Origin: Pseudobdellovibrionaceae bacterium
Lineage (GTDB): Bacteria > Bdellovibrionota > Bdellovibrionia > Bdellovibrionales > UBA1609
NCBI GenBank assembly: GCA_043757545.1
Contig: JAYVPG010000118.1
Coordinates: 17,286-81,285 of the forward strand
Length of the DNA stretch: 64,000 bases
Reading direction: 5' to 3'
This document shows positions 1-64,000 of this stretch, one piece after another; the stretch's first letter is position 1; each line of letters opens with the position of its first letter. Both the position numbers and the translations under genes were made by a program. The notes below the pieces were generated by a model that did no database searches, had not been told where the DNA came from, and worked only from the letters and a program-made list of their open reading frames with translations.

Positions 1-419
1 GTTCGTGCGTTTCGAGACTTCGCGACTCGAAGCTTCTGCAAGTCCGCGATCCCTACCAAGTTATTCTGATCACGAAGCCAGGAATTCAAGTGCAAGTACC
101 CGTCAATCACGTAGAAATGACGTTGAATTACGAGCTGGGGGGCGAGGGTCGATTTCCACTCAGCGAAGTTCTCGCCTGTCTGCAATCTGAAAATATTTAT
201 TCCATTTTCGTCGAAGGCGGAGCCAGTACTTACGCTTCATTTCTAAATGCGAAGCTGGTTGATCGGCTTTATGTTTTTATCGCACCGAAAATCATCGGCG
301 AAGGACTGAGCTGGACTTCGAATTTGGCGGCGTCCAAATCTATTCAAGATTCAATTTCTAGAGTTCAGGTCCGGAGATTCAACCAAGACACGCTTTTTAC
401 TGGCAGGATATTCAACTAA
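1..419 (+). CDS. ribD: RibD C-terminal reductase domain (5'-truncated by window edge)
   Basis: Frame open from position 3; motifs SIFVEGGAS and LVDRLYVFIAPKIIG typical of RibD_C. Confidence 0.85.
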   Translation, partial: SCVSRLRDSKLLQVRDPYQVILITKPGIQVQVPVNHVEMTLNYELGGEGRFPLSEVLACLQSENIYSIFVEGGASTYASFLNAKLVDRLYVFIAPKIIGEGLSWTSNLAASKSIQDSISRVQVRRFNQDTLFTGRIFN

Positions 420-455
420 AGAGAAGTCCCTCTTTAGCTGAATATCCTGCCAGTA
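398..455. repeat. 26-bp near-perfect inverted repeat (6-nt loop) spanning the ribD stop codon
   Basis: 398-423 TACTGGCAGGATATTCAACTAAAGAG vs 430-455 CTCTTTAGCTGAATATCCTGCCAGTA; 25/26 complementary. Confidence 0.9.
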
Positions 456-586
456 GGAGGTTGATGGTTGGTTTTTTGCGGGGCTAAGGTGTGGGTTGGT
501 TGGTGCTTTGCTCGTCTCTTGGCTAGTGTTGTTGGGATCTTGAACTTTCGGACCTCGGCTTACTACTAGATTATGGGAAATGGCTC

Positions 587-613
587 AAAACGAGCCCCTA
601 TGTCTACCGATAT
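587..613 (+). promoter_or_regulatory. Putative sigma28 (FliA)-type promoter
   Basis: AAAA-N15-ACCGATAT resembles TAAA-N15-GCCGATAA; ends 6 nt before ATG 620. Confidence 0.4.
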
Positions 614-619
614 ATAAGT

Positions 620-2458
620 ATGCGTAACTTTAAGGTTCGGCTGTCGCTCCGATATAAACTTTTATTCTTGCTGACCAGTTTGCCGGTTGTGAGTTTGGCG
701 CTCTATTTGTTTATGGCGACAGATCTTTTTCAAAAAGACAAAGTGGCTTATGTGTTTGATTCGAGCGCGACGGTATCTCGTTCGCTGGCGACGCAAATGC
801 GGGTGGAATTGCAGGGTGCTTATGCGGCTTTGCGCACTGTTGTCGAGCACTATGATTCGAATAAACATGATTTTTCGGATGTCGGGCAGGATCTATTTCA
901 TAAAAATCCCAAGGCTCATGCGCTTTTGATTTTCAGGCATGAGGCCAATGGGAAGTATACAAAAATTGGTGAGTTAGTTAAAGCTTCTGTCCCTGCGGCG
1001 GCTTTTGCGAGTGATCAAAATCTGCTTGGTCAGCTTAGAGAGCAAGCCCTTGAGAGCGCGGCATTCGTTATGGAGAATCCTGCGCTTACCGGCTCCATCA
1101 GCCTTTCATTCCGTATGGGCGAAAAAACCGATGTGGATCACCTAATCGTTATGGCGCTCTATCAGGCGGACGACATGGTAAACGGTTTTGATGGCTCGGG
1201 TCTTTATGCGAGCACTGTGATCACTCGCTCGGGCCTTCTTAGCCTTGGTTCAGCCGATGTTGTCGGCGCGGATCTGAACCTTTTGCGTAATGTTGTTAAA
1301 TCGAAGGCTAGTGAAGGAACTGCGGAAACGAAGATGCCGGACGGGCAGACGTACCTGATTTCGTACGCTTCGGTTGGACTCGGCGACATGATTGTCATTT
1401 CGAAAGTTGATAAGCAAAAGGCATTGAAGGCCGTTGAGGTCCTTGTTGCGAAGTCCATCTTGTTCTTCATCGCACTTCTTGCGCTGACCCTAATGATTAG
1501 CGTTGTGGCGTCGAATAAACTCACTCTTTCGCTTCGTGAACTGTTTGAGGCGACGGCTAAAATCGCACAGGGAGACTTCACCGTAAGGGTGAAAGCTCGT
1601 TCAAGTGACGAAGTCGGCGGATTGGCAGAGAGTTTCAATTTCATGGCGGCGGAAGTAGCACGACTCATGATTGAGACCGCCGAAAAAGCCCGCATGCAAG
1701 GGGAGCTCGCGACGGTTAAAACGGTACAAGAGACCCTGTTTCCGGCTTCGCAAACGCAATTTGGACCTGTGCGGATCATGGGGCACTTCGAGCCTGCAAG
1801 TGAGTGCGGTGGTGATTGGTGGAGTTATTCGCAGGTGGGGGACAAGATTTTCCTTTTCATTGGAGACGTTACCGGACACGGTGCGCCTGCCGCATTGATT
1901 ACTAGCGCCGCGCGCTCGGCAGCGGCGGTTATCGAGGGTTTGCCTGATATGAGTCCCGGTCGCGCACTCTCGATTATGAATCGAGCGATTTATTTGACCT
2001 CAAAAGGTCAGATTATGATGACGTTCTTTATGGCGAGCATCGATCTGGTCAAGGGGACATTTACCTATGCAAGCGCCAGTCACGATCCTCCATATCTATT
2101 GAAGCAAAATAGTGAAAAATTGACGAAGAAAGACTTAATCCCGCTGAATGACGTAAATGGTCCGCGCCTGGGTGATCAAAAAGAACATCAGTACAAGGAA
2201 GTTACAGTCGACTTTGCGCCGGGTGACTTAGTCTTCTTATACACAGATGGAATTCTTGATATTGAAAGTCCCGAAGGGAAAAAATGGGGCGAGCGTGCCT
2301 TCTTAAAATCTCTAGTCGATAGTGCCAATATAGTCGCGAACGTAGATACTAAGGTTGAGAATTTGCTTGTTCAGCTCAATAAGTTTCGCGATGGATCGGA
2401 CCTTATCGACGATGTCACTATGGTTATGTGTGAATATGAAAAGAAAGAGGCGGCATGA
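620..2458 (+). CDS. Membrane sensor with HAMP and SpoIIE/PP2C Ser/Thr phosphatase domains
   Basis: Two TM segments flanking a periplasmic region; HAMP (DEVGGLAESFNFM); PP2C motifs GGDWW, IGDVTGHG, YTDGI, DDVT. Confidence 0.9.
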   Translation: MRNFKVRLSLRYKLLFLLTSLPVVSLALYLFMATDLFQKDKVAYVFDSSATVSRSLATQMRVELQGAYAALRTVVEHYDSNKHDFSDVGQDLFHKNPKAHALLIFRHEANGKYTKIGELVKASVPAAAFASDQNLLGQLREQALESAAFVMENPALTGSISLSFRMGEKTDVDHLIVMALYQADDMVNGFDGSGLYASTVITRSGLLSLGSADVVGADLNLLRNVVKSKASEGTAETKMPDGQTYLISYASVGLGDMIVISKVDKQKALKAVEVLVAKSILFFIALLALTLMISVVASNKLTLSLRELFEATAKIAQGDFTVRVKARSSDEVGGLAESFNFMAAEVARLMIETAEKARMQGELATVKTVQETLFPASQTQFGPVRIMGHFEPASECGGDWWSYSQVGDKIFLFIGDVTGHGAPAALITSAARSAAAVIEGLPDMSPGRALSIMNRAIYLTSKGQIMMTFFMASIDLVKGTFTYASASHDPPYLLKQNSEKLTKKDLIPLNDVNGPRLGDQKEHQYKEVTVDFAPGDLVFLYTDGILDIESPEGKKWGERAFLKSLVDSANIVANVDTKVENLLVQLNKFRDGSDLIDDVTMVMCEYEKKEAA

Positions 2459-3300
2459 GTAGTGCGCCGAAGATGAGTCAATCTGCGACTTGGCAACAGG
2501 AGGTCACGGCGTTAACAAATTCGCCAGTGGATTCCCATTGCGTTGGCGTTGGTGAAAGTCTAGAGCCCGAGAGTCTGCTGCATCTTGCTACCGATCTCGG
2601 CTTCAAGAACATCTGCCAAAAAGGTGGGCATCTTTTCGACAAAGAAGTCCTCTCGTCCGAATGTCTAGTTGAATGTGCTGAAAACTACTTAAATTTTCCG
2701 ATTGCGACGATCTTAACTCCCGATGATCTTTCCGAAAAATCCGAAAGGGCATTGATTTCGGCGGAAGAACATTTCGACAGCTCCTCACAAAAACGCGATG
2801 TCATTGATAGCCTTACTAAGGCCGTGCAATCTAAGGGATTTTCACAAACGATTTTGGACGACGTGGTGTCGGTAACCGACGAGTTTTTTACCAATGCGAT
2901 ATATAACGCACCATTTGTCGACATCAACACGCACAAGAACCCTGGCGTAAGTCGTGTTGGAAAAGAAATTAAACTGAACGGCGGAAAATTTGGGCGAATT
3001 TTCTTAGCTCACGACGAAAGTCGATTGATTGTTGGCTGCCACGATCCCTACGGCAGCTTAGATGTGAAGCGCTATTTGAATAAAATTAAGGCGACCTACA
3101 CGAGGGGCCCTGCGGCGACGATGAACTTCGGACCTGGTGGAGCGGGCATCGGCAGTTATATAATCTTCAATGCCGGTTCAAGCCTCTATTTCGGAGTTTG
3201 GCCGGGACAGGCAACGGTTCTATGCTGTGTGTTGCCTCTAGGAATGAGTAATCGAAAACGAATTGAACTGCCTAAACATTTGCACTGGATACAGCGTTGA
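2455..3300 (+). CDS. RsbW/SpoIIAB-like HATPase (putative anti-sigma Ser kinase)
   Basis: N-box DEFFTNAI, G1-like HDPYG, G2-like GAGIG; 4-nt overlap with the PP2C gene. Confidence 0.65.
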   Translation: MSSAPKMSQSATWQQEVTALTNSPVDSHCVGVGESLEPESLLHLATDLGFKNICQKGGHLFDKEVLSSECLVECAENYLNFPIATILTPDDLSEKSERALISAEEHFDSSSQKRDVIDSLTKAVQSKGFSQTILDDVVSVTDEFFTNAIYNAPFVDINTHKNPGVSRVGKEIKLNGGKFGRIFLAHDESRLIVGCHDPYGSLDVKRYLNKIKATYTRGPAATMNFGPGGAGIGSYIIFNAGSSLYFGVWPGQATVLCCVLPLGMSNRKRIELPKHLHWIQR

Positions 3301-3310
3301 GGGGGAAAGT

Positions 3311-3784
3311 ATGAGTTTTAAAATTACGCCGAAGCCCGAAGGGCCAAAGCTCGTTATCGAAATCGCGGGGAATGTCGACGAGGACGCCGGATTCCAGCCT
3401 CCAGATTTAGGTGCCTCTAGTGCGGTTGTGCTAGATCTTGACGGAGTCACGGCGATTAATTCAGTCGGTATACGCGAATGGATCAAGTGGGTGAAGGGCA
3501 TGCCTGCGAGCATTCAATTGAGCGTGCGCCGTTGTCCTAAAATCATTGTTGACCAAATTAATATGGTCGCTGGATTTTTGCCAACAGGCACAAAGGTTGA
3601 GAGTTTCTACGTCCCTTATTATGCCGATTCAACCGGCAGCGAGAAAATGGTGCTTTTTCAATCCGGTAAAGAATTTGACGGTGGGAAATTCAGCTTTCCC
3701 TCTGAAATTAAGGATGATTCCGGTGAGGTGATGGAGATGGACGTTATCGAAGCAAAATATTTTAAATTTCTGACGAATGGCTAA
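3311..3784 (+). CDS. STAS-domain protein (anti-anti-sigma-like)
   Basis: IAGNVDE...VLDLDGVTAINSVGI with conserved phosphoacceptor Ser; G-rich RBS before ATG 3311. Confidence 0.75.
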   Translation: MSFKITPKPEGPKLVIEIAGNVDEDAGFQPPDLGASSAVVLDLDGVTAINSVGIREWIKWVKGMPASIQLSVRRCPKIIVDQINMVAGFLPTGTKVESFYVPYYADSTGSEKMVLFQSGKEFDGGKFSFPSEIKDDSGEVMEMDVIEAKYFKFLTNG

Positions 3785-5676
3785 TGACCGACTTTAACGT
3801 ATTTGACTCTATTTTAGATTTGATTTTTGTCTTCGATGGCGAAGGCCGAATTGTCTATTGCAATGACACGGCGGCGACGTTTTGCCAGACATCGGTGCGC
3901 CGAGTTTCGGGAAAAGCTTTGATCCAAGACGTGATTCAGTTTACCGAGCCTGGACTGTTCCCGTTTACGCCAGAGTCTCAAGGACGACTGTTGCCAACTC
4001 CATTTATTGAAACGGCATACAATTTAGCAAAAGTTGAAAAGACGGGCAAAGTACAGCTCGCGATTCGCCCAATCGATCCGGCCCATTGGGGACTCTTCAT
4101 GAAAGACGTCAGCCTCGAAGAGACGCTAGCGGCAAAGTATCGTGGTGAACTGCAGAAGACTGAAGAATATGCGCGCAATTTGGAAAAACTTGTTGAGGCG
4201 CGAACGACAGAGTTGCGATTGGTCAACCAAACGCTAAACGCGATATTAGACAGTTTGGGGCAGGGCTTTTTTACCTTCAACGCTGAAGGTGAATGTGGCA
4301 ACGTTTATACAAAGGCGTGTGAGGACGTATTGCAAGGCGTTCCTAAGCAACGAAAGGCCTGGGAAGTTTTGGGCGTTCCGGTATTTGAAGTTGAGCAATT
4401 TAGAAAGTGGATGGAGACCTCGTTTAAAGAGTTTCTTCCTTTTGATGATTTAAAAAATCTGGGGCCGAATTTATTTCCACACACCGACCGTCGGCACGTC
4501 GTTTTAGAATATTATCCGATTCGTCGGGAAAAGAATGCGATTTCAGAGATTGTGGTTGTTGCGACGGACAAAACGACCGAGCATCAGGCACAAAAAGATT
4601 TAGAACATGAGCGTCAATATGCCTCGATGATCGTGAAGTATCTCAAAAATAAAGAGCAGTTTTTGCAATTTCTTGCTTCTGTACGCAAAGGTATTGCCGG
4701 CTTGCTGGCGATGGCAACAAAGCCACTAAATCACGAAGCAGTCACGGAAAGTTTTCGAAATTTACATACTCTCGAAGGAGAGGCGGGCGCTTTTTCTTTG
4801 CGCGAATTGCGCCTACTTTCACGGGAGAGTCAGCATATTTTGGAGCCATATAAGAGTGAAGGTTCGGTTCCGCCAGATGCGCAAACGCACTACGTTCAAT
4901 CTTTAGAACTTCTTAAAACACAATATGAAAAATTCTTATCCGAAAATGAGAACATTTTTCGGATTCCAGAGGGTGAAGTCGCGCGGTTTGTCGAAGTTCC
5001 ACTTTTGTCCGTTAATGCATTTTTTGAAGATCTTAAAAAGAGCTCGGATTCAGCGCCACTTAGTAAAAAATTTGGCGACATATTCCTTAAGGTTTCGATG
5101 GAATCCCGCCTAAAATATTTTGATAGCTTGGTTCAATCGGTGGCAGAAAAATTGGGTAAGAAAGTTAAGCCTCTACTTATAGAGGGCGGTGATTTGCGGA
5201 TTTATCCAGAGCCGTATCAGAAATTCTTCTCAGGCTTAGTTCATGCGTTTCGCAATGCGGTCGATCATGGGCTTGAGCTTCCGGATGAACGTGAATGGGC
5301 AGGCAAAGATCCATCTGGTCAAATACGTGTGAATATTTCTGCGGCCAAAGGCGGATTTACTTTTGTAATCGCCGACGATGGAAAAGGAATTGATCCAGTC
5401 GTCATTCGCGAAAAATTGAAGGGCAAATTTCCGGATCGCGATTTTTCGAAGCAAACCGACGAAGAGATTGTGCAAAACGTATGTTTGCCTGGTTTTTCGT
5501 CTAGGGAGACCGTTGGCGAGTTTTCTGGACGAGGGGTTGGACTTGATGCGCTACGTGAAGAAGTGTTGAAGGTTGGCGGGTCTATGCAACTAAAATCTAA
5601 AACTGGGACTGGGACCTCTATTGAGATCTTCATTCCTGAAGTGGAATCCGCCTCGGATTTGTTGAGGAGTGCCTAA
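3784..5676 (+). CDS. PAS-containing CheA-like histidine kinase lacking the CheW domain
   Basis: Two PAS-like regions, internal Hpt FRNLHTLEG, HAFRNAVDHG, DDGKG, PGFSS...SGRGVGLD; ends right after the HATPase domain. Confidence 0.85.
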   Translation: MTDFNVFDSILDLIFVFDGEGRIVYCNDTAATFCQTSVRRVSGKALIQDVIQFTEPGLFPFTPESQGRLLPTPFIETAYNLAKVEKTGKVQLAIRPIDPAHWGLFMKDVSLEETLAAKYRGELQKTEEYARNLEKLVEARTTELRLVNQTLNAILDSLGQGFFTFNAEGECGNVYTKACEDVLQGVPKQRKAWEVLGVPVFEVEQFRKWMETSFKEFLPFDDLKNLGPNLFPHTDRRHVVLEYYPIRREKNAISEIVVVATDKTTEHQAQKDLEHERQYASMIVKYLKNKEQFLQFLASVRKGIAGLLAMATKPLNHEAVTESFRNLHTLEGEAGAFSLRELRLLSRESQHILEPYKSEGSVPPDAQTHYVQSLELLKTQYEKFLSENENIFRIPEGEVARFVEVPLLSVNAFFEDLKKSSDSAPLSKKFGDIFLKVSMESRLKYFDSLVQSVAEKLGKKVKPLLIEGGDLRIYPEPYQKFFSGLVHAFRNAVDHGLELPDEREWAGKDPSGQIRVNISAAKGGFTFVIADDGKGIDPVVIREKLKGKFPDRDFSKQTDEEIVQNVCLPGFSSRETVGEFSGRGVGLDALREEVLKVGGSMQLKSKTGTGTSIEIFIPEVESASDLLRSA

Positions 5677-6093
5677 ATGTTTGCCAAGGAAACGCATGTG
5701 CTTGTCGTAGACGATTCGTTGAACATACGACGAATTGTTGTCGATTCCCTTCAGCGACTTGGCTTTTCAAAGATAACCACTGCGGAAGATGCAGTGGAAG
5801 CCTTAGGTAAGCTGAAGTTTTTTGTTAAAACACCGCACGCAATTGGTCTGGTTCTCTCTGATCTGAATATGCCTGGGCCAAGCGGACTTGATTTTCTTAA
5901 GCAATGCCGAGCCGACGGTGACTTTACGATTTTGCCTTTTGTACTCGTCACCACCGAGTCCGAGAAGGGTGCTGTGATCGAGGCTGCGGCGGCTGGCGTC
6001 AGCGGCTATGTGGTTAAGCCATTCAACCTTGAGACTCTCACCAAAAAAATCAAGGACGCTTGGAAGAAGCACAACCCAGACGCTCCCGGCTAA
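5677..6093 (+). CDS. CheY-like single-domain response regulator
   Basis: VLVVDDS, SDLNMPGPSG, VTT, YVVKPF. Confidence 0.9.
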   Translation: MFAKETHVLVVDDSLNIRRIVVDSLQRLGFSKITTAEDAVEALGKLKFFVKTPHAIGLVLSDLNMPGPSGLDFLKQCRADGDFTILPFVLVTTESEKGAVIEAAAAGVSGYVVKPFNLETLTKKIKDAWKKHNPDAPG

Positions 6094-6151
6094 TACGTTG
6101 AATTAATTCACCACTCAGGTCCTCCGTCGAGTCCATTTCTGGTATTAAAAT

Positions 6152-6159
6152 GCCGATAT
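6152..6159 (+). promoter_or_regulatory. Sigma28-type -10 element
   Basis: GCCGATAT 8 nt upstream of ATG 6168; -35 not convincing. Confidence 0.3.
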
Positions 6160-6167
6160 AATAACTG

Positions 6168-8108
6168 ATGAGAAACGCGATAAAAGTACTCATTGTTGAT
6201 GATGACAAAGCCTCAGGCCAAATGATGAGCGAAGTCGTCAAACGCATGGGACTTAAACCTATTTTAGCGAGTAAATCGTCGGACGCATTGAATATTGTGC
6301 GTCTGCAAACCGTGCATGCGGCACTCGTTGACATATTGTTGCCAAAAATGACGGGTGTAGATTTAGTAGTTGAGTTTCGCAAGACTCGTTTTGCAGACAG
6401 TCCCGTAGTTTTCGTCAGCGGGGTTTTTAAAGATAAAGTTTTTGCTAGCGACGCGATGAAGAAGACTGGTGCGGTCAACTTTCTATTTAAACCATTTGGG
6501 CTTGATGAACTCACTGAATCGCTCACAAAATCGCTGCATAATCTATTGACCGCCGAAACATGGACTGTGCAATCGTTGCTCAGCCGCAAGCTCAGTTCGG
6601 ACCGTGAGCGTGCTAAAGCAATTGAACATTTGACACAGATACAAGGACTCGACTTTCCATTCGTACTTGCGATTCTGATGGAAGTGGGAAGCTCGGGACA
6701 TCTCAACATAGTGAACGAAAGCGGCGAGATTTTCGGCGTTACTTTAACTAAAGGAACAATTGCCGAAGTGGATAGTTCGGAGTCTCGGGTCACGGGAGTA
6801 TTGGCGCTGATTGGAAAAGGGTATTTAAGCCAAGAAGATTGGGATGAATTTCAAAAGAGCGGATCCAAAAAATTCTCGCTTGAGCGTTTGGTGCAAGAGG
6901 GGCTCGTCAGTCCACATGCGGTTTCGGATGCTCGACGCGAACAGATTATGCAGGATTTCAGAGCAATTTGTGGAGCCCGAACTTTGCAAGTGAACTTTGT
7001 TCCTCAGGAAGATGATGACGAAGCACCCAAGCACGCTGTCAAACTCCCTGACCTAATGAACCTACTCGAGCAGTCACTTGGTGAATTTTTTTCGGAAAAC
7101 TATCTTAGAGAATTCTACGTTCCCGTTTTGAACTCTCCGATTCGCATCATGCGCGAAGATCAGAATGTAGATGCGATTTGTGCCTCCAAAGCATTTGAAA
7201 ATTTGGATACACTTAAGGCGGCTTTGAAAAACGGTGGCACTCTCGGAGAGGCCTTGTCAGCGAAACCAGATGGCGTTTCGAAAATTTACCAATGTTTGCA
7301 TTATTTGGTTCTAAATCGGTCGATTATGTTCGACGATTTGAATCGCGCTAAAAATCTAAACTCGTTACTCGATCGCTATAGTAAACTTTACGCTGAGATT
7401 AACGGCAAATCTCCGGATATGATTTTTGAATATTTTGGCGTCACAAAAAACTCGAGCCAAGGCGCGATTCAGGGAATTTATGATGAATACGTGCGCTCGA
7501 ACAATCCCGAGCAGCTTGGCAAAGAGGCAACGCCAGAGCTTCGTGAACTTTGCAAGAAGTGCTTTGAACTAGTTAAGACGGCAAAAGAAGTCATGTTGGA
7601 CGAGGACAAGCGAGCTCATTTGCATACGCAAATTAAAATTAAAGCGGTAGAAACGAAAAACAAGGCTTCACAGCTTGTCAATGAAGGCCTAGAGACCTTG
7701 CGCAAAGGCCAGGCTCGAGAAGCTCTTTTAAAACTAGAAGAGGCGGGAAAAATTCACCCTTCGCCCCGGCAAATGTATATTGGATTTTGGGCTGAAATTA
7801 AAGCAGAGGGGGATGGAAACAAAGCGACACGTTTACAAGAGATGCTAAAGCATCTCGATGCGGCCACGCAGGAGGATCGCAAGTCCCCATTTTACCATAT
7901 GGCACTTGGGCTGATCAAAAAGGCCCTTGGTGACGCAACCGCAGCGAGCCATTTTGAAAAAGCATTACAACTGGATTCAGAGTTCGTAGAGGCGCGCCGC
8001 GAGTTGAATTCGAAGGCGGGACCTGTGAGCAAAGATAAAAAGCTAGATATCCTCAACGGTGATATTACTGAAATCGTTAGTCACATCTTTCGCCGTAAGG
8101 TCGACTGA
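6168..8108 (+). CDS. Response regulator: REC + DUF4388-like + degenerate J-like domain + TPR
   Basis: REC (IVDDD, DILLPKMTG, KPF); SSGHLNIV..GVTLTKGTI; J-like FGVTKNSS..IQGIY..NNPE; C-terminal TPR ALQLDSEFVEARREL. Confidence 0.7.
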   Translation: MRNAIKVLIVDDDKASGQMMSEVVKRMGLKPILASKSSDALNIVRLQTVHAALVDILLPKMTGVDLVVEFRKTRFADSPVVFVSGVFKDKVFASDAMKKTGAVNFLFKPFGLDELTESLTKSLHNLLTAETWTVQSLLSRKLSSDRERAKAIEHLTQIQGLDFPFVLAILMEVGSSGHLNIVNESGEIFGVTLTKGTIAEVDSSESRVTGVLALIGKGYLSQEDWDEFQKSGSKKFSLERLVQEGLVSPHAVSDARREQIMQDFRAICGARTLQVNFVPQEDDDEAPKHAVKLPDLMNLLEQSLGEFFSENYLREFYVPVLNSPIRIMREDQNVDAICASKAFENLDTLKAALKNGGTLGEALSAKPDGVSKIYQCLHYLVLNRSIMFDDLNRAKNLNSLLDRYSKLYAEINGKSPDMIFEYFGVTKNSSQGAIQGIYDEYVRSNNPEQLGKEATPELRELCKKCFELVKTAKEVMLDEDKRAHLHTQIKIKAVETKNKASQLVNEGLETLRKGQAREALLKLEEAGKIHPSPRQMYIGFWAEIKAEGDGNKATRLQEMLKHLDAATQEDRKSPFYHMALGLIKKALGDATAASHFEKALQLDSEFVEARRELNSKAGPVSKDKKLDILNGDITEIVSHIFRRKVD

Positions 8109-8837
8109 GCCTTTCAATTTTCGCACATTTTGTTGAAGAATAGCTTCGAGCACTTGAATTTCGTGTTGGGTTGGCAAGTTTGCCAACAACAAGCGGCGCA
8201 AAGTGAGATAGGCGCTGGCTCGCCGCGCTTGAATATCAAAACCCATCGCCGTCAACCACTCCTTAATTAGATCGTCGGGAAAATAAAACGGCTGCACAGT
8301 CTCAACCACTTCGCCTTTTACTTGCGCCGGCAACACGCTGGGCGGAAAGCGTTGGCGGGTCATAAACAAGCTCAGGAGCACGGCCTGCGCGAGATTCAAG
8401 CTCGCAAACTCCCCGTAAACTGGCAGGTGACAAGAAAAATTAGTCCATGCCAAATCGTCGCTATCCAAACCGTCCGCCTCTGGACCAAAGATCAAGTAGA
8501 GGTTGGTCAGATCGGGGCGGGCAGTCGCCGGCGCGGAGGCCAATTCTTTAAGCGTTTCTTCAAGCGCAAATACTTTGCGCTTCTTGCCCGCGCGCCGAGT
8601 GACCGCGATGCGCACGCCATGCCCCTCTTGAGCATAAAACCGATCCCAAGATGAATAAATCACGACATCCTCAAGCGACTTCTGCGCACCCGCCGCCATT
8701 TGTTTGGCCTTAGAATTCAACTCACATTTGTGGTCGATCAAAATCAAACGATCGCCCCCCATATTGGCCATGGCCCGCGCGACGGCACCAACATTCGAGG
8801 CATATTCGCTGCGCACTAGAACGACATGGATCTTCAT
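8043..8837 (-). CDS. trmJ: TrmJ/LasT-family SPOUT RNA methyltransferase
   Basis: IHVVLV..NVGAVARAMANMG, IFGPEADGL, SLNLAQAV; ATG 8837 overlaps the phhA stop codon. Confidence 0.8.
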   Translation of the reverse strand: MKIHVVLVRSEYASNVGAVARAMANMGGDRLILIDHKCELNSKAKQMAAGAQKSLEDVVIYSSWDRFYAQEGHGVRIAVTRRAGKKRKVFALEETLKELASAPATARPDLTNLYLIFGPEADGLDSDDLAWTNFSCHLPVYGEFASLNLAQAVLLSLFMTRQRFPPSVLPAQVKGEVVETVQPFYFPDDLIKEWLTAMGFDIQARRASAYLTLRRLLLANLPTQHEIQVLEAILQQNVRKLKGSVDLTAKDVTNDFSNITVEDI

Positions 8838-10594
8838 AGAGTCTTTGCCGCGAGTCCAATTCCATCGCGGACGCATTCGGCAGCGCTGCTGGAAGAATTT
8901 TGGATTGAATTCAGAGCCGAAAGCAACGGCGCCCGATCTCCATCAGAGAGTTTTAACACATAGGATAACTCTAGAAGCTCAACTCCGAGGAGCCAGGATC
9001 GCGGCTCCACATTTACCAAAAACCGCTTGGTTAGGGTCGTAAACATGTTTCGCGAAGTCGCATCGCCGGTTGCGCTCTCGCGTAGCGCCCGAACATCTTT
9101 GTAGAGTTTGTAGCGTTCCAATTGCTCAGGCGAAAATCCTCTTTGCGGAATCTTTTTGGCCGGAAAATCCTTCGCTTCGCCGTAGTTTTCTCGATCTGCC
9201 GGACCACCGTATACGGAGGTGACGGTGCAGCCCACGGCCATATCAAACTCACCCCACGCGGGATCAAACAACAGCTGATCAGCATGAGTAACAGTGCAAT
9301 TTGTCCAACTCAAAATGACCATCTGATCTTCATGATATGTCCAAGACGTCACTTGGCCCTCCACGCACACCCCAGAGGCGAATTCAAGCCGAGTGACTTG
9401 ATCTTTTTCAATTCCCAATCCCGAAAGCTGAGCTGGCGAAAATTTTGAAAGACACTGAGTCTGATTTTTCAAAAGACCAAGCGGTGAGGAAAATCCGTGG
9501 GCGTGGCGGGCGCAGCCGTGGCCCTCGAGCTCACGCTGGTCAACGGCGAGTTGAGTGGGGCCGTCCAATTGCAAATAGATAGGGGCCATTTCACCGGCGC
9601 TAGCCGAAAGAAATTTTTTAAGAACGCCCGAGATCTGAAGACCGGAGTTCAGTTGGACGGTATTTACAGTTTCGGCCTCTATCGCAGTTTTTAAGCCGAA
9701 CGCACCACCGCGTCGATAAGATAAGCGTGCGGCCAGTTGCTCGAGCACCGTACCCAGTTGAGCAAAGTTCTCAGTCACAAAGAGTTGAGGCTGTTGCTCG
9801 GTAATATCATAGGAATAATCGACACATTTCACAGAGAGCGGCAGTTTCTTCACATCCGAGCCAAGACAGGCCCGCGATTCGCCAACCGACGAAAGCAACC
9901 CCGCGCCGAAAAGCTTGGGAGACTTAATATCTCCGATCAGTCCGTATTCGGCTGTCCACCAGTTCATGCGGGAGAGCAGCGCAGCCTCAGAAACCGAGCG
10001 CATCGCTCGATTGATTTCACTTAAACTTTGTTCGGCATCTGCAATGTCCGCGGATGTCGAGCGAGGATCTTCTTTGATATCGCTGAGGACGCGAATGGCC
10101 TCGTACTGATCCATGTCCTGTTTGCTAATGATCGATCGTCGTGCAACTTCACCGTACTGACGCAAATAAGCGGCGTATTCGGGATGAACAAGAATCGGCG
10201 CATGGCCAGCAGCTTCATGCACGATGTCTGGGGCGGGAGTATAAAGCAAATGATCCAGAGTTCGCATATCACTTGCGATCGGCAGAACGCCGATAGATTG
10301 GAACTCCATAAACGCAGCGGGTGGAATAAATCCACTGACCGGAACAGCGCCCCAGCCAAATTTTTCCAATTCCGCGTCGATATCTTCAATGCGTGGTATC
10401 GACTCCACCTTTAAACCCGTTTTGCGCAGACCTTCAAGATAGCTTTCGTGACCATGCTCAGATAAGAAGTTTTTTAATTGGCGCATAATGTAGCGCCAAA
10501 CCGCCTGGTCCTCTGCCGTGTAGCGAGAGTAGTCCTGATCGACGATATACCTTTGCAAATGCGCGGGAATTTTTCCGTGAGTGGAGGCCGTCAC
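8834..10594 (-). CDS. phhA: Phenylalanine 4-hydroxylase / aromatic amino acid hydroxylase, long form
   Basis: YTPAPDIVHEAAGHAP iron-binding motif, WWTAEYGL, GAGLLSSVGE, DITEQQPQLFV. Confidence 0.85.
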   Translation of the reverse strand: MTASTHGKIPAHLQRYIVDQDYSRYTAEDQAVWRYIMRQLKNFLSEHGHESYLEGLRKTGLKVESIPRIEDIDAELEKFGWGAVPVSGFIPPAAFMEFQSIGVLPIASDMRTLDHLLYTPAPDIVHEAAGHAPILVHPEYAAYLRQYGEVARRSIISKQDMDQYEAIRVLSDIKEDPRSTSADIADAEQSLSEINRAMRSVSEAALLSRMNWWTAEYGLIGDIKSPKLFGAGLLSSVGESRACLGSDVKKLPLSVKCVDYSYDITEQQPQLFVTENFAQLGTVLEQLAARLSYRRGGAFGLKTAIEAETVNTVQLNSGLQISGVLKKFLSASAGEMAPIYLQLDGPTQLAVDQRELEGHGCARHAHGFSSPLGLLKNQTQCLSKFSPAQLSGLGIEKDQVTRLEFASGVCVEGQVTSWTYHEDQMVILSWTNCTVTHADQLLFDPAWGEFDMAVGCTVTSVYGGPADRENYGEAKDFPAKKIPQRGFSPEQLERYKLYKDVRALRESATGDATSRNMFTTLTKRFLVNVEPRSWLLGVELLELSYVLKLSDGDRAPLLSALNSIQNSSSSAAECVRDGIGLAAKTL

Positions 10595-11556
10595 AAATAG
10601 GGTTCCTTATCGCGCAAATAATTTTTCACGTAATCGGCGACGCCTTTTTCCAAGGGCCATTGGGGCGAGGACAGTTGTTGCCCGAGCAATCGGTCCATTT
10701 TGGCTTCGGTGAAATACTGATACTGACCGCGAATATTTTCAGGAACTTCAATCCAATCGATGAGCATGGGTTTTCCCATTCCCAAGAACGTACCTTTGGC
10801 CAAATCGAGCCACGTGCGCGCTTGACCAAATCCCATATTGTAAATTCCCGAAGCGACGTTCGAATTATCAAGAATCTCACGCATCCAGCGCGTGATATCT
10901 TTGACATAGACGAAATCACGGAGCTGTTCACCGTCCCGGTAATCAGGATTATGTGATTTGAACAAACGTAACTTACCAGTATTTACGATCTGGTTGTAAG
11001 CCTTAAACACCACGCTGGCCATGTCACCCTTGTGATATTCATTGGGACCATACACGTTAAAGAAACGCAGACCATACCAGCGTGGTGGAGTCTTGGACTG
11101 CGCAAGTGCCCAGATATCAAACTTCAACTTGGACCAGCCATATAAATTCAGCGGAGTAAAATCACTCGGATTTCGCGCATCGTCGAATCCCAGCTTTCCA
11201 TCACCATAAACTGCGCCGCTGCTGGCATAGATCAACGGAACTTGCGCACGCGTGCAGTACTCAAAAACTTTTTGCGTATACTCGACATTGTTTTTTCGCA
11301 AATAGGTTTCATCGGTCTCGGTAGTGTTCGAGCACGCACCCATATGCAAAACGCCACGCACATTCTTGGCGGTCTCTAGAAATTTAAAGAGATCATCGGC
11401 CTTTACGAACTCTTTATATTTGCGATTTTTCAGCAAGCCAGGATTTTTTTCAGGAGGGATGTGGTCGACCAGAACTAGATCGGTAAGACCCTGTTCATTA
11501 AGCTCCCAAACGAGAGCGCTGCCTATAAATCCTGTAGCACCAGTGATAATCCACAT
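10591..11556 (-). CDS. hldD: ADP-L-glycero-D-manno-heptose 6-epimerase
   Basis: ITGATGFIGS, HMGACSNTTE, YASS, PLNLYGWSK, LRFFNVYGPNEYHKGDMASV, YQYFTEA. Confidence 0.92.
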   Translation of the reverse strand: MWIITGATGFIGSALVWELNEQGLTDLVLVDHIPPEKNPGLLKNRKYKEFVKADDLFKFLETAKNVRGVLHMGACSNTTETDETYLRKNNVEYTQKVFEYCTRAQVPLIYASSGAVYGDGKLGFDDARNPSDFTPLNLYGWSKLKFDIWALAQSKTPPRWYGLRFFNVYGPNEYHKGDMASVVFKAYNQIVNTGKLRLFKSHNPDYRDGEQLRDFVYVKDITRWMREILDNSNVASGIYNMGFGQARTWLDLAKGTFLGMGKPMLIDWIEVPENIRGQYQYFTEAKMDRLLGQQLSSPQWPLEKGVADYVKNYLRDKEPYL

Positions 11557-11596
11557 GCACGGTAAAATAGGCGATTTTAGGCTCGCCCGCCAAGCT

Positions 11597-13444
11597 TTAA
11601 ATGTCTTCGCGATATCCGTGCACAACGGAAAGAAAGCTGCGCACGATGGGCTGAGTTTTTAGGTTGGCAGAGTCACGTTTTTGATGGCCAGGTGGGGTAA
11701 AATCGGGATTTAGGGTCTGCGCGGTGATCAATTGCTCAATGGCCATTTGGATTTCGGCGTCAGAGAGTCCTCTTCGGCGGTAGCGCAGGATCTCATCCAC
11801 AATGTGAATCAGGGCGTTGCCGGTGACGCGGCTTTCATTATTTATGGTGGCGGCGCGAGTTTTCATAAGGCCCAGGGTTTTGCCCCAGGTGACGGGGGTC
11901 GAAACCTTTTTCACCACACGCATGTAAAGCTGCTGCCAGCGAGTAATCTTTTTGCGCATCTGATCGCTCAGCTTGCGATCTTTGACCACGGCCTGTGAAG
12001 ACAAAATCCAACCAAAAAACTCTTTGCTCTCAGTCATCGGGGTCAGTTCGAACGGCAAATCCACCAAGTAGCGAGGCATGAGTGCCAGGGCCACGCGCAT
12101 ATTGAAGATCGCGGGACGGTGGACGCCATCGGCCACTTTTTTTAATTTGCGATGAGTCTTAGTCCGCTCCAAGTAGGAATGAATCGAAAAGAAGGATTCC
12201 ACGTCTTTGCGATGCTTATTCAACAAAATACGGCGCAACGGCTCCGGAAATCCAACTTGATATAAAAAACGATCCAAACAATGAAAACGAAAATGTTTGT
12301 CGAACTGCCGCATAACACTGGTATTAGAAAAATTCCGCCACGGCTTTTTGGTTCCGGTATTTAAAAAGTCCACCAGTTGCGCAAACGTTTGCACGATGTC
12401 ACGCGCCTTTTGCCGCTGCTCATTTAAGTTGGTGCTAAATCTTTCGACGTCGTCATAACGATATTGATCATGGCGCAAACCAAACTGGCGCACGCTTCCG
12501 TAGTCGATGATTCCAGCGTCCGCCAAAACGTTGTCGCCATCCCAATCTAACCACGCAAAAATATAGTCGCGGTCAAGATAAGCCACAAAGCGTGCATAGG
12601 AGTGCGCAATCTCCTCAAGCATCTTGCTGTAGCGATCCTTGTCTTCAAGTTTAATATCCCAAACCTTATTGGCGCGCTGACGATCAATTAAATAGTCTGC
12701 CGAGCGTTTTAAGGGTTCAATTTTTCCCTGTTTCAAATACAAGAACAAATGCGCGGGCCGAATTAAATTCGGAGCTGCACGCACCCCGATCCCCACTCCC
12801 TTACCCAGATCCACGATCGCCAGTACGCGCTCGGTAGGAATTCCGTTGCGGTGAAATACCTCGGCTAAGATCGCCGCGCCAAACAGCTCGTCAATTTCTG
12901 CCATTCCACAGCCATAGCCAAATTTTGTATTTCCAGACTTCAAAGGTTCACCGGCCTGCACAACTCCCGGTGCAAGGGCGGTCACGCCGGTCCCGCGACT
13001 CGAAACATCCCAAACATGTCCCTTCGAGGCGACAACGCCGTTCCAAATGCATCGACCGTCACCGCTAGTGCGCCCAGATTTATCAGTGTGTTGCAACTGC
13101 AAGTAGCGAGTTGCCATGTACGGTTTTGGTTTCAAAGTTTGCGCGGAGAAGCGTGTCTTATGCTGTTGATCGTACTCATTGATGATGCGCAGGCAAAAGG
13201 TACTCAGCACAGCATCGGTCAGTTTTTTATTCATGCGCTGCGGATGATCTTTGGGAATCAATCCCATTTCTTTCGCCAAATCAAAATTGAAATAGGAAAC
13301 TTTGCCGCCAGAGAGCTTGCGCACAGGATATAAAATAAGGCCTTCCGGTACACACTCCTGCCAAGGATGGCGTCCGTCCAGTTGCTGAAAAGCGCTGTAA
13401 TCGTCTTCGACTTTGCTTGGTCGAAATGCTTTTGCTGCTTTCAT
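11597..13444 (-). CDS. SelO/YdiU-like pseudokinase-fold protein (putative AMPylase), divergent
   Basis: GDGR, RGTGVT, GIPTERVL, DGDNV..IDYGS match the SelO motif order. Confidence 0.65.
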   Translation of the reverse strand: MKAAKAFRPSKVEDDYSAFQQLDGRHPWQECVPEGLILYPVRKLSGGKVSYFNFDLAKEMGLIPKDHPQRMNKKLTDAVLSTFCLRIINEYDQQHKTRFSAQTLKPKPYMATRYLQLQHTDKSGRTSGDGRCIWNGVVASKGHVWDVSSRGTGVTALAPGVVQAGEPLKSGNTKFGYGCGMAEIDELFGAAILAEVFHRNGIPTERVLAIVDLGKGVGIGVRAAPNLIRPAHLFLYLKQGKIEPLKRSADYLIDRQRANKVWDIKLEDKDRYSKMLEEIAHSYARFVAYLDRDYIFAWLDWDGDNVLADAGIIDYGSVRQFGLRHDQYRYDDVERFSTNLNEQRQKARDIVQTFAQLVDFLNTGTKKPWRNFSNTSVMRQFDKHFRFHCLDRFLYQVGFPEPLRRILLNKHRKDVESFFSIHSYLERTKTHRKLKKVADGVHRPAIFNMRVALALMPRYLVDLPFELTPMTESKEFFGWILSSQAVVKDRKLSDQMRKKITRWQQLYMRVVKKVSTPVTWGKTLGLMKTRAATINNESRVTGNALIHIVDEILRYRRRGLSDAEIQMAIEQLITAQTLNPDFTPPGHQKRDSANLKTQPIVRSFLSVVHGYREDI

Positions 13445-13535
13445 AACCCTCTAGATTCTCTTCGGAAGATCAATCCCCAGACCTGAGTCTCTTGAGTGTC
13501 AAATCTCATATATTGTTGGAAAAGGTATGCTGTAC

Positions 13536-14729
13536 CTAAAACCGGACCATTGTGAAGCCACCGAGGGGTGACGCGAAGTTGGTGACTTGGCCTTGATAGA
13601 TGCGGGCGACTGCCAGTTGAATCTTGTCGGCGTAGACGTAGAAGCGTAGATCGAACTTCCAGTTGGTCAAAACACTGCGCGGATCATCGGTCGGCATCTT
13701 TTGCGCGGGAGAAAACTGCTGAATCAGGATGTCCTCTTGCATCAGTCGCTCGAAAACTTTTCGCGACACGCTTTCGCCGCGATAAACCGATTTCCCGCCA
13801 TGCGAACGTTTAGGTTTGAAGAAAAGATTTTTCCGTTGTGCCCAAATTTCCTCGGGCGATCCAAAGGCATCTTTCTCAAATGTCGGAATCAAAATTTTCT
13901 CGATGTCGGCGATCTCCTCGGGAGTGGCGCCGGCGGAAATCAAAAATCCAGGGGTTGTGAGTTGAATTAATCGCTGCTTATCAGCTAACAGCCAATATTC
14001 GCGTGGATTCGGAGAGATACACGCCGCGCCGGCTACAAATGCCTCACGCAAAGAAACGTGTTGCGGATCTTCCAAATAAAAATCGGTGAGTCTATTATAA
14101 ACTAAATCAATACGTGGGCCCCAGGGCGTGCTGAGTTTGCCGTCGGTCATTTTAAAGTCGCGGGCCTCGCAGAGCTGAGCGCCCCATCCCTGCTCGCTGA
14201 ACCAGTCTCGGTACATTAAAAATTCACCGTACATTTTCTGCTCGGGGATATCCTCGTCACTAATCGCGATTTGCGGAGTGGCCGACGCCTGACCCCAGAG
14301 CTTCAATTCATCGATAAACGACTGACGCAGTTTGTGCAGAGGTAAATAATCGGCCGGATTTGTCTCAGAATGAGTCATTTCCATTAGACTCGAAAGCATA
14401 AATCCCGAGGCATTGGTGTTTACCTCGACTAAAAAGCAATCGCCGAACTCATTGGTGTGAAAATCATAGGCCATCAACACCGATTCATGGGCCGTTTTAT
14501 TGTCGGAAACGCCTGGAATGGGCTCGAGTAGACCGGCATAGGCATCACGTCGCGAAACCCTGTGCAGAGCGGCGATCGCGCGCGAGGCACGCGATAAAAC
14601 ATTCTTTGGTAACCGCACCTCTAACGGCGAAACCAAATGATCCCACGTCAACGGTGGAATCTCCCCTAAGCTTGGAAAAAGCTTAAGGGCATTCTGCTCC
14701 AGTTTTTTATAGAAAAAATGGTAGGACAA
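13536..14729 (-). CDS. Circularly permuted ATP-grasp ligase (glutathione-synthetase/glutathionylspermidine-synthetase-like fold)
   Basis: YDFH..LVEVNTNA, DLVYNR, PNP..LADK, FFKP..GGKSVYRG, FDLRFY, ARIYQGQVTNF..GGF; TTG start 3 nt after ahpC. Confidence 0.7.
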   Translation of the reverse strand: MSYHFFYKKLEQNALKLFPSLGEIPPLTWDHLVSPLEVRLPKNVLSRASRAIAALHRVSRRDAYAGLLEPIPGVSDNKTAHESVLMAYDFHTNEFGDCFLVEVNTNASGFMLSSLMEMTHSETNPADYLPLHKLRQSFIDELKLWGQASATPQIAISDEDIPEQKMYGEFLMYRDWFSEQGWGAQLCEARDFKMTDGKLSTPWGPRIDLVYNRLTDFYLEDPQHVSLREAFVAGAACISPNPREYWLLADKQRLIQLTTPGFLISAGATPEEIADIEKILIPTFEKDAFGSPEEIWAQRKNLFFKPKRSHGGKSVYRGESVSRKVFERLMQEDILIQQFSPAQKMPTDDPRSVLTNWKFDLRFYVYADKIQLAVARIYQGQVTNFASPLGGFTMVRF

Positions 14730-14732
14730 CGA

Positions 14733-15254
14733 TTAGGCGCCGACGAACTTTTCGCCTTTTTTCCATCCTGCGCCACAGAGTTCACCAGTCTTCAAACCTT
14801 GCAGCACACGCAAAATTTCTTTGCTGTCGCGGCCAACGTTTAAATTGTGAATGCCCATGTATTGAATGCGGCCTTCGGGATCGATGATGAAAGTTCCGCG
14901 GGTGGCGATGCCTTTGTCCTCAAGCAAAACTCCGTAATCGCGTGCCACACGTTTGGTGACATCACCGATCAAAGGATAGCCCAAATTGCCAAGGTCATCT
15001 TTGATCCAGCGGCGATGCGCGTGAACGCTATCAATCGATACGCCCAAAATCTCTGCGCCTTCTGCCTTGAATTCTTTGACGCTGTCGCGGAATTGCGTGA
15101 GCTCAGTCGGGCAGACAAAAGTAAAATCCAAGGGATAAAAGAATAAAACGACCCATTTGCCCTTGTAATCGGCAAGGTTCACATCTTTGAAATCACCACC
15201 ATCAACAACAGCAGGTGCAACAAACTGCGGAGCGGGTTGACCAATCATCGGCAT
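14733..15254 (-). CDS. ahpC: 2-Cys peroxiredoxin (AhpC/TSA)
   Basis: FYPLDFTFVCPTE and resolving GELC; AGGAG RBS before ATG 15254. Confidence 0.92.
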   Translation of the reverse strand: MPMIGQPAPQFVAPAVVDGGDFKDVNLADYKGKWVVLFFYPLDFTFVCPTELTQFRDSVKEFKAEGAEILGVSIDSVHAHRRWIKDDLGNLGYPLIGDVTKRVARDYGVLLEDKGIATRGTFIIDPEGRIQYMGIHNLNVGRDSKEILRVLQGLKTGELCGAGWKKGEKFVGA

Positions 15255-15332
15255 TGTAAGACTCCTTTTGAACGCGGAATTATGAAGCTCTAGGTTTGCC
15301 ATGTTATCGTGCGATACGGAAGGAGAAGTATT

Positions 15333-16100
15333 TTGAAAATTATCACGTGGAATGTGAATGGAATCCGCTCTGTCGTACAAAAGGGTTTTCAGGAGTTCTG
15401 GTCGCAACAGAGTCCTGACATATTTTGCGTGCAAGAAACCAAGGCTCATCCGGATCAGCTACCCGATGACCTGACTTCACCTCCCGGATACAAGGGTTTT
15501 TGGTCCGCTGCGCAACGGCCCGGTTACTCGGGAGTCGCCACGTTCACTAAGAAAGCTCCGTTAAGCGTCGATTACGGAATCCAGATCGCCAAATTTGACG
15601 CAGAGGGGCGGATTGTCGTCACTCATTTCAAGAGCTTCTCCCTCTATAATATCTATTTTCCAAATGGTGGTTCGGGCGACGAACGTCATCAGTACAAGCA
15701 GGAATTTCTCAAGCGCCTGCAATATCACCTGAATAAAAAAGTGCAGGCCGGGGAGAACATCATTGTGGTGGGTGACTATAATGTCGCCTACCTGGATATC
15801 GACGTTTACAATCCAAAAGAGCTTGCCACCGAGAGCGGCTTTTTGCCTGAAGAGAGAAAATGGATGGGGTCGTTTTTGCAGACTGGATTTGTGGATGGCT
15901 TTCGCCATTTTCATCCCGACGAACCAAATCGTTATAGCTGGTGGTCGTACTTTCAGAATGCGCGTATCGGGAACCGAGGATGGAGGATCGATCACATCTG
16001 TGTCTCGAAGGGCCTTGCGAAGAAAATGAAGTCAGTAGATATCTTGGATCAGCAAATGGGGAGTGACCACTGTCCGGTTGTGATGGAGATTGATTTGTAA
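15333..16100 (+). CDS. xth: Exodeoxyribonuclease III
   Basis: ITWNVNGIR, QETK, GYSGVA, GDYNVA, GWRIDH, GSDHCPV; AGGAG RBS and TTG start. Confidence 0.93.
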   Translation: MKIITWNVNGIRSVVQKGFQEFWSQQSPDIFCVQETKAHPDQLPDDLTSPPGYKGFWSAAQRPGYSGVATFTKKAPLSVDYGIQIAKFDAEGRIVVTHFKSFSLYNIYFPNGGSGDERHQYKQEFLKRLQYHLNKKVQAGENIIVVGDYNVAYLDIDVYNPKELATESGFLPEERKWMGSFLQTGFVDGFRHFHPDEPNRYSWWSYFQNARIGNRGWRIDHICVSKGLAKKMKSVDILDQQMGSDHCPVVMEIDL

Positions 16101-16576
16101 TGATACGAATAACGTTTCTGACATGGTTCATCGCATTTGCCACACCCGCGTTCGCGGCAAATGGTGGTGGAGACCCGACTTGCGCCAAAGCTTACATCAC
16201 GCTGCGCAAAGGACCGGGCAGCCAGTTTCCGATCTCGTGGCGGGTCGCTCGCTTTATGCCTTTTCTAAAATTGGAAAGCAAAAATGGATGGGTCAAAGTG
16301 CAAGATTTTGAGGGTGAAACCCACTGGGCTCAGTCCCGCGACTTAAGCACAAGTATCTCCTGCGTAGTGATTCGTTCGACCGTTGCGACCTTACGTAGAG
16401 AACCGTCGACAACCGCGCCTATGGCGGATCTTAAAACCTTAGATCGCTACACTCCGCTGAAGAAAATCGAGTCCAAAGATGAGTGGGTCAAAGTCGAAGA
16501 TGAGAGCGGTCGGCAGGCCTGGGTTCATGGCTCCAATATCTGGCGACCGGTTCGCGTTCAGTCCTTTAATTTCTAA
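16100..16576 (+). CDS. Exported tandem bacterial SH3-domain protein
   Basis: Signal peptide; LRKGPG..WVKVQD and LRREPS..WVKVED..WV. Confidence 0.8.
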   Translation: MIRITFLTWFIAFATPAFAANGGGDPTCAKAYITLRKGPGSQFPISWRVARFMPFLKLESKNGWVKVQDFEGETHWAQSRDLSTSISCVVIRSTVATLRREPSTTAPMADLKTLDRYTPLKKIESKDEWVKVEDESGRQAWVHGSNIWRPVRVQSFNF

Positions 16577-16671
16577 AGTCGCTGGACTGACGTCGCGATG
16601 CACCATAAATTGTAAGATGCTTTAAGAAATCTGCTTGCAAAGAGCACAGGGGTAGTGTGTAAATAGTTCAG

Positions 16672-16710
16672 TTCCAATTTGGCACCTGTCGGGAAGATGG
16701 TGCATTGGAA
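16672..16710 (+). promoter_or_regulatory. Hairpin in the probable dksA 5' leader
   Basis: TTCCAAT/ATTGGAA and GCACC/GGTGC stems. Confidence 0.4.
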
Positions 16711-16733
16711 AAAGTTAAACATGTTGGGGGGAA

Positions 16734-17114
16734 ATGAACATGTCCAGCTTAAGCAGAGACCTGATCGAGAAGTGCAAAACCAAACTTATCAACGCCAAGG
16801 CCGATCTTCTGAACCGCGTTCGTGAATCACGCGCAGATCTGCATAACGCCGATGACAATAAAGGTGGAGACGAGGGCGATCAGACCCTACGCGCCCTAGC
16901 TGAAAGCGAATTCCTAAGCATGCACGAAAGACTGCGCAAGCAGCTGCTCGAGATCGAGTCCGCATTGGCTCGCATCGACAAAGGCCTCTATGGCATTTGT
17001 GAAGAGACTGAAGAGCAAATCGAAGCTGAGCGCCTAATGGCGATTCCGTGGACCCGCCTGAGCATTGAGGGCGCTGAGATCCGCGAGAGCATTGGTAAAA
17101 AGTACGCTCGCTAG
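16734..17114 (+). CDS. dksA: DksA/TraR-family transcription factor (single Cys, no C4 zinc finger)
   Basis: DEGDQT coiled-coil tip, IESALARIDKGLYGICEET..ERLMAIPW. Confidence 0.8.
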   Translation: MNMSSLSRDLIEKCKTKLINAKADLLNRVRESRADLHNADDNKGGDEGDQTLRALAESEFLSMHERLRKQLLEIESALARIDKGLYGICEETEEQIEAERLMAIPWTRLSIEGAEIRESIGKKYAR

Positions 17115-18167
17115 TTAAGTCTTTGTAGATGGCGGCTGACTTTTAATGGTCCAGCCGCAGAGTTTGTAAAGCAGTCGCGAGCCCACGTTACCGTCCCATT
17201 CGTCGTTCTCATCTTCAGAGGGAGCGACCTCATTCAGATCAAAACCTACAATCTGCTTTCCGCTTTCGACCAAAGTGCGGAACAGGTAATTCGCTTGATC
17301 AAAACTTAAGCCCCCAGGCACCGGAGTTCCCGTATGTGGGCAGTACTCGGGGCTAAGGCCATCGACGTCGAAGCTGACATACACTTTTTCCGGCAGGTCG
17401 GCCACGATGCGCGCGCAGATCGAAGACCATGTTTCTCCCTCGAAAAGGGCGCGTTTCAGGTTGAGGTCGAAGAACGTCTGAATCTCATCCTTCTTTTGAA
17501 TGAGATCATATTCATCTTGCGAAAAATCGCGAATCGCCACTTGCACCAGTTTTTGTGGCTTCCAGGACGCATGCATCACATTGTTCATGATCGAGGCGTG
17601 TGAGCGCTCGAATCCTTGATATTGAAAGCGCAGATCGGCATGTGCATCTATATGTAAGATGCCCACTTCACCATTGGTTGCCTCACTGACGGCGCGGATA
17701 CAGCCTTCTGGTGACGAGTGATCGCCGCCCAGAACTGCAGGGATTTGTCCTCTGGCGAGGATCTGAGCGGCTTCGGCGTGCACCCATTCTGTCATGCGGG
17801 CACAACCGGCATTGATCTCTGCCAACGTTTTTTTCATCGTCGCACTGAGCTCGCTTGAGGTTTCGAGTGCGTCGCGCACTTTCAGCGCCTTCGGCTTCAG
17901 TTGATCGTTCAATTCTTGAATCGCGCCGGGAATCTCGAGCAGGTGATAGCCTTGTTCGAAAGCCTTGCCCAACTCGAGATCAAAAAGGTCGATCTGGGGT
18001 GAGGCTTTCCACACACATTCGGGACCCTTCGAGGCGCCCGAACCATAGGACGTCGTGACCTCCCAAGGCACCGGAATAATCACAATTTTCGCTCTTTTTA
18101 GATCCGTTGGAATCCCAAATAGACCGGTTTTATAAGAAGCCGTCCCAGCCGAGTCAAAGGTACTCAT
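17115..18167 (-). CDS. speB: Agmatinase (ureohydrolase family)
   Basis: LGGDHS, HIDAHADLR, SFDVDGL, TGTPVPGGL, DLNEV. Confidence 0.85.
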   Translation of the reverse strand: MSTFDSAGTASYKTGLFGIPTDLKRAKIVIIPVPWEVTTSYGSGASKGPECVWKASPQIDLFDLELGKAFEQGYHLLEIPGAIQELNDQLKPKALKVRDALETSSELSATMKKTLAEINAGCARMTEWVHAEAAQILARGQIPAVLGGDHSSPEGCIRAVSEATNGEVGILHIDAHADLRFQYQGFERSHASIMNNVMHASWKPQKLVQVAIRDFSQDEYDLIQKKDEIQTFFDLNLKRALFEGETWSSICARIVADLPEKVYVSFDVDGLSPEYCPHTGTPVPGGLSFDQANYLFRTLVESGKQIVGFDLNEVAPSEDENDEWDGNVGSRLLYKLCGWTIKSQPPSTKT

Positions 18168-18257
18168 TTGCTTTCATCTCCTCTTGATAATCCACTTGAG
18201 TTGTATAAATTGGGAACGCCTAAAAGCAAACGGCTTTATGCACAAAGTTAACGACAT

Positions 18258-19925
18258 ATGAGGAGACTTCCGATGATTCGCTCAGTGCTTTTGATGGTTT
18301 TTGCAGGCTCGGCGATCGCCACAGCCGCTATCCCGCCGTTGAAGGTGAATCCATTGGGTACCGTCGACGCTCCCGTCGGAGGCATTTTAAACCGAAATCT
18401 CGCCGGCGAGCCGGAGACCTTTAGCCCCATCAACGCGCAAGACGGTTACTCCAGTGTTGTCCGTGAGTACGTCATGGAAGGGCTGCTCTATTTAAATCCC
18501 GATACTTATGAATTTGAGCCGGGACTAGCGGAGAGCTACGAGGTCTCTAAGGACTTTTTGCTCTACACGTTTCATCTTAATAAAAACGCAAAATGGTTCG
18601 ACGGCCAACCGGTCACCTCAGAAGACGTCAAATTTACTTTCGATTTGGTCAAGGATCCCGCGTTTAAGGCGGCATTTCGTATTCCGTATTATGAAGATGT
18701 GGATTCGGTGGAAGCAAGCGACCCTTTAACCGTCAAAGTTAAAATGAAGAAAAAATATTTTAAAAATTTGGAAGTTTTGAGCACGATTGGATTTAGTCCG
18801 ATTGTGCCGAAGCATATTTATGGAGACCCAAAAAAGAAATTCGAGGGAGCACCTCTCTTTGGATCCGGTGCTTACAAGGTTGAGGCTTACAATCGTGGGA
18901 AAAATATCACGATCGTTCGCAACCCTGACTGGTGGGCGAAGGACCTTCCGAATATGAAGAGCATTGCGAAATTTGAACGCATTAATTTTCGTTTTATTAA
19001 GGAAGAAAACCTTCAATTGGAAATGGTGAAGAAGGGTCAGCTCGACTACGTTTGGCCGATCAGGGTTGAGACCTATGAACAAAAAGCTGTGGGCGAACCC
19101 TTTGGCACGACCATCCGTAAAGTTCAGGCGGAAAATAAGAAGCCGAAGCTCTGGGGATTCGTCGCTTGGAATTTTAAAAATCCGATATTCAAAGATAAAA
19201 ACGTGCGTATCGCCCTTTCGCACCTTTTAAATCGAAAACTTCTGATCGAAAAATTTCAGTTTGGCAAAGCGGTCGAGGGCGTTGGTCCGTTTTATTATAA
19301 AAGTCAGTTTGCTTCGCCTTCGGTCAAACCCATTGAATTCAGTCCTACGAAGGCGGCGGCCCTCTTAAAAAAAGCGGGGTGGACGGACAAGGAGAAAAAG
19401 GGAGTCCTGCAAAAAGAAATCGACGGGAAAACTACGGAGTTCCGCTTTACGCTGTTGCTACCCAATCGCGACGTTGAAAAATATTTTACGCTTTACAAAG
19501 AGGACCTAAAAAAAGCCGGCATTGATCTCGAAATCAAACTTGTCGAATGGAGCACTTTCACCAAGCTCCTTGAGGAACAAAAATTTGATGCGGTGACCTT
19601 GGCCTGGGGAAACGAAAGTCCTGAGAACGATCTCAAACAAGTGTGGCATTCGGAGAGCGCACGTTTAGGCGGCTCTAATTTTATTTCCTATTCTAACAAA
19701 GAAGTCGACAAGCTGATCGATCAAGCGCGCGGCGAGATGGATACGAAAAAGCGCGTGGGAATCTGGCAGAAGGCCGGCAAGCTGATATCAGAGGACGCGC
19801 CTTATACGTTTTTGTTTAATTTAAAGTACGATTTGTATTTGGTGAATAAGCGCGTCGGCTTTGATAAGACGACTTATACTTACGATCTCAGTCATCACTA
19901 TTGGTACATGTCCAAAGATATTTAG
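18258..19925 (+). CDS. Peptide ABC transporter substrate-binding protein (family 5)
   Basis: Signal peptide, PGLAESYEVS, WFDGQPVTSEDVKFT, GSGAYKV, VRIALS. Confidence 0.9.
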   Translation: MRRLPMIRSVLLMVFAGSAIATAAIPPLKVNPLGTVDAPVGGILNRNLAGEPETFSPINAQDGYSSVVREYVMEGLLYLNPDTYEFEPGLAESYEVSKDFLLYTFHLNKNAKWFDGQPVTSEDVKFTFDLVKDPAFKAAFRIPYYEDVDSVEASDPLTVKVKMKKKYFKNLEVLSTIGFSPIVPKHIYGDPKKKFEGAPLFGSGAYKVEAYNRGKNITIVRNPDWWAKDLPNMKSIAKFERINFRFIKEENLQLEMVKKGQLDYVWPIRVETYEQKAVGEPFGTTIRKVQAENKKPKLWGFVAWNFKNPIFKDKNVRIALSHLLNRKLLIEKFQFGKAVEGVGPFYYKSQFASPSVKPIEFSPTKAAALLKKAGWTDKEKKGVLQKEIDGKTTEFRFTLLLPNRDVEKYFTLYKEDLKKAGIDLEIKLVEWSTFTKLLEEQKFDAVTLAWGNESPENDLKQVWHSESARLGGSNFISYSNKEVDKLIDQARGEMDTKKRVGIWQKAGKLISEDAPYTFLFNLKYDLYLVNKRVGFDKTTYTYDLSHHYWYMSKDI

Positions 19926-20936
19926 ATGTTGAAGTACACGCTCTATCGGCTGCTCTGGATGCTTCCGACGCTTTTCGGGATCACCTTGGTCTGCTTCGTG
20001 GTGATCAATTTAGCTCCGGGCAGTCCGTGGGAAGACGAATTGTCGAAGATGCGCTTTGCCGGAGCTTCGAGCTCTGGCACTGGTGGCGCCGTTTCCGGAG
20101 AAGTCATCGAGGCGATCAAAAAACAATACGGTTTTGATCAGCCGCTTCATATGCGCTATCTGCTTTGGCTAAAAAATATCGTCACGCTCGATTTTGGCGA
20201 GAGTTTTAAGCATAAACGCCAGGTGATCGAAGTCATTGGCGAGCGCCTGCCGATCTCACTCCAGTTCGGAGTGATTTCACTGATTCTCATTTACCTGATT
20301 AGTATTCCTCTAGGGATTTCAAAGGCGGTGAGAGACGGTCATCACTTTGATCTTTGGTCGAGCGTTCTGTTGATGACGATGTACTCGGTGCCACCGCTCA
20401 TTTTGGGAATTTTGATGCAACAGTTTTTGGCCGGCGAATCGTTTTTAAATATGTTTCCGCTCGGTGAACTCTACTCCGACTCTTATCAAAGTATGAACCT
20501 TTGGCATAAGTTTCTGGATCGAGCCCATCATTTTATCTTGCCGTTGACTTGCTACGTGATGACCGGATTTACGGTGCTCGTCTTTTTAATGAAGAATTCT
20601 CTGTTAGAGGAGATCCGCTTGGATTATGTGCGCACTGCGCGCGCCAAGGGTCTTGATGAGCACACTGTCATTTACAAACACGCTTTGCGAAATGCTCTGA
20701 TCCCGATTCTTACGGGTCTTGGCAGTTTTTTAACGGTTTTTCTGGCGGGCTCCATCGTTATTGAACGCGTCTTTAATATTTATGGGATGGGACTGCTCAG
20801 CATCGAGGCCATTTTCGCCCGCGACTACAACGTGATCATGGCGCTGATATTTTTGCAGAGCGTACTCTCGATGGTCGGTCGTTTGATCTCGGATGTGACC
20901 TATGTGTTGGTCGATCCAAGGATTGATTTCAAATGA
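19926..20936 (+). CDS. Peptide ABC permease (OppB/YejB-like)
   Basis: LPTLFGIT, APG, DFGES, DYVRTARAKGL, HALRNALIP, DPRI. Confidence 0.9.
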   Translation: MLKYTLYRLLWMLPTLFGITLVCFVVINLAPGSPWEDELSKMRFAGASSSGTGGAVSGEVIEAIKKQYGFDQPLHMRYLLWLKNIVTLDFGESFKHKRQVIEVIGERLPISLQFGVISLILIYLISIPLGISKAVRDGHHFDLWSSVLLMTMYSVPPLILGILMQQFLAGESFLNMFPLGELYSDSYQSMNLWHKFLDRAHHFILPLTCYVMTGFTVLVFLMKNSLLEEIRLDYVRTARAKGLDEHTVIYKHALRNALIPILTGLGSFLTVFLAGSIVIERVFNIYGMGLLSIEAIFARDYNVIMALIFLQSVLSMVGRLISDVTYVLVDPRIDFK

Positions 20937-21958
20937 TCGAGCGTTGGATTAAAAATGAGATCACCCTCAATCGTATTCGGCGCTTCAAATCTGTGCGTCG
21001 GTCCTTGGGTGCAGTTTGGGTTTTAAGTTTTCTTATCCTGCTCGCGATCACCGGTGAATTTTGGGCGAATAGCAAACCACTACTGATGAAGTTCGAGGGC
21101 TCATACTACGCTCCCGTATTGATGACCTACCATCCGAGTGTGTTCAATCAGGATGGCTTTGTTAGCAACTATCGTGCACTGGATTTGAAGAAAAACGGCA
21201 ACTGGGCGATTTGGCCATTGGTGAGTTGGAATGCGTTTGAATCCAACGAGGCCTTGACCAGTTACCCATCGCCCCCATCACGCGCCAATTGGTTTGGAAC
21301 CGATGACCGCGGGCGGGACGTGCTGGCGCGTTTGATTTTTGGTTTTCGTTTTAGTTTTGGTTATGCGATCTCGGTATGGATTTTAGCTTTCACCATCGGG
21401 GTAGCGGCAGGCTCGGTGATGGGATTCGCGGGTGGGAAAATCGATCTTCTCGGCCAGCGAGTCGTCGAGGTTTTCGATGCCTTGCCCTATTTGCTGATGC
21501 TTCTGACCTTGCTCGCTTTTCTGCATTCCTCAATGGCCCTGTTGATTGGATTTTCCGTTCTGCTGGGCTGGATGCGCATTTCAAACTTCATGCGCGCCGA
21601 GTTCTTAAAATTGCGCAAACGAGATTTTGTAGAGGCCGCCCGCGCGCAAGGAGTCGGCACTTTCCGTATCTTATTTCGCCATATTTTACCCAATGGTCTC
21701 GGACCTCTGATCACGTTTTCGCCGGCCGAAGTCGCGACCAACATCTACACGCTGGTCATTTTGGACTATCTGGGACTCGGCCTCCCGCCGCCGACCCCGA
21801 GTTGGGGCGAACTTTTACAGCAAGCTCAAGGCAATGTCGGCATCGCGTGGTGGCTCGCGGTCTTTCCCTCATTGGCCATGATCGTCACTCTGACCTCGCT
21901 CACATTTATTGGCGAAGGCATCCGCGAAGCATACGATCCTCGCAAATTATTGAATTAG
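20933..21958 (+). CDS. Peptide ABC permease (OppC/YejE-like)
   Basis: WFGTDDRGRDVLAR, DFVEAARAQG, HILPN, LDYLGLG..PSWGELL. Confidence 0.9.
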   Translation: MIERWIKNEITLNRIRRFKSVRRSLGAVWVLSFLILLAITGEFWANSKPLLMKFEGSYYAPVLMTYHPSVFNQDGFVSNYRALDLKKNGNWAIWPLVSWNAFESNEALTSYPSPPSRANWFGTDDRGRDVLARLIFGFRFSFGYAISVWILAFTIGVAAGSVMGFAGGKIDLLGQRVVEVFDALPYLLMLLTLLAFLHSSMALLIGFSVLLGWMRISNFMRAEFLKLRKRDFVEAARAQGVGTFRILFRHILPNGLGPLITFSPAEVATNIYTLVILDYLGLGLPPPTPSWGELLQQAQGNVGIAWWLAVFPSLAMIVTLTSLTFIGEGIREAYDPRKLLN

Positions 21959-21979
21959 AAATTCGGCCCCAGTCCCGGT

Positions 21980-22006
21980 GTTCAGTGCAGATCCCTGCGC
22001 TGGAAC
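21980..22006 (+). terminator. Possible terminator hairpin after the ABC operon
   Basis: CAGTGCAG-ATCC-CTGCGCTG stem-loop; weak U tract. Confidence 0.35.
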
Positions 22007-22084
22007 GATTCTTGCGATCTCACAATGTAGAAATCATAAGGCTATATTCAGTTCACTCTAGCGTGTTTTCGAGGTGGCAAACCT

Positions 22085-23011
22085 TTGAGCACTCCGGGTG
22101 GAAAATTCATGGTGTGGAGGATGTTCGTGCGCCGTCAACTTTTAGTGTTTGCAAGTCTCTTGAGCCTTCTCATCGGTTTTGCGTCTGGCGCGTCGGCTGA
22201 AGTCGTCTTGAAAGGGTTTACCTGGAAAAAGAATGGTCGACTTCTGCTGACTGTCAGCGTGGACGGGCAGCCGATTTCGTTTAAAGGTGATCTGCGCGAT
22301 GGGTCCACTGTCGAAATCAAAGAGGGCGTTATCAATGTCTATGCTAAATCCTATGACAACGGTGCGAGCTTTCTGACCGTGATGGTAACCTCGGATGCAG
22401 ACGACGTGGCCGCGCTTTTCGTGCTCGAAGGTCAGTTTCTTGCGAATACTCCATTGACCTTTAAAGAGCTCAATAGCCATCCCATTCTAGGTCGCAAAGC
22501 TACGATGCGCGTTTCCCTAGAGGCGGCTTTCGACGGCCTTAAGCAAATGAACGGTTGGGACGCCCCGCTTTGTATTCGTAAACTGATCGAATACACCGAT
22601 GCAAATCCCAGTGGCAAAATCGAAGATTTCACGGATCAAGTGGAACTCAAAAATATGAATTCTGTAGCGATGCCAAAAAAGCTCGGGCAGAAAAATGGAA
22701 ATACCGAAACGATTGAAACTCCGGACGTTCCCGGCGATTCCCCCCGGTACTCCGCTGAGAACCCGATGCCTTCTCCGGTGGTGGTTAATGAGGATCAAGT
22801 GGATCCTCAAGATCAACAAGATCCGCAAATGACGGCGCAGGAAGAAGCTCGCCGTATTCGACTCAAACGAGAAAAGGCCCGCCGTGAGCGCGACCGTCGC
22901 CAGCGTGAATTGGCGCGCCAGCGAGAGTTAGATCGGCAGAATGGTTACGGAGACAATCAAGACGGGTACGATAACCAAGACGGCTACGACCCGTACTACA
23001 GCACCAACTAG
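22085..23011 (+). CDS. Exported hypothetical protein with charged helix and DNQDGY repeats
   Basis: Signal peptide ending ASGASA (true start probably a downstream Met); R/E-rich segment and acidic Tyr-rich tail. Confidence 0.7.
   Translation: MSTPGGKFMVWRMFVRRQLLVFASLLSLLIGFASGASAEVVLKGFTWKKNGRLLLTVSVDGQPISFKGDLRDGSTVEIKEGVINVYAKSYDNGASFLTVMVTSDADDVAALFVLEGQFLANTPLTFKELNSHPILGRKATMRVSLEAAFDGLKQMNGWDAPLCIRKLIEYTDANPSGKIEDFTDQVELKNMNSVAMPKKLGQKNGNTETIETPDVPGDSPRYSAENPMPSPVVVNEDQVDPQDQQDPQMTAQEEARRIRLKREKARRERDRRQRELARQRELDRQNGYGDNQDGYDNQDGYDPYYSTN
22952..22987 (+). repeat. Tandem 18-bp coding repeat (DNQDGY x2)
   Basis: GACAATCAAGACGGGTAC GATAACCAAGACGGCTAC. Confidence 0.8.
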
Positions 23012-23014
23012 ACG

Positions 23015-24058
23015 TTACCAGTTGAGAATATAAGCGAACATCAGCGGCGCAACGATGGAAGCGTCGGACTCAATGATGTAGCGCTTGGACGATTTATCCA
23101 GCTTGCCCCAAGTGATTTTCTCATTGGGAACTGCGCCTGAATAGGATCCGTACGAAGTCGTCGAATCGCTAATCTGACAAAAGTACGACCACTTCGGAGT
23201 GTCGCGCTCCATATCTTGTTGCAACATCGGCACAACACAGATCGGGAAGTCACCGGCGATACCGCCACCGATTTGATAGAAGCCAATGCCTTGTTTGTTC
23301 TCGGTCTTCATATACCAGTTGGCAAGTTCGACCATGTACTCCGGTCCGATCTTCAGACAATCTTTCTTAATCGTCTTGCGCATCAAATGGCCCGCAAAAA
23401 TATTGCCGAGAGTGGAGTCTTCCCAACCCGGAACAACCATCGGCAAATTCCGCTCAGCCGCAGCCAGCAGCCACGAATTTTTCGGATCGATTTGATAAGA
23501 CTTCTCCAGGGAGCCGTCGAGTAGAATCTGATAAAAATACTCGTGCGGGAAATAAGATTCGCCCTTCGCCGTCGCCGTTTCCCATTTGGTGAGAATCTGT
23601 TTTTCAATACGGCGAATGGCTTGCTCTTCCGGAATACAAGTGTCGGTGACGCGATTAAGATGCTTGGCCAATAACTCCATCTCTTGATCAGGAGTCAATT
23701 CGCGCCAATTGGGAATGCGCACGTAATCTTCATGAGCAACTAAGTTGAAAACATCTTCCTCTAAGTTTGCGCCAGTGCAAGAGATCGCATGAATTTTTCC
23801 GGCGCGAATCATCTCAGCGAGCGAGATGCCGAGCTCGGCGGAGCTCATGGCTCCGGCCATACTGACGAGCATTTTGCCGCCGTTAGCGATATGCTCGTTG
23901 TAAGCCTCACTCGCGTCTTTCAAAGTCGCGGAGTTGAAGTGCCGGTAGTGATGATTAATAAACTGAGTGACTGGGCCCAGTTTAGAGGTTTGCGTCTGTG
24001 CTCCCGCCGTTGGTGAACGCCCCGATATTTTGTCCGTTGGTTGTCCCATTTGCCCCAT
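23015..24058 (-). CDS. Deoxyhypusine synthase-like protein (SpeY-like)
   Basis: HHYRHFN, TGANLEED, LNRVTD, GGGIAGDF, YSGAVPNEKITWGK, SDASIVAP. Confidence 0.88.
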   Translation of the reverse strand: MGQMGQPTDKISGRSPTAGAQTQTSKLGPVTQFINHHYRHFNSATLKDASEAYNEHIANGGKMLVSMAGAMSSAELGISLAEMIRAGKIHAISCTGANLEEDVFNLVAHEDYVRIPNWRELTPDQEMELLAKHLNRVTDTCIPEEQAIRRIEKQILTKWETATAKGESYFPHEYFYQILLDGSLEKSYQIDPKNSWLLAAAERNLPMVVPGWEDSTLGNIFAGHLMRKTIKKDCLKIGPEYMVELANWYMKTENKQGIGFYQIGGGIAGDFPICVVPMLQQDMERDTPKWSYFCQISDSTTSYGSYSGAVPNEKITWGKLDKSSKRYIIESDASIVAPLMFAYILNW

Positions 24059-25997
24059 TGTATTGATCCTTCTTTTGCGAAAGAAACGGCATCGCCGACT
24101 CTTCCGTTAAATATGTGTAACTGGATAATCCCCGCTCATAGTGTTCCAATAGCAAACGTGCTTCTGATCGTGAGATCGTGCCTTTGAGAATGCTGCTCTC
24201 GGTGGCTTTGCGGATACGCTCCAAAAGGTCGGCGCGATTGTACTCCACGTACTGCAGAACCTCTTTCACGTCGTCGCCTTCGACCACGTGATCAATCTGA
24301 TAGCCATTTTCATTCAACGAAACGTGAACCGCATCGGTATCACCAAAGAGGTTGTGCAAATCGCCCAAGATCTCTTGATAAGCACCGGTCAAGAACACGC
24401 CCATGTAGTAGGGTTGTCCGGGCTCGAGTGCATGCACCTCAAGATACTTTTGCTCGCCGCCAGTTTCAGCATCGATAAAGTTGGTGATGTTTCCGTCAGA
24501 GTCGCAAGTCAGGTCGACCAAAATCGCGCGGCGATCGGGGCGATCCTTTAAGCGATGAATCGGCAAGATCGGAAAAAGTTGATCTAGCGCCCAAGAGTCG
24601 GGGAGTGATTGGAACACCGAGAAGTTACAGAAATATGTGTCCGAGAGTTCTTGCTCCAAAGCGTAGCGAATATCTTCGAGCTCACTGTTGCCGCGAGCGA
24701 TATCCACGATTTTAGTAGCGATCGCACGGAACAAATCCTCGGCCTTCGCGCGCTGCTCAAGACTGAGCACGCCGTACGTGAAGAGCTGAAGGGTGTCGCG
24801 CTTTTTCTCAATCAAATCGTTGTAGTACTCATTGATATTGTCTTTGGTCAGCGAGCGATAAATATCCCAAAGGTCTTGCACCAGGCGCGACTCTTTTTCC
24901 ACATTGGGCAAAACTAAATCACGTAGAGTGACTTCGCTATGGCCAAGAACATCGAACACCAAGGCTGTGGCGTGAGCGACCAGCGCGCGGCCACTCTCAG
25001 AAATAATATCCGGATGTGGGATTTTCTTTTCATCGCAGATCGATTGCAAGATCGCCACGATGTCGTTGGCGTACTCTTGCTCCGAGTAATTAGTAGAGCT
25101 GTCGGAGCGACCCGAGCCGTCGTAATCCACGCCCAATCCGCCGCCCACATCGATGTACTTGAGCTGTGCGCCCATGGCGTAGATCTCTGTGAAGAATCGC
25201 GCGCCCTCTTTGATCGCCGCTTTGATCGCTTGAATCGAGGGAATTTGCGAGCCGATATGAAAGTGAATGAGTTGCAGACAGTCGAGCATGTTCTCACCAC
25301 GCAAGACCTCAAGTCCCTTCACGATTTCCGAGGGAGTCAGACCAAATTTAGATTTTGCGCCCGAAGTTTCCGACCAGCGGCCGCTGCCGGGAGTGTTTAA
25401 TTTCGTGCGGAAACCAATGTTGGGACGAATATTCAACCGGCGCGACGCTGCGATAATCATTTGCAGCTCAGAGAAACGATCGACCACGATAAACGTATTG
25501 CGACCGAGCTTCTGCGAGATCAAAGCCATCTCGATGTACTCTTGATCTTTAAAGCCATTGCATATGATCAGAGCATTCGGAGTGTCCATGTGTGCAAGTG
25601 TGATCAAAAGCTCGGGTTTACTGCCGGCCTCGAGACCCATGCGATGGAACTGACCGAAGTCCAAAATTTCTTCGACCAGATGTTTTTGTTGATTCACTTT
25701 GATCGGGTAAACGCCACGATAGACGCCACCGTACTTGGCCTCTTCAATGGCGCGAGAAAAACAACCGTTCAAAAGTTCAATGCGAGATTTGATAATGTCG
25801 GGAAAGCGCAAAAGAATCGGCAGGCGAATTCCGCGCTCGAGTAAATCTTGAATCAGAGTGTGGAGATCTAATCCGGGACCCGTCATGCCCGCGGGCTTAA
25901 CTTCCACATTGCCCGCTTCGTTGATGCGGTAAAAATTGGCGCCCCAGTAATTGATTCCGTAAAGGTCAGCTGATTTTTTCGTATTCCATTCACTCAT
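23982..25997 (-). CDS. speA: Biosynthetic arginine decarboxylase
   Basis: YPIKVNQ (PLP Lys), GLEAGSKPEL, KSKFGL, HFHIGSQ, DVGGGLGVDYDG, DLTCDSDG, GAYQEILGDLHNLFGD. Confidence 0.95.
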   Translation of the reverse strand: MSEWNTKKSADLYGINYWGANFYRINEAGNVEVKPAGMTGPGLDLHTLIQDLLERGIRLPILLRFPDIIKSRIELLNGCFSRAIEEAKYGGVYRGVYPIKVNQQKHLVEEILDFGQFHRMGLEAGSKPELLITLAHMDTPNALIICNGFKDQEYIEMALISQKLGRNTFIVVDRFSELQMIIAASRRLNIRPNIGFRTKLNTPGSGRWSETSGAKSKFGLTPSEIVKGLEVLRGENMLDCLQLIHFHIGSQIPSIQAIKAAIKEGARFFTEIYAMGAQLKYIDVGGGLGVDYDGSGRSDSSTNYSEQEYANDIVAILQSICDEKKIPHPDIISESGRALVAHATALVFDVLGHSEVTLRDLVLPNVEKESRLVQDLWDIYRSLTKDNINEYYNDLIEKKRDTLQLFTYGVLSLEQRAKAEDLFRAIATKIVDIARGNSELEDIRYALEQELSDTYFCNFSVFQSLPDSWALDQLFPILPIHRLKDRPDRRAILVDLTCDSDGNITNFIDAETGGEQKYLEVHALEPGQPYYMGVFLTGAYQEILGDLHNLFGDTDAVHVSLNENGYQIDHVVEGDDVKEVLQYVEYNRADLLERIRKATESSILKGTISRSEARLLLEHYERGLSSYTYLTEESAMPFLSQKKDQYNGANGTTNGQNIGAFTNGGSTDANL

Positions 25998-26032
25998 CGG
26001 ATTCGCATCCCCTTATAAAGGCCAACGGCCAC

Positions 26033-28453
26033 CTATTTCACGATAATGTTGAGAATCTTACCGGGTTTATAGATGACCTTAGCAACTGTTTTTCCTTCTA
26101 TCGCATTTTTGACAGCATTTTGTCCGTGGGCCAAGGATAAAGCGTCCTCTTCACTGGCATTTAGAGCAATTTCAATTGTTCCACGCGTCTTGCCATTGAC
26201 TTGCACGCCGATGCTCGCCACATCGTCTTGCACCAAAGCCGCGTCAAAAGCAGGCCACGGGGCAAGTGCCACAAAGCCCTTCCCACCCAGGCGCGACCAG
26301 AGTTCTTCGCTAATATGCGGCGCGAGTGGCGCCAGAAGTTGAGTCAGCGGCCGCAAAACCGCGCCGGACCTGACGTTTAGGCTGTAGATTTCATTGAGTA
26401 AAATCATCATGGCGCTGATCGAGGTGTTGAAGCTCATGTTCTCAAAGTCCTCGCCCACTTTTTTAATCGTCTTATGCAAAAGCTTGTTTAGGCTGGCGGG
26501 AATTTCGCCCTCGCTCAGCGGAATATTATTTCCGGCCTCATCGACCACTAAGCGCCAGACGCGATCGAGGAAGCGGTGAACTCCAGAAATCCCTTCTGTT
26601 GCCCAGGGTTTGTCTTTGTCGAAGGGTCCGAGGAACGAAATATACATGCGAGCGGCGTCGGCTCCGTATTGCGTGCGGACCTCATCCGGGTTCACCACAT
26701 TGCCGCGGGATTTGGACATGCGCTGACCGTCTGGGCCCATGATCGTGCCCTGATGCGCGAGTTTTTTGATCGGCTCATCATGGCTGACCAAACCTGCGTC
26801 AAATAGCACTTTGTGCCAGAACCGCGCGTAGAGAAGATGCCCAACCGTGTGCTCGGGCCCGCCCACGTACAAATCCACCGGCATCCAGTACTTCTGCTTC
26901 GCGAAATCGAAGGCCGCCTCGCGGTTTTTCGGGTCCGTGTATCTTAAAAAATACCATGAGGAGCCCGCAGAGCCTGGCATAGTGTCCGTGTCACGGCGGC
27001 CTTTTTCGCCGCTCTTGGGGTCTTTGTAATTTACAAATTCAGCCACGCGCGCCAAGGGCGGCTCGCCGTTTTCCGTGGGCTCGTAGTCGGCGACCTCAGG
27101 CAAGAGCACGGGCAATTCATCGGGAGAGAGTCCACGTGTCCCCGATTTTTCCATATGCACGATGGGGAATGGCTCTCCCCAGTAGCGTTGGCGTGAGAAC
27201 AGCCAATCGCGCAACTTGTATTGAATCTCACGGCGGCCAAGTTTTCCGCTTTCGAGAGTCGAGATCGCTTTTTCAATCGCCTCGGGCTTGCTTAGGCCAG
27301 AGAGAAAGCCAGAGTTGACCAGCTTGCCATCGCCCTCAAACGGCAACTCCGTCGTGCTTTCGAGAACGCGCACCACAGGGAGTTTAAATTTCGTGGCGAA
27401 TTCGAAGTCGCGTGAGTCGTGTCCCGGAACTCCCATGATCGCGCCGGTTCCGTAGTCCATTAAAACGTAGTCGGCAATCCACACCGGAATGCGCGCTTTG
27501 GGGTCGCTGGCCTCGAGCAGGGGATTTAAAGCGTAGCCGCCGGTGAAGACGCCCGTTTTTTCAGTCGCCGCTTTGCGCTCGAGCTCGCTCTTGCGACTGG
27601 AGGTATCCACATAGTTTTGCACCGCGGTTTTTTGTGCGCTCGAGGCCATCGCGCTCACCAGCGGATGCTCAGGCGCCAGAACCATAAACGTCACGCCGAA
27701 AATCGTGTCGGGACGCGTGGTGAAGACTTCGAGTTTTTCTTTTTTATCTAAGAGAGTGAACGCGACATGGGCGCCCTCACTCTTGCCAATCCAATTGCGC
27801 TGACCTTCTTTGGTGCGCTCGGGCCAATCGATGCGGTCCAAGCCCTCGAGCAAGCGCTCGGCATAGGCGGTGATCTTAAGCATCCACTGCTTCATCGGTT
27901 TACGAATCACCGGATGATCGCCGCGCTCGCTTTTGCCGTCGATGACTTCCTCATTGGCCAAAACTGTGCGCAGAGCCGGGCACCAGTTGACCGGGACTTC
28001 TTTTTGATAGGCCAGGCCCTTTTCATAGAGCTTCAGGAATATAAATTGAGTCCATTTGTAAAAGTCGGGCTCACAGGTCGAAACCTCGCGCTCCCAATCA
28101 AAGCTATAGCCAAAGGACTTGAGCTGACGGCGAAAGTTCTCAATGGCTTTACGCGTGGTCTCGGCCGGATGGATTCCGGTTTGAATGGCGTACTGTTCTG
28201 CCGGCAGGCCAAACGCATCGTAGCCCATGGGGTGTAAAACTTGAAAACCCTTGGCGCGTTTAAAGCGCGAAACGATGTCGGTGGGAGTGTACGAGGCCAA
28301 ATGGCCCACATGTAGACCCGCGCCCGACGGATAGGGGAACATATCAAGGGCATAATATTTTGGTTTTGAGGTGTCTTCGGGCGTACGAAAGCATTGGGCT
28401 TTTTCCCAAGCGGCTTGCCACTTTTGATCAATCTCGTTATGCGGATAAGACAT
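26033..28453 (-). CDS. leuS: Leucine--tRNA ligase
   Basis: MFPYPSGAGLHVGH, FTTRPDT, DWLFSRQRYWG, RMSKS, QVNGK; start taken at ATG 28453. Confidence 0.96.
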   Translation of the reverse strand: MSYPHNEIDQKWQAAWEKAQCFRTPEDTSKPKYYALDMFPYPSGAGLHVGHLASYTPTDIVSRFKRAKGFQVLHPMGYDAFGLPAEQYAIQTGIHPAETTRKAIENFRRQLKSFGYSFDWEREVSTCEPDFYKWTQFIFLKLYEKGLAYQKEVPVNWCPALRTVLANEEVIDGKSERGDHPVIRKPMKQWMLKITAYAERLLEGLDRIDWPERTKEGQRNWIGKSEGAHVAFTLLDKKEKLEVFTTRPDTIFGVTFMVLAPEHPLVSAMASSAQKTAVQNYVDTSSRKSELERKAATEKTGVFTGGYALNPLLEASDPKARIPVWIADYVLMDYGTGAIMGVPGHDSRDFEFATKFKLPVVRVLESTTELPFEGDGKLVNSGFLSGLSKPEAIEKAISTLESGKLGRREIQYKLRDWLFSRQRYWGEPFPIVHMEKSGTRGLSPDELPVLLPEVADYEPTENGEPPLARVAEFVNYKDPKSGEKGRRDTDTMPGSAGSSWYFLRYTDPKNREAAFDFAKQKYWMPVDLYVGGPEHTVGHLLYARFWHKVLFDAGLVSHDEPIKKLAHQGTIMGPDGQRMSKSRGNVVNPDEVRTQYGADAARMYISFLGPFDKDKPWATEGISGVHRFLDRVWRLVVDEAGNNIPLSEGEIPASLNKLLHKTIKKVGEDFENMSFNTSISAMMILLNEIYSLNVRSGAVLRPLTQLLAPLAPHISEELWSRLGGKGFVALAPWPAFDAALVQDDVASIGVQVNGKTRGTIEIALNASEEDALSLAHGQNAVKNAIEGKTVAKVIYKPGKILNIIVK

Positions 28454-28554
28454 CGAAAAAACTGAATAATGTAGTAGATGCTGAGAGTCAACAAATTGAC
28501 TTAAAATTCGCTGGCAAGGAGGATCACCCATCGTCATGCAAAGGACCCTTTTGA

Positions 28555-30585
28555 ATGTATAAATCCGCCACGAAAATTCCCCACCGCCACGAGGCCCACG
28601 GCGACGTTCGCCACGACGATTATTTCTGGATGCGCGAACGGGACTCCGCACCCGTGCTCGATTTTTTACGCCAAGAGAATCGCCGAACGGCCGAGGCGCT
28701 TGCGCCTGTCGCAGGACTTGAGAAGTCACTCTATCAAGAGATGCGTTCGCGGATCAAAGAAGACGATTCCTCAGTGCCCGTTTTCGATCGTGGATATTTT
28801 TACTATGTTCGCTATGAGGCTGGCCAAGAGTACGCCATCCATTGCCGCAAGAAGGGTTCGCTCGAGGCCAAAGAAGAGATCATTCTCGACGAAAACGTCA
28901 TGGCCAAAGGTCATTCGTATTTTGACTTGGGTGAGATGCAGACCTCACCCGATCAGCGCTTTGTTGCCTTTGCCCTCGATATCGTGGGCCGGCGAATTTA
29001 CGATATTTTTATTAAGGATCTGCAGACCGGTGAAACGCTTAAAGATCATATCGTCGCGGTGACTCCGAACTTGGTTTGGGCGGCCGATAATAAGACTTTG
29101 TTTTACTCTCGTCAGGATCCTGAAACTTTACGCTCCTTTCAAATTTATCGTTATGAATTGAGTAGCGGAGCGCCCGAACTGGTGTTTGAGGAAAAAGACA
29201 CCACTTACAATGTAGAGGTCGGTGACTCGAAGCGCGGCGGCATGCTTTTTATGGCGAGCCAAAAGCGTGACTCGTCAGAATGGTACACGCTCGATGCGAG
29301 TAAACCTCGCGGGGAATGGAAGAAATTCTGGCCGCGCGAAAATGACCATGAATACAGCTTGGTTGATGGCGGCGATCGCCTTTACGTTCTGACCAATTGG
29401 CAAGCGCGAAATTTTCGCTTGATGGAGGCCTCCTTCACCGCGACGGACAAACGCGAATGGAAGGAAGTCCTTCCCCACAACGAGAAAATCTATCTTGAGG
29501 GCGCAGATGTTTACGAAAAGTTTTTGATCATCAGTGAGCGGGAAAATGGACTGGCGCAAGTGCGCGTGCGAGATCGCGCCTCTAGTAAAGACCGTCTGTT
29601 GAAATTTCCCGATCCAGCATATGAGGTCGCGGCGTTTGGCTTGCCCGATTATCAAAGCACGTACATGCGCTTTAAATATGAGTCCTTGGTTCAACCTCCG
29701 TCGGTTTACGACGAAGAGATCGCGACGGAAAAACGCTCATTGCGCAAGGTGCGTGAAGTTCCCGGCTACAACAAAGACCTTTATGAAGTGAAAAGACTTT
29801 GGGCGACGGCTAAGGACGGGGCAAAGGTTCCGCTTTCGGTGCTGTTGAAGAAGGGCCTTAAGCTCGATGGTGGAAATCCTGTTCTGCTTTATGGCTATGG
29901 CTCCTATGGCTTGACCACGGATGTTTATTTTCGCGGTCATGCGTTGAGTTTAGTGGATCGTGGGTTTGTTTTTGCGCTGGCACATATTCGTGGCGGCTCA
30001 GAGATGGGACGCGACTGGTATGAGAACGGTCGATTAAAAAATAAAATGAATACGTTTACGGATTTTATTGGCTGCGCTGAAAGCCTGATCAAGGACAAAT
30101 ACACCTCGGCAAAGCATCTCTACATGATGGGTGGGAGCGCGGGCGGGCTACTGATGGGCGCGGTGATGAATTTGCGGCCTGATCTCTTCAATGGCGTGAT
30201 TGCAGCGGTGCCGTTTGTCGATGTGCTGACCACGATGCTCGATGAAAGTATTCCCCTGACTACGGGTGAGTACAAAGAGTGGGGCGACCCGCGCATCAAA
30301 GAGCAATACATGGTGATGAAAGAATATTCCCCCTATGACAACGTGCAGGCTAAGGCGTATCCAAATCTTTTGGTGACGACGGGTTATCATGACTCTCAGG
30401 TCCAGTATTGGGAGCCTGCGAAGTGGGTGGCACGTTTACGCGAGATGAAAACGGATAAAAATCAGCTGCTGCTCTATACAGAATTAGAGGCTGGGCACTC
30501 CGGGGCTTCAGGCCGGTTCGAAGCTTTAAAAACCTTGGCAAAAGAATACGCATTTATTCTAATGTTAGAGGGGATAAACAAGTGA
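28555..30585 (+). CDS. ptrB: Oligopeptidase B (S9A)
   Basis: D.Y.WMR N-terminus, YGYGSYG, HIRGGSEMG, GGSAGG, DSQVQYWEPAKW, AGHSGASGR. Confidence 0.92.
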   Translation: MYKSATKIPHRHEAHGDVRHDDYFWMRERDSAPVLDFLRQENRRTAEALAPVAGLEKSLYQEMRSRIKEDDSSVPVFDRGYFYYVRYEAGQEYAIHCRKKGSLEAKEEIILDENVMAKGHSYFDLGEMQTSPDQRFVAFALDIVGRRIYDIFIKDLQTGETLKDHIVAVTPNLVWAADNKTLFYSRQDPETLRSFQIYRYELSSGAPELVFEEKDTTYNVEVGDSKRGGMLFMASQKRDSSEWYTLDASKPRGEWKKFWPRENDHEYSLVDGGDRLYVLTNWQARNFRLMEASFTATDKREWKEVLPHNEKIYLEGADVYEKFLIISERENGLAQVRVRDRASSKDRLLKFPDPAYEVAAFGLPDYQSTYMRFKYESLVQPPSVYDEEIATEKRSLRKVREVPGYNKDLYEVKRLWATAKDGAKVPLSVLLKKGLKLDGGNPVLLYGYGSYGLTTDVYFRGHALSLVDRGFVFALAHIRGGSEMGRDWYENGRLKNKMNTFTDFIGCAESLIKDKYTSAKHLYMMGGSAGGLLMGAVMNLRPDLFNGVIAAVPFVDVLTTMLDESIPLTTGEYKEWGDPRIKEQYMVMKEYSPYDNVQAKAYPNLLVTTGYHDSQVQYWEPAKWVARLREMKTDKNQLLLYTELEAGHSGASGRFEALKTLAKEYAFILMLEGINK

Positions 30586-31526
30586 CAAGTCCAATGGACA
30601 ATAAAAAGCGTAGAATTTTAATCGTCGATGATGACGATACCTCACGTGATTTGGTGGGCAAGGCGCTCGAATATGAGGGTTATCAAGTTCGCCAAGCTGA
30701 GAATGGTTTGCTCGGCATCGGCGTGATGAACGAATGGCATCCGCACTTGATTTTGCTCGATATGAATATGCCTGGGATGAATGGCTTGGATACTTTGTCG
30801 CGCCTGCGTGTGCGCGATGAATATGTATCCGTGATGTTTGTTTCGGCCAATTCTAAAATCGAAGACGTTGTAAGGGGCCTAGACGGCGGTGCGGACGATT
30901 ACATTTGTAAACCGTTTGTGGTCAGTGAACTTCTCTCACGCGTGCGCAGTCAATTGCGCATTAAAGATTTGAACGACAATTTAAAACGCGCCAATGACCG
31001 CTTGAAAGAGCTTGTGGATATTGACGATCTTACGGGCTTGTTTAATATGCGCTCGCTGTATAAAAAACTCGACTTCGAGTTGGATCGTGCCCGCCGTTAC
31101 AATCGCTCAGTCGCCGTGATGATGATGGATCTGGACTTCTTCAAAAAGGTCAACGATGACCACGATCATTTGTTTGGCAGCTTTGTCATCAAACAGGTCG
31201 GAAAAATTATTCACGACAATATCCGCAAAGTGGATTTTGCCGCTCGTTACGGAGGCGATGAATATTTAGTCGTGCTTACCGAAATCGGTCAGGACGGGGC
31301 GAATACGTTTGCCAATCGCTTGCGTTCAAAAATTGAAGAGTCGGTTTTTCAAAATGATCTTCATAAGATTAAGCTCACCGCGAGTATCGGTCTGGCCCTC
31401 GCCAATCCCAACAATATGGAAGTCGACGCAAGAACCTTGGTTCGTTACGCGGATCGTGCGCTCTACCAGGCGAAAGAATCGGGCCGCAATCGCGTAGAAA
31501 TTTTCGATTTTAAAACGGTTAAGTAG
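30582..31526 (+). CDS. REC-GGDEF dinucleotide cyclase with Hypr (GacA-type) Ser signature
   Basis: REC domain; DLTGLFN, DLDFFKKVND.HDHLFGS, RKVD I-site, ARYGGDEY. Confidence 0.85.
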   Translation: MTSPMDNKKRRILIVDDDDTSRDLVGKALEYEGYQVRQAENGLLGIGVMNEWHPHLILLDMNMPGMNGLDTLSRLRVRDEYVSVMFVSANSKIEDVVRGLDGGADDYICKPFVVSELLSRVRSQLRIKDLNDNLKRANDRLKELVDIDDLTGLFNMRSLYKKLDFELDRARRYNRSVAVMMMDLDFFKKVNDDHDHLFGSFVIKQVGKIIHDNIRKVDFAARYGGDEYLVVLTEIGQDGANTFANRLRSKIEESVFQNDLHKIKLTASIGLALANPNNMEVDARTLVRYADRALYQAKESGRNRVEIFDFKTVK

Positions 31527-31588
31527 AATCGACCGGCCGGAAATTTTACTACCACTTACAATGAAGGTTCTAAGGAGTTATAACCGCT

Positions 31589-31894
31589 ATGAATAAACTG
31601 TTACCGCCTCGATGGGGCGAGATTATCAAAGTCTCAGTGAAATACCTAAGAGTGTTCTTCCCCCAAATTATGTTGGTCACGGTTATTATTTCCACGCCAA
31701 TCGTCGTGCATTTTTTTGGTATTGTCAGTGTCTTCAATCCGAAGACAGGGATGCTTTTTGTCACTGCGACTTGCTTGTCGCTTAAAACCGATTTCGATGG
31801 GTATCTGCATTCTATTTGTTCTATGTTTAATCCCAGTTCACTTGATTTTAACGGTGGCTTGCATGATGGCAATATTTGGAAAATAAACCACTAG
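31589..31894 (+). CDS. Small hypothetical membrane protein, possibly frameshifted
   Basis: AAGGAG upstream, hydrophobic segment; a more hydrophobic C-terminus lies in another frame ending at 31886. Confidence 0.35.
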   Translation: MNKLLPPRWGEIIKVSVKYLRVFFPQIMLVTVIISTPIVVHFFGIVSVFNPKTGMLFVTATCLSLKTDFDGYLHSICSMFNPSSLDFNGGLHDGNIWKINH

Positions 31895-31933
31895 ATTGGT
31901 GCAGATCGCCTGGGTGCAAACTCTAGCTCGAGA

Positions 31934-32236
31934 TTAAAATCCTGAGACTTTCTTCGCAGCGGCCCTCTCCAGCAATTCGTGAATCAAAGTTTGATAAGGC
32001 TTGTGCTGTTTGGAAGCCAATTTTCTCAGGCGTTCAAGAAGTTTTGGATCAATACGAATAGCGATTAGCTGTTTGGCATTACCAGTGACCGGGCGGCCAA
32101 CTCTCCTGGCCCGCTTCAGCTCCTCATCAGTAGATTCGGGGATATCTGAAAAATCGATCTCACGATCCTTCATAAGCTTTGCGCTCTTTGCGGCTCGCTT
32201 TCCTTGCGCTGATGATACGGATTGTTTCTTTGCCAT
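31934..32236 (-). CDS. brnA: BrnA-family antitoxin (RHH)
   Basis: IDFSDIPE, GRP..AKQLIAIRIDP, KPYQTLIHELL. Confidence 0.85.
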   Translation of the reverse strand: MAKKQSVSSAQGKRAAKSAKLMKDREIDFSDIPESTDEELKRARRVGRPVTGNAKQLIAIRIDPKLLERLRKLASKQHKPYQTLIHELLERAAAKKVSGF

Positions 32237-32444
32237 TTTTTAATCTCCTGGTTGTATAAACCACCAATAAAAGTCTGCTCTGAATGGAGAGCCCAAGACG
32301 CTTGATTCTGGGTTCACGTTGGGAATGGTCAGAATCTTCCCAATCTAACCCCTCTGGATCAGCAAATACCGTGGACGCCTCCTCAAATGGGACTTCATGC
32401 TTTTCATAGTTGCTGATTGCCTTTTGAGTGTCCCAAGAGAACAT
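32160..32444 (-). CDS. brnT: BrnT-family RNase toxin
   Basis: FSWD..K..N..KH.V.FEEA..VF.DP, HS..E.R, IRIISARKASRKERKAY. Confidence 0.9.
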   Translation of the reverse strand: MFSWDTQKAISNYEKHEVPFEEASTVFADPEGLDWEDSDHSQREPRIKRLGLSIQSRLLLVVYTTRRLKNGKETIRIISARKASRKERKAYEGS

Positions 32445-32451
32445 GCATTAA

Positions 32452-32480
32452 TGTATATACGATAATTCTGAACTAATCAA
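32452..32480 (-). promoter_or_regulatory. Putative sigma70 promoter of brnTA with palindromic operator
   Basis: Minus strand TTGATT-N17-TATACA; palindrome GTATATAC (32453-32460) overlaps the -10. Confidence 0.5.
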
Positions 32481-32567
32481 GCCTTTTTTGGTATTACTAA
32501 AGACGAAGATTGACACTCACCTTAGATTAAGATTGCGCGGGCGCCAGGACCGTCTCAGCCGCAATCG

Positions 32568-32583
32568 TGGCATCAGACTTGCT
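32568..32583 (+). promoter_or_regulatory. Sigma54 (-24/-12) promoter
   Basis: TGGCAT-CAGAC-TTGCT, exact GG-N10-GC spacing, ~80 nt upstream of ORF 32662. Confidence 0.7.
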
Positions 32584-32661
32584 TAGAACCTTGATTACAT
32601 AGGTCCTACAGATAGCCAGTTGACTCTAAAAGAGTTTCAACTCCACAGGAAGTGTAAATAG

Positions 32662-35600
32662 ATGCGACAAAGAAGTAAAATATATTGGTTCGCCCTCATT
32701 CTTGCTTTTGCCGGGCAAACGGCTATGGCCGCTTCGAAAAAGAACCCCACAAAGGCATCATGTGAGAAATTGCTCACGTCGCAATCCGAATTGGACTTTG
32801 CTTTCGCGGTTCAGGCTTTAGCGGGTCCCGACATCAAAGAGTTAGTGAATCGCATAACCTCTGGCCAAATTCATTTTTCTTCGGAAAGATGGAAAAGCCT
32901 TCTCTTGTTAGATTCTAAATTAAAAGAGTCCAAGCTAATTTATTCAATTGCAACTTTTCAAGACCAGCTCAATCCCATCGACGTAGTCGAAATGAAAATT
33001 CTGGCATCCCATTCTGAACACCGCCTGACCTATAGCCACCGCGATTTTGAAAGTGACCTCAAAAGAATTAAATTCAAAGACCTTTCAATGGGTTCCTTCA
33101 CTGTTATTATGACTGAAGCCGTCGGAAGATCCGAAGTCTCAGAGACAATCAAATCCCTCAAGGTTCCCGAAGACAAGATGATCGAGTTCCTGATTTCATT
33201 CTTGGCGCAAGACTCGGAATTCGACGAGCTTGCAAATCCCACGCTAGCTGCCGACCCTACCCAGTGGCCGATGCGCCGTGGGAAACCGGCGACATCCAAG
33301 AATTATAAAAATAATTTACGCCGCTTGATCTCAACGGGCCCTTTCGATCAGTTGAATATCAGAAGGGTTGAAAACAGGGCAAAACTTGCAATGGTTGCGT
33401 GCTACTTTTTTCCCGATATCGCCCGTGAAGCACTTTTACGAGCTCCTAAAGATGAAGATGCCAAGACCACACAAACAGAGTGGAAAGAGGCGATGGCAGC
33501 ACTTGACAGGCCTAGCTACCTCAAATCTCTGGCGTGGCTACTCGCAAAGGGGGGCGATGGCGAAAGAGAATTGAAACTGGTACTCGATCTACCCGCTCCA
33601 GCTCTTTCACATACGGACCTATTAACCTTTTGGGTCAACATCCTCTCTGATCAAATAGGAGATGGATGGAGTCTTGAATCTGTCTCCAGCAGATCCCTTT
33701 ACAGCTACAAGGGCTACGAAATATTATCTCTCAAAGATAGACGGGAAATATTGATTCGGTTTCTGAATCAAATACCTGCGTCCACTTTTTCAGGTCCCGC
33801 CTACGGCAGAAATAATAGGCTGACATCGATGGAAAATTTTTTTACTCAATGGTTAAACGTTCGGCCTCTGTCAATGGCTGCTGCGACCGCCGGCCTAACT
33901 GCCACGCTCATGGCCAAGGCACCAGACTATATTGTTGAATCGACCCTAGGTTTGCAATTGGGTGACCTCATGAAATTGCATCTTTTAAGTGAAGACGGCA
34001 AGCCCGGCCTGCAAGAGGAGCTCAGGTCCTTTGCAAAGCAGTATCCGAGCCTGCTTCCACCAACAATTGTAGAAACGTTTTGGGACAAAGCTTTAGACGT
34101 CGCCATCGTTCGCAAATTCTTTCGCTATTACACGACTCATCTACCTCGCCGCCACGGCGATGAAGCAACCGTAGCATCGTCTTTTATCCCTGAAACCTCA
34201 CTGCAGTTAATGTGTGAGATCGTTGGATGGCAAAAAAACTGCGCCGCCATTAAACAAAGCAAAATATATGACAATCCGGGTACGTTTTATTCCATTCTTT
34301 TTGACCTACAGTCCCGTTTTAACGATCCGATATTTGCAGACGTAGAATTCGAACCAACAGCATTCGACAGCAAAGAGCACCTTTTTGATTTTTTAAATTC
34401 CCTGCGCAATATTCTCAATCTGCACTTAAGTTCAAGGCGAGATTCGGATTCCGGCGACGACGAGAGTACGATCGGCTCAACCATGAGCACGGCGGACTGG
34501 AAAAATTTTTTAGTCCGACAGGGGATAGACCGGTCGATCTCTGATAAAAATATTGAGTCCCTCACCCAAAAAATTAACCAAGAAATTTTGGCTAAGGTGA
34601 ATGGGATTTTTACTGATACTGATACTGATAATGCTTCACAAAAAAAATCTAAGTCTCGTGCCGGGGGCCCTTCGGTAGTGCTAACTACCGAAAATCTACA
34701 AAAGCTACTGAACGAGTGGGGCAATCTTGAGTCAATCACAACCCTAGTATCCCGTCTTTCTGGTTCCAAAAGTGCCACCTGGAATCGTGAAATTCCAGTT
34801 CTTAAAGAAGTATTTCAGCAATCTGTGATGGGAACATTTGCCCAATATAAATTTGAGTCGGCAGAAGCAAAGAACCAACTTGAGGGGCTTAGCAAAAAAC
34901 AAGTCGACGCTTGGAAAGAAAATAGATACCTACTGACCAAGGCAAGCGGAGGCACCCAAGACCAAAGTGATCTGCGCGATAATTTTGCGAAGATCGTTGC
35001 AACTAATTTAATTCCACATTCTGAAGCGGTAAAGGCCCATGATGCAAATCCAGGCATGCCGTTTTCTGATAGCCTCGGCTTGGACTCGTTGTTGAGTGAA
35101 ATTCAAGCGCAAGTGAATCAGGGCGACCCGGCAAAACTAATTTCGAAAATCATGACGGATCAAAGCCCAAAACTAAATGATAAAGAAACCTCTCTACTCT
35201 TGGCGCGGCTTTTTAAAAATGTGGTCGCAAAGTTAGGTAAAGTCGACGCCGTTGAGGCCGCTGAGCTTCGCACTTTGGCGCGTATCGGTTTGGGCTTAGT
35301 TCAGCAGCAACAGCTGGAGGTTGAAGCCAGTGATAGAACACAGCTTCAGTCAGATTTTAAATCGCTCATCAAGATATTCATGACGGAGCTTGCCGTGGCT
35401 AGAAAAAGTTCTCTCATATTTTCGGTACTGTCCTCAGACCCAGTTTTAATGTTAACCATTGGTGATTTGGTCGATACCACATCTTGCCAAAACTATCGCA
35501 CTGGCGGAATGATTCAAACCCTGCTTGGCTACGTCATTGACGCAAACGTAAGGGCACTTGCGAGCTTTGAGATAGGTATGGGTCAGTTTGCGAATCAAAA

Positions 35601-36024
35601 TGACTTTCACCAGTTATACCAGGCATTGTCTCAGGGCGTGCCCGTGAATACGGAATGGAATGGCAACAATCGAACCGCCGTATTCTCATGGAGCGACGCC
35701 GGCGCGAGACAGAGTGTATCAACGCACCCCCTGGGACATGCCTATTTGCGACAAATAGTTCGCATTGGCAACACCGTCGATGAAGACGGATCGACTAAAA
35801 TCGGGACCTTACTCGAGCGAGAGTATTTGCAAAATAATTCAGAATTGGCATCCATGCGCGAAAATCATCAAGCTATTTTTGCGCAACTGAATAGTGAGCT
35901 TGGAGCTTACAACCATGGCACTATCACCTTCAGGGAGACGAGAAACCCGGGCGGCGTTTACTCGGATGCAGGTCGCGGAATTCAAAATCGTGAGTTCTGC
36001 GTGGAAGTCTCAAGTGACAAATAG
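32662..36024 (+). CDS. Large exported hypothetical protein (1120 aa)
   Basis: Long ORF, Sec-type signal peptide ending AMA, mostly helical body, conserved-looking C-terminal domain (IGD..TSCQNY..G, LGYVID, RQIVRI, LEREY, GVYSD). Confidence 0.85.
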   Translation: MRQRSKIYWFALILAFAGQTAMAASKKNPTKASCEKLLTSQSELDFAFAVQALAGPDIKELVNRITSGQIHFSSERWKSLLLLDSKLKESKLIYSIATFQDQLNPIDVVEMKILASHSEHRLTYSHRDFESDLKRIKFKDLSMGSFTVIMTEAVGRSEVSETIKSLKVPEDKMIEFLISFLAQDSEFDELANPTLAADPTQWPMRRGKPATSKNYKNNLRRLISTGPFDQLNIRRVENRAKLAMVACYFFPDIAREALLRAPKDEDAKTTQTEWKEAMAALDRPSYLKSLAWLLAKGGDGERELKLVLDLPAPALSHTDLLTFWVNILSDQIGDGWSLESVSSRSLYSYKGYEILSLKDRREILIRFLNQIPASTFSGPAYGRNNRLTSMENFFTQWLNVRPLSMAAATAGLTATLMAKAPDYIVESTLGLQLGDLMKLHLLSEDGKPGLQEELRSFAKQYPSLLPPTIVETFWDKALDVAIVRKFFRYYTTHLPRRHGDEATVASSFIPETSLQLMCEIVGWQKNCAAIKQSKIYDNPGTFYSILFDLQSRFNDPIFADVEFEPTAFDSKEHLFDFLNSLRNILNLHLSSRRDSDSGDDESTIGSTMSTADWKNFLVRQGIDRSISDKNIESLTQKINQEILAKVNGIFTDTDTDNASQKKSKSRAGGPSVVLTTENLQKLLNEWGNLESITTLVSRLSGSKSATWNREIPVLKEVFQQSVMGTFAQYKFESAEAKNQLEGLSKKQVDAWKENRYLLTKASGGTQDQSDLRDNFAKIVATNLIPHSEAVKAHDANPGMPFSDSLGLDSLLSEIQAQVNQGDPAKLISKIMTDQSPKLNDKETSLLLARLFKNVVAKLGKVDAVEAAELRTLARIGLGLVQQQQLEVEASDRTQLQSDFKSLIKIFMTELAVARKSSLIFSVLSSDPVLMLTIGDLVDTTSCQNYRTGGMIQTLLGYVIDANVRALASFEIGMGQFANQNDFHQLYQALSQGVPVNTEWNGNNRTAVFSWSDAGARQSVSTHPLGHAYLRQIVRIGNTVDEDGSTKIGTLLEREYLQNNSELASMRENHQAIFAQLNSELGAYNHGTITFRETRNPGGVYSDAGRGIQNREFCVEVSSDK

Positions 36025-36042
36025 AAAAAAACTGGAGTTCGC

Positions 36043-39000
36043 ATGAAGAATTTATTTATTCAATTTGTACTATTGGCGACGGTAGGAGTCGGGACTCAGA
36101 GCTCGGCAGCTTCATTCCAGAGCAGATTGGAAGTCCATGGGAGCAATGCTGCCAAGATAATCCTCACCGTTGCCGAATTTGTTGGCGATGCTGAAGTTGA
36201 GGCTATCAAAAGTGAAACCTCTCATCGAATTGAGGGGCGCGATTCTGAGGCCAATGACATTTTGGATACGTTGGTTCGGATGAAGTCGCGAATGCCGGTT
36301 CTAGTTGCGCCGCCCGGGGTTGGCAAAACGGCAATCGTACAAAGGGCAATTCAAAAGACTATTACACGAGATTACCCTGACTCACCGGCATTCCAAGAGG
36401 GGTTAGCTAAAGCTGAGTGGATTCAAATTACACCGGGCCGTATTATGAAGATTGCCAAATCAACCAACGATATATCTAAAGCAAAGGCCATTGAAGATTT
36501 TTTTGATGCGGTCATTTCGATTGAAGCAGAGCTCAAGGTCAAAGTGATTGTCTTTATGGATGAAGTTCACAATTTAGATCCAAGTCAGGTCGAGGCGCTT
36601 TTGCCATATCTCGAATCTCAAGGCAAGAGTGTTCGCTTTGTGGGTGCTACAAATGCAAACAAGCTGACGCTTGCTTTTGGCGACAATGAAGCATTTTTAC
36701 GCAGGATGAGGACTATAGCTGTTCAAGAATTTGATGACGAGACGATACTAAATTTGATCGACAAATCGTGGATTCCCACTATTCAGAGCAAGTACGCTGT
36801 CCAATTTTCTGATGAAGCCAAACGTAGGTTTATTGCGTTTGGGACTATATTAAACCCTGATGGAGGAAAGTTTGATGCGGCAATTAAAGTTGCGCAAGAC
36901 TTTGCAATTTGGAATCAGCGAAACAAGAAGGAAAAAATTCTGTCCCAAGAAAATCTATTCGATTTTTTTAAGGAAAAAACGGGGTTTCCTGTGGATCCTT
37001 TCAACCGTTCTGAACTTCGTCAATATCTTGACTCAATCCAAAAGACCATAACCGCAAAGTTAGTTGGCCAGCCCCGTATGATTCAAGATGCCCTCGATAT
37101 ATTTCGGGATATCATTCTTGGCACAAAAAAAGAGATGGGCGTTCTTGCTATCGTTGGGCCCTCCGGAACTGGAAAAACTGAATTGGGCAAGATGATCGCC
37201 AAATATGGTTTTAACAATCCACGGTCGTTTCTAAAAATCGATGCTACGGAATACAGCGGAGAAAACGACGGAGCATTTAATAAGCTGTTTGGCGCAGCTA
37301 GTGGACTTGTAACATCCAATAAACGTGTAGGCATTTTACCTGAATATTTTGATGACCCCTCGCAGGGAAAATACGGCGGAGTCCTTCTAATTGACGAAGC
37401 GGAGCGCGCGTCGCCCAACTTCTGGGAAAGACTTATGGAGTTTTTTGAAGAAGGCACTTTTCGCGGTGGCGATGGAAAATTGCGCAAAGCGCGTCGCCAT
37501 ATCGTAATCTTGACAAGCAATCGCGGCGATAAAATTCTTTTTCCTGAAGAAATGCAAAAGCTCGAGAAAAGCCGGGTCATTGATTACGCCAACTCCGTTC
37601 AAGAATCTGATATCAAGAAGCTATTTCAGATAAAAACGAGCGGCAAAGACGATTTTCAAATTCCGGTGCCGGTATTGAATCGCATTGACCGGTTTACGAT
37701 TTCCGTACCTCTTCACGCCGACGACGTTGCCGAGATCTCTACCAATTTCGCGCTCAATGAAACGCTTGCGATTGAGTCCCTTTTCCAAATGTCTCTTAAG
37801 CTCGACTCCAAAATTGTGGGCCGAATTGGCAAAACTTCGTTTGACCCACAGTATGGCGCAAGACCTACGGAGCGCGCTTTGGCTACGTTTTTTAATCGGA
37901 TCAAGGACAAGATTTTGTCGTCATCTGAGGCAATTAAAGACCAAGTGCTCACGGTTGACGAAGAAGTCGTCTCGGCAGATGACGCGAATGCAGTTGGTAG
38001 GATCGCAGGAAACGTTCTTTTTAAACTTAAACTTCCAAGACTGATTCTTGATGAGCCCTTGCTCGGTAGCGAGCTCGCGGAAAAAATAAAGCAATTTGAT
38101 GAAGTCGTTGCCAAAATGATTATTGGTCAAGATGACGCCGTAAAAAGAGTGCGCGAAGCAGTAATCTCGTTTCTGTCTACACCAAAAAAAATGAGAGGAA
38201 CTTTTAGTGTCATGTTGCTAGGGCCAACTGGTGTTGGAAAAACCGAATTGGGCAAAGCGGTCGCGATGGCATTGTTTGGCGGGTCTAGTCAGGCGGAGAT
38301 CATTCCCATGGGCGAAATCTTGCGTGAGTCAGACTTTACAACAATCATTGGCTCGTCGCCAGGTTACGTTGGGTCATTGGAAGTGCGCAGGCTCGAGAAA
38401 GCCCTCATGAGCCATCCCGACGGCGGGGTAATCGTGCTCGATGAATTTAGCAATATGGGCGGCAAAGACCCGACAGTAAAAGAAGAACTCATCATGCGGC
38501 TATATAATTTTTTTGAAGAGGGGCGATGGACCTCGAGCGCAACCGGCACCACCTATGACTTGACCAAATATTTGTTTGTGCTGACAGGTAACGATGGCGA
38601 AGAGCTCTATCGTGGCATTAGCTCTGACCAGATTCGTTTGGAAACTTGGAAGAGGAACAATGGGCCAGCCGTTTTGCATAAAATGCTTGTTAGCAAGGGT
38701 GTGCCAGAAGCATTTCTTGGACGTCAGGCAGACATTATAGACATGAAGCCCCTTATGCGTAGCGAAGTAAAAGGAGTCGCAGATAAACTGATTGAACCGA
38801 TTGTGCGGCGATTTTCAAACCTAGGCTACAAAGTCGAGGTCTCAGAGAACTTCAACGAACAGTTCGGCAAGATGTTTTTTACCCAAGATAAAGGAGCTCG
38901 GTCGCTTCGCTCAATAGCGCAAGTTAAATTAAACGCTCTAATCTCCGAGGCCGTTAGTATTTCCAAAGCCTCAGGCAAAACGGCAAATGAAGGCAGATGG

Positions 39001-39807
39001 ATTAAAATTGAAATTTTGCACAACCTCGATTCGAAACCCTACATTGAGGACCCTCAATTTTTGTCCAAGGTAGAAATCACAGTGCAGGTTGGGCAGAAAT
39101 CTTTAACTGAAATTAGTCTCTCCCGAGACGTCACACAGTTTGCCGCCATCGACAAGAAGCTAAGTAAAAAGCAAGCTCTTGCGACGGCCTATCACGAAGC
39201 CGGGCATGCAGTTATGAACGACTTTGAGGTTACCGGATCAAAACTTAAATACGTTACTGTATTAGGGTCCGAGGGAAATCTCGGTTTTGCTCTTTACGAA
39301 GATGCTAAAGATCATAATTATAGTCCCACAGATGAAGCCAAGCTCAAGATTTTACTGAGTCGTTCACTTGGAGGCCAAGTGGCTATGGTCATGGGCGGTC
39401 ACGCTCCCGACGCTGGATGGGGTGGAGACCTTTTAACGGCCAGGAAACTTGCACAAAAATACGTTTCTGAATGGTCCCTAAATAAGGAATTATTAGGCAT
39501 GGTCATCGGCAAGGACGACGCACCGGTATTCAGCCAAGCACAAATCACCCAAATTTCTGCGAGCTCGGAACACCTTCTAACACAATCAATTGATTACACG
39601 ATTGAAACTCTAGCGAAGAGATGGGACTTAATCGAGGCTGTGAAATCTAAGCTGATGGAGGACGGCTACGTGACTGAAGATCAATTTGATCAGATGAAGC
39701 GAAATTGGATTGAAAGCGACTTGGGAGAAAACCCCAGCGCCAAGCCGATGCGAAGCGACTGTGCAGAGTTGTTGATTTCAAGGCCAAAAAGTGGAAATCG
39801 CAGGTGA
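36043..39807 (+). CDS. Signal-peptide-bearing triple AAA+ (Clp-like) ATPase fused to an M41 (FtsH-like) zinc protease domain
   Basis: Walker A APPGVGKT, GPSGTGKT, GPTGVGKT; Walker B FMDEVH, LIDEAE, VLDEFS; TAYHEAGHA..LGG..GGDL. Confidence 0.85.
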   Translation: MKNLFIQFVLLATVGVGTQSSAASFQSRLEVHGSNAAKIILTVAEFVGDAEVEAIKSETSHRIEGRDSEANDILDTLVRMKSRMPVLVAPPGVGKTAIVQRAIQKTITRDYPDSPAFQEGLAKAEWIQITPGRIMKIAKSTNDISKAKAIEDFFDAVISIEAELKVKVIVFMDEVHNLDPSQVEALLPYLESQGKSVRFVGATNANKLTLAFGDNEAFLRRMRTIAVQEFDDETILNLIDKSWIPTIQSKYAVQFSDEAKRRFIAFGTILNPDGGKFDAAIKVAQDFAIWNQRNKKEKILSQENLFDFFKEKTGFPVDPFNRSELRQYLDSIQKTITAKLVGQPRMIQDALDIFRDIILGTKKEMGVLAIVGPSGTGKTELGKMIAKYGFNNPRSFLKIDATEYSGENDGAFNKLFGAASGLVTSNKRVGILPEYFDDPSQGKYGGVLLIDEAERASPNFWERLMEFFEEGTFRGGDGKLRKARRHIVILTSNRGDKILFPEEMQKLEKSRVIDYANSVQESDIKKLFQIKTSGKDDFQIPVPVLNRIDRFTISVPLHADDVAEISTNFALNETLAIESLFQMSLKLDSKIVGRIGKTSFDPQYGARPTERALATFFNRIKDKILSSSEAIKDQVLTVDEEVVSADDANAVGRIAGNVLFKLKLPRLILDEPLLGSELAEKIKQFDEVVAKMIIGQDDAVKRVREAVISFLSTPKKMRGTFSVMLLGPTGVGKTELGKAVAMALFGGSSQAEIIPMGEILRESDFTTIIGSSPGYVGSLEVRRLEKALMSHPDGGVIVLDEFSNMGGKDPTVKEELIMRLYNFFEEGRWTSSATGTTYDLTKYLFVLTGNDGEELYRGISSDQIRLETWKRNNGPAVLHKMLVSKGVPEAFLGRQADIIDMKPLMRSEVKGVADKLIEPIVRRFSNLGYKVEVSENFNEQFGKMFFTQDKGARSLRSIAQVKLNALISEAVSISKASGKTANEGRWIKIEILHNLDSKPYIEDPQFLSKVEITVQVGQKSLTEISLSRDVTQFAAIDKKLSKKQALATAYHEAGHAVMNDFEVTGSKLKYVTVLGSEGNLGFALYEDAKDHNYSPTDEAKLKILLSRSLGGQVAMVMGGHAPDAGWGGDLLTARKLAQKYVSEWSLNKELLGMVIGKDDAPVFSQAQITQISASSEHLLTQSIDYTIETLAKRWDLIEAVKSKLMEDGYVTEDQFDQMKRNWIESDLGENPSAKPMRSDCAELLISRPKSGNRR

Positions 39808-39855
39808 TTTATATTTGTCACGCAGCCGTCGAATCAAATAGTGGTCGAGAAAATC

Positions 39856-39925
39856 AATATCACGGGGGCGCTCCAGCGCTTCCCTGGCCCTAAGCGATAT
39901 GTTCGCTTTGAAAAGAGCGTCCCCG
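39856..39925. repeat. Structured repeat element A (three-way-junction hairpin), inverted homolog of element B
   Basis: CGGGGGCGCTC/GAGCGTCCCCG outer stem with inner CAG/CTG and AAGCGA/TCGCTT hairpins. Confidence 0.65.
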
Positions 39926-40036
39926 CCATATCCGTTTTAAGCCAGGTTCGATAGGCGTCGACTTTTATTCACTCAACGTACTTGGCCGGTCATCGCTTGC
40001 CCAAAACCACATTTTTAATGTAAGTCTTAAATTCCT

Positions 40037-40363
40037 ATGAAGCGAAAAAAAGCAGCGCCTCAAAAATCGAAACCTCCGCGTAAGTCAGCTGATATTCCAG
40101 TGACGAGCAAGATGCTTGATGAGGCCCGCTTTGAACTCAAGCATGAAATTCAATCCTTTCGGCATGAAGTGAAGGGTGAATTCAGAGATGTGAGGTCGGC
40201 CATATCTAAAGTTCAAGCCGACGTCGAAAAAGTGCTGGCGGCGGTCCATCGAGTGGGTCTTCTTGTGGAAGAGCAAAATGCCAGAAACAAATATGTCCTT
40301 GATGGCTACACCAGCCTCTCGGATCGCATTGATAAGGTTGAAAAACAGACCAAAGACGTCTAA
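40037..40363 (+). CDS. Small coiled-coil hypothetical protein
   Basis: Basic N-terminus followed by heptad pattern LKHEIQSFRHEVKGEFRDVRSAISKVQADVEKV. Confidence 0.7.
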   Translation: MKRKKAAPQKSKPPRKSADIPVTSKMLDEARFELKHEIQSFRHEVKGEFRDVRSAISKVQADVEKVLAAVHRVGLLVEEQNARNKYVLDGYTSLSDRIDKVEKQTKDV

Positions 40364-40427
40364 GGCCGCCTTGCCTCGGGTGAAGCCGCACTCGCCCCAA
40401 ATGCTTCGCTCATCTGACCGAGGCCAT

Positions 40428-40564
40428 GGGGACGCTCCATACTGCCTCTAGAGAGGCCAACGGGGACCATATGTAGGTATTCGCGACGGGTCCCCAGCCA
40501 CTCCAACGACCGAGGGTTTCAGATCGCTTAGGCCGAGGGTATCTACATTGGCCCCCGTAATATT
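40428..40564. repeat. Structured repeat element B, inverted homolog of element A with ~70-nt insertion
   Basis: GGGGACGCTC, ATCGCTTAGG and GCCCCCGTAATATT are reverse complements of three colinear blocks in 39856-39924. Confidence 0.65.
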
Positions 40565-41033
40565 CCTTTCCTATACAGCTGTAGTTTACCGAGCGAAGGT
40601 AACCCACCTCAACTACGTTTGTTTTTACAACTTTTGGTTACTCGAACTTTCGAAAAATCCTCTCCGACGGCGGTCATCCATTTTGAGTTATGAAGCGAGC
40701 CCGGAAAAAATACGCGCGAGCTCAGTACCAAAAATGAAAAAAATCGATTGGTCGCATGAGTGCTGGATTTTATTCGGGCGGGCCATTCGGCCTGCAGACA
40801 TGATATCTCCCAACTCCCAGCGGCCCCAAAATCGTGCGCGCACAGTTCAGGGCACCCCAGATTGGGTGCGCGTTCATGACTGCTCAAACAGCCCGAAACG
40901 CCCAAAACCTGTAGTCAATCGACCACTTAAGTTCGGTGACAATTCATGGCCAAAGTGTTGGAAAATTAACAGGCGAAAAAATAATAATTTTTACTTACAA
41001 TGCCAACTGTTAGTCCAATCTTGAGGGTGAAAT

Positions 41034-42125
41034 ATGTACATGAAAATATTTATTGCTATCGCTGTGTTGCAGATCTCGACGCCGGCACTGGCCGTCAAAA
41101 GTACTGTAAATGGCTCTACTCCAAGTAAGGCTTGTGAGGTGGTTCTAACAGCTGTAAGGCAGGATCTCAGGCAGACTTCAGAGATCACAACGAATAAACC
41201 CGAAATAGCAAAGATTCTTGGAAAGGACGTCTCTTCTATATACTCCACGTCGACCTCCCTCAATCAACGAGCTGCTTTTGTTGATACGCGCGAAGGAGAA
41301 TCTTATTTTGTAGATATCAAAAATAAAGTCTCACTGCGTGTCGATTGGAATATTACCTCGAACGTCAAGGCCGGTAATAGCGAGTGGAGTCAAGATGGCA
41401 GGCGCGTCTTACTAAAGGGATTCTCAGCCCGCATGATTGATATTTCCAATTTTCTAAATGGCCAGGATAGCGTTAACGCCACAGTTCCTCTGACAGAGAT
41501 GGATCCCTTCTATCGCACTGGAAACTATACCCCCGAATCGACGTACGTTAATAAATTAGCGCTCTCGAAAAATGGCAAAATGGTGTTTATAGGCACTGAC
41601 CCCGTGATCCTGAAGTATCCTCTCGATTCACTCGTTCCAGAGGAAACTGTCAGACTCGATAACACATTTATAATTGATGGTCGCCCATGCGAAATGAACT
41701 CTTTAGATTATATTTTTAAGAAATTTTCTGACGACAGTCGTAGGTTGGCTATTGTGTCAAAATTTTATGATCGCCGAGTTAATGAGACCATGATTGTCGC
41801 TCTTATTTACGACACTCTATCAGGGCGCCTTTTGGTAGCCCAAAAATTGACTACTGTATTAATACCGAAACTCAATGATCGAAGCCAGTTGCAGTCCGTT
41901 GGGGCTCAATTGAAGCGTGACTTGGGATGGAACTACGCTGCGATGTCCAGAGAACAACATTTAAAAAATGTTAAGATTGATTTTTCAAAGGAAAAACTGC
42001 GGATTACCTTAGAGTCACAAGACTTGATAGTCGGAGAGTACAGTCACAATGGGGCTACGGCATATGTGCCACAAATTCCTGGAGAGATCCAAAGAAGCCA
42101 GTATTCAATCGACTTGCCAAAATAA
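41034..42125 (+). CDS. Exported hypothetical protein with beta-propeller-like (WD40/PD40-type) repeats
   Basis: Signal peptide ending PALA; WSQDGRRVLL, LSKNGKMVFI, FSDDSRRLAI. Confidence 0.75.
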   Translation: MYMKIFIAIAVLQISTPALAVKSTVNGSTPSKACEVVLTAVRQDLRQTSEITTNKPEIAKILGKDVSSIYSTSTSLNQRAAFVDTREGESYFVDIKNKVSLRVDWNITSNVKAGNSEWSQDGRRVLLKGFSARMIDISNFLNGQDSVNATVPLTEMDPFYRTGNYTPESTYVNKLALSKNGKMVFIGTDPVILKYPLDSLVPEETVRLDNTFIIDGRPCEMNSLDYIFKKFSDDSRRLAIVSKFYDRRVNETMIVALIYDTLSGRLLVAQKLTTVLIPKLNDRSQLQSVGAQLKRDLGWNYAAMSREQHLKNVKIDFSKEKLRITLESQDLIVGEYSHNGATAYVPQIPGEIQRSQYSIDLPK

Positions 42126-42130
42126 ATTCT

Positions 42131-42480
42131 TTGATGATCATCGCGACCGAGCTCGCCAATCAGGTGAGCTTGGTTCTCGATAACAGCGGCGGGCGCCAAT
42201 GGCGCGCTTACCGGTTCGGGCCGCTGAATTCCCAGGGCTGCAACCGCTCGGATCACGGCGCAATCATGTGGCCGAGTGACCATGATGCCTACGCGTGGAC
42301 CCTAGACAAAACCAACCCCAAAATCGCCCCTCCAGCGCACTTGAAGTCAATGCCGCGAAATAGCGACGCCCATCGTTGGACATTTGATTTTTGCATCGGC
42401 TTTGATCTCGCCAACCTTCTTTTTAGTCTGAGCCAGCTGAGCCGACATTTCTTTTTTAAAAGTGGATTCACGTTCGCAGA
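42131..42480. pseudogene. Possible gene remnant(s)
   Basis: Open + frame with GC-rich third positions but no RBS; a short protein-like minus-strand frame at the right end. Confidence 0.2.
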
Positions 42481-42499
42481 CGATTTGGAAATGCAATTA

Positions 42500-42515
42500 T
42501 GGCGGAGTGTTTGCA
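42500..42515 (+). promoter_or_regulatory. Sigma54 (-24/-12) promoter
   Basis: TGGCGG-AGTGT-TTGCA, GG-N10-GC, just upstream of ATG 42528. Confidence 0.55.
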
Positions 42516-42527
42516 ATAGTCAGCGGA

Positions 42528-44315
42528 ATGCTCCAGATATTCCCTCGTTTGGCCTATAGGGCCGGATTTTTGCCACTATTTGTCGTCTTGGGGACGATCT
42601 TTGCTCCATCCTTCGTGCACGCGACGAAGCCGTTGGCACCCGATACAGAGCTTGCGGTCTATAGGTTTTACTCGAGCGCGAACAAGGCCTCGGCACTCGT
42701 TGCTGCCTATAAACTGGACGGTCAACTATTCGCACCGAAGCAAGTCGGGAAGTTAACATTAAGGGGTCTTGAAGCCAAAGGTTGTGAAGATGCACTGCTT
42801 GAGAACTTGGAGAATTTCGCCCTTGGAATGATGAAGTCGGTTGAATATTTGAGCGACGATGAGTTTGCCAATCAAGTTGCAACCATGCGCCGGCTAGAGC
42901 CAGGACAGGTTACGTTTATAGAATCCACGCGACCGGTTCCTAAGGATGAGGTTCAGGCACATCCTGAACTCTATCCCCTGGGGCGGAGAAGTCCGCGTCC
43001 GGATATCGAGCGACCGAACGCGGTACATATTCGCCAGGCCTCACTTTGGGTGGTCTCTGGACAGGTCATGTATCCACACCCTCGTGAGATTTTTGAGAAA
43101 GTTCATCCAAATTCGCTGCCGACCGATTTGCATTTCCGCGGTCACATGGGCATCGCGCCTGAAAGCGAATCTTTAGGTCCGCGGGTAATTACGGTTTCGA
43201 TCAACGCTATGCCTTGGCAGCAAGACGATGAATTGTGGAAGAGCGGAAAAATGCCGAGATCTGAGTTCGGATACGCGCAGCTCGATCGCAAAAAATATCC
43301 ACTTGTATGGGAGTTCGGCCGTATGGCTCAGGTCGAGCCCGAACAAATGTATGCCGTTCAACTCGCGGCAATGACGGTTGTACAAGAGGAGCTTGAGGTT
43401 AGCCTTCAGGCCGACCCTAGTGAGGCCTATATTTTTGCACATGCACTCGATCGCCCGCGCATGCGACTGTTTCGCCTAATGGGATTCGAACCCTTAGATC
43501 CGGACTGCACCGGCGAGAATGGGTGTATTATGGTCGCGGCATATGTGAAGTTGATAAAAAACTTTCCTCCTGGTGCGCTGTCTAAACGGGTGCAGGAGAT
43601 TCGTAAAATCTTTAATAACGGAATCGATAACCCGGAGGCGTTGAATATCTTGCGCCGAACACAGACGTACTTTCGTGCCGAATTGGACATGGTTTCAGAA
43701 GAGTTCGGCATCGAGCAGAAGTCGCCGATAGTCTTGCATGATTTTAGTCGGAGTTATGACCAGCTTTTGGGAATCACGGTTAAGCATTGGGGTCAAACAA
43801 CAGACGACGAGGCTCGCGCGGGTGCACGATGGCTCAAATCGATTCGCAACGATCATACGGCCAATAATTCTATTCGCGACAGCATTCCGGTTGAACCGTT
43901 TGTGGAATTGTTTTCTAAGGCCGACGTCGTTCGCCTAACCAACCTTGATCCGGCACTGATTCAAAATAAAAATTATTTTCCGTTGGTGCTTTTGGGCGCC
44001 TATCGATATTTGATCTCTCGCTATACTGAGCTCCACATCGAAAATCCTGTGGACCAAATGAAACGTATCGGTACTCAAATTGTTATTCAAACAACCAATC
44101 TTGCCGTCCTTCAGGCTGGAGTAGACTTGGGCGGAGTTCCGGGGCCACCGTTACCTGGCGCGGACGGGCGCAATCTCTATGTCGTATCCTTTAGCTTGGA
44201 AAGAATCGAAGCTCTTCAGGTTGAGCATGCGAACTTGAACAGGGCGGCCGAGCACGCACTCCAACAAGGTTTTTGGTTCTTTCGTAATATTGGCAGTTTA
44301 CCAATGAAATTTTGA
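42528..44315 (+). CDS. Exported hypothetical protein with a possible GNAT-like acyltransferase domain
   Basis: Signal peptide ending VHA; VWEFGRMA and YIFAHA...RLFRLMGF resemble GNAT motifs A/B. Confidence 0.7.
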   Translation: MLQIFPRLAYRAGFLPLFVVLGTIFAPSFVHATKPLAPDTELAVYRFYSSANKASALVAAYKLDGQLFAPKQVGKLTLRGLEAKGCEDALLENLENFALGMMKSVEYLSDDEFANQVATMRRLEPGQVTFIESTRPVPKDEVQAHPELYPLGRRSPRPDIERPNAVHIRQASLWVVSGQVMYPHPREIFEKVHPNSLPTDLHFRGHMGIAPESESLGPRVITVSINAMPWQQDDELWKSGKMPRSEFGYAQLDRKKYPLVWEFGRMAQVEPEQMYAVQLAAMTVVQEELEVSLQADPSEAYIFAHALDRPRMRLFRLMGFEPLDPDCTGENGCIMVAAYVKLIKNFPPGALSKRVQEIRKIFNNGIDNPEALNILRRTQTYFRAELDMVSEEFGIEQKSPIVLHDFSRSYDQLLGITVKHWGQTTDDEARAGARWLKSIRNDHTANNSIRDSIPVEPFVELFSKADVVRLTNLDPALIQNKNYFPLVLLGAYRYLISRYTELHIENPVDQMKRIGTQIVIQTTNLAVLQAGVDLGGVPGPPLPGADGRNLYVVSFSLERIEALQVEHANLNRAAEHALQQGFWFFRNIGSLPMKF

Positions 44316-44329
44316 CGCTGACCAATTCC

Positions 44330-46021
44330 CTAAATGCCGCCGGCGGCACCCTCGCCGCGCGCATCGAATGCACCTTCGAGTACTCCGCCGTCATTTAGGC
44401 GGACAGCGTAGACCTTGCCCATCCAGCCGGCTTCTTCAATCACATGACCGCGATCACGCAGCCCTTGTAGAATCTCAGGCGAAAAGCGTCGGGCATCGAC
44501 ATAAAGTTTCGTGGGTAGAAACTGATGGTGAACACGCGGTGTTTGCACGGCGACATCCACGTTTAAATTTTGCACGAGCACGCGATATAAAACCTGCAGT
44601 ACACTGCTGATGATGCGTGGGCCGCCGGGAGCCCCAAGACTCATGACGACCTTGTCATTCTTTTCGACGAGGGTAGGGCTCATGCTGCTTAGTGGGCGCT
44701 TTCCAGGTGCGACATTGTTGCCCTCGCCTTGGATAAGACCATACATATTGGCTTCGCCGGGCCGAGTGGTGAAGTCGTCCATTTCGTTATTGAGTGCGAT
44801 GTGAAAGCGATTGCTGACGACCGCACTTCCCCAATCCCCATTCAAGGTCACGGTAAATGCGGCGGCATGACCGTCGCTGTCGAGCACTGAGAAATGAGTG
44901 GTCTCTGTGCTTTCCTTTCCGACTGTCGATTCGTCGAGTGGTTTCAGCGCAACGACTTTTTTCGTGCTGATCGATTTAGCCATTTCATTTAAATAATTTT
45001 CGGAAGATAAAAGTTTGAGAGGATTTTTGTGAAAGTCCGGATCTCCGAGCAATGAACGGCCACGGAACGAACGCGCCTCTATCTCTGCGAGCATATGCAA
45101 TTCATCGATCGATAAAAATGCTTTCGATTTTAGATCCAGTTTTTCGATCAGCTTGAGTCCGGCCAAAATGACCACTCCACCTGAGCTCGGTGGTGGCATC
45201 AGATCAATTTTATAACCCGAAAATTCAGTCTGAATTGGTTCAAGCCAACGAACTTTGTAGTTTTTTAAATCCGCGCGAGTCATTTTGCCGCCAGATTCGC
45301 CAATCGTCTTTACTAAATCGTCGGCAACAGCACCCCCATAAAATCCGTCGACGCCATGGTCGCGAAACTCGATCAACGCTTTTGCAAGGGCTGGCTGTTT
45401 GAGTATTTCGCCAGCGACGTAGGAGGCTCCACCCGTTTTCATAAATGCCTTGCGCCCGCCCTCATTGAAACGTCCCTTTTCATCGTTGGTTCCATGCACC
45501 CATTCACCACTCAAGGGAAATCCATTTTGCGCAAGACGGATCGCATCGGCGAAGAGCAGCGGCCATTTCAACTTTCCGTATTTCTGATGAAGCGCCCATA
45601 GTCCCGCGGGCACGCCCGGAACTCCAACCGCGTGGCCACCGGTGATCGAAGCATCTTTGCCCAAGTTCCTGTAATAATCTTTGCCCATAGCTGCGGGCGC
45701 GACCTCGCGAAAATCGAGGGCTTGCGCGGGGCCGTCCATTTTCACCATCGCAAAGCCGCCACCGCCGAGTGCGGCGAAATAGGGACTTGTGACACTTAGG
45801 GTGAGGGCCACCGCCACCGTGACATCGACGACATTTCCACCTTGGGCAGCTATCTTACGTCCGGTTTCAACTGCGAGTGGGCTAGGGGCAGCGATCATGA
45901 TTTTGTGCCCCTCCGCAGGAATTGCGAAGGAGGCCGATGAATAAACAAATATTAGAAGGGATAAAATTCCGTGATTTCGTAAGGAATACCCGACTCTTTG
46001 ATAAAGTATAAGTTTTTTCAT
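44330..46021 (-). CDS. ggt: Gamma-glutamyltranspeptidase
   Basis: GGNVVD, LGGGGF, DFRE.AP, PPPSSGG, ETTHFS (nucleophile Thr), LNNEMDDF, KRPLSSMSP, GAPGGPRI. Confidence 0.93.
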   Translation of the reverse strand: MKKLILYQRVGYSLRNHGILSLLIFVYSSASFAIPAEGHKIMIAAPSPLAVETGRKIAAQGGNVVDVTVAVALTLSVTSPYFAALGGGGFAMVKMDGPAQALDFREVAPAAMGKDYYRNLGKDASITGGHAVGVPGVPAGLWALHQKYGKLKWPLLFADAIRLAQNGFPLSGEWVHGTNDEKGRFNEGGRKAFMKTGGASYVAGEILKQPALAKALIEFRDHGVDGFYGGAVADDLVKTIGESGGKMTRADLKNYKVRWLEPIQTEFSGYKIDLMPPPSSGGVVILAGLKLIEKLDLKSKAFLSIDELHMLAEIEARSFRGRSLLGDPDFHKNPLKLLSSENYLNEMAKSISTKKVVALKPLDESTVGKESTETTHFSVLDSDGHAAAFTVTLNGDWGSAVVSNRFHIALNNEMDDFTTRPGEANMYGLIQGEGNNVAPGKRPLSSMSPTLVEKNDKVVMSLGAPGGPRIISSVLQVLYRVLVQNLNVDVAVQTPRVHHQFLPTKLYVDARRFSPEILQGLRDRGHVIEEAGWMGKVYAVRLNDGGVLEGAFDARGEGAAGGI

Positions 46022-46072
46022 AGCTCGGGACTCTATCATTCACGATTAACCTATGCTAATTCCTCAAGCCAT

Positions 46073-46768
46073 ATGTCGCGAAGCGGCCAACTCAAAGTCA
46101 GTCGAACCAGTACGATTCCAATTCCCAACGCCTATATATTGGCGCTGCAGGGAGAGTATTCGCCGTGGAGTTATTGCGAGGAGCGCGCGCCTAAATTTCG
46201 TGGAGCATGGCGCGAGCGTTCCTTCGAGGTCAGCCCAGATGTCCCGCTCGATTTAGAGATCGGAACGGGCAACGGCCTGCATTTCGCCGAACGCTCGAAG
46301 GCTAAACCGGATCGATGTTTACTTGGGATTGAGTTAAAATATAAACCTTTGATCCAATCCATTCGTCGTGCGCGCGGTTCAGGATTTAGCAACGCGCGTA
46401 TGGCTCGCTACAACGCTTATTTACTGCCGGAGCTTTTCACCGAGGGTGAACTCAACGACGTGTTTATCTATTTTCCCGATCCCTGGGAGAAGTCGCGTAA
46501 CCACAAGCATCGATTGATTCAGGATGAGTTTTTAAAAAATCTCTTTCGCATGCAACGCTCGGGTTCGCGGCTTTATTTTAAAACCGACAGCCGAGACTAT
46601 TTTGACTGGTCATTGAAACGCTTTGAGCGCAGCGAATACAAAATTGAAAGTCAAACCCTTGATCTGCACAACTCACCTTACGTGCAGGGCAATTTTATCA
46701 CTCAGTTTGAGCAGATATTTATTCGGCAAGGCATAGCCATTGGCTATGCCTGCCTGTTAAAGCCTTAG
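46073..46768 (+). CDS. trmB: tRNA (guanine-N7)-methyltransferase
   Basis: LEIGTGNG, LGIE, YFPDPW.K.RNHKHRL, FKTD, T.FE; exact start uncertain. Confidence 0.9.
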   Translation: MSRSGQLKVSRTSTIPIPNAYILALQGEYSPWSYCEERAPKFRGAWRERSFEVSPDVPLDLEIGTGNGLHFAERSKAKPDRCLLGIELKYKPLIQSIRRARGSGFSNARMARYNAYLLPELFTEGELNDVFIYFPDPWEKSRNHKHRLIQDEFLKNLFRMQRSGSRLYFKTDSRDYFDWSLKRFERSEYKIESQTLDLHNSPYVQGNFITQFEQIFIRQGIAIGYACLLKP

Positions 46769-48087
46769 AACCAGGGACAGATCTGGGCGCCTGGCTTTTG
46801 CGCCTGTTGAATTAAATCGAAAATATTGGTGGAGATATTCTGGATAGAAAATGTCGGATTGTTTTCGACCACAAACTCCTCGATGATCTGGCCATCTGCC
46901 GTCACGTCGGCTCCCCGAGCCGGCTGCATCGTTTGAAAGACAAAACCCGCCCAATGCGCTCCACATTGATCGCCTACACGAGCCGCAGCTTGAATACTGG
47001 CTAAAAGAGTAAAACTTTTTCCCGGCAGGATTTCCACCGTAAAAGTTTTCTCGTCTGAGCGGTAAAGCGTCGGAACGTCATAGGCCTCAAAATGGAGGTT
47101 CTGGCCCGCATAAACAAGAGTCGCTACGCTGATTTGCGCGGCGTAGATGGTCGTGGCTTGAGCCTCCGAACTGAAGCGCACATAGCGACTCTTCGCATAG
47201 GGATTAGTAATCTTCCACGCGCCAACGATAATGGGGCGCCCTCCTGCAAGGGCGGAGGTTTGATCTGTGGTGCTGCCTGAAGAAAAGGTCGTCCGTTCGA
47301 CGGTCAACGGTTGGTGCGGGAAAACCAGCTGAAACCAATCACTCACTACGACACGCGATTTGCCGGACTCAATCAGTGCGCGACATTGCTGAACTGGGTT
47401 TTCAATCAACGCGGCGGGCGAGTGACCTTGCCGGATGACGGCACCGTGAAAATCAAAACGATTGAGATCCAACACTTGGTCAAAAGAAAGCTCTTTGAAA
47501 ACAACGTCCTGACAAATCAATCGCGCAGCCGTGGGAATTGGGTTGTTAAATCGAATGCGCACGTCCTGCAGTCGATCTAAAGTTAAAATAAGGTGCGGAT
47601 CGACAGCCGGGTCGCGAACGACGCGCGCCGGATGTGGTTTAACCTCTTTAATAGAAACTTGCGAGAGGTTGAAGATGTGATTGGATCCTGCCTCATTGAA
47701 AAGATTGATTTCAAACTGACACGAAATTTTATTCTGCGAGAAATCCTCGCTCAAGATTTCTTCTGGTAAAACAGAAAAGGTCGAAATCGCTCGAGGTTGA
47801 GCCAGGTCGAAAACTTGTGAGTATTCAACGCCATTCATCGCGCAGCGGGTAGTAATTCCCGCACGCTGAGGGGCTGCGGCCGTGACGTCGATGACATCCT
47901 CAAGATCCAGACTCTTGATTTTGAGCGCGTCCCAATCTTTTTGGGAAAGATTGCCCAAGCCGGTACGCATCACGGGTGGGCTCGCCGTATAGACATCCTG
48001 TTTGCTTTTTTTCTCCGGCGCACAGGACACGAGTCCGGCGGACAGGACAAAGACCATTGAAAGTATCGTTAGAAACGGTTTAGACAT
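46765..48087 (-). CDS. Lipoprotein of unknown function
   Basis: Lipobox LVSC after a hydrophobic core; AGGAGG RBS. Confidence 0.75.
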   Translation of the reverse strand: MSKPFLTILSMVFVLSAGLVSCAPEKKSKQDVYTASPPVMRTGLGNLSQKDWDALKIKSLDLEDVIDVTAAAPQRAGITTRCAMNGVEYSQVFDLAQPRAISTFSVLPEEILSEDFSQNKISCQFEINLFNEAGSNHIFNLSQVSIKEVKPHPARVVRDPAVDPHLILTLDRLQDVRIRFNNPIPTAARLICQDVVFKELSFDQVLDLNRFDFHGAVIRQGHSPAALIENPVQQCRALIESGKSRVVVSDWFQLVFPHQPLTVERTTFSSGSTTDQTSALAGGRPIIVGAWKITNPYAKSRYVRFSSEAQATTIYAAQISVATLVYAGQNLHFEAYDVPTLYRSDEKTFTVEILPGKSFTLLASIQAAARVGDQCGAHWAGFVFQTMQPARGADVTADGQIIEEFVVENNPTFSIQNISTNIFDLIQQAQKPGAQICPWF

Positions 48088-48114
48088 AAATCCTCCTGGT
48101 TGCAGGAGTACTAA

Positions 48115-48130
48115 CGCAATATAGGTGCCG
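48115..48130 (-). promoter_or_regulatory. Sigma54 (-24/-12) promoter of the lipoprotein gene
   Basis: Minus strand CGGCAC-CTATA-TTGCG. Confidence 0.65.
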
Positions 48131-48139
48131 CTGGTTTTC

Positions 48140-48427
48140 CTACCAATAGCCGGCGTCGATGACGATATCGCCGAGAATTTGCGTTTGGCATGAGATGCGG
48201 TATTCGCGTGGGGTTTTCAATCGATCGCGCAGGATCTGCTCGAGCGCTGCGATTTGGGAAAGATTTTCACTGCCTTCGACTATATGAATACGACACTTGC
48301 CACAGATCCCGTCACCCAAACAAGAGCTGGCGACGGGCAGGCCCGCGGAGAGCAGCGCCTTCATAAGATTCGCGCCCTGCGCGACTTGAATCTCGGGATA
48401 TTTTTTTACAAATCGGATCACTGGCAT
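48140..48427 (-). CDS. [2Fe-2S] ferredoxin
   Basis: SSCLGDGICGKC...RISCQ. Confidence 0.88.
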   Translation of the reverse strand: MPVIRFVKKYPEIQVAQGANLMKALLSAGLPVASSCLGDGICGKCRIHIVEGSENLSQIAALEQILRDRLKTPREYRISCQTQILGDIVIDAGYW

Positions 48428-48474
48428 GTGCTTTGATATTGCGCCCATTGCCCAGGTTATGCAAATTGGACCCT

Positions 48475-49137
48475 ATGGATCGTGTGGTCATCTTAGGAGC
48501 CAGTCGCGGCCTTGGCGCGGAGCTCGTAAAATATATTTCGGCGCAGACGCGCTTTCTGGTTCTGGGGTTTGGGCGTAAGGAGCCTCAGCTCTCTGCGCTG
48601 AAAGATCACTTTCCGCTTTTTGAATATCAAATCGCAGATTTTTCGACGGCCAAGGGGCAAGACCAGGCCATTCGCTATTTGATCGAAGAGAATTACAGCA
48701 AAGTCATTTGCGTGGCGGGCGGCGGGCCCTATGGCTTGTTCCATGAGCGCGCGATGCGTGATCACGATTGGGGCTGGGAGGTCACCTTCCGCTTTCCCGC
48801 GCGCGTAATCCACGCCATGCTGGTGGCGAAGCGCAGTGAGCAGCTGATTTTGGTGGGAAGTTCGGTGGCTGAGTCCGAGCCCGATCCGCTGGCGGCGAGC
48901 TATTCGGCGGCTAAGCATGCGCTGAAGGGATTGTTCGCCTCGGTTCGCGTGGAAAATCCCGGTTGGGATCTTCGCCTGCTCTCGCCAGGCTACATGGACA
49001 CCGATTTGCTCCCGAAAAATGCGGCTGTGCGCAAAGGTGGAGTGTACGATCCTGCTCAAATCGCCTTAGAGCTCTGGACCTGGAGTTTGAGCACTGACAA
49101 TAGCGGTCATAGGCTGTACCCGAAGCACCCCACCTGA
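48475..49137 (+). CDS. Short-chain dehydrogenase/reductase
   Basis: ILGASRGLG, YSAAK, PGYMDT. Confidence 0.88.
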   Translation: MDRVVILGASRGLGAELVKYISAQTRFLVLGFGRKEPQLSALKDHFPLFEYQIADFSTAKGQDQAIRYLIEENYSKVICVAGGGPYGLFHERAMRDHDWGWEVTFRFPARVIHAMLVAKRSEQLILVGSSVAESEPDPLAASYSAAKHALKGLFASVRVENPGWDLRLLSPGYMDTDLLPKNAAVRKGGVYDPAQIALELWTWSLSTDNSGHRLYPKHPT

Positions 49138-49167
49138 TAGTCTCTGGTTCTTCCCTAAGGAGAACTT

Positions 49168-50100
49168 GTGAGCACCGTCGAAAACGTAATTATCATTGGC
49201 TCTGGCCCTGCCGGATTGACCGCTGCGATTTATGCGGCTCGTGCCAACCTCAAACCGCTGATTATCGAAGGCTTTGAGGCCGGCGGACAGCTGACCACAA
49301 CCACTGAAGTCGAAAACTATCCGGGATTTGCCCACGGCATTCAGGGGCCGGAGCTGATGGCAGTCACTCGCGCGCAAGCCGAAAGATTCGGCACTCGCTT
49401 CGTCACGAAAAATGTAACGAAGATCGATTTTAAAGTGCGTCCGTTTAAAATTTGGATCGATGAAGATCTCTATCAAGCCAACGCGGTGATCGTGACCACG
49501 GGCGCGACCGCGAAATATTTGGGACTTGAAAATGAGCGTCGCTTGCTCGGCCGCGGTGTTTCTGCATGTGCCACTTGTGATGGAGCATTCTTTAAAAATC
49601 AAAAGGTTGCAGTCATCGGCGGTGGGGACACGGCGATGGAAGAGGCAAATTTTCTTACGCGTTTTGCCGCGAAAGTTTTTTTGATTCATCGGCGCGAGGA
49701 ATTCCGTGCTTCGAAAATCATGTCGGAACGTGTGGCAAAGAATCCTAAGATTGAATTGGTTATGAATACCGAAATGCTCGACGTCCATGGTGACAAAGGC
49801 GTGACTGGAATCGAAATCAAGAACGTCAAGACGGGCGCACAGAGCAAAATGGATGTGGAGGGCGTATTTATCGCCATCGGCCACAAACCCAACACGGATT
49901 TGTTCAAGGGTGTTCTGGAAATGAACGACGTTGGATATTTAATTACCAAACCTAAATCCACCTACACTTCGATCGAAGGCGTGTTTGCTGCGGGCGACGT
50001 GCAAGACTCAGTGTATCGCCAAGCGGTCACTGCTGCCGGCACTGGATGTATGGCCGCAATCGATGCCGAGCGCTGGTTGGAACACCAGGGACACAAGTGA
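49168..50100 (+). CDS. trxB: Thioredoxin reductase
   Basis: IIGSGPAG, VENYPGF, SACATCDG, GGGDTAMEEA, AAGDVQD..RQAVTAAG. Confidence 0.96.
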   Translation: MSTVENVIIIGSGPAGLTAAIYAARANLKPLIIEGFEAGGQLTTTTEVENYPGFAHGIQGPELMAVTRAQAERFGTRFVTKNVTKIDFKVRPFKIWIDEDLYQANAVIVTTGATAKYLGLENERRLLGRGVSACATCDGAFFKNQKVAVIGGGDTAMEEANFLTRFAAKVFLIHRREEFRASKIMSERVAKNPKIELVMNTEMLDVHGDKGVTGIEIKNVKTGAQSKMDVEGVFIAIGHKPNTDLFKGVLEMNDVGYLITKPKSTYTSIEGVFAAGDVQDSVYRQAVTAAGTGCMAAIDAERWLEHQGHK

Positions 50101-50594
50101 GTCGCAAAATAAACACCAAGGATTTGGTGCATAAAATCGAGCGGCTCACCAAAGAGCGGATGTCCAAGGGTGATGTCGTCGATATGGATCCGTTGCGCAA
50201 ACTCAAAGAGAAAAAACTGCAACGCACGATTCTTTTGATCGAAGACGATGAAACTATTCGTGCCGCCTTAAAGCGTGTCTTTGAAAGCGAAGGCTATCGC
50301 GTTCTTGCGGCCGCCGATGGGACTCAGCTGTCGGATGTGCTCGACGATGCTCCGGTGGATTTAATTATGCTTGATGTCGGTTTGCCGTGGATCAATGGCT
50401 TTGAACTTGCGGAAATGATGAAGGCGCATAGTGATCTTCGCGAAATCCCGTTGGTCTTTCTCTCAGCCCGCACCAGCGACGCCGACGTTAAGCGAGGCTT
50501 CGAAGTCGGTGCCGACGACTACATTAAAAAACCATTTGATATCGAAAAAGTTAAGCGCACGGTAAACACATTGATTCACCTGGCTCATGACTAA
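50097..50594 (+). CDS. Response regulator (REC) with N-terminal extension
   Basis: LLIEDD, LDVGLPWING, LSA, GADDYIKKPF; GTG overlaps the trxB stop codon. Confidence 0.85.
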   Translation: MSRKINTKDLVHKIERLTKERMSKGDVVDMDPLRKLKEKKLQRTILLIEDDETIRAALKRVFESEGYRVLAAADGTQLSDVLDDAPVDLIMLDVGLPWINGFELAEMMKAHSDLREIPLVFLSARTSDADVKRGFEVGADDYIKKPFDIEKVKRTVNTLIHLAHD

Positions 50595-50711
50595 AGGATT
50601 TAAAGCCTATTGCGCGATTGCAGAGTTCTCACCGGATGACTAGATCAGCGAAAAGATACCTAAGTGCATTAACTTCGGAAGCCGCGTGCGCCCAAAGGCA
50701 TTGAGTTTTCC

Positions 50712-51824
50712 CTATAGGTAGTAGTGGAACAATAAGTAATTCTCTGATGAGTTGCCTTTTGCACTTTTCAAATTTTCGAAGACCACCATAAACTCTATGT
50801 GGGGACGTGGTAGCCAAATTAGCCCTCCGCCCGTCTTGGATTCATTGCGCGAACTGGTCACCCGGTCATTTTTGATCTGTCCTTGAATGATGGGCGTAAA
50901 GCCTTTGAATATTTCGTAGCCAAGGCGGGCAAATCCAACATCATGTAGAGAGTCGAGCTCGCTGATTCGTGTGAATTCTGTAAGACCGTAAAATTTTTCC
51001 GAAAAAGGTACTATGGCGTGAGCGGATAATAATTTTGTCCGGATGCCCTGTCCCTCTGAGGTCATTGCACTCAGGCCAAAGCGATTTTTTTCGCCGATAG
51101 TCTGATAAATGGAGCCTGTGTAGCCGGTGGCCTGCCGAGTAATGTCGGTTGCCGCAGTCGATTGAAAGCCAGATAGACTGACGGTGGTGGATTCGCCTTC
51201 GATAAGGACTTCTGCGGTGTCACGCTCGATCCATGGGCCGAAGCTAGTTTCCGAGCGAATCCAAAGTCCGTGATCGGGTAGGCGCAATCCGTAGGTCGGT
51301 TGAAAGCGACCAAGACGCAAGTGGACCTCTTCTTTAGGTGTCCAAAGGCCATAGTATTCTGGCGTATCGAGAACGACCTTTTGCGATTTTCGTGGATTTT
51401 CAATTCGACCAATCGCTGCGACAAATTTAAATTTTTCGAAAAGTAGAGCCGCGCGCAGTTGGGCTTGCATCAAAAATCCTTCATCTGTATTTCGGGTAGG
51501 AGTGCGCTGCCGTCGAGAAATGTAGCGACTGTCCCCGCCGATTGCGAAATTTTGAATGAATTTATCCGGAATTGAGATAATTCCGTGTAAGGGAAGTTCT
51601 TCGTCTTTGTAGCCCCATGTGCTCATGAGCTCTCTTGATAGGCTGCGACCGTAGTTATTCAAGAGTCCCCCTCCAGACGGGGAGACGTGACAAGTGGAAC
51701 AATTCACATAACCATGGCGTGCAGTGTCGGGGAAGGCATTCGCGACTGCACTCAAAAGTATAACTGCTAAAGTTGCGATAGACAGTCCGATTGTTGATAA
51801 CGCATGCATGACTAACTTCTTCAT
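50712..51824 (-). CDS. Putative outer-membrane beta-barrel with N-terminal CxxCH motif
   Basis: Signal peptide, YVNCSTCHVSPSGGG, amphipathic beta strands, aromatic C-terminus FHYYL. Confidence 0.7.
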   Translation of the reverse strand: MKKLVMHALSTIGLSIATLAVILLSAVANAFPDTARHGYVNCSTCHVSPSGGGLLNNYGRSLSRELMSTWGYKDEELPLHGIISIPDKFIQNFAIGGDSRYISRRQRTPTRNTDEGFLMQAQLRAALLFEKFKFVAAIGRIENPRKSQKVVLDTPEYYGLWTPKEEVHLRLGRFQPTYGLRLPDHGLWIRSETSFGPWIERDTAEVLIEGESTTVSLSGFQSTAATDITRQATGYTGSIYQTIGEKNRFGLSAMTSEGQGIRTKLLSAHAIVPFSEKFYGLTEFTRISELDSLHDVGFARLGYEIFKGFTPIIQGQIKNDRVTSSRNESKTGGGLIWLPRPHIEFMVVFENLKSAKGNSSENYLLFHYYL

Positions 51825-52373
51825 CTACTTGTCCAACTTTGCAATGACTTCAACGTCGACCATTTCGCTGACCACGACGCCCATATATTGAGGGACTGCA
51901 ATATTGTAATCTGAGACTTTCAGATCAAAGTTTGCGCTGACTTCTTTTTTGGCCGCTTGCCAATTGAACTTTCCAGAGATTTCTCTGCTCACGCCGTGTA
52001 GAGTTAAGGTCCCTGTGAAGTTGCGACTAAAGTCTTTCTTAAGCTCTTCTTGCATCACGGATAGTGTCTTCAAGACCAGCTTCGCGTCCGGAAACTTACC
52101 AACTTCTAAATACTTTTCTTTCATGTGCTCGTTGCGGAGGCTGATTCCCGTGTCCAAGCTTTTGAGGTCAAAAGTAAATTCGCCTGTTAGGCCAGAGTCT
52201 TGAATATTGACGCTACCGATGGGGGTCGAATTTTTGCTCTCGCCGCGAATTTTTAAAAACCCTGGTTTGCCGGTCGCAGTAAATTTTAGGGACCCACTCG
52301 AAGTCTTCATAGTCATTGCGTGAATGGAAAATGTCGAAAAAATCATCGTTAGTAAAAGCGCTAAATAGTTCAT
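51825..52373 (-). CDS. YceI-family periplasmic lipid/polyisoprenoid-binding protein
   Basis: Signal peptide, LDTGISLRNEHM, FPDA, GTLTLHGV, SDYNI. Confidence 0.9.
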   Translation of the reverse strand: MNYLALLLTMIFSTFSIHAMTMKTSSGSLKFTATGKPGFLKIRGESKNSTPIGSVNIQDSGLTGEFTFDLKSLDTGISLRNEHMKEKYLEVGKFPDAKLVLKTLSVMQEELKKDFSRNFTGTLTLHGVSREISGKFNWQAAKKEVSANFDLKVSDYNIAVPQYMGVVVSEMVDVEVIAKLDK

Positions 52374-52972
52374 TAGTTATGTCCTCTTTTGCTGTGTCCA
52401 TCGCAGTCACCGCCTTGATCATCGCGGAATATGGTTTGGGTTGTTTTGTTGAGATAGTAGTCTTGAGCTAAGTGAATATTATCGCCAGATTTCGAATTGT
52501 GCCCGCCATGATCGTCACCGTGCCCATCACACGGATTCGGCACAGGAGTAAGCCCGGAGCCGGGTGTGGGGCTTGGGGAGGTACCGGGAATTTGTGTTGG
52601 GCCCGGAGTTGTCGTCGCAAATTCAGGGCTTCCTGCCTGAAACCATGCATTCAACAATCCCTTTGCACTTGCGGGAAGAGTTCCATTTCTCGGCATAAAG
52701 CCACTATCGACGGCAGCCTTGATTCCGCTCGTTCGCCCCGACACACTCGCGAAAGTTTCCAAGTTCACTCCCGTCGAATTTCCTCCCGCCGCCGAATGGC
52801 ACCGGATGCAATACGGTTGGAAGACCTGCGCTTTAACGGTCGCAAAATCAACGACGTTTCCGCTGGCGCCATTGTTCGTGTTTCCGTCAGCCGCTTGATT
52901 TTCCTTGAGATGAGTTGAGCTATATCCACATCCAGAAATCGCGAAAACCAATAGAAGCAATCCCAATTTCAT
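52373..52972 (-). CDS. c-type cytochrome lipoprotein with His-rich tail
   Basis: Lipobox ISGC, CIRCH heme motif, distal MP, Pro/Thr linker, CDGH x2. Confidence 0.75.
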   Translation of the reverse strand: MKLGLLLLVFAISGCGYSSTHLKENQAADGNTNNGASGNVVDFATVKAQVFQPYCIRCHSAAGGNSTGVNLETFASVSGRTSGIKAAVDSGFMPRNGTLPASAKGLLNAWFQAGSPEFATTTPGPTQIPGTSPSPTPGSGLTPVPNPCDGHGDDHGGHNSKSGDNIHLAQDYYLNKTTQTIFRDDQGGDCDGHSKRGHN

Positions 52973-52974
52973 AT

Positions 52975-53490
52975 TTACCTAGTCTTTCTGCAAATAATAT
53001 TGAGTAGAGCGGCTGCGGTTTCATTGGGAATCAGTGTCACATCGATATAACTTTCGCCTTGGCGACTTAGTGACTTAACTGTTGCTTTGTCCTGAGTTGC
53101 CACATCGATGACTTGCAGGTCACCCGCACCACGATGAGTGGTGGTTTCAACAACTGAGGGAGCTGTGCCTTCTCCAGTCGTAAGCGTAATTTTCAGTAGC
53201 TCTTCTAAAGCTTTGGCGCGTACTGAGTCTCCGGTATGCCTATCGAACAGATTGATCTCAGCGACATCGTCGCCACGTGCCTTCACTAAAAGATCAAAGT
53301 CGGCCGTGTGAGCCTCGCCTTTAAGTTGGGTACTCATAAACTGTAGAACAATTGAACTAGAGGCCGTTTCCGTGCAAACGATGTTTCGGCCGTCTTCGCC
53401 GTTACCGGGTGTGTCGTTTTCACCGTTACGGGCGAAAGAAGTTTGGCAGAGCAGAGCACTTGCGATTGAGATGATAATTATTTTTTTCAT
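52975..53490 (-). CDS. Exported hypothetical protein
   Basis: Signal peptide ending SFA, AGGAG RBS, operon spacing. Confidence 0.75.
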   Translation of the reverse strand: MKKIIIISIASALLCQTSFARNGENDTPGNGEDGRNIVCTETASSSIVLQFMSTQLKGEAHTADFDLLVKARGDDVAEINLFDRHTGDSVRAKALEELLKITLTTGEGTAPSVVETTTHRGAGDLQVIDVATQDKATVKSLSRQGESYIDVTLIPNETAAALLNIICRKTR

Positions 53491-53517
53491 ATTGTTCTCC
53501 TTTAAATTGTTAATTTT

Positions 53518-53913
53518 TTATTCAACGAGAATTACGCCGGCCATGCCGTCGCCTTCTGCATCACCATGAGCTTCACAAAAATATCCGTAAAATCCGGGCT
53601 GTCGAAAAACTTGGGTAACGGGCGCCACTGCATGAGGCGAACTCGCTAGCGGATTAGCGACTCCATCAAGGTCGGGCATTGCTGAAAATGGATGGTGCGC
53701 AGTCGCTTGAATAGTGACTCGTGCGCCGACTTTTACTTTAAGGCACTTTGGAGTATAGCTTGTACCTGCAGTTTCGATCATATTGTCAGCGGCACCGTCG
53801 GTGAAACTGCCCGCGGTACAGCCTGCAATCGGACCTGTACTTTGTGCGGACGCTTGGCTTGTCGATATTAGTAAGCCCGCCCCTAGAGCGATCGACCAGA
53901 CTGATACTTTCAT
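53518..53913 (-). CDS. Cupredoxin (plastocyanin/azurin-like blue copper protein)
   Basis: Signal peptide, YTP..L.V.VG..V, HP, GYFCEAH....GMAGVI (His/Cys/His/Met ligands). Confidence 0.85.
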   Translation of the reverse strand: MKVSVWSIALGAGLLISTSQASAQSTGPIAGCTAGSFTDGAADNMIETAGTSYTPKCLKVKVGARVTIQATAHHPFSAMPDLDGVANPLASSPHAVAPVTQVFRQPGFYGYFCEAHGDAEGDGMAGVILVE

Positions 53914-54015
53914 TTTTTTTCTCCTTCTATCTAAGTTAAACACCCGCTTGTTGCTTGGTGTGAAACCAATATGCTTTGGAATTCAGGCAAGAACCAATAG
54001 TCTAATCTTGCTTTT

Positions 54016-54036
54016 TATGTTGTGATATGTTGTGAT
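54016..54036. promoter_or_regulatory. Tandem 10-bp direct repeat in the divergent promoter region (candidate operator)
   Basis: ATGTTGTGAT ATGTTGTGAT at 54017-54036. Confidence 0.5.
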
Positions 54037-54042
54037 TAAAAA

Positions 54043-55863
54043 ATGCGATCAAGCGCCCAAATAGAACAATTAAAGTCTTGTTTTTACTCAGGGAAATACG
54101 AAGAAGTCGTCGCTCTCTGTGGGCGTAAAGCGCTACACCGGGAGAATGAGGAAATTTCGGTGTTTCAAATTGCGTCACTCTCGTTTTTAGGTGATATCGA
54201 TGAAGCTACACAGCTCTTCACTCGAGCGGGGTTAGAACAGGCCTCACTCAGTTATCAAGTACGCTGTCGATTTTATTTAGGTGTGGGTGAGGTTCGTCGC
54301 TCTCAATATGTAAAAGCTACGTACCTATTTGCAGCCAATCTGAATATCGTTCGAACTTCTTCGGACCTTCGTGACGATACTAAAACGCGTTTCTATGCGC
54401 TTCAAGGAGCCGCATTTTTTCGCTTTTTCCGCGGACAGTTTTCAAGATGTCGCAAGCTAGTGCAGGCGGCATATTTAGCCGCATTTGAATTTGAGTTTGA
54501 GTACGGTCAGGCATTGGCTCTCGATTTATTGGGACACGCTCTATGTCAAGTCGGCGAAGTTCATCGTGGACTTTTTGAGATTGATCGAGCCCATAAAATT
54601 TGTTTGCAGATTGGCAACGGAGGATTTGCAACTGCACTGCAAATATCATTGATCTGTTATCGCGCACAGGTTGGAATTCAGTCAAAAACGACAATTAAAA
54701 CACTGCGTAGAGCGCTCACAAGTCTCGATGCACAAAACAGCTACTCGAAATCTGAAATCTATCTTGAACTCTCGCGACAGCTGGTTCTGCGGGGACGGGC
54801 CTCTGAAGCCCAAACTTTGTTGGATGAAGCGGGAGACACGATCTATAAAAATCGAAATAAACGCCAACTCACCGTCTACAATCATCGCTATGCACATCTG
54901 CTTCTGTTGCGGGGGCAGACTCATGCCGCGCTCACTTTAGCGCGCAGTTTAAAATCTAATTTGGATCCTAAAATCGACGCTGTTTATATGCGCCAGACTG
55001 AAGGTTTGGAGCGAATGATCTTGCAGGCAATCGACGGTAACCGCTTCGTCGGCGGTACATCTGAGCTTGGGGTACCCGTTAGCGCCATAGATAGACGAAT
55101 CCTGAAGCGGGGACGGTCATCTGTGATTAGTATCGCAAATACAAGCGAGGATCCTTTGGGTGACCTGATCGACGAGGTTGCGCAAGAAAAAGGCTCCGCC
55201 TTCGATAGAGTGAAGCGATCCGGATTTTTAGGTCTAATTCCGCTCTGCCTCGACTTGCCGATAGGTCAAGCCGCAATTCACTTGGGGCCTGGCCGTGGGG
55301 AACTTGTCATTGTCGCCGGCGGAAATGTGCGATGTGTAGACTCTGGAATAACCGCGCCAATGAAAAAGCTCATTGTTCTGTTGCAAGGAAATTTGATTAA
55401 AAGCAAAGAATTTCTAGTGGAGCAGACTTGGGGATATAGCTATCAACCAGACGTTCACGATCGGCTGTTACACGCAACGATTGGTAAGATTCGGCGATCA
55501 TTAGACTCATATGCCTCGTGGATCGAGTGGGCCAACAATGGCTATCGGTTGTCACCCGGCGTACTCGTCGTTAATCCCCATGAGGCATCGGCTGTGATAT
55601 CAGAAGACATAGACCATGTAATAGTTCCAGTTCCTGTAGACAATTGGCGGGTGAAGGTGGCAACCATAGATCTCAACCATCGTCAGATCGCTTCTCTCAA
55701 GGTGATGAGGCTCGGAACTGTATTAGGTGTATCGGACTACGCGCTTCGGTTCCGAATTTGTAAAATGACAGCTTGTCGAGACCTGAGCACTTTGCATAAA
55801 GCCGGGAAGGTGGTACGTATGGGTAGAGCTCGAGCGACCCGCTACGGGATATCCGCTGAATAA
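54043..55863 (+). CDS. TPR + OmpR-type winged helix + C-terminal DeoR-like HTH transcriptional regulator
   Basis: TPR-like helices; SKEFLVEQTWG..LHATIGKIRR..GYRL; MTACRDLSTL..G.ARAT.Y. Confidence 0.7.
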   Translation: MRSSAQIEQLKSCFYSGKYEEVVALCGRKALHRENEEISVFQIASLSFLGDIDEATQLFTRAGLEQASLSYQVRCRFYLGVGEVRRSQYVKATYLFAANLNIVRTSSDLRDDTKTRFYALQGAAFFRFFRGQFSRCRKLVQAAYLAAFEFEFEYGQALALDLLGHALCQVGEVHRGLFEIDRAHKICLQIGNGGFATALQISLICYRAQVGIQSKTTIKTLRRALTSLDAQNSYSKSEIYLELSRQLVLRGRASEAQTLLDEAGDTIYKNRNKRQLTVYNHRYAHLLLLRGQTHAALTLARSLKSNLDPKIDAVYMRQTEGLERMILQAIDGNRFVGGTSELGVPVSAIDRRILKRGRSSVISIANTSEDPLGDLIDEVAQEKGSAFDRVKRSGFLGLIPLCLDLPIGQAAIHLGPGRGELVIVAGGNVRCVDSGITAPMKKLIVLLQGNLIKSKEFLVEQTWGYSYQPDVHDRLLHATIGKIRRSLDSYASWIEWANNGYRLSPGVLVVNPHEASAVISEDIDHVIVPVPVDNWRVKVATIDLNHRQIASLKVMRLGTVLGVSDYALRFRICKMTACRDLSTLHKAGKVVRMGRARATRYGISAE

Positions 55864-55881
55864 TAGATGAGGTAGAGTCTA

Positions 55882-56436
55882 ATGAAATTTATTTATATGG
55901 CCATTCTTCTTATTTTTTCAACAACAGGTTTGATAGCGACTGCGAGAGGCGGTGGTGGAGCGGCATCGAGCGACCCACTCGCTGCGTATGTAGTGCCTGT
56001 GCCTGCGACATTGGCTAAATATGCTTTATTTACAAATGTTAGAGTCGATATTAAGGCTATGGGAACTGGGCAAACTAGTTTCAAGTATCGGATTCCAGTA
56101 GAACTGACCGGTGTCGAAAATAAAGTTGAGTTTTTTGGCACACCTGACTCGGCGGGAAAAATGGAGGCGACCGGTGAAAACGGAAGCGCCCTTTGTGATG
56201 GTGGCGCAAAGGTTGGCTCATGTGAACTCTTTTATAAAAACCTACAGTTTGATCACGATCTAAGGGATCAGATTCTAACCAGAATTTCCAGCGGAGATGC
56301 TGATCAACTAGCTGCACGTCAAGCCGTTGCGGATCAGTTTGAAAAATCGGTTCTGGAAAAATCTATGGGAGCAATGCAGCCCGCGATTCAGCGCGGTGGC
56401 GGGGAGCCCCACGGTGTTCTAGAAATTATTTACTAG
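55882..56436 (+). CDS. Exported hypothetical protein
   Basis: Signal peptide, GAGG RBS, one Cys pair, GGGEPHG C-terminal motif. Confidence 0.7.
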   Translation: MKFIYMAILLIFSTTGLIATARGGGGAASSDPLAAYVVPVPATLAKYALFTNVRVDIKAMGTGQTSFKYRIPVELTGVENKVEFFGTPDSAGKMEATGENGSALCDGGAKVGSCELFYKNLQFDHDLRDQILTRISSGDADQLAARQAVADQFEKSVLEKSMGAMQPAIQRGGGEPHGVLEIIY

Positions 56437-56998
56437 ATCGAACTTGTACCGACTTAAAAGCACGTCCCATATTCCCCAGACACTTCATCGCTGCCACTAA
56501 AGACTGTTCGTAGGCAAACTGAATATTCTCCATGTCGACTTTATTGAACGTCTGCCATAGCATTTGCACGTCATAGGCTTCACTTTCCGTGCAGACGAGG
56601 TAAACACCCAAAGATTTGGTGAATCCATTTATATCTTGAAGGTAATGGACGATTTCATGCACCAAGGTCACTTCGAAAGCGGGGTCATTCACGTCAACCT
56701 GATCAGAAATATACATGGTTTTATTGTCAACTATGTAAATGGCATTGACCGTCGAGAGCTTCAATCCTTTGGCTTCGGCCTGCGAGTATTCTATCTCGCC
56801 ATAGGCAACGACTTGCAATAGGTCCTGTTTTACTATTTTTATCTTTGGAAGGGGTTCGCCGTTGTATTTGTAGAGGGTCCACTTCACTGCAAATTCGACG
56901 TACTTTTTAAAGTCTACTTCTGGCTTGGCAGAGGCAACCTGAGGGGCGAGAAGGGAAGTTAGTACCGCTACGATTGTTCGCATAGAAAATAATTTCAT
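56426..56998 (-). CDS. Exported zincin-like protein (DUF6647-like)
   Basis: Signal peptide ending ASA; LVHEIVHYLQ...ESEAY.VQ. Confidence 0.7.
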   Translation of the reverse strand: MKLFSMRTIVAVLTSLLAPQVASAKPEVDFKKYVEFAVKWTLYKYNGEPLPKIKIVKQDLLQVVAYGEIEYSQAEAKGLKLSTVNAIYIVDNKTMYISDQVDVNDPAFEVTLVHEIVHYLQDINGFTKSLGVYLVCTESEAYDVQMLWQTFNKVDMENIQFAYEQSLVAAMKCLGNMGRAFKSVQVRSSK

Positions 56999-57043
56999 TG
57001 GAGATCCTTTAGAATCGGTTACAGCTCTGTGTCCAGAGTGAAC

Positions 57044-57059
57044 TGCAGGAGTTGTGCCT
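57044..57059 (-). promoter_or_regulatory. Possible sigma54 promoter
   Basis: Minus strand AGGCAC-AACTC-CTGCA, GG-N10-GC. Confidence 0.45.
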
Positions 57060-57086
57060 TAGATTCGCGAGTCCATCGGAGTATGA

Positions 57087-58805
57087 CTAGCTCAATAGAT
57101 GCTTCGGCATTCCTTTGGGAATCGCCCCGAGTAATTTCTTGGTGTAATCGTGCTGCGGGTTTTCGTAGATTCCTACAGCATCGTTCATCTCGACGACTTT
57201 TCCATTGTACATAACGGCAACTTCGTCCGAGATAAATTTAACCACCGCGAGATCGTGAGAAATGAAGACATACGTTAGATGCATCTCTTCTTGAAGATCG
57301 AGCAAAAGATTTAAAATTTGCGCCTGAATAGAAACGTCGAGTGCAGATACAGATTCATCGCAAATGATAAATTCAGGTTTCACAGCAAGAGCGCGCGCGA
57401 TACAGATGCGCTGACGTTGGCCGCCGGAGAACTCGTGAGGGTAGCGATTGAGCATATTGCGGTCGAGACCGACTTTTTTGATTAGCTCACCGGCCATCTC
57501 AAGACGCTCGCTGCGGTTGCCGCCCAAACCGTGAATGATCATCGGCTCCATGAGAGCGGCGCCAACGGTCATGCGGGGATTCAATGAGGCATAGGGATCT
57601 TGAAAGATAATTTGCATTTTACGGCGCATGGCTCGCATCGCCTCGCGATCGAGCTGCGTAATGTCGGTGCCGTTGTAAATGATGCTTCCGCTGGTCGGCT
57701 CGATCAAACGCAAAATGGTACGCCCAAGAGTGGTTTTCCCGCATCCAGACTCGCCAACAAGGCCGAGGGTGCGACCTTTGCGCACAGTCAAAGTCACGTC
57801 ATCGACCGCTTTGACCCATGTCTTCACGTTGCCGAAAATTCCCTTTTGCAACGGGAAATGTTTTTTCACATTCTTGATTTCTAAAAGTTTAGTTTCATCG
57901 GAAACTTTGCGTGTTTGCTTCTGCTGTTTCAACACAGCAACGTCGATGACTTTTTCTTTGCCGTCCGTGGACATAAAGTCGCTCACGACAGGCAGGCGGC
58001 GAGGATTTTTGTCTAGCGAGGGACGGCAAGCTAGCAAGCCCTTAGTGTAAGGATGCTGGGGCTTGGTGAAAATATCCGAAGTCGTACCTTTTTCAACGAT
58101 GTCTCCGCGATACATGACGACAACTTCGTCTGCGATATCGGCGATTACACCGAGATCATGAGTGATGAACAGCATCGACATTTGGTATTTCTTCTGCAAG
58201 GCCGCCAACAGATCTAGAATCTGCTTTTGAATGGTCACATCCAGAGCAGTTGTCGGCTCATCCGCAATCAAAACATCGGGCTCACAGGCGATCGCCATCG
58301 CGATCATCACACGTTGGCGCTGTCCGCCGCTCATTTCATGGGGATAGCTTTTAATACGCTCTTTGGGATTTGGAATTCCCACTTGCGAAAGTAGGTCCAT
58401 GGACTTTTCAAGAGCTGCCGCTTTGCTCATTTTTTGATGTAGGACCAGTGTTTCACTGATTTGATCGCCGACCGTGAACACCGGGTTCAAGCTGGTCATT
58501 GGCTCTTGAAAGATCATCGAAATCTTATTGCCGCGCACCTGGCGCATTTCAGACTCGGGAAGTGCTAAAAGATCTTTGCCGTTGAGTAGAATCTGTCCCG
58601 AAGTTATTTTGCCCGGAGGATTGGGGATCAGACGCATAATCGCGAGTGAGGTGACGCTCTTGCCAGAGCCCGATTCGCCAACTAAGCCGACGGTTTTTCC
58701 GCGCGGAACGTCGAAGGAGATATTCTTGGTCGCGTAGACGGTGCCCTCATCGGTACGGAATTCGACCGAAAGGTTGCGCACCTGAATGATTGAAGAATCG
58801 GCCAT
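57087..58805 (-). CDS. Peptide ABC transporter, fused double ATPase (OppD-OppF/YejF-like)
   Basis: GESGSGKS and [15 protein letters not shown] x2, ADEPTTALD and CDESVSALD. Confidence 0.93.
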
Positions 58806-58821
58806 GTTCGAGCTCCTCCGT

Positions 58822-59721
58822 CTACCGGTTCTTAAGCTTGGGATCGAGGGCATCCCGCAACGCATCGTTAAAGAGTGTAAAAGCTAGCACTAAGAAAAAC
58901 ATAAAGATAGTGGCCGCCGCTAGGCCCCACCAGACCTCGCGCGAAAGCTCCAGCTTCGCATCGCTGATCATCATTCCCCAGCTAGGTGTTCCGGGCTTCA
59001 CGCCAAGACCTAGGTAGCTCAAGATCACTTCACTCTTTACGGCGCCGACGAAGCCAAGGCTAAAGTTGATGAGCACTAAGTGAAAAGTGTTAGGCAGAAT
59101 GTGCACGAAGATTCGGCGCAAGTGGCCAGCACCCAGCGCTTGAGCTCCCTGCACATATTCGCGATCGCGGTGTTTCATAAACTCACTGCGCATAATCCGG
59201 CAGTGGCCCACCCAACTCGTCACGCCGATGGCGACACACAAAGTACTTAACCCAGGGCCGACGACAAACGAGAAGGCGACGATCAACAGAATGTAGGGAA
59301 TGGTGTCGATCGTGGTGTAAAGCCAAACGGTGAGTTCATCGATCACCCCGCCAGCATAACCTGCAATCGCGCCGAGGACAGTCCCGATCACGACAGATAG
59401 CATCGAGCCGAAAAATCCAACAAGCAGTGAAGTAATCGTTCCGTGAGCGGCGCGCGCCAGGACATCTCGTCCGAAGATGTCGGTCCCAAACCAATGGTCA
59501 GCGCTTGGTGGCTGGTAGGCGCTGATATCGCTCGTCACGTCGAAGTTAGGAAACGCAATCCCGAGATAGCAGAGCAGCGCGAGCAATAGATAAGCGACAA
59601 TCACCACAAAACTAACCATCGCGATGCGGTCTTTTGATAAGCGTGCCAAAGCATCGAACCATAAACTCTTTGAGTGTAGGGGACGTACGGTCGCTTGATT
59701 TTGCGTTGCCGATTGGGCCAT
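58822..59721 (-). CDS. Peptide ABC permease (OppC-like)
   Basis: [35 protein letters not shown]. Confidence 0.9.
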
Positions 59722-60656
59722 TAACTCAACCTAATCTTTGGATCGACAAGCGCGTAGAGAAGATCGCTTACCAACTGCATAAAAATATAAACGATTGCAC
59801 CCATAATGGTGACAGCCTTAATGACCGGCAGATCTGAATTTTGGATAGAATTGAATATCGTGCCACCGACACCAGGAATGCCAAAGTAAGACTCAACCAA
59901 AAGTGATCCGACAATCAAAAATGGAATCTCAAGTACAATGATAGTGATGATTGGAATCAAGGCATTGCGCAAAACATGTTTAAACAACACGCGGCCTTCA
60001 CTTACGCCCTTAGAGCGCGCCGTTCGTACATAGTCTTGGTACATCTCATCGATAAAAACCGTACGGAAGAATAAAAGATCGGCACCGAAGAATAAGATCA
60101 CAAGAATAATTATTGGAAGTGCCAGAAAATGAAATCTACCGACCAAGTCAGGGTCCCATCCAGAGATCGGAAATATATTGAGCTTATAGCTCAATATATA
60201 CTGACCAGCGAGTACATAGACCACCGAACTAAAGGACAGCATACCAAGGCATGCAACCATCACCGTCTTGTCAAAATACGTATTGCGTTTATAGGCAATA
60301 ATAAGTCCAAGCGGAATGTTGATCAGCAGCGAGAGTAAGAAGGCGGGAACAGTGAGCGAGAGCGAGGGCCCTAGGCCATCCCCGAGCAATGTTCCGATCG
60401 GCTGTTTGGTGGACCATGATCGACCGAAGTCCATCGTCAGTATCTGTTTCACCAAGTCGAAGTACTGTGCGAGCATGGGTTTATCAACGCCCAGCTGTTG
60501 GCGCATCAACTTGATCTGTTCAACTGTCGCATAGCGACCGGCCGCTTGGGCAGCCGGGTCTCCCCCGGCCACATTGAACAGCACAAACATGACGAGCGTC
60601 ACACCAAACAAGATTGGAATCGTGTAGGCGAGCCGCCGAATAAAAAACTTGAACAT
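59721..60656 (-). CDS. Peptide ABC permease (OppB-like)
   Basis: GDPA, DFGRSW, DYVRTARSKG, HVLRNALIP, DPKI. Confidence 0.9.
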   Translation of the reverse strand: MFKFFIRRLAYTIPILFGVTLVMFVLFNVAGGDPAAQAAGRYATVEQIKLMRQQLGVDKPMLAQYFDLVKQILTMDFGRSWSTKQPIGTLLGDGLGPSLSLTVPAFLLSLLINIPLGLIIAYKRNTYFDKTVMVACLGMLSFSSVVYVLAGQYILSYKLNIFPISGWDPDLVGRFHFLALPIIILVILFFGADLLFFRTVFIDEMYQDYVRTARSKGVSEGRVLFKHVLRNALIPIITIIVLEIPFLIVGSLLVESYFGIPGVGGTIFNSIQNSDLPVIKAVTIMGAIVYIFMQLVSDLLYALVDPKIRLS

Positions 60657-62416
60657 TACAACTTGGCCTTTAGCTCTTTCTTTTTCTCAACGTCGATTTT
60701 TACGTATTTGTACATCATCCCTTGGATCGTCTCATGACGTTTCCAGTTGGAAACCCAGCCATGTCGGAGCGAGTAGCCCAAGCGATGTACCGTGGGAATA
60801 AAAGGCATTTCGTCGACGAACATATCGCGCATCTTACGGTAGAGTACGTCACGCTGCGGGCCTGGCGGCATTCTGACTGATTTTTCGTAGAGAGCGTCAA
60901 AGTCTTTGTTTTTAAAATTGAAGCTGTTCGGTCCCGGGGCCTCATTTTTGCTATAGAGAATTCCAAACATATTTTCTGAGTCTGGATAGTCGGCGCCCCA
61001 TGCCATGGCCAAGGTCTGAGCTTTTTTCGTGCGAATTCGTTCCATGAACTGTGGCCATGAGTTCAAAACGAGATTTACTTTCACGCCGATTTTTGCCCAT
61101 TGCTGAGCCGCATACTCGCCAAACTGGCGATCCGTCGACGAGCTCGAGGAGTTGTATTCAATCGGGGGTAAGCCTTTTCCGTCGGGATATCCGGCCTTTT
61201 TCATGAATTCTTTAGCCTTGGAAATGTTAAATTCTTTCCACGGATTTTTGAAATTCGGATCCCAGATGTCCATGTCAGGGCCGACCACCGATTGAGCTTC
61301 GATCGCGCGATTGTTATAAAACTTGTCCATTTCAGTTTTGGTGTCATAGGCCAAAGCGAGCGCGCGGCGCAGGTTCACATTTTTACCTATGATGGGGTCT
61401 TCCATATTAAAGCCGATGAACACGACCTCGGGACGGTTGTGGACTTGTAGAGTCATGCCCTTTGCAACGATTTCGGGCTTAAGCTGCTTATTAACGATTG
61501 CGGAATCGTAGCTGTCTTTAGGGATGATGCCGGCATCCAAATTGCCCTTCATGAGATTTAGCCAACGCGGCTGATCCTCGGTGATCTCCAAAAACACGAG
61601 CTTATCAATAAATGGAATTGGTTTGCCCGCGTCGGCGAGCAGTCCCAGCTCTTTGTCGCCAGGCGCGCCTTCGGTGGGATAAGTTCCGCCGTGGTATGTT
61701 GGATTTCTAACCAAGGTAATTTTGTTTCCGTGAATCCAACTTTCAAATCTAAACGGTCCAGTCCCGACCGGGTGGTTCATGAATTCGGGGCCATATTTAT
61801 CAACAGCTTCTTTTGGGTAAGCCATTGAATAGGTCATCGCTAAGACGTAATTGAGTTGGTAAAAGGGACGCTCAAGTTTGATCACCAGCGTATGCGCATC
61901 GGGAGCCTCGAAACCCTCGATCGGAGTATCATAGGTGACTTTGCCCTCAGCGATTTTCTTTCGCCAGTCGCTAAAGCCCTTCACTTTGCCGTCAAAGATC
62001 CAAAATCCTTCGCTGAGAGTTTTGGGGTCGGCAAGCCGCTTCCAATTGTAAATAAAATCCTGAGCGACGAGCTCGCGACCCTTGCCTCCGGGGAAGGCCT
62101 CTGAGTCGTGAAAGAGCACGCCTTTTTTAATTTTGAAAGTGTAAGTCAAACCGTCTTTGGAAACGGTCGGCATTCCGTCGGCGAGCAATGGCTCGACTTG
62201 CAGCGGACGCTTTAAGTAGGAATATTGCAAGAGTCCTTCATATATAGTTCCGTTGGCAACTTCGGCTGAGGACTCTTCTCCCATCGACACTGGGTCTAAA
62301 GTTTTTAGATTGCCGATCATTCCATAGGTAAAAGTATTATCAATCACCTCGGCCTTTTTTGTGCAGCCAGTGAATGTGAGAGAAAGACCCAGGATTACAA
62401 AGAGATACTTCGTCAT
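60656..62416 (-). CDS. Peptide ABC substrate-binding lipoprotein (family 5)
   Basis: Lipobox FTGC, TLDP, IYEGL, DGLTYTF, PVGTGPF, LRRAL. Confidence 0.9.
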   Translation of the reverse strand: MTKYLFVILGLSLTFTGCTKKAEVIDNTFTYGMIGNLKTLDPVSMGEESSAEVANGTIYEGLLQYSYLKRPLQVEPLLADGMPTVSKDGLTYTFKIKKGVLFHDSEAFPGGKGRELVAQDFIYNWKRLADPKTLSEGFWIFDGKVKGFSDWRKKIAEGKVTYDTPIEGFEAPDAHTLVIKLERPFYQLNYVLAMTYSMAYPKEAVDKYGPEFMNHPVGTGPFRFESWIHGNKITLVRNPTYHGGTYPTEGAPGDKELGLLADAGKPIPFIDKLVFLEITEDQPRWLNLMKGNLDAGIIPKDSYDSAIVNKQLKPEIVAKGMTLQVHNRPEVVFIGFNMEDPIIGKNVNLRRALALAYDTKTEMDKFYNNRAIEAQSVVGPDMDIWDPNFKNPWKEFNISKAKEFMKKAGYPDGKGLPPIEYNSSSSSTDRQFGEYAAQQWAKIGVKVNLVLNSWPQFMERIRTKKAQTLAMAWGADYPDSENMFGILYSKNEAPGPNSFNFKNKDFDALYEKSVRMPPGPQRDVLYRKMRDMFVDEMPFIPTVHRLGYSLRHGWVSNWKRHETIQGMMYKYVKIDVEKKKELKAKL

Positions 62417-62523
62417 GGTTGCCTCCGGTAAAGTCCTTGTTGTGTAGCGTTAGTAGGCGGGCGAAGTCAAACCTTAGCGACGAGTTATGATTCGGTTAGT
62501 TAGTGAACCAACGGCCTTAAAAA

Positions 62524-63183
62524 TTAGGTCATTGAACGAACGAGCGGGAGCAGCTCATCGAAGCTTGCTATCGACTTCCAGGCGCCCAAATCGAGTAGTT
62601 CTTGCACGGGAGCGTAGCCAAATTCGACCGCAACGCAGCGGCTGCCGATGGCGAGCGCGCCTTCGACATCGGGATGGCCGTCGCCGACGATCAGTGTCTC
62701 TTCCGGCATAACTCCGGCGGCTTCGATCGCCCCTAAAAAAGGTTCAGGGTTGGGTTTCATCGTGGGATAGGTGTCTCCACCGATGACTTTGACCCAATTG
62801 AACTCGTCGATTTGAAGATGCTTAAGTATGGGGAGGATAAAGCGCAGTCGCTTGTTCGAGACGATGGCGATTTGCTTATCCCATTCGGTCAAAAACTCGT
62901 AAGCGCCGTCGAAGAGTCGCGGGCTGTGCAGAAGTTCGCGCTCGTAGACCTTTAAAAACTCGCCTTCGATGCGGCGTTTGAAGGCTTCATCTTTATTTGG
63001 TTCTGGGTAAACGTCGTGAATCAGCTTGCGCAGGCCCATGCCGATTTCACCGCGGATACGCTCTGCTGGCAGCGGGTCAAAGCCTTTGGACTCCAAATAA
63101 AAATTGGTGCTGCGAATCAGGTCGGGGGCGGTGTCGACCAGAGTGCCGTCAAAATCAAAAATAACCAGTTGTATGCGCGCCAT
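62524..63183 (-). CDS. HAD-family phosphatase (phosphoglycolate-phosphatase-like)
   Basis: FDFDGTLVDT, VSNK, KPNPEP, VGDGHPD. Confidence 0.88.
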   Translation of the reverse strand: MARIQLVIFDFDGTLVDTAPDLIRSTNFYLESKGFDPLPAERIRGEIGMGLRKLIHDVYPEPNKDEAFKRRIEGEFLKVYERELLHSPRLFDGAYEFLTEWDKQIAIVSNKRLRFILPILKHLQIDEFNWVKVIGGDTYPTMKPNPEPFLGAIEAAGVMPEETLIVGDGHPDVEGALAIGSRCVAVEFGYAPVQELLDLGAWKSIASFDELLPLVRSMT

Positions 63184-63223
63184 TAGTTTAGACAGGCTAG
63201 CATGATCCTGTTAGTTTCGCGCC

Positions 63224-63877
63224 ATGAGAGTCACCTCGCCCCAACAAAAATATTTGAATGACGTATTTGGCCTGAATGATCCCGAACTCTTGCGCGTACG
63301 CGAGCAAATGGACAAGAGTGAGGTCGAATTTAAGTCGGTCTCTGGAGCCGAGGCCCGCATTTTACAGTTTTTAATTCGCGGCTTTGGGGTGAAAAAAATT
63401 GTCGAGTTCGGCACCCTTTTTGGCTATTCGGCTTTGGCGATGGCCAAGGCTTTGCCCGCGGATGGAGTGATCGTGACTTTGGACAATGACCCTTCGGTGC
63501 ATGCGCGTGCGCAAGAGATTTTGGCCAGCGCGCCCGCAGGTAAAAAAGTTGTTTCTTTGTTAGGGGATGCTACTCAGCTGATGGTTTCCATTGAGTCGCG
63601 CGGTCCGTTTGATATGGCATTTATCGACGCCAATAAGGGCGGCTATGTGGACTATTTAAATTGGGCTGAAAAAAATGTGCGTCCTGGGGGATTAATTATC
63701 GGGGACAATACGTTTTTATGGGGCGCTTTGTGGGGCAAAAGTGAGGACCGCAGCATTGGCGAGAATCAGATTCGCGTAATGAAAGAGTTTAACTCCCGCT
63801 TGGCGGATCCTGCGAAATACAATTCGATTTTGGTTCCAACGGCCGAGGGGTTGACCGTCGCGCAAAAGCTCGGATGA
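63224..63877 (+). CDS. Caffeoyl-CoA-type O-methyltransferase (Methyltransf_3)
   Basis: [38 protein letters not shown]. Confidence 0.88.
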
Positions 63878-64000
63878 GCACGCGCCGCCTAACGCCTGAA
63901 ATTCTGGGCAGATCCTACGACGCGGTTATAGTTGGCTCGGGCCTTGGTGGGCTGACCACCGCCGCATTTTTATCTCGCTATGGCAAAAAAGTAATTATTC
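63874..64000 (+). CDS. FAD-dependent oxidoreductase (phytoene-desaturase-like), 3'-truncated
   Basis: [42 protein letters not shown] Rossmann motif. Confidence 0.75.

Follow-up and report, generated by a model that had tools for sequence, protein, structure and literature searches.

A short cysteine-containing motif on unrelated, cysteine-poor exported proteins of Bdellovibrionales: a candidate tag for coupling or delivery

Introduction

To our knowledge, there is no account of how Bdellovibrio-like predators select their secreted proteins and deliver them into prey. Full-text literature searches, which included PMC12622784, returned no paper on a Bdellovibrio-like prey-delivery signal beyond Sec. 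In a 64,000-nucleotide stretch of contig JAYVPG010000118.1 of a Pseudobdellovibrionaceae bacterium (the whole stretch analysed, here called the window), four exported proteins carry a similar short segment that begins with cysteine. The initial annotation described these segments as a portable mini-helix with the pattern C-(E/A)-x-(L/V/A)-L and proposed a role in sorting or delivery. Are the four sites copies of one module, and what might such a module do?

Four sites in the window and their carrier genes

All four sites were confirmed from the open reading frames and their translations, where genes and signal peptides were called with crude heuristics of our own rather than with SignalP. The features are as follows.

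32662-36024, + strand: gene of a 1120-aa exported protein (ORF with a signal-peptide-like N-terminus)
32761..32775, + strand: N-terminal tag CEKLL of the 1120-aa protein, with Cys34, 11 residues past the predicted signal-peptide-like site between AMA and A
36043-39807, + strand: gene of a 1254-aa exported AAA+ / peptidase M41 protein (Pfam domains and a signal-peptide-like N-terminus)
39760..39774, + strand: C-terminal tag CAELL of the 1254-aa protein, with Cys1240 in 15th place counted back from the C-terminus, preceded by an unconserved linker
41034-42125, + strand: gene of a 363-aa exported orphan (ORF with a signal-peptide-like N-terminus)
41133..41147, + strand: N-terminal tag CEVVL of the 363-aa protein, with Cys34, 14 residues past the predicted cut between ALA and V
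42462-44315, + strand: gene of a 617-aa exported protein (ORF; weakly GNAT-like fold)
42783..42800, + strand: internal tag-like site CEDALL of the 617-aa protein, with Cys108, about 55 residues past the predicted cut between VHA and T

The four carriers were found by BLASTP to have no similarity to one another, as had been claimed from their translations. The 1120-aa protein matched no Pfam or NCBIfam family. On a metagenome contig, the gene immediately upstream of an AAA-protease homologue encodes a homologue of it (BLASTP 1e-48), and the 1120-aa gene is the conserved upstream partner of the AAA-protease gene, from which it is separated by a 19-nt gap in the window. Both of its homologues with an intact N-terminus have a signal peptide followed by CLQLF or CVQLF. 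The 363-aa protein has no relative in 40 related genomes or in a set of 5.8 billion proteins, and one distant relative (P0018) was found among 1.84 billion representatives. This relative has a signal peptide and then ES-CEDIA. The motif is kept in homologues of three of the four window proteins, and the sole relative of the fourth keeps the Cys.

The 1254-aa protein contains three AAA modules, with Pfam matches to AAA_2 (1e-30), AAA (1e-24) and Peptidase_M41 (7e-14). Membership of the FtsH or Clp equivalogs was rejected, as the NCBIfam scores lie under the cut-offs (ClpB, 237 bits against 1232; FtsH, 70 against 600) and the N-terminus is signal-peptide-like. From its domains, the protein is predicted to work like a ClpA/ClpB-like AAA+ unfoldase-protease outside these named equivalogs.

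Frequency of the motif and cysteine content of its carriers

In a crude gene set of this genome (2820 ORF proteins), C[EA]x[LVA]L was found 53 times, where composition predicts 37 matches and 200 within-protein shuffles gave 34.9 +/- 6.0. In nine of the 53 the match is within 15 residues of the C-terminus, where 2.5 would be expected (p 8e-4). Terminal zones were defined as the first 40 mature and the last 30 residues. In those of predicted signal-peptide proteins, the motif occurred at 2.23 per 10,000 residues, compared with 0.38 in the interiors of the same proteins (p 7e-5) and 0.68 in equal zones of other proteins (p 0.007). Without the four seed sites the enrichment was kept at p 9e-4 and 0.04 respectively. 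The positional enrichment that had been proposed as a check was observed in this genome over the interiors and over the terminal zones of other proteins. In some tests, terminal zones of proteins scored as having no signal peptide were also enriched 2-3 times. The motif exceeds chance.

The carriers are otherwise cysteine-poor exported proteins of Bdellovibrionales. A total of 54 Cys were counted in the 24,814 residues of 28 carriers (0.22% versus 1.09% genome-wide; 270 expected), and many carriers have no Cys besides that of the tag, as with Cys1240 in the AAA-protease. Irrespective of the motif, we also collected, from this genome and 1.6 Mb of another genus, the exported proteins that are 250 aa or longer and have a single Cys outside a lipobox. 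The Cys was located near an end in 28 of 70 such proteins (15.4 expected), and Leu occupied position +4 in 17 of these 28 (p 3e-11) but in only 4 of the 42 with an interior Cys (Fisher 8e-6). Other offsets from the single Cys did not stand out.

These results bear on the alternative that the sites have no common function, each family having its own Cys at the start of an amphipathic helix, with resemblance and clustering as selection effects. The pattern is short, the families were picked by it, the looser form C-x-x-[LIVMFA]-[LF] showed no proteome-wide enrichment in this genome, and the 617-aa family has it as part of a folded helix. However, the motif-agnostic result and the Cys depletion speak against this alternative, and we regard it as highly improbable. 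Should the tag prove to be no more than a helix cap particular to each family, the islands described below, with their giant, Cys-poor exported proteins, would still be a useful catalogue.

Conservation of the motif

Eight families were compared on an unbiased pick, namely the last Cys or the first Cys after the hydrophobic region. Six of them had been chosen through the motif in the rest of this genome, and their homologues were inspected only afterwards. In the four C-terminal families the last Cys was observed 6-19 residues from the end in 35 of 36 proteins, and 32 of the 36 fit C-x-x-[LIVMFAY]-[LFMI]; the exception, P0007, lacks the tag Cys and has its last Cys 28 residues from the end. 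The four N-terminal families gave 13 fits to the same pattern among 17 proteins. When the 53 proteins were pooled, position +4 was L in 44 and F in 4, position +3 was L, I, A, F or V in 44, and the commonest residue reached at most 14 in every flanking column, although these counts are not independent because the related genomes are kin. The conserved core is a Cys with Leu or Phe at +4 and usually a hydrophobic residue at +3. In such a C-x-x-hydrophobic-L arrangement, the Cys and the residues at +3 and +4 share one side of a short helix.

Glu or Ala at +1, which was part of the pattern as first described, was found instead to be a flavour of this genome. In 1.6 Mb of the related genus, the narrow pattern matched only once within the terminal zones of proteins with a signal peptide. 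Other genomes have flavours of their own: all five tags of genome G028 are C-x-x-L-F, those of G003 have the form C-E-x-L-L with E at +1 in 7 of 7, and in G020 position +1 is mostly S, G, N or R.

Position, islands and operon pairs

The tag follows an unconserved linker and was found either close to the signal peptide, on its C-terminal side, or 5-28 residues from the C-terminus; in carriers that are neighbours in the islands its Cys lies 5-22 residues from the end. The distance to either end varies, as would be expected of a motif for binding and not of a site where the end is processed. Of the 276 pairwise BLASTP comparisons among 24 carriers, 270 showed no similarity. The clearest case of portability involves two single-Cys proteins that are 51% identical over 500 residues and have their tags at opposite ends: a 1056-aa protein of G034 is tagged at the N-terminus and an 874-aa protein of G028 at the C-terminus. 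Conservation among homologues, placement at either end, Cys depletion and the motif-agnostic enrichment together argue for a portable tag, and the four sites are very probably copies of a real, selected module. Of the mini-helix first proposed, portability, terminal linkers and a predicted short helix were retained, while Glu/Ala at +1 was not.

Tag genes cluster in islands, for example at 32.6-44.3 kb of the window, and islands were also found in three other genomes as well as in a second genus. Many tag genes flank an AAA-protease gene. In the window the 1120-aa protein (N-terminal tag) and the AAA-protease (C-terminal tag) form an operon pair, and in G034 the AAA-protease (C-terminal tag) is paired with the 1056-aa protein (N-terminal tag); there, an identical 9-residue tag occurs on the AAA-protease tail and at the N-terminus of the next gene's product. 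Identical tags are not the rule in operon pairs. A HAD-like protein of 400 aa and a 900-aa protein, one tagged at the C-terminus and the other at the N-terminus, are encoded by adjacent genes here and in G005, G011, G001 and G006. A search for a fused form of this pair found none, which counts weakly against thiol coupling. The tagging of one family at opposite ends, the flavours shared by unrelated proteins of one genome, the conservation of the tag inside variable, unconserved linkers and the recurrence of islands in other genomes all speak further against the absence of a common function.

Although exported by the Sec route, the carriers have domains of ATP- or acyl-CoA-dependent types (AAA+, ABC1 kinase, ATP-grasp and GNAT-like), a circumstantial sign in favour of second-step export, prey delivery or attachment. 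One explanation is that the tag is a recognition signal for a second-step transport machine, such as an envelope or prey-membrane translocator or a loader of vesicles or carriers, with the Cys used for recognition or for a transient link. Such a signal would single out the Sec-exported proteins that are to leave the predator or enter the prey. Domains that require ATP or acyl-CoA could only work amid the cytoplasmic contents of the prey, and genome-specific flavours fit one co-evolving receptor per genome. That the signal can sit on a flexible linker at the N- or the C-terminus and move from family to family is also consistent with transport, as is Cys depletion in proteins kept unfolded, or unfolded for passage. 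On the other hand, the islands showed no candidate for a receptor, some genomes have tag families but none of the other island genes, and a signal read purely by non-covalent contacts would not usually have an invariant Cys. We consider transport recognition of this kind unlikely.

The tail of the AAA-protease

The relatives of the AAA-protease from related genomes have a signal-peptide-like N-terminus in 7 of 7 cases. In the whole family the last Cys was found 6-15 residues from the end in 16 of 17 members, and 15 of the 17 tails match the strict pattern, with one further tail having L at +4. The Cys and the Leu at +4 are nearly invariant behind an unconserved linker of 15 to >100 residues. 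In the AF2 model, of modest to low confidence in this region, the tail is a free short helix that is not docked.

In alphaproteobacteria-like homologues of the AAA-protease, CARLL is retained close to the C-terminus although no signal peptide can be recognised, and in one of them Arg replaces the tag Cys. This argues against a pure export signal, including the second-step transport signal considered above. In the cytoplasm, a disulfide would hardly be available to the tag. Within the family the tail is ancestral, with these probably cytoplasmic members included, which is consistent with a redox latch or regulatory tail in which the Cys-helix docks on its own protein or on the AAA-protease. Docking would keep the protein inactive, or mark it for handling, until a change of redox state, so that the shared element would be a regulator and not transport. 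AAA+ proteases also recognise substrates by short terminal hydrophobic motifs on linkers, and many tag genes are neighbours of an AAA-protease gene. Tags are however present in many genomes for which the search gave no homologue of the AAA-protease, the modelled tail is undocked, and one intramolecular latch is unlikely because the carriers are enzymatically diverse. A latch is in our view very unlikely.

Comparison with known signals

The lipobox, L-[AS]-[GA]-C, is handled by Lgt/LspA, and the tag is like it in having a Cys soon after the signal peptide of exported proteins. We rejected a lipobox because the first Cys lies +4 to +35 past the hydrophobic region in 16 of the 17 N-terminal copies (the 17th, at +2, is a mis-picked Cys inside the signal peptide), because 36 copies in four families are C-terminal, and because the hydrophobic residues follow the Cys and do not precede it. 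With polar or charged residues (E, D, T, P, K) before the Cys (positions -3 to -1 are, for example, K-A-S, S-K-A, S-P-E, M-D-E and S-E-L), the N-terminal copies are not Lgt/Lsp substrates. The earlier statement that the motif is not a lipobox is therefore upheld.

The CaaX box is a eukaryotic signal that certain bacterial effectors also exploit inside their hosts, and its Cys is always the fourth residue from the C-terminus. The tag shares with it a Cys followed by aliphatic residues near the C-terminus, and one Rce1-like CPBP gene occurs in this genome. CaaX was rejected, as the tag Cys is 5-28 residues from the end or N-terminal. The prey are bacteria, and no ICMT gene was found in this 90.6%-complete genome.

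Cys-bearing C-terminal sorting signals with lineage-specific forms are thought to be modified at the Cys, according to 10.1101/2023.06.07.544157 and PMC11980579. Signals of the MYXO-CTERM type are likewise short, invariant-Cys tags on otherwise unrelated exported proteins, but they are tripartite (a Cys motif of the G-C-G type, a membrane helix and an Arg cluster) and strictly C-terminal. In the present tag the conserved residues follow the Cys, there is no membrane helix, a basic cluster does not appear to be required, and copies occur behind the signal peptide and once inside a domain. The MYXO-CTERM type (TIGR03901 and relatives) was rejected, since 1-23 mostly polar residues and no membrane-spanning segment follow the core. 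A whole-protein NCBIfam scan returned no family for three of the four window proteins, and for the AAA-protease the best 25 of 50 families were ATPase and protease models only, with no MYXO-CTERM model.

A covalent modification of the Cys, by lipid or otherwise, could nevertheless anchor the proteins to a membrane or surface through a position-independent motif. The Cys is invariant, usually the sole one, and followed by hydrophobic residues; several tails have basic ends that loosely resemble Cys, hydrophobic and basic sorting signals, and others end in GGEN, DGEAR, Q or LMN. The Rce1-like gene would also be in line with processing, but CPBP genes are common (11 of 14 control genomes) and no ICMT gene was found in the genome as sequenced. 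Together with the absence of a membrane helix after the Cys, the variable distance to the end and the N-terminal copies that Lgt/Lsp would not accept, this makes modification quite unlikely.

Cargo-loading peptides of encapsulins and bacterial microcompartments are cytoplasmic, occur at either terminus, co-evolve with their receptor and have no invariant Cys. In architecture the tag works like these peptides: it is short, helix-forming and portable, and it is joined through a linker of low conservation to one or the other terminus of unrelated enzymes. Unlike them, it has an invariant Cys, its carriers have signal peptides, and there is no known shell or receptor.

A possible role in coupling and delivery

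To judge from these features, the tag seems to be a handle, so far undescribed, by which predatory enzymes are coupled or delivered. We propose, as a plausible reading that we place somewhat below an even chance, that the exposed thiol of the tag is a coupling handle. After Sec export, the tag Cys would form a disulfide or another thiol-linked bond with a shared protein or with the tag of a neighbouring gene product, and the enzymes would thereby be tied to a carrier or to each other. The link would reopen in a reducing compartment, for example the prey cytoplasm. This thiol chemistry is suggested by the presence of a conserved, unpaired Cys in a flexible exported segment.

AB toxins offer an analogy, as an interchain disulfide ties the enzyme to the translocation chain and is reduced in the target cytosol. 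Here too an enzyme gene and a large partner gene are adjacent, and each product has one exposed Cys and is otherwise Cys-poor. The AB-toxin bond is usually formed within one precursor or a fixed pair, whereas the tag Cys is part of a portable motif on many families. As a less likely possibility, we entertain the more specific idea that the tag is a position-independent cargo mark for prey delivery, joined by a reversible disulfide to a translocator or carrier and tuned in flavour to each genome. The delivered set would then consist of ATP-driven unfoldase-proteases, kinases, ATP-grasp proteins and acyl-CoA enzymes, in a modular version of the AB-toxin logic, and a five-residue motif would read out the prey-delivered effectors from sequence alone. 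The tag is a concrete, mutable handle (one Cys and one Leu) for listing candidate effectors from genomes, and it flags an odd class of Sec-exported enzymes that need ATP or acyl-CoA.

The internal site of the 617-aa family

The site in the 617-aa protein had been placed in a flexible segment. In the AF2 model (pLDDT 77), Cys108 is instead the first residue of a 19-residue helix (residues 108-126) within a folded domain. Foldseek matched this model to the acyltransferases FeeM, AtaT and NAT10, all weakly. Here the motif stands at the start of a long helix of the fold and, judging from the model, may have a structural role in this family.

A Cys at the N-terminal position of a helix has a lowered thiol pKa, as in the CXXC sites of thioredoxin and DsbA. 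The tag resembles these sites in having its Cys at the first helix turn and looks like C-x-x-C with the second Cys replaced; unlike them, it is a free peptide on a linker. A thioredoxin-fold CXXC site was rejected, as there is no second Cys, +3 is hydrophobic in 44 of the 53 pooled proteins, and the scanned carriers have no Pfam thioredoxin domain. Among homologues of the 617-aa protein, 8 of 10 ORFs were observed to keep the Cys at the site, followed by LL, and it is often their sole Cys.

Four tag sites in the window

The initial annotation had described a shared C[EA]x[LVA]L motif on four unrelated exported proteins, and all four sites were recovered at its coordinates in an ORF listing of window positions 31-44.5 kb. 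The four proteins that bear this tag are listed here.

32662-36024, + strand: 1120-aa protein; Cys34 in CEKLL, 11 residues past AMA/A
36043-39807, + strand: 1254-aa AAA-protease; Cys1240 in CAELL, residue 15 counted from the end
41034-42125, + strand: 363-aa protein; Cys34 in CEVVL, 14 residues past ALA/V
42462-44315, + strand: 617-aa protein; Cys108 in CEDALL, ~55 residues past VHA/T

A signal-peptide-like start was observed in all four by our own heuristic (not SignalP), and BLASTP agreed that the proteins are mutually dissimilar. Known domains occur solely in the 1254-aa protein, where Pfam gave several AAA-type matches and peptidase M41, and its scores against the ClpB, ClpA and FtsH models lie far under the curated cut-offs. 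Pfam and NCBIfam searches with the 1120-aa, 363-aa and 617-aa proteins matched no family and sequence searches of the PDB with four tag carriers gave 0 matches. A fifth match to the pattern in the window (CEDVL at residue 179 of ORF 3784-5676) belongs to a protein without a signal peptide and was taken as chance. The gene at 36043-39807 encodes a fusion of three ClpA/ClpB-like AAA modules with an FtsH-type M41 domain behind a Sec-type signal peptide, and 7 relatives in related genomes have such a signal peptide too; an exported ATP-driven unfoldase-protease is odd in itself.

Conservation in homologues

Each window protein was searched against 40 related genomes, whose kinship makes the counts non-independent. 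Seven full-length relatives of the AAA-protease were found (26-35% identity); the N-terminus of each resembles a signal peptide, and 6-15 residues from the C-terminus each has a Cys followed by x-x-hydrophobic-L. Eight further homologues came from a large protein set, including alphaproteobacterial "ClpA" entries (Rhodoblastus acidophilus and Roseiarcus fermentans); the tail is retained in seven of them and Arg replaces Cys in the other. An alignment of 11 C-terminal parts has an unconserved linker of ~15 to >100 residues and then near-invariant C and L(+4), and in the AF2 model the M41 domain is confident, the linker is low-confidence and the tag is predicted to be a short helix.

The 617-aa family carries a Cys before LL-x3-Q-x-F-P-L in 8 of 10 homologue ORFs, where it is often the sole Cys; it is absent in one ORF, and the last has diverged too far for a call. 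In the AF2 model (pLDDT 77) Cys108 opens a helix of residues 108-126, and weak GNAT-like structural matches were obtained to FeeM (TM 0.51 on target), AtaT and NAT10. A terminal Phe was also noticed in 8 of 11 proteins of this family, window member counted (42462-44315 and L045-L054). Only two homologues of the 1120-aa protein have an intact N-terminus, and in both the signal peptide is followed by C-x-Q-L-F. The 363-aa protein is an orphan with one distant relative (26% identity), in which ES-CEDIA follows a signal peptide.

Positional enrichment in this genome

The protein set comprised 2820 ORF proteins from a crude greedy gene caller, and gene calls and signal-peptide calls are heuristic throughout. 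The C[EA]x[LVA]L pattern has 53 matches in this set, compared with 37 expected from composition and 34.9 +/- 6.0 under shuffling. Nine of the 53 fall in the last 15 residues (2.5 expected, p 8e-4), as do 7 of the 19 C[EA]xLL matches (0.9 expected). In the positional test that had been proposed as a check, 13 matches in 58,220 residues were counted for the terminal zones of predicted signal-peptide proteins, against 8 in 213,170 residues in the interiors of the same proteins (p 7e-5) and 8 in 117,110 residues in the equivalent zones of other proteins (p 0.007). With the four window proteins removed, 10 terminal matches are left (p 9e-4 against interiors and 0.04 against other proteins), one of which is a true lipobox.

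A looser version, C-x-x-[LIVMFA]-[LF], was not enriched in this genome, and looser patterns with context filters gave a mixed outcome. A proteome-wide offset profile of all terminal Cys of signal-peptide proteins had no +3/+4 signal (5.1-5.5% vs 5.2-5.7%). Most Cys in that profile come from Cys-rich proteins, in which they sit at -2 to -6 from the C-terminus. Cys at 2-6 residues from the C-terminus was observed at 2 to 3.5x background in predicted signal-peptide proteins of this genome and not in others; most of these look like C-terminal disulfide staples of Cys-rich proteins, a feature distinct from the tag.

Further families with the tag

Seven further proteins with the motif near an end were chosen from the remainder of this genome.

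C-terminal class: 1262-aa membrane-associated protein, HAD-like 400-aa protein, DUF7790 326-aa protein and alpha/beta hydrolase
N-terminal class: 579-aa, 900-aa and 330-aa proteins

Homologues were checked afterwards for six of the seven, the C50 alpha/beta hydrolase being left out. For an unbiased comparison, in which 6 of the 8 families were motif-selected, the last Cys or the first Cys past the hydrophobic region was picked. In the C-terminal class (36 proteins, 4 families) the last Cys lies 6-19 residues from the end in 35 of 36 and the strict pattern is present in 32, with L at +4 also in three other Cys-bearing members. In the N-terminal class (17 proteins, 4 families) 13 fit, and one of the misses is a mis-picked Cys within the signal peptide. 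Over the pooled 53 proteins, position +4 holds L in 44 cases and F in another 4, and position +3 is L in 28, I in 5, A in 5, F in 4 and V in 2, while the commonest residue of any flanking column reaches at most 14. These counts define the core of the tag as C-x-x-hydrophobic-L, with an invariant Cys. The E/A originally assigned to +1 is indeed the commonest choice (E 16, A 12) but is not a rule.

A second genus and a motif-agnostic test

A second sample consisted of 1.6 Mb of G020, a genome from another genus in the same family. In the terminal zones of its signal-peptide proteins the narrow pattern occurs once, without enrichment. With a non-hydrophobic-context filter, C-x-x-L-[LF] was 6.1x enriched directly behind signal peptides (p 4e-4) and 3.5x near C-termini (p 0.06), and the N-zone of proteins scored without a signal peptide was also 3x enriched. 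Position +1 of the G020 tags is mostly S, G, N or R, and the clusters of tag genes are small (four and three adjacent genes).

The cleanest of the tests is one that ignores the motif: from this genome and G020 it takes those exported proteins, 250 aa or longer, that have precisely one Cys outside a lipobox. The single Cys is near an end in 28 of 70 (15.4 expected), and Leu occurs at +4 of 17 of the 28 terminal Cys (background 10%, p 3e-11; runner-up offset, 6) but of only 4 of the 42 interior Cys (Fisher 8e-6). Confined to this genome, the single-Cys test gave weak signals. The motif is a selected one, and the Leu(+4) excess at terminal over interior Cys speaks against the very improbable reading that the tags have no common function.

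Portability, flavours and gene pairs

The tag is portable, as 270 of 276 pairs among 24 carriers are without BLASTP similarity and six pairs are similar. It also tolerates a change of position, as one of these six pairs illustrates: a 1056-aa protein of genome G034 (N-terminal tag, single Cys) is 51% identical over ~500 residues to an 874-aa protein of G028 (C-terminal tag, single Cys). The exported carriers are Cys-poor: past residue 45, 28 of them have 54 Cys in a total of 24,814 residues (270 expected), in a set where some carriers were preselected as single-Cys and the island neighbours and AAA-proteases were not. About half of the 54 are tag Cys, which are usually unpaired.

Tag genes cluster in islands, and next to AAA-protease genes the flavour of the neighbours' tags is particular to each genome.

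G028: five adjacent genes, all C-x-x-L-F
G034: identical 9-residue tag on the protease tail and at the N-terminus encoded by the gene that follows
G003: seven tags, each with E at +1
G001: several tags

Operon pairs of one C-terminal and one N-terminal tag recur, as in the 1120-aa protein and protease of the window and the protease and 1056-aa protein of G034. Complex prediction for the G034 protease tail and the N-terminus of its neighbour, the 1056-aa protein, scored 0.00, which speaks neither for nor against binding. The exported HAD-like 400-aa protein (C-terminal tag; labelled from a DxDGT motif spotted by eye) and the exported 900-aa protein (N-terminal tag) form a conserved operon with overlapping or abutting genes, found at the following places.

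G000 (this genome), C133:885-4756
G005, C13
G011, C2
G001, C5
G006, C61

No fusion of the HAD-like and 900-aa proteins turned up in a search, which is weak evidence.

The pair of 1120-aa and AAA-protease genes occurs at the following places.

Window 32662-39807
L138:6920-13831
Alphaproteobacteria-like metagenome contigs, on which no clear signal peptides were seen

On a high-GC metagenome contig a homologue of the 1120-aa protein (1e-48, residues 444-1114) is encoded directly upstream of an AAA-protease homologue, which makes 32662-39807 an old two-gene module. The protease homologue there ends in CARLL and six residues, and neither protein has a clear signal peptide, with start codons that are uncertain; of all the results, this pair weighs most against a tag that serves export alone. 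A scan of genome contigs for the AAA-protease gave nothing but distant Clp-like genes of Burkholderiales. The protease was rejected as a universal tag receptor since tags are present in genomes where no AAA-protease was found.

Carrier domains and possible function

Pfam domains among carriers are AAA+ with M41 (twice in G001), ABC1 atypical kinase, FGE-sulfatase-like, alpha/beta hydrolases, DUF7790 and, in two genomes, circularly permuted ATP-grasp; the remaining carriers scanned with Pfam matched no family. ATP- or acyl-CoA-type domains on Sec-type exported proteins can work only where such cofactors occur, and we infer that these carriers would act in the prey cytoplasm or in a bdelloplast receiving leaked prey contents. 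Also noticed, at L149:5572-9105 (G001), was a protein of 1177 aa that begins with a signal-peptide-like segment and has DUF444 and SpoVR-like domains; these domains belong to cytoplasmic operon members in other bacteria.

Full-text literature searches found no description of the tag, and the accessible text of PMC12622784 mentions Sec signals alone. As far as the accessible part of a preprint by Haft describes them (10.1101/2023.06.07.544157), each of four Cys-bearing C-terminal signals combines a membrane helix with an Arg cluster and is linked to Rce1-like proteases; our tag differs from them in having no membrane helix, in requiring no Arg cluster and in occurring at N-termini too. Membership of MYXO-CTERM was rejected, as were a lipobox, given how far the Cys lies from the hydrophobic region and that polar residues precede it, and a CaaX box, given the variable distance to the end. 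Gene searches for CPBP and ICMT did not help to decide: this genome has one Rce1-like CPBP gene, but such genes are present in 11 of 14 control genomes, and no ICMT gene was found at 90.6% genome completeness. That the tag is a modification or anchor site seems unlikely. Its architecture appears nearest to that of cargo-loading peptides. A non-covalent transport signal has a slightly better, still small, chance of being correct; a redox or regulatory latch is improbable. The working part of the tag is probably the thiol, and we tentatively favour thiol coupling, in which a disulfide or other thiol-linked bond would connect it with a common partner or with a second tag.

Surroundings of the tag genes in the window

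Immediately upstream of the tag genes is a BrnT toxin/BrnA antitoxin pair (Pfam 1e-24 and 3e-9; 31934-32444, - strand), a possible boundary of an accessory island. G+C is 0.447-0.467 over 30001-42000, whereas most of the flanking sequence has about 0.49-0.55, which fits an accessory or acquired island. Between the tag genes, 40037-40363 encodes a 108-aa lysine-rich coiled-coil-like ORF with no signal peptide, no Cys and weak, sub-threshold Pfam matches. An exported gamma-glutamyltranspeptidase, a glutathione-handling enzyme (Pfam 7e-143; 44330-46039, - strand), adjoins the last tag gene, and its tie to thiol chemistry may be a coincidence.

Follow-up and report, generated by a model that had tools for sequence, protein, structure and literature searches.

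A predicted GNAT-fold domain with an invariant cysteine, encoded beside a triple-AAA M41 protease in a Pseudobdellovibrionaceae bacterium

Background

In the N-degron pathway Aat, the L/F-transferase, has a GNAT fold and tags proteins; ClpS and ClpAP represent the side of the Clp-type AAA protease. We use this system as a working analogy, a GNAT-fold tagger which feeds a Clp-type AAA protease, for two adjacent genes found in a stretch of 64,000 nucleotides from a Pseudobdellovibrionaceae bacterium (contig JAYVPG010000118.1, assembly GCA_043757545.1), which we will call the window. There are several differences: P0001, the product of the first gene, would combine tagger and adaptor and does not match Aat or ClpS in sequence. 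In contrast to ClpAP, the protease of the second gene unites three AAA modules and an M41 zinc peptidase of its own in one chain, and both proteins are predicted to be exported. Homology of P0001 to Aat or ClpS was not found with Pfam or NCBIfam models, and its partner scores well below the ClpA/ClpB cut-offs.

GNAT acyltransferases themselves, such as AAC(3)-I/meta-AAC0020 (5f46), GNA1 (6yug), RimI (5isv) and FemX (4ii9), have the predicted core fold of the P0001 domain in common, over about 100–110 residues with an rmsd of about 3. Unlike them, P0001 lacks the loop R/Q-x-x-G-x-G/A and has an invariant cysteine in the loop behind the first helix, an insertion of about 50 residues, an N-terminal body of 900 residues and a signal peptide; identity is 2–16%. 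Another described case is the phage protein Rac, a predicted GNAT whose action ends in the cleavage of a host protein (PMC7552054, available part). Rac, however, is small and cytoplasmic, and no protease gene is dedicated to it.

A literature search, limited to main texts accessible without subscription, found no published description of the family of P0001 or of the two-gene system. The family is not described either in the available parts of PMC5512222, PMC7824862, PMC12419801 and PMC7552054.

Results and discussion

The gene and its promoter

The features of the locus are collected in Table 1. The reading frame of P0001 is uninterrupted from its ATG to the stop codon. Its start is basic and then hydrophobic, with a mean hydropathy of 2.31 over 11 residues, which agrees with the signal peptide proposed in the original prediction, a reading of the letters of this DNA by a model; here and in the relatives signal peptides were assigned by a hydropathy rule, not by SignalP. 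A membrane anchor is not expected in P0001, since its 19-residue hydropathy windows never exceed 1.6.

The distance to the protease gene is exactly 18 nt, as had been stated in the same prediction, and from this gap we infer that both genes are transcribed from the sigma54-type site. This promoter had been predicted too and it is credible: the sequence TGGCA-N6-TTGC is found 80 nt before the ATG of P0001. Throughout this genome 16 of the 33 correctly spaced sites have an ORF starting no more than 200 nt downstream, as compared with 0–3 for six other spacer lengths. Such positional enrichment, together with an RpoN box encoded in the genome, indicates that the assignment to sigma54 is not just a chance match. 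Upstream of the relatives a site of this type is kept at 1 of 17 loci.

Table 1. Features of the P0001 locus, with positions in the window
Feature	Position	Strand	Basis or remark
Sigma54-type -24/-12 promoter site	32568..32582	+	TGGCA-N6-TTGC; genome-wide positional enrichment; RpoN encoded
P0001 gene, 1120 aa	32662..36024	+	ORF; single copy in genome
Predicted signal peptide, about residues 1–23	32662..32730	+	Sequence; hydropathy rule
C-x-x-L-L motif, past signal peptide, also in many relatives	32758..32775	+	Sequence comparison
Variable N-terminal body, residues 40–660	32779..34641	+	Likely target-binding scaffold; sequence comparison
Conserved helical subdomain, residues 676–752	34687..34917	+	Alignment, model
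Four-helix-bundle insert, residues 765–914, absent from relative P0009	34954..35403	+	Model, sequence
Predicted GNAT-fold domain, residues 916–1119, with insertion of about 50 residues and no canonical acetyl-CoA loop	35407..36018	+	Model
Cys942, invariant, predicted nucleophile	35485..35487	+	137/137 rows; phage family 23/23
Arg1030, invariant	35749..35751	+	137/137 rows
Partner gene, 1254 aa: signal peptide, three ClpB-like AAA modules, M41, no N-terminal domain	36043..39807	+	Profiles, motifs

Fold of the C-terminal domain

A structural model of residues 660–1120 has a pLDDT of 92.9 and contains the helical subdomain, the four-helix insert and an alpha/beta domain. The original prediction had spoken of a long helical body, of which the model covers the part from residue 660 on; this part is helical. 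In the helical subdomain the residues L682, W686, L695, R698, F726, K730 and W751 are kept at 92–97% in the alignment. The six C-terminal motifs quoted in the prediction are all located further on: LTIGD (931–935), TSCQNYRTGG (940–949), LLGYVIDAN (954–962), YLRQIVRI (1028–1035), LLEREY (1050–1055) and RNPGGVYSD (1094–1102).

Residues 912–1120 modelled alone reach a pLDDT of 96.3, and their predicted fold is of the GNAT type. A structural search (VIA, 48,161 chains) has GNATs in all of the 50 best rows, with Z 6.3–8.7 and a model range of 5–208; the best match has Z 8.7 and an rmsd of 3.2 over 110 residues. A Foldseek search had been proposed with the original prediction as a check: against the PDB it gave nothing at E <= 0.001, only weak GNAT rows, and it is the VIA search which provides the assignment. 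When 461 residues are used as the VIA query the matches are swamped by the helical bundle. ESM Atlas gave scores of 0.80–0.82 or none.

As regards the scores themselves, a Z of 8–9 in VIA is moderate for this domain and close to the level of the best matches of unrelated folds, although the list is uniform; nor does a fold by itself demonstrate a function.

The pyrophosphate loop for acetyl-CoA, R/Q-x-x-G-x-G/A, was looked for between residues 1050 and 1072 and occurs in only one of the 137 rows, the position of beta4 being taken from the DSSP order. The same strand-order mapping would place Cys942 on the acceptor side, in the loop that follows helix 1, and Arg1030 at the beginning of beta3. 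Glu1052 and Tyr1055 would close beta4, and the Tyr-x-Asp loop would stand in the place of the last helix.

Sequence models do not recognise the domain: for P0001 there is no curated GNAT model in Pfam at E <= 0.1 nor in NCBIfam at 0.01, and no PHROG, PADLOC or PDB-sequence match. With a profile of the family the PDB gave one weak match to helical repeats, outside the domain. Among the known anti-phage defence systems of PADLOC 2.0 the proteins P0001, P0070 and P0011 have no match, and the protease matches generic AAA profiles only. The family is best described as a previously unannotated variant of the GNAT fold, probably Cys-dependent and with a putative catalytic function. In this way a fold can be named for a family of at least 220 clusters which had no annotation.

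An identity with a domain called PcfJ-GNAT was also considered. A PcfJ-like domain (PF14284) also has a lone Cys behind a short helix, a likeness seen by eye. The comparison by hhalign, with five PcfJ sequences only, has a probability of 0.16, and there is no Pfam match. The name PcfJ-GNAT does not appear in the available parts of PMC5512222, PMC7824862 and PMC12419801, and the identity was not confirmed.

The family and its conservation

With the last 240 residues of P0001 as query we have found 220 clusters at E <= 0.001, the best 150 of which were taken up. The alignment used for conservation has 137 of the listed clusters, once long and partial sequences are excluded. Conservation of the Cys motif had been offered as a test in the original prediction: Cys942, like Arg1030, is present in all 137 relatives, a part of this invariance being built in because the rows were recruited by similarity to the same region. 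D960, E1052 and D1102 are kept at 98–99%, Y1100 at 97% and Y1055 at 91%; there is no second conserved Cys.

The N-terminal part is variable. At least three helical repeats of about 30 residues are found there in 27 of 151 proteins, in none of the shuffles and not in P0001; ankyrin or TPR repeats occur in single relatives. Most of the hosts named among the matches listed belong to Bdellovibrionota; Myxococcota, candidate phyla and Alphaproteobacteria account for some. Of the 401 genomes sampled from the phylum, 22 have the family gene. A tblastn search of 50,697 phage records gave no match, plasmids gave two at the level of chance, and viral contigs none.

Distant cousins in jumbo phages

By structure, the best viral matches are uncharacterised proteins of jumbo phages, with a Foldseek probability of about 1: the proteins of 653 and 595 aa of Dickeya phage JA29, Lu11 gp207–209, and others of Atu_ph07 and RsoM2USA. 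Their PHROGs, phrog_17056/18912, have no known function. The two JA29 proteins were picked out by length and 25 relatives were gathered, two of which were mis-cut and dropped. All 23 remaining rows have the Cys, and the motifs S-x-P, SC, R, E-x-x-Y and Y-x-D follow in the same order as in the family of P0001. A resemblance to uncharacterised phage domains had been suggested in the original prediction; the structure matches and the common order of the Cys motifs bear it out.

The alignment of both families by hhalign has a probability of 35.9 with all columns. Upon removal by hand of the approximately 50 insertion columns it is 83.6 (E 8e-6, 102 columns), as compared with 0.82 at most in 30 column shuffles. 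A direct match to the profiles of the two PHROGs was not found for P0001 and ten relatives. To judge from their sequences, the phage proteins are distant cousins and not members of the same family. They have in common with P0001 the fold, the invariant Cys and the order of motifs, but in the phage proteins the domain is N-terminal and has no insertion. In addition, the two phage proteins read have no signal-like start and the flanks read have no protease annotated as a neighbour. Through this relationship some unexplained proteins of jumbo phages are linked to the family of P0001, and a single active site can be tested for both.

The phage cousins bear upon two other interpretations. One is that P0001 acts only as an adaptor or binding module, its Cys serving in structure, metal binding or redox sensing, as might be thought from the absence of the canonical GNAT cofactor loop. 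We consider it very improbable: active sites usually show just this pattern, a lone invariant Cys together with invariant charged residues that even a distant phage family retains. The other would be a role outside the cytoplasm without a nucleotide cofactor, namely a Cys-dependent transacylase or amidase whose substrates in the prey envelope would be peptidoglycan, lipoproteins or lipids. The signal peptides assigned to 61 of the 117 long relatives by the hydropathy rule and the missing CoA loop would agree with it. Nevertheless this role is decidedly improbable: the alphaproteobacterial and many other members have no signal peptide, the phage relatives start as described above, and the partner protein needs ATP.

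Linkage to the protease

The linkage of the family to the protease is real and specific of one branch. An AAA3-M41 gene adjoins the family gene in nine genomes: the window, L004/L125, L010/L124, G191, G842, L008, G988, L021 and L022, with three different gene orders. In L004/L125 the protease comes first and there are two copies of the family gene. In G191 the genes are divergent and the family gene is split across two contigs with a 40-nt overlap; in G842 adjacency is deduced from a contig overlap of 15 nt. The loci of L021 and L022 are frameshifted. L002 has a divergent multi-AAA gene, which breaks off ahead of any peptidase, and in L003 just the beginning of a homologue of that gene is present; no close AAA-M41 gene was found in the genomes of L002, L003 and L006.

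At 13 other loci of the family no AAA-M41 neighbour is found in 3–8 kb on both sides; a further five run into the end of a contig. Conversely, 38 of the 401 genomes contain 40 AAA-M41 genes: 4 have a neighbour of the family and 36 have none, 13 of the latter being at contig ends. These unlinked loci and proteases indicate that the domain can work without the protease. The co-occurrence which the original prediction had named as a check is observed in the branch of P0001 and does not extend to the 13 loci and 36 proteases. Family and protease are found together in 7 genomes versus 2.1 expected, bearing in mind that kin are not independent.

In a tree of 20 rows (short and long-branch rows excluded) P0001 belongs to a clade of nine rows, with support 96, all of them adjacent to the AAA gene; the adjacency label changes once, as compared with 7.0 times in shuffles. 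A tree of 45 rows is consistent with a wholly adjacent clade. In the protease tree the linked genes are found in a clade of 13 rows (support 100; eight of them without known context) and in a separate pair. The correlation of distances in seven pairs of family and protease is weak (rho 0.51, p 0.055), and a tree of the 205-residue domain does not resolve the branching order. One or two evolutionary events may account for the linked cases, which would then not count as independent trials. Since the branch of P0001 stays beside the protease gene, the two proteins likely work as a pair.

For the protease of the window the alphaproteobacterial copies are nearer relatives than the G226 copy from the same order, which points to transfer, apparently into Alphaproteobacteria. 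The cassette of Alphaproteobacteria is formed by an alpha/beta-hydrolase, the family gene, the protease and an RPE65-family gene; neither the family protein nor the protease has a signal peptide. It is rare in this class: the family gene is found in 1 of 401 genomes, the protease in 3 of 61 and in 2 of 301.

The partner protease

The partner of P0001 has three sets of P-loop and Walker B motifs and an M41 zinc peptidase motif, HEAGH, at residue 1051 (39193–39207). The first Walker A is found at residues 94–116 in the seven linked proteases, degenerate in two alphaproteobacterial ones. In 19 of 22 unlinked proteases with an intact Walker A it is at residue 200 or beyond. The AAA gene of L002, which lies beside two family genes, is an exception and retains its N-domain. 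The lack of an N-terminal domain in the linked proteases fits an adaptor which acts in trans. A metagenome scan with the protease as query gave one ClpB-like gene only. Some AAA-M41 genes have a member of another family, marked by a G-D-C motif, beside them; this family does not match the family of P0001 (probability 0.3–0.9, three sequences).

The two proteins might also be independent effectors of predation. The GNAT-fold protein would then have a prey target of its own, and adjacency would derive from clustering of effectors, from the shared sigma54 promoter and from inheritance or transfer as a block. Most members of either family stand without the other, many AAA-M41 genes are placed within arrays that encode unrelated secreted proteins of different kinds, and the phage relatives have no such protease annotated nearby. 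The alphaproteobacterial block also holds two further genes, and pairs of genes for secreted effectors are known in Bdellovibrionota (PMC12419801, available part). This is the main alternative and only slightly less probable than the proposal made below. Against it, adjacency outlasts three gene orders and the loss of both signal peptides, and the linked proteases lack the N-domain.

P0001 could also be the cargo of the protease, which would unfold, process or activate it, for example by freeing the C-terminal enzyme, or restrain it. The domain is C-terminal, as in processed toxins: in 145 of 151 proteins it lies no more than 30 residues from the end. In one of the 151, the giant protein P0017 of at least 5000 aa, it is fused to three M41-like units which flank it, with no AAA module. 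Autoprocessing by metallopeptidases has been described for polyvalent proteins (PMC5512222, available part). A fusion of the domain with an AAA module was looked for among long proteins and not found, which is weak evidence. We hold the cargo reading to be quite unlikely: most relatives have no dedicated protease, and conservation alongside the domain reaches back to residue 440 approximately, with no obvious conserved linker. Given the absent N-domain of the linked proteases, a role as adaptor or tagger is favoured.

Proposed mechanism

Our tentative proposal is that P0001 is a Cys-dependent enzyme which modifies proteins and would serve the protease as tagger and adaptor. The two proteins would exit through Sec and reach a compartment with ATP, most likely the cytoplasm of the prey, a location suggested by the three P-loops retained in the partner and by the absence of signal peptides from the alphaproteobacterial pair. 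Cys942 would form a thioester, in a site lined by Arg1030, Asp960, Glu1052, Tyr1055, Tyr1100 and Asp1102. Through this Cys the GNAT-fold domain would move an acyl or aminoacyl group onto target proteins; since there is no pyrophosphate loop, a donor other than ordinary acetyl-CoA is to be expected. The helical body would choose the target and hand it over to the triple-AAA/M41 protease, substituting in trans for the absent N-domain. The AAA rings would then unfold the protein marked or delivered and M41 would cut it. Other branches of the family would be stand-alone modifying effectors.

In its most complete form the proposal is that of an exported two-gene weapon which tags and degrades: a mark other than acetyl, docking on the protease in the prey cytoplasm, and capture by Alphaproteobacteria as a cytoplasmic degradation module. 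Taken as a whole this is unlikely. If true, it implies that proteins exported by Sec enter another cell by a route not known so far. A functional pairing would amount to a portable module of targeted proteolysis with just two proteins. The signal peptides on a pair with an ATP-dependent protease make the delivery of enzymes into the prey cytoplasm by predatory Bdellovibrionota testable. There is also a version without signal peptides in cultured organisms, which makes the pair accessible to tests without the uncultured host; its proteins carry the names of Rhodoblastus acidophilus and Roseiarcus fermentans.

The protease family and its neighbouring genes

The protease next to the gene for P0001 (the family protein of the window) belongs to a family of single-chain enzymes with three AAA modules and an M41 peptidase; besides the window gene, we have found 40 genes in 38 of the 401 genomes of the phylum sample. 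Most members have a start resembling a signal peptide, and in most of them the HExxH motif is intact. One lineage has no first AAA module, and most of the proteases which are not adjacent to a family gene have N-E in place of D-E in the second Walker B.

In Alphaproteobacteria a cassette of four genes is conserved: an alpha/beta-hydrolase, a Cys-GNAT protein, the triple-AAA/M41 protease and a member of the RPE65/carotenoid-oxygenase family. Its copies in L021 and L022 are frameshifted. The family gene is tandemly duplicated next to the AAA gene in L002 and L004/L125: the second copy is broken into two ORFs in L002 and has no four-helix insert in L004. Two unlinked family genes adjoin putative lon and clpA genes, judged by eye and from weak tblastn matches; on the same grounds a nearby gene in L014 may be aat-like.

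The related jumbo-phage proteins occur as tandem paralogues: JA29 and HRDY3 have two apiece and Lu11 has three. In all of these the domain is close to the N-terminus. P0017, from Bdellovibrionota, is a giant repeat protein of at least 5000 aa with one Cys-GNAT domain and three M41-like HExxH units.

Another unannotated secreted family, with the motif R-G-x-x-G-x-D-C, adjoins AAA-M41 genes or a family gene. It had no match in Pfam, nor with Cys-GNAT in a profile comparison.

Location of features in the window and in other loci
Feature	Location	Remarks
Protease gene	window 36043-39807	
C-x-x-L-L motif	window 32758-32775	after signal peptide of P0001; likewise in many relatives
C-x-x-L-L motif	window about 39757-39774	end of protease
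Two small overlapping ORFs	window 31934-32444 (-)	divergent from promoter
Four-gene cassette	L127:8705-18084; L126; L021; L022	
Tandem duplication	L002:1-5837	
Unlinked family genes and neighbours	L005:9435-11897; L014:9880-12301, 1640-2326	
Tandem phage genes	L064:12927-16669; L092:6713-14085; L090:2906-7466	
R-G-x-x-G-x-D-C genes	L036:597-2831; L042:10176-11675, 14610-16001; L048:10789-12981	

A possible export motif and sigma54 promoter sites

C-x-x-L-L is possibly an export or targeting tag common to P0001 and the protease. In an alignment of 20 proteases the cysteine of this motif (C1240) is conserved in 90% or more. The gene at window position 41034 also carries the pattern.

In the genome of the window (G000) a strict sigma54 site lies upstream of 16 ORFs, ten of them with a signal-like start; this set may be a sigma54 regulon that serves protein export. 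By eye, the two small overlapping ORFs resemble a BrnT/BrnA toxin-antitoxin pair and may be one.
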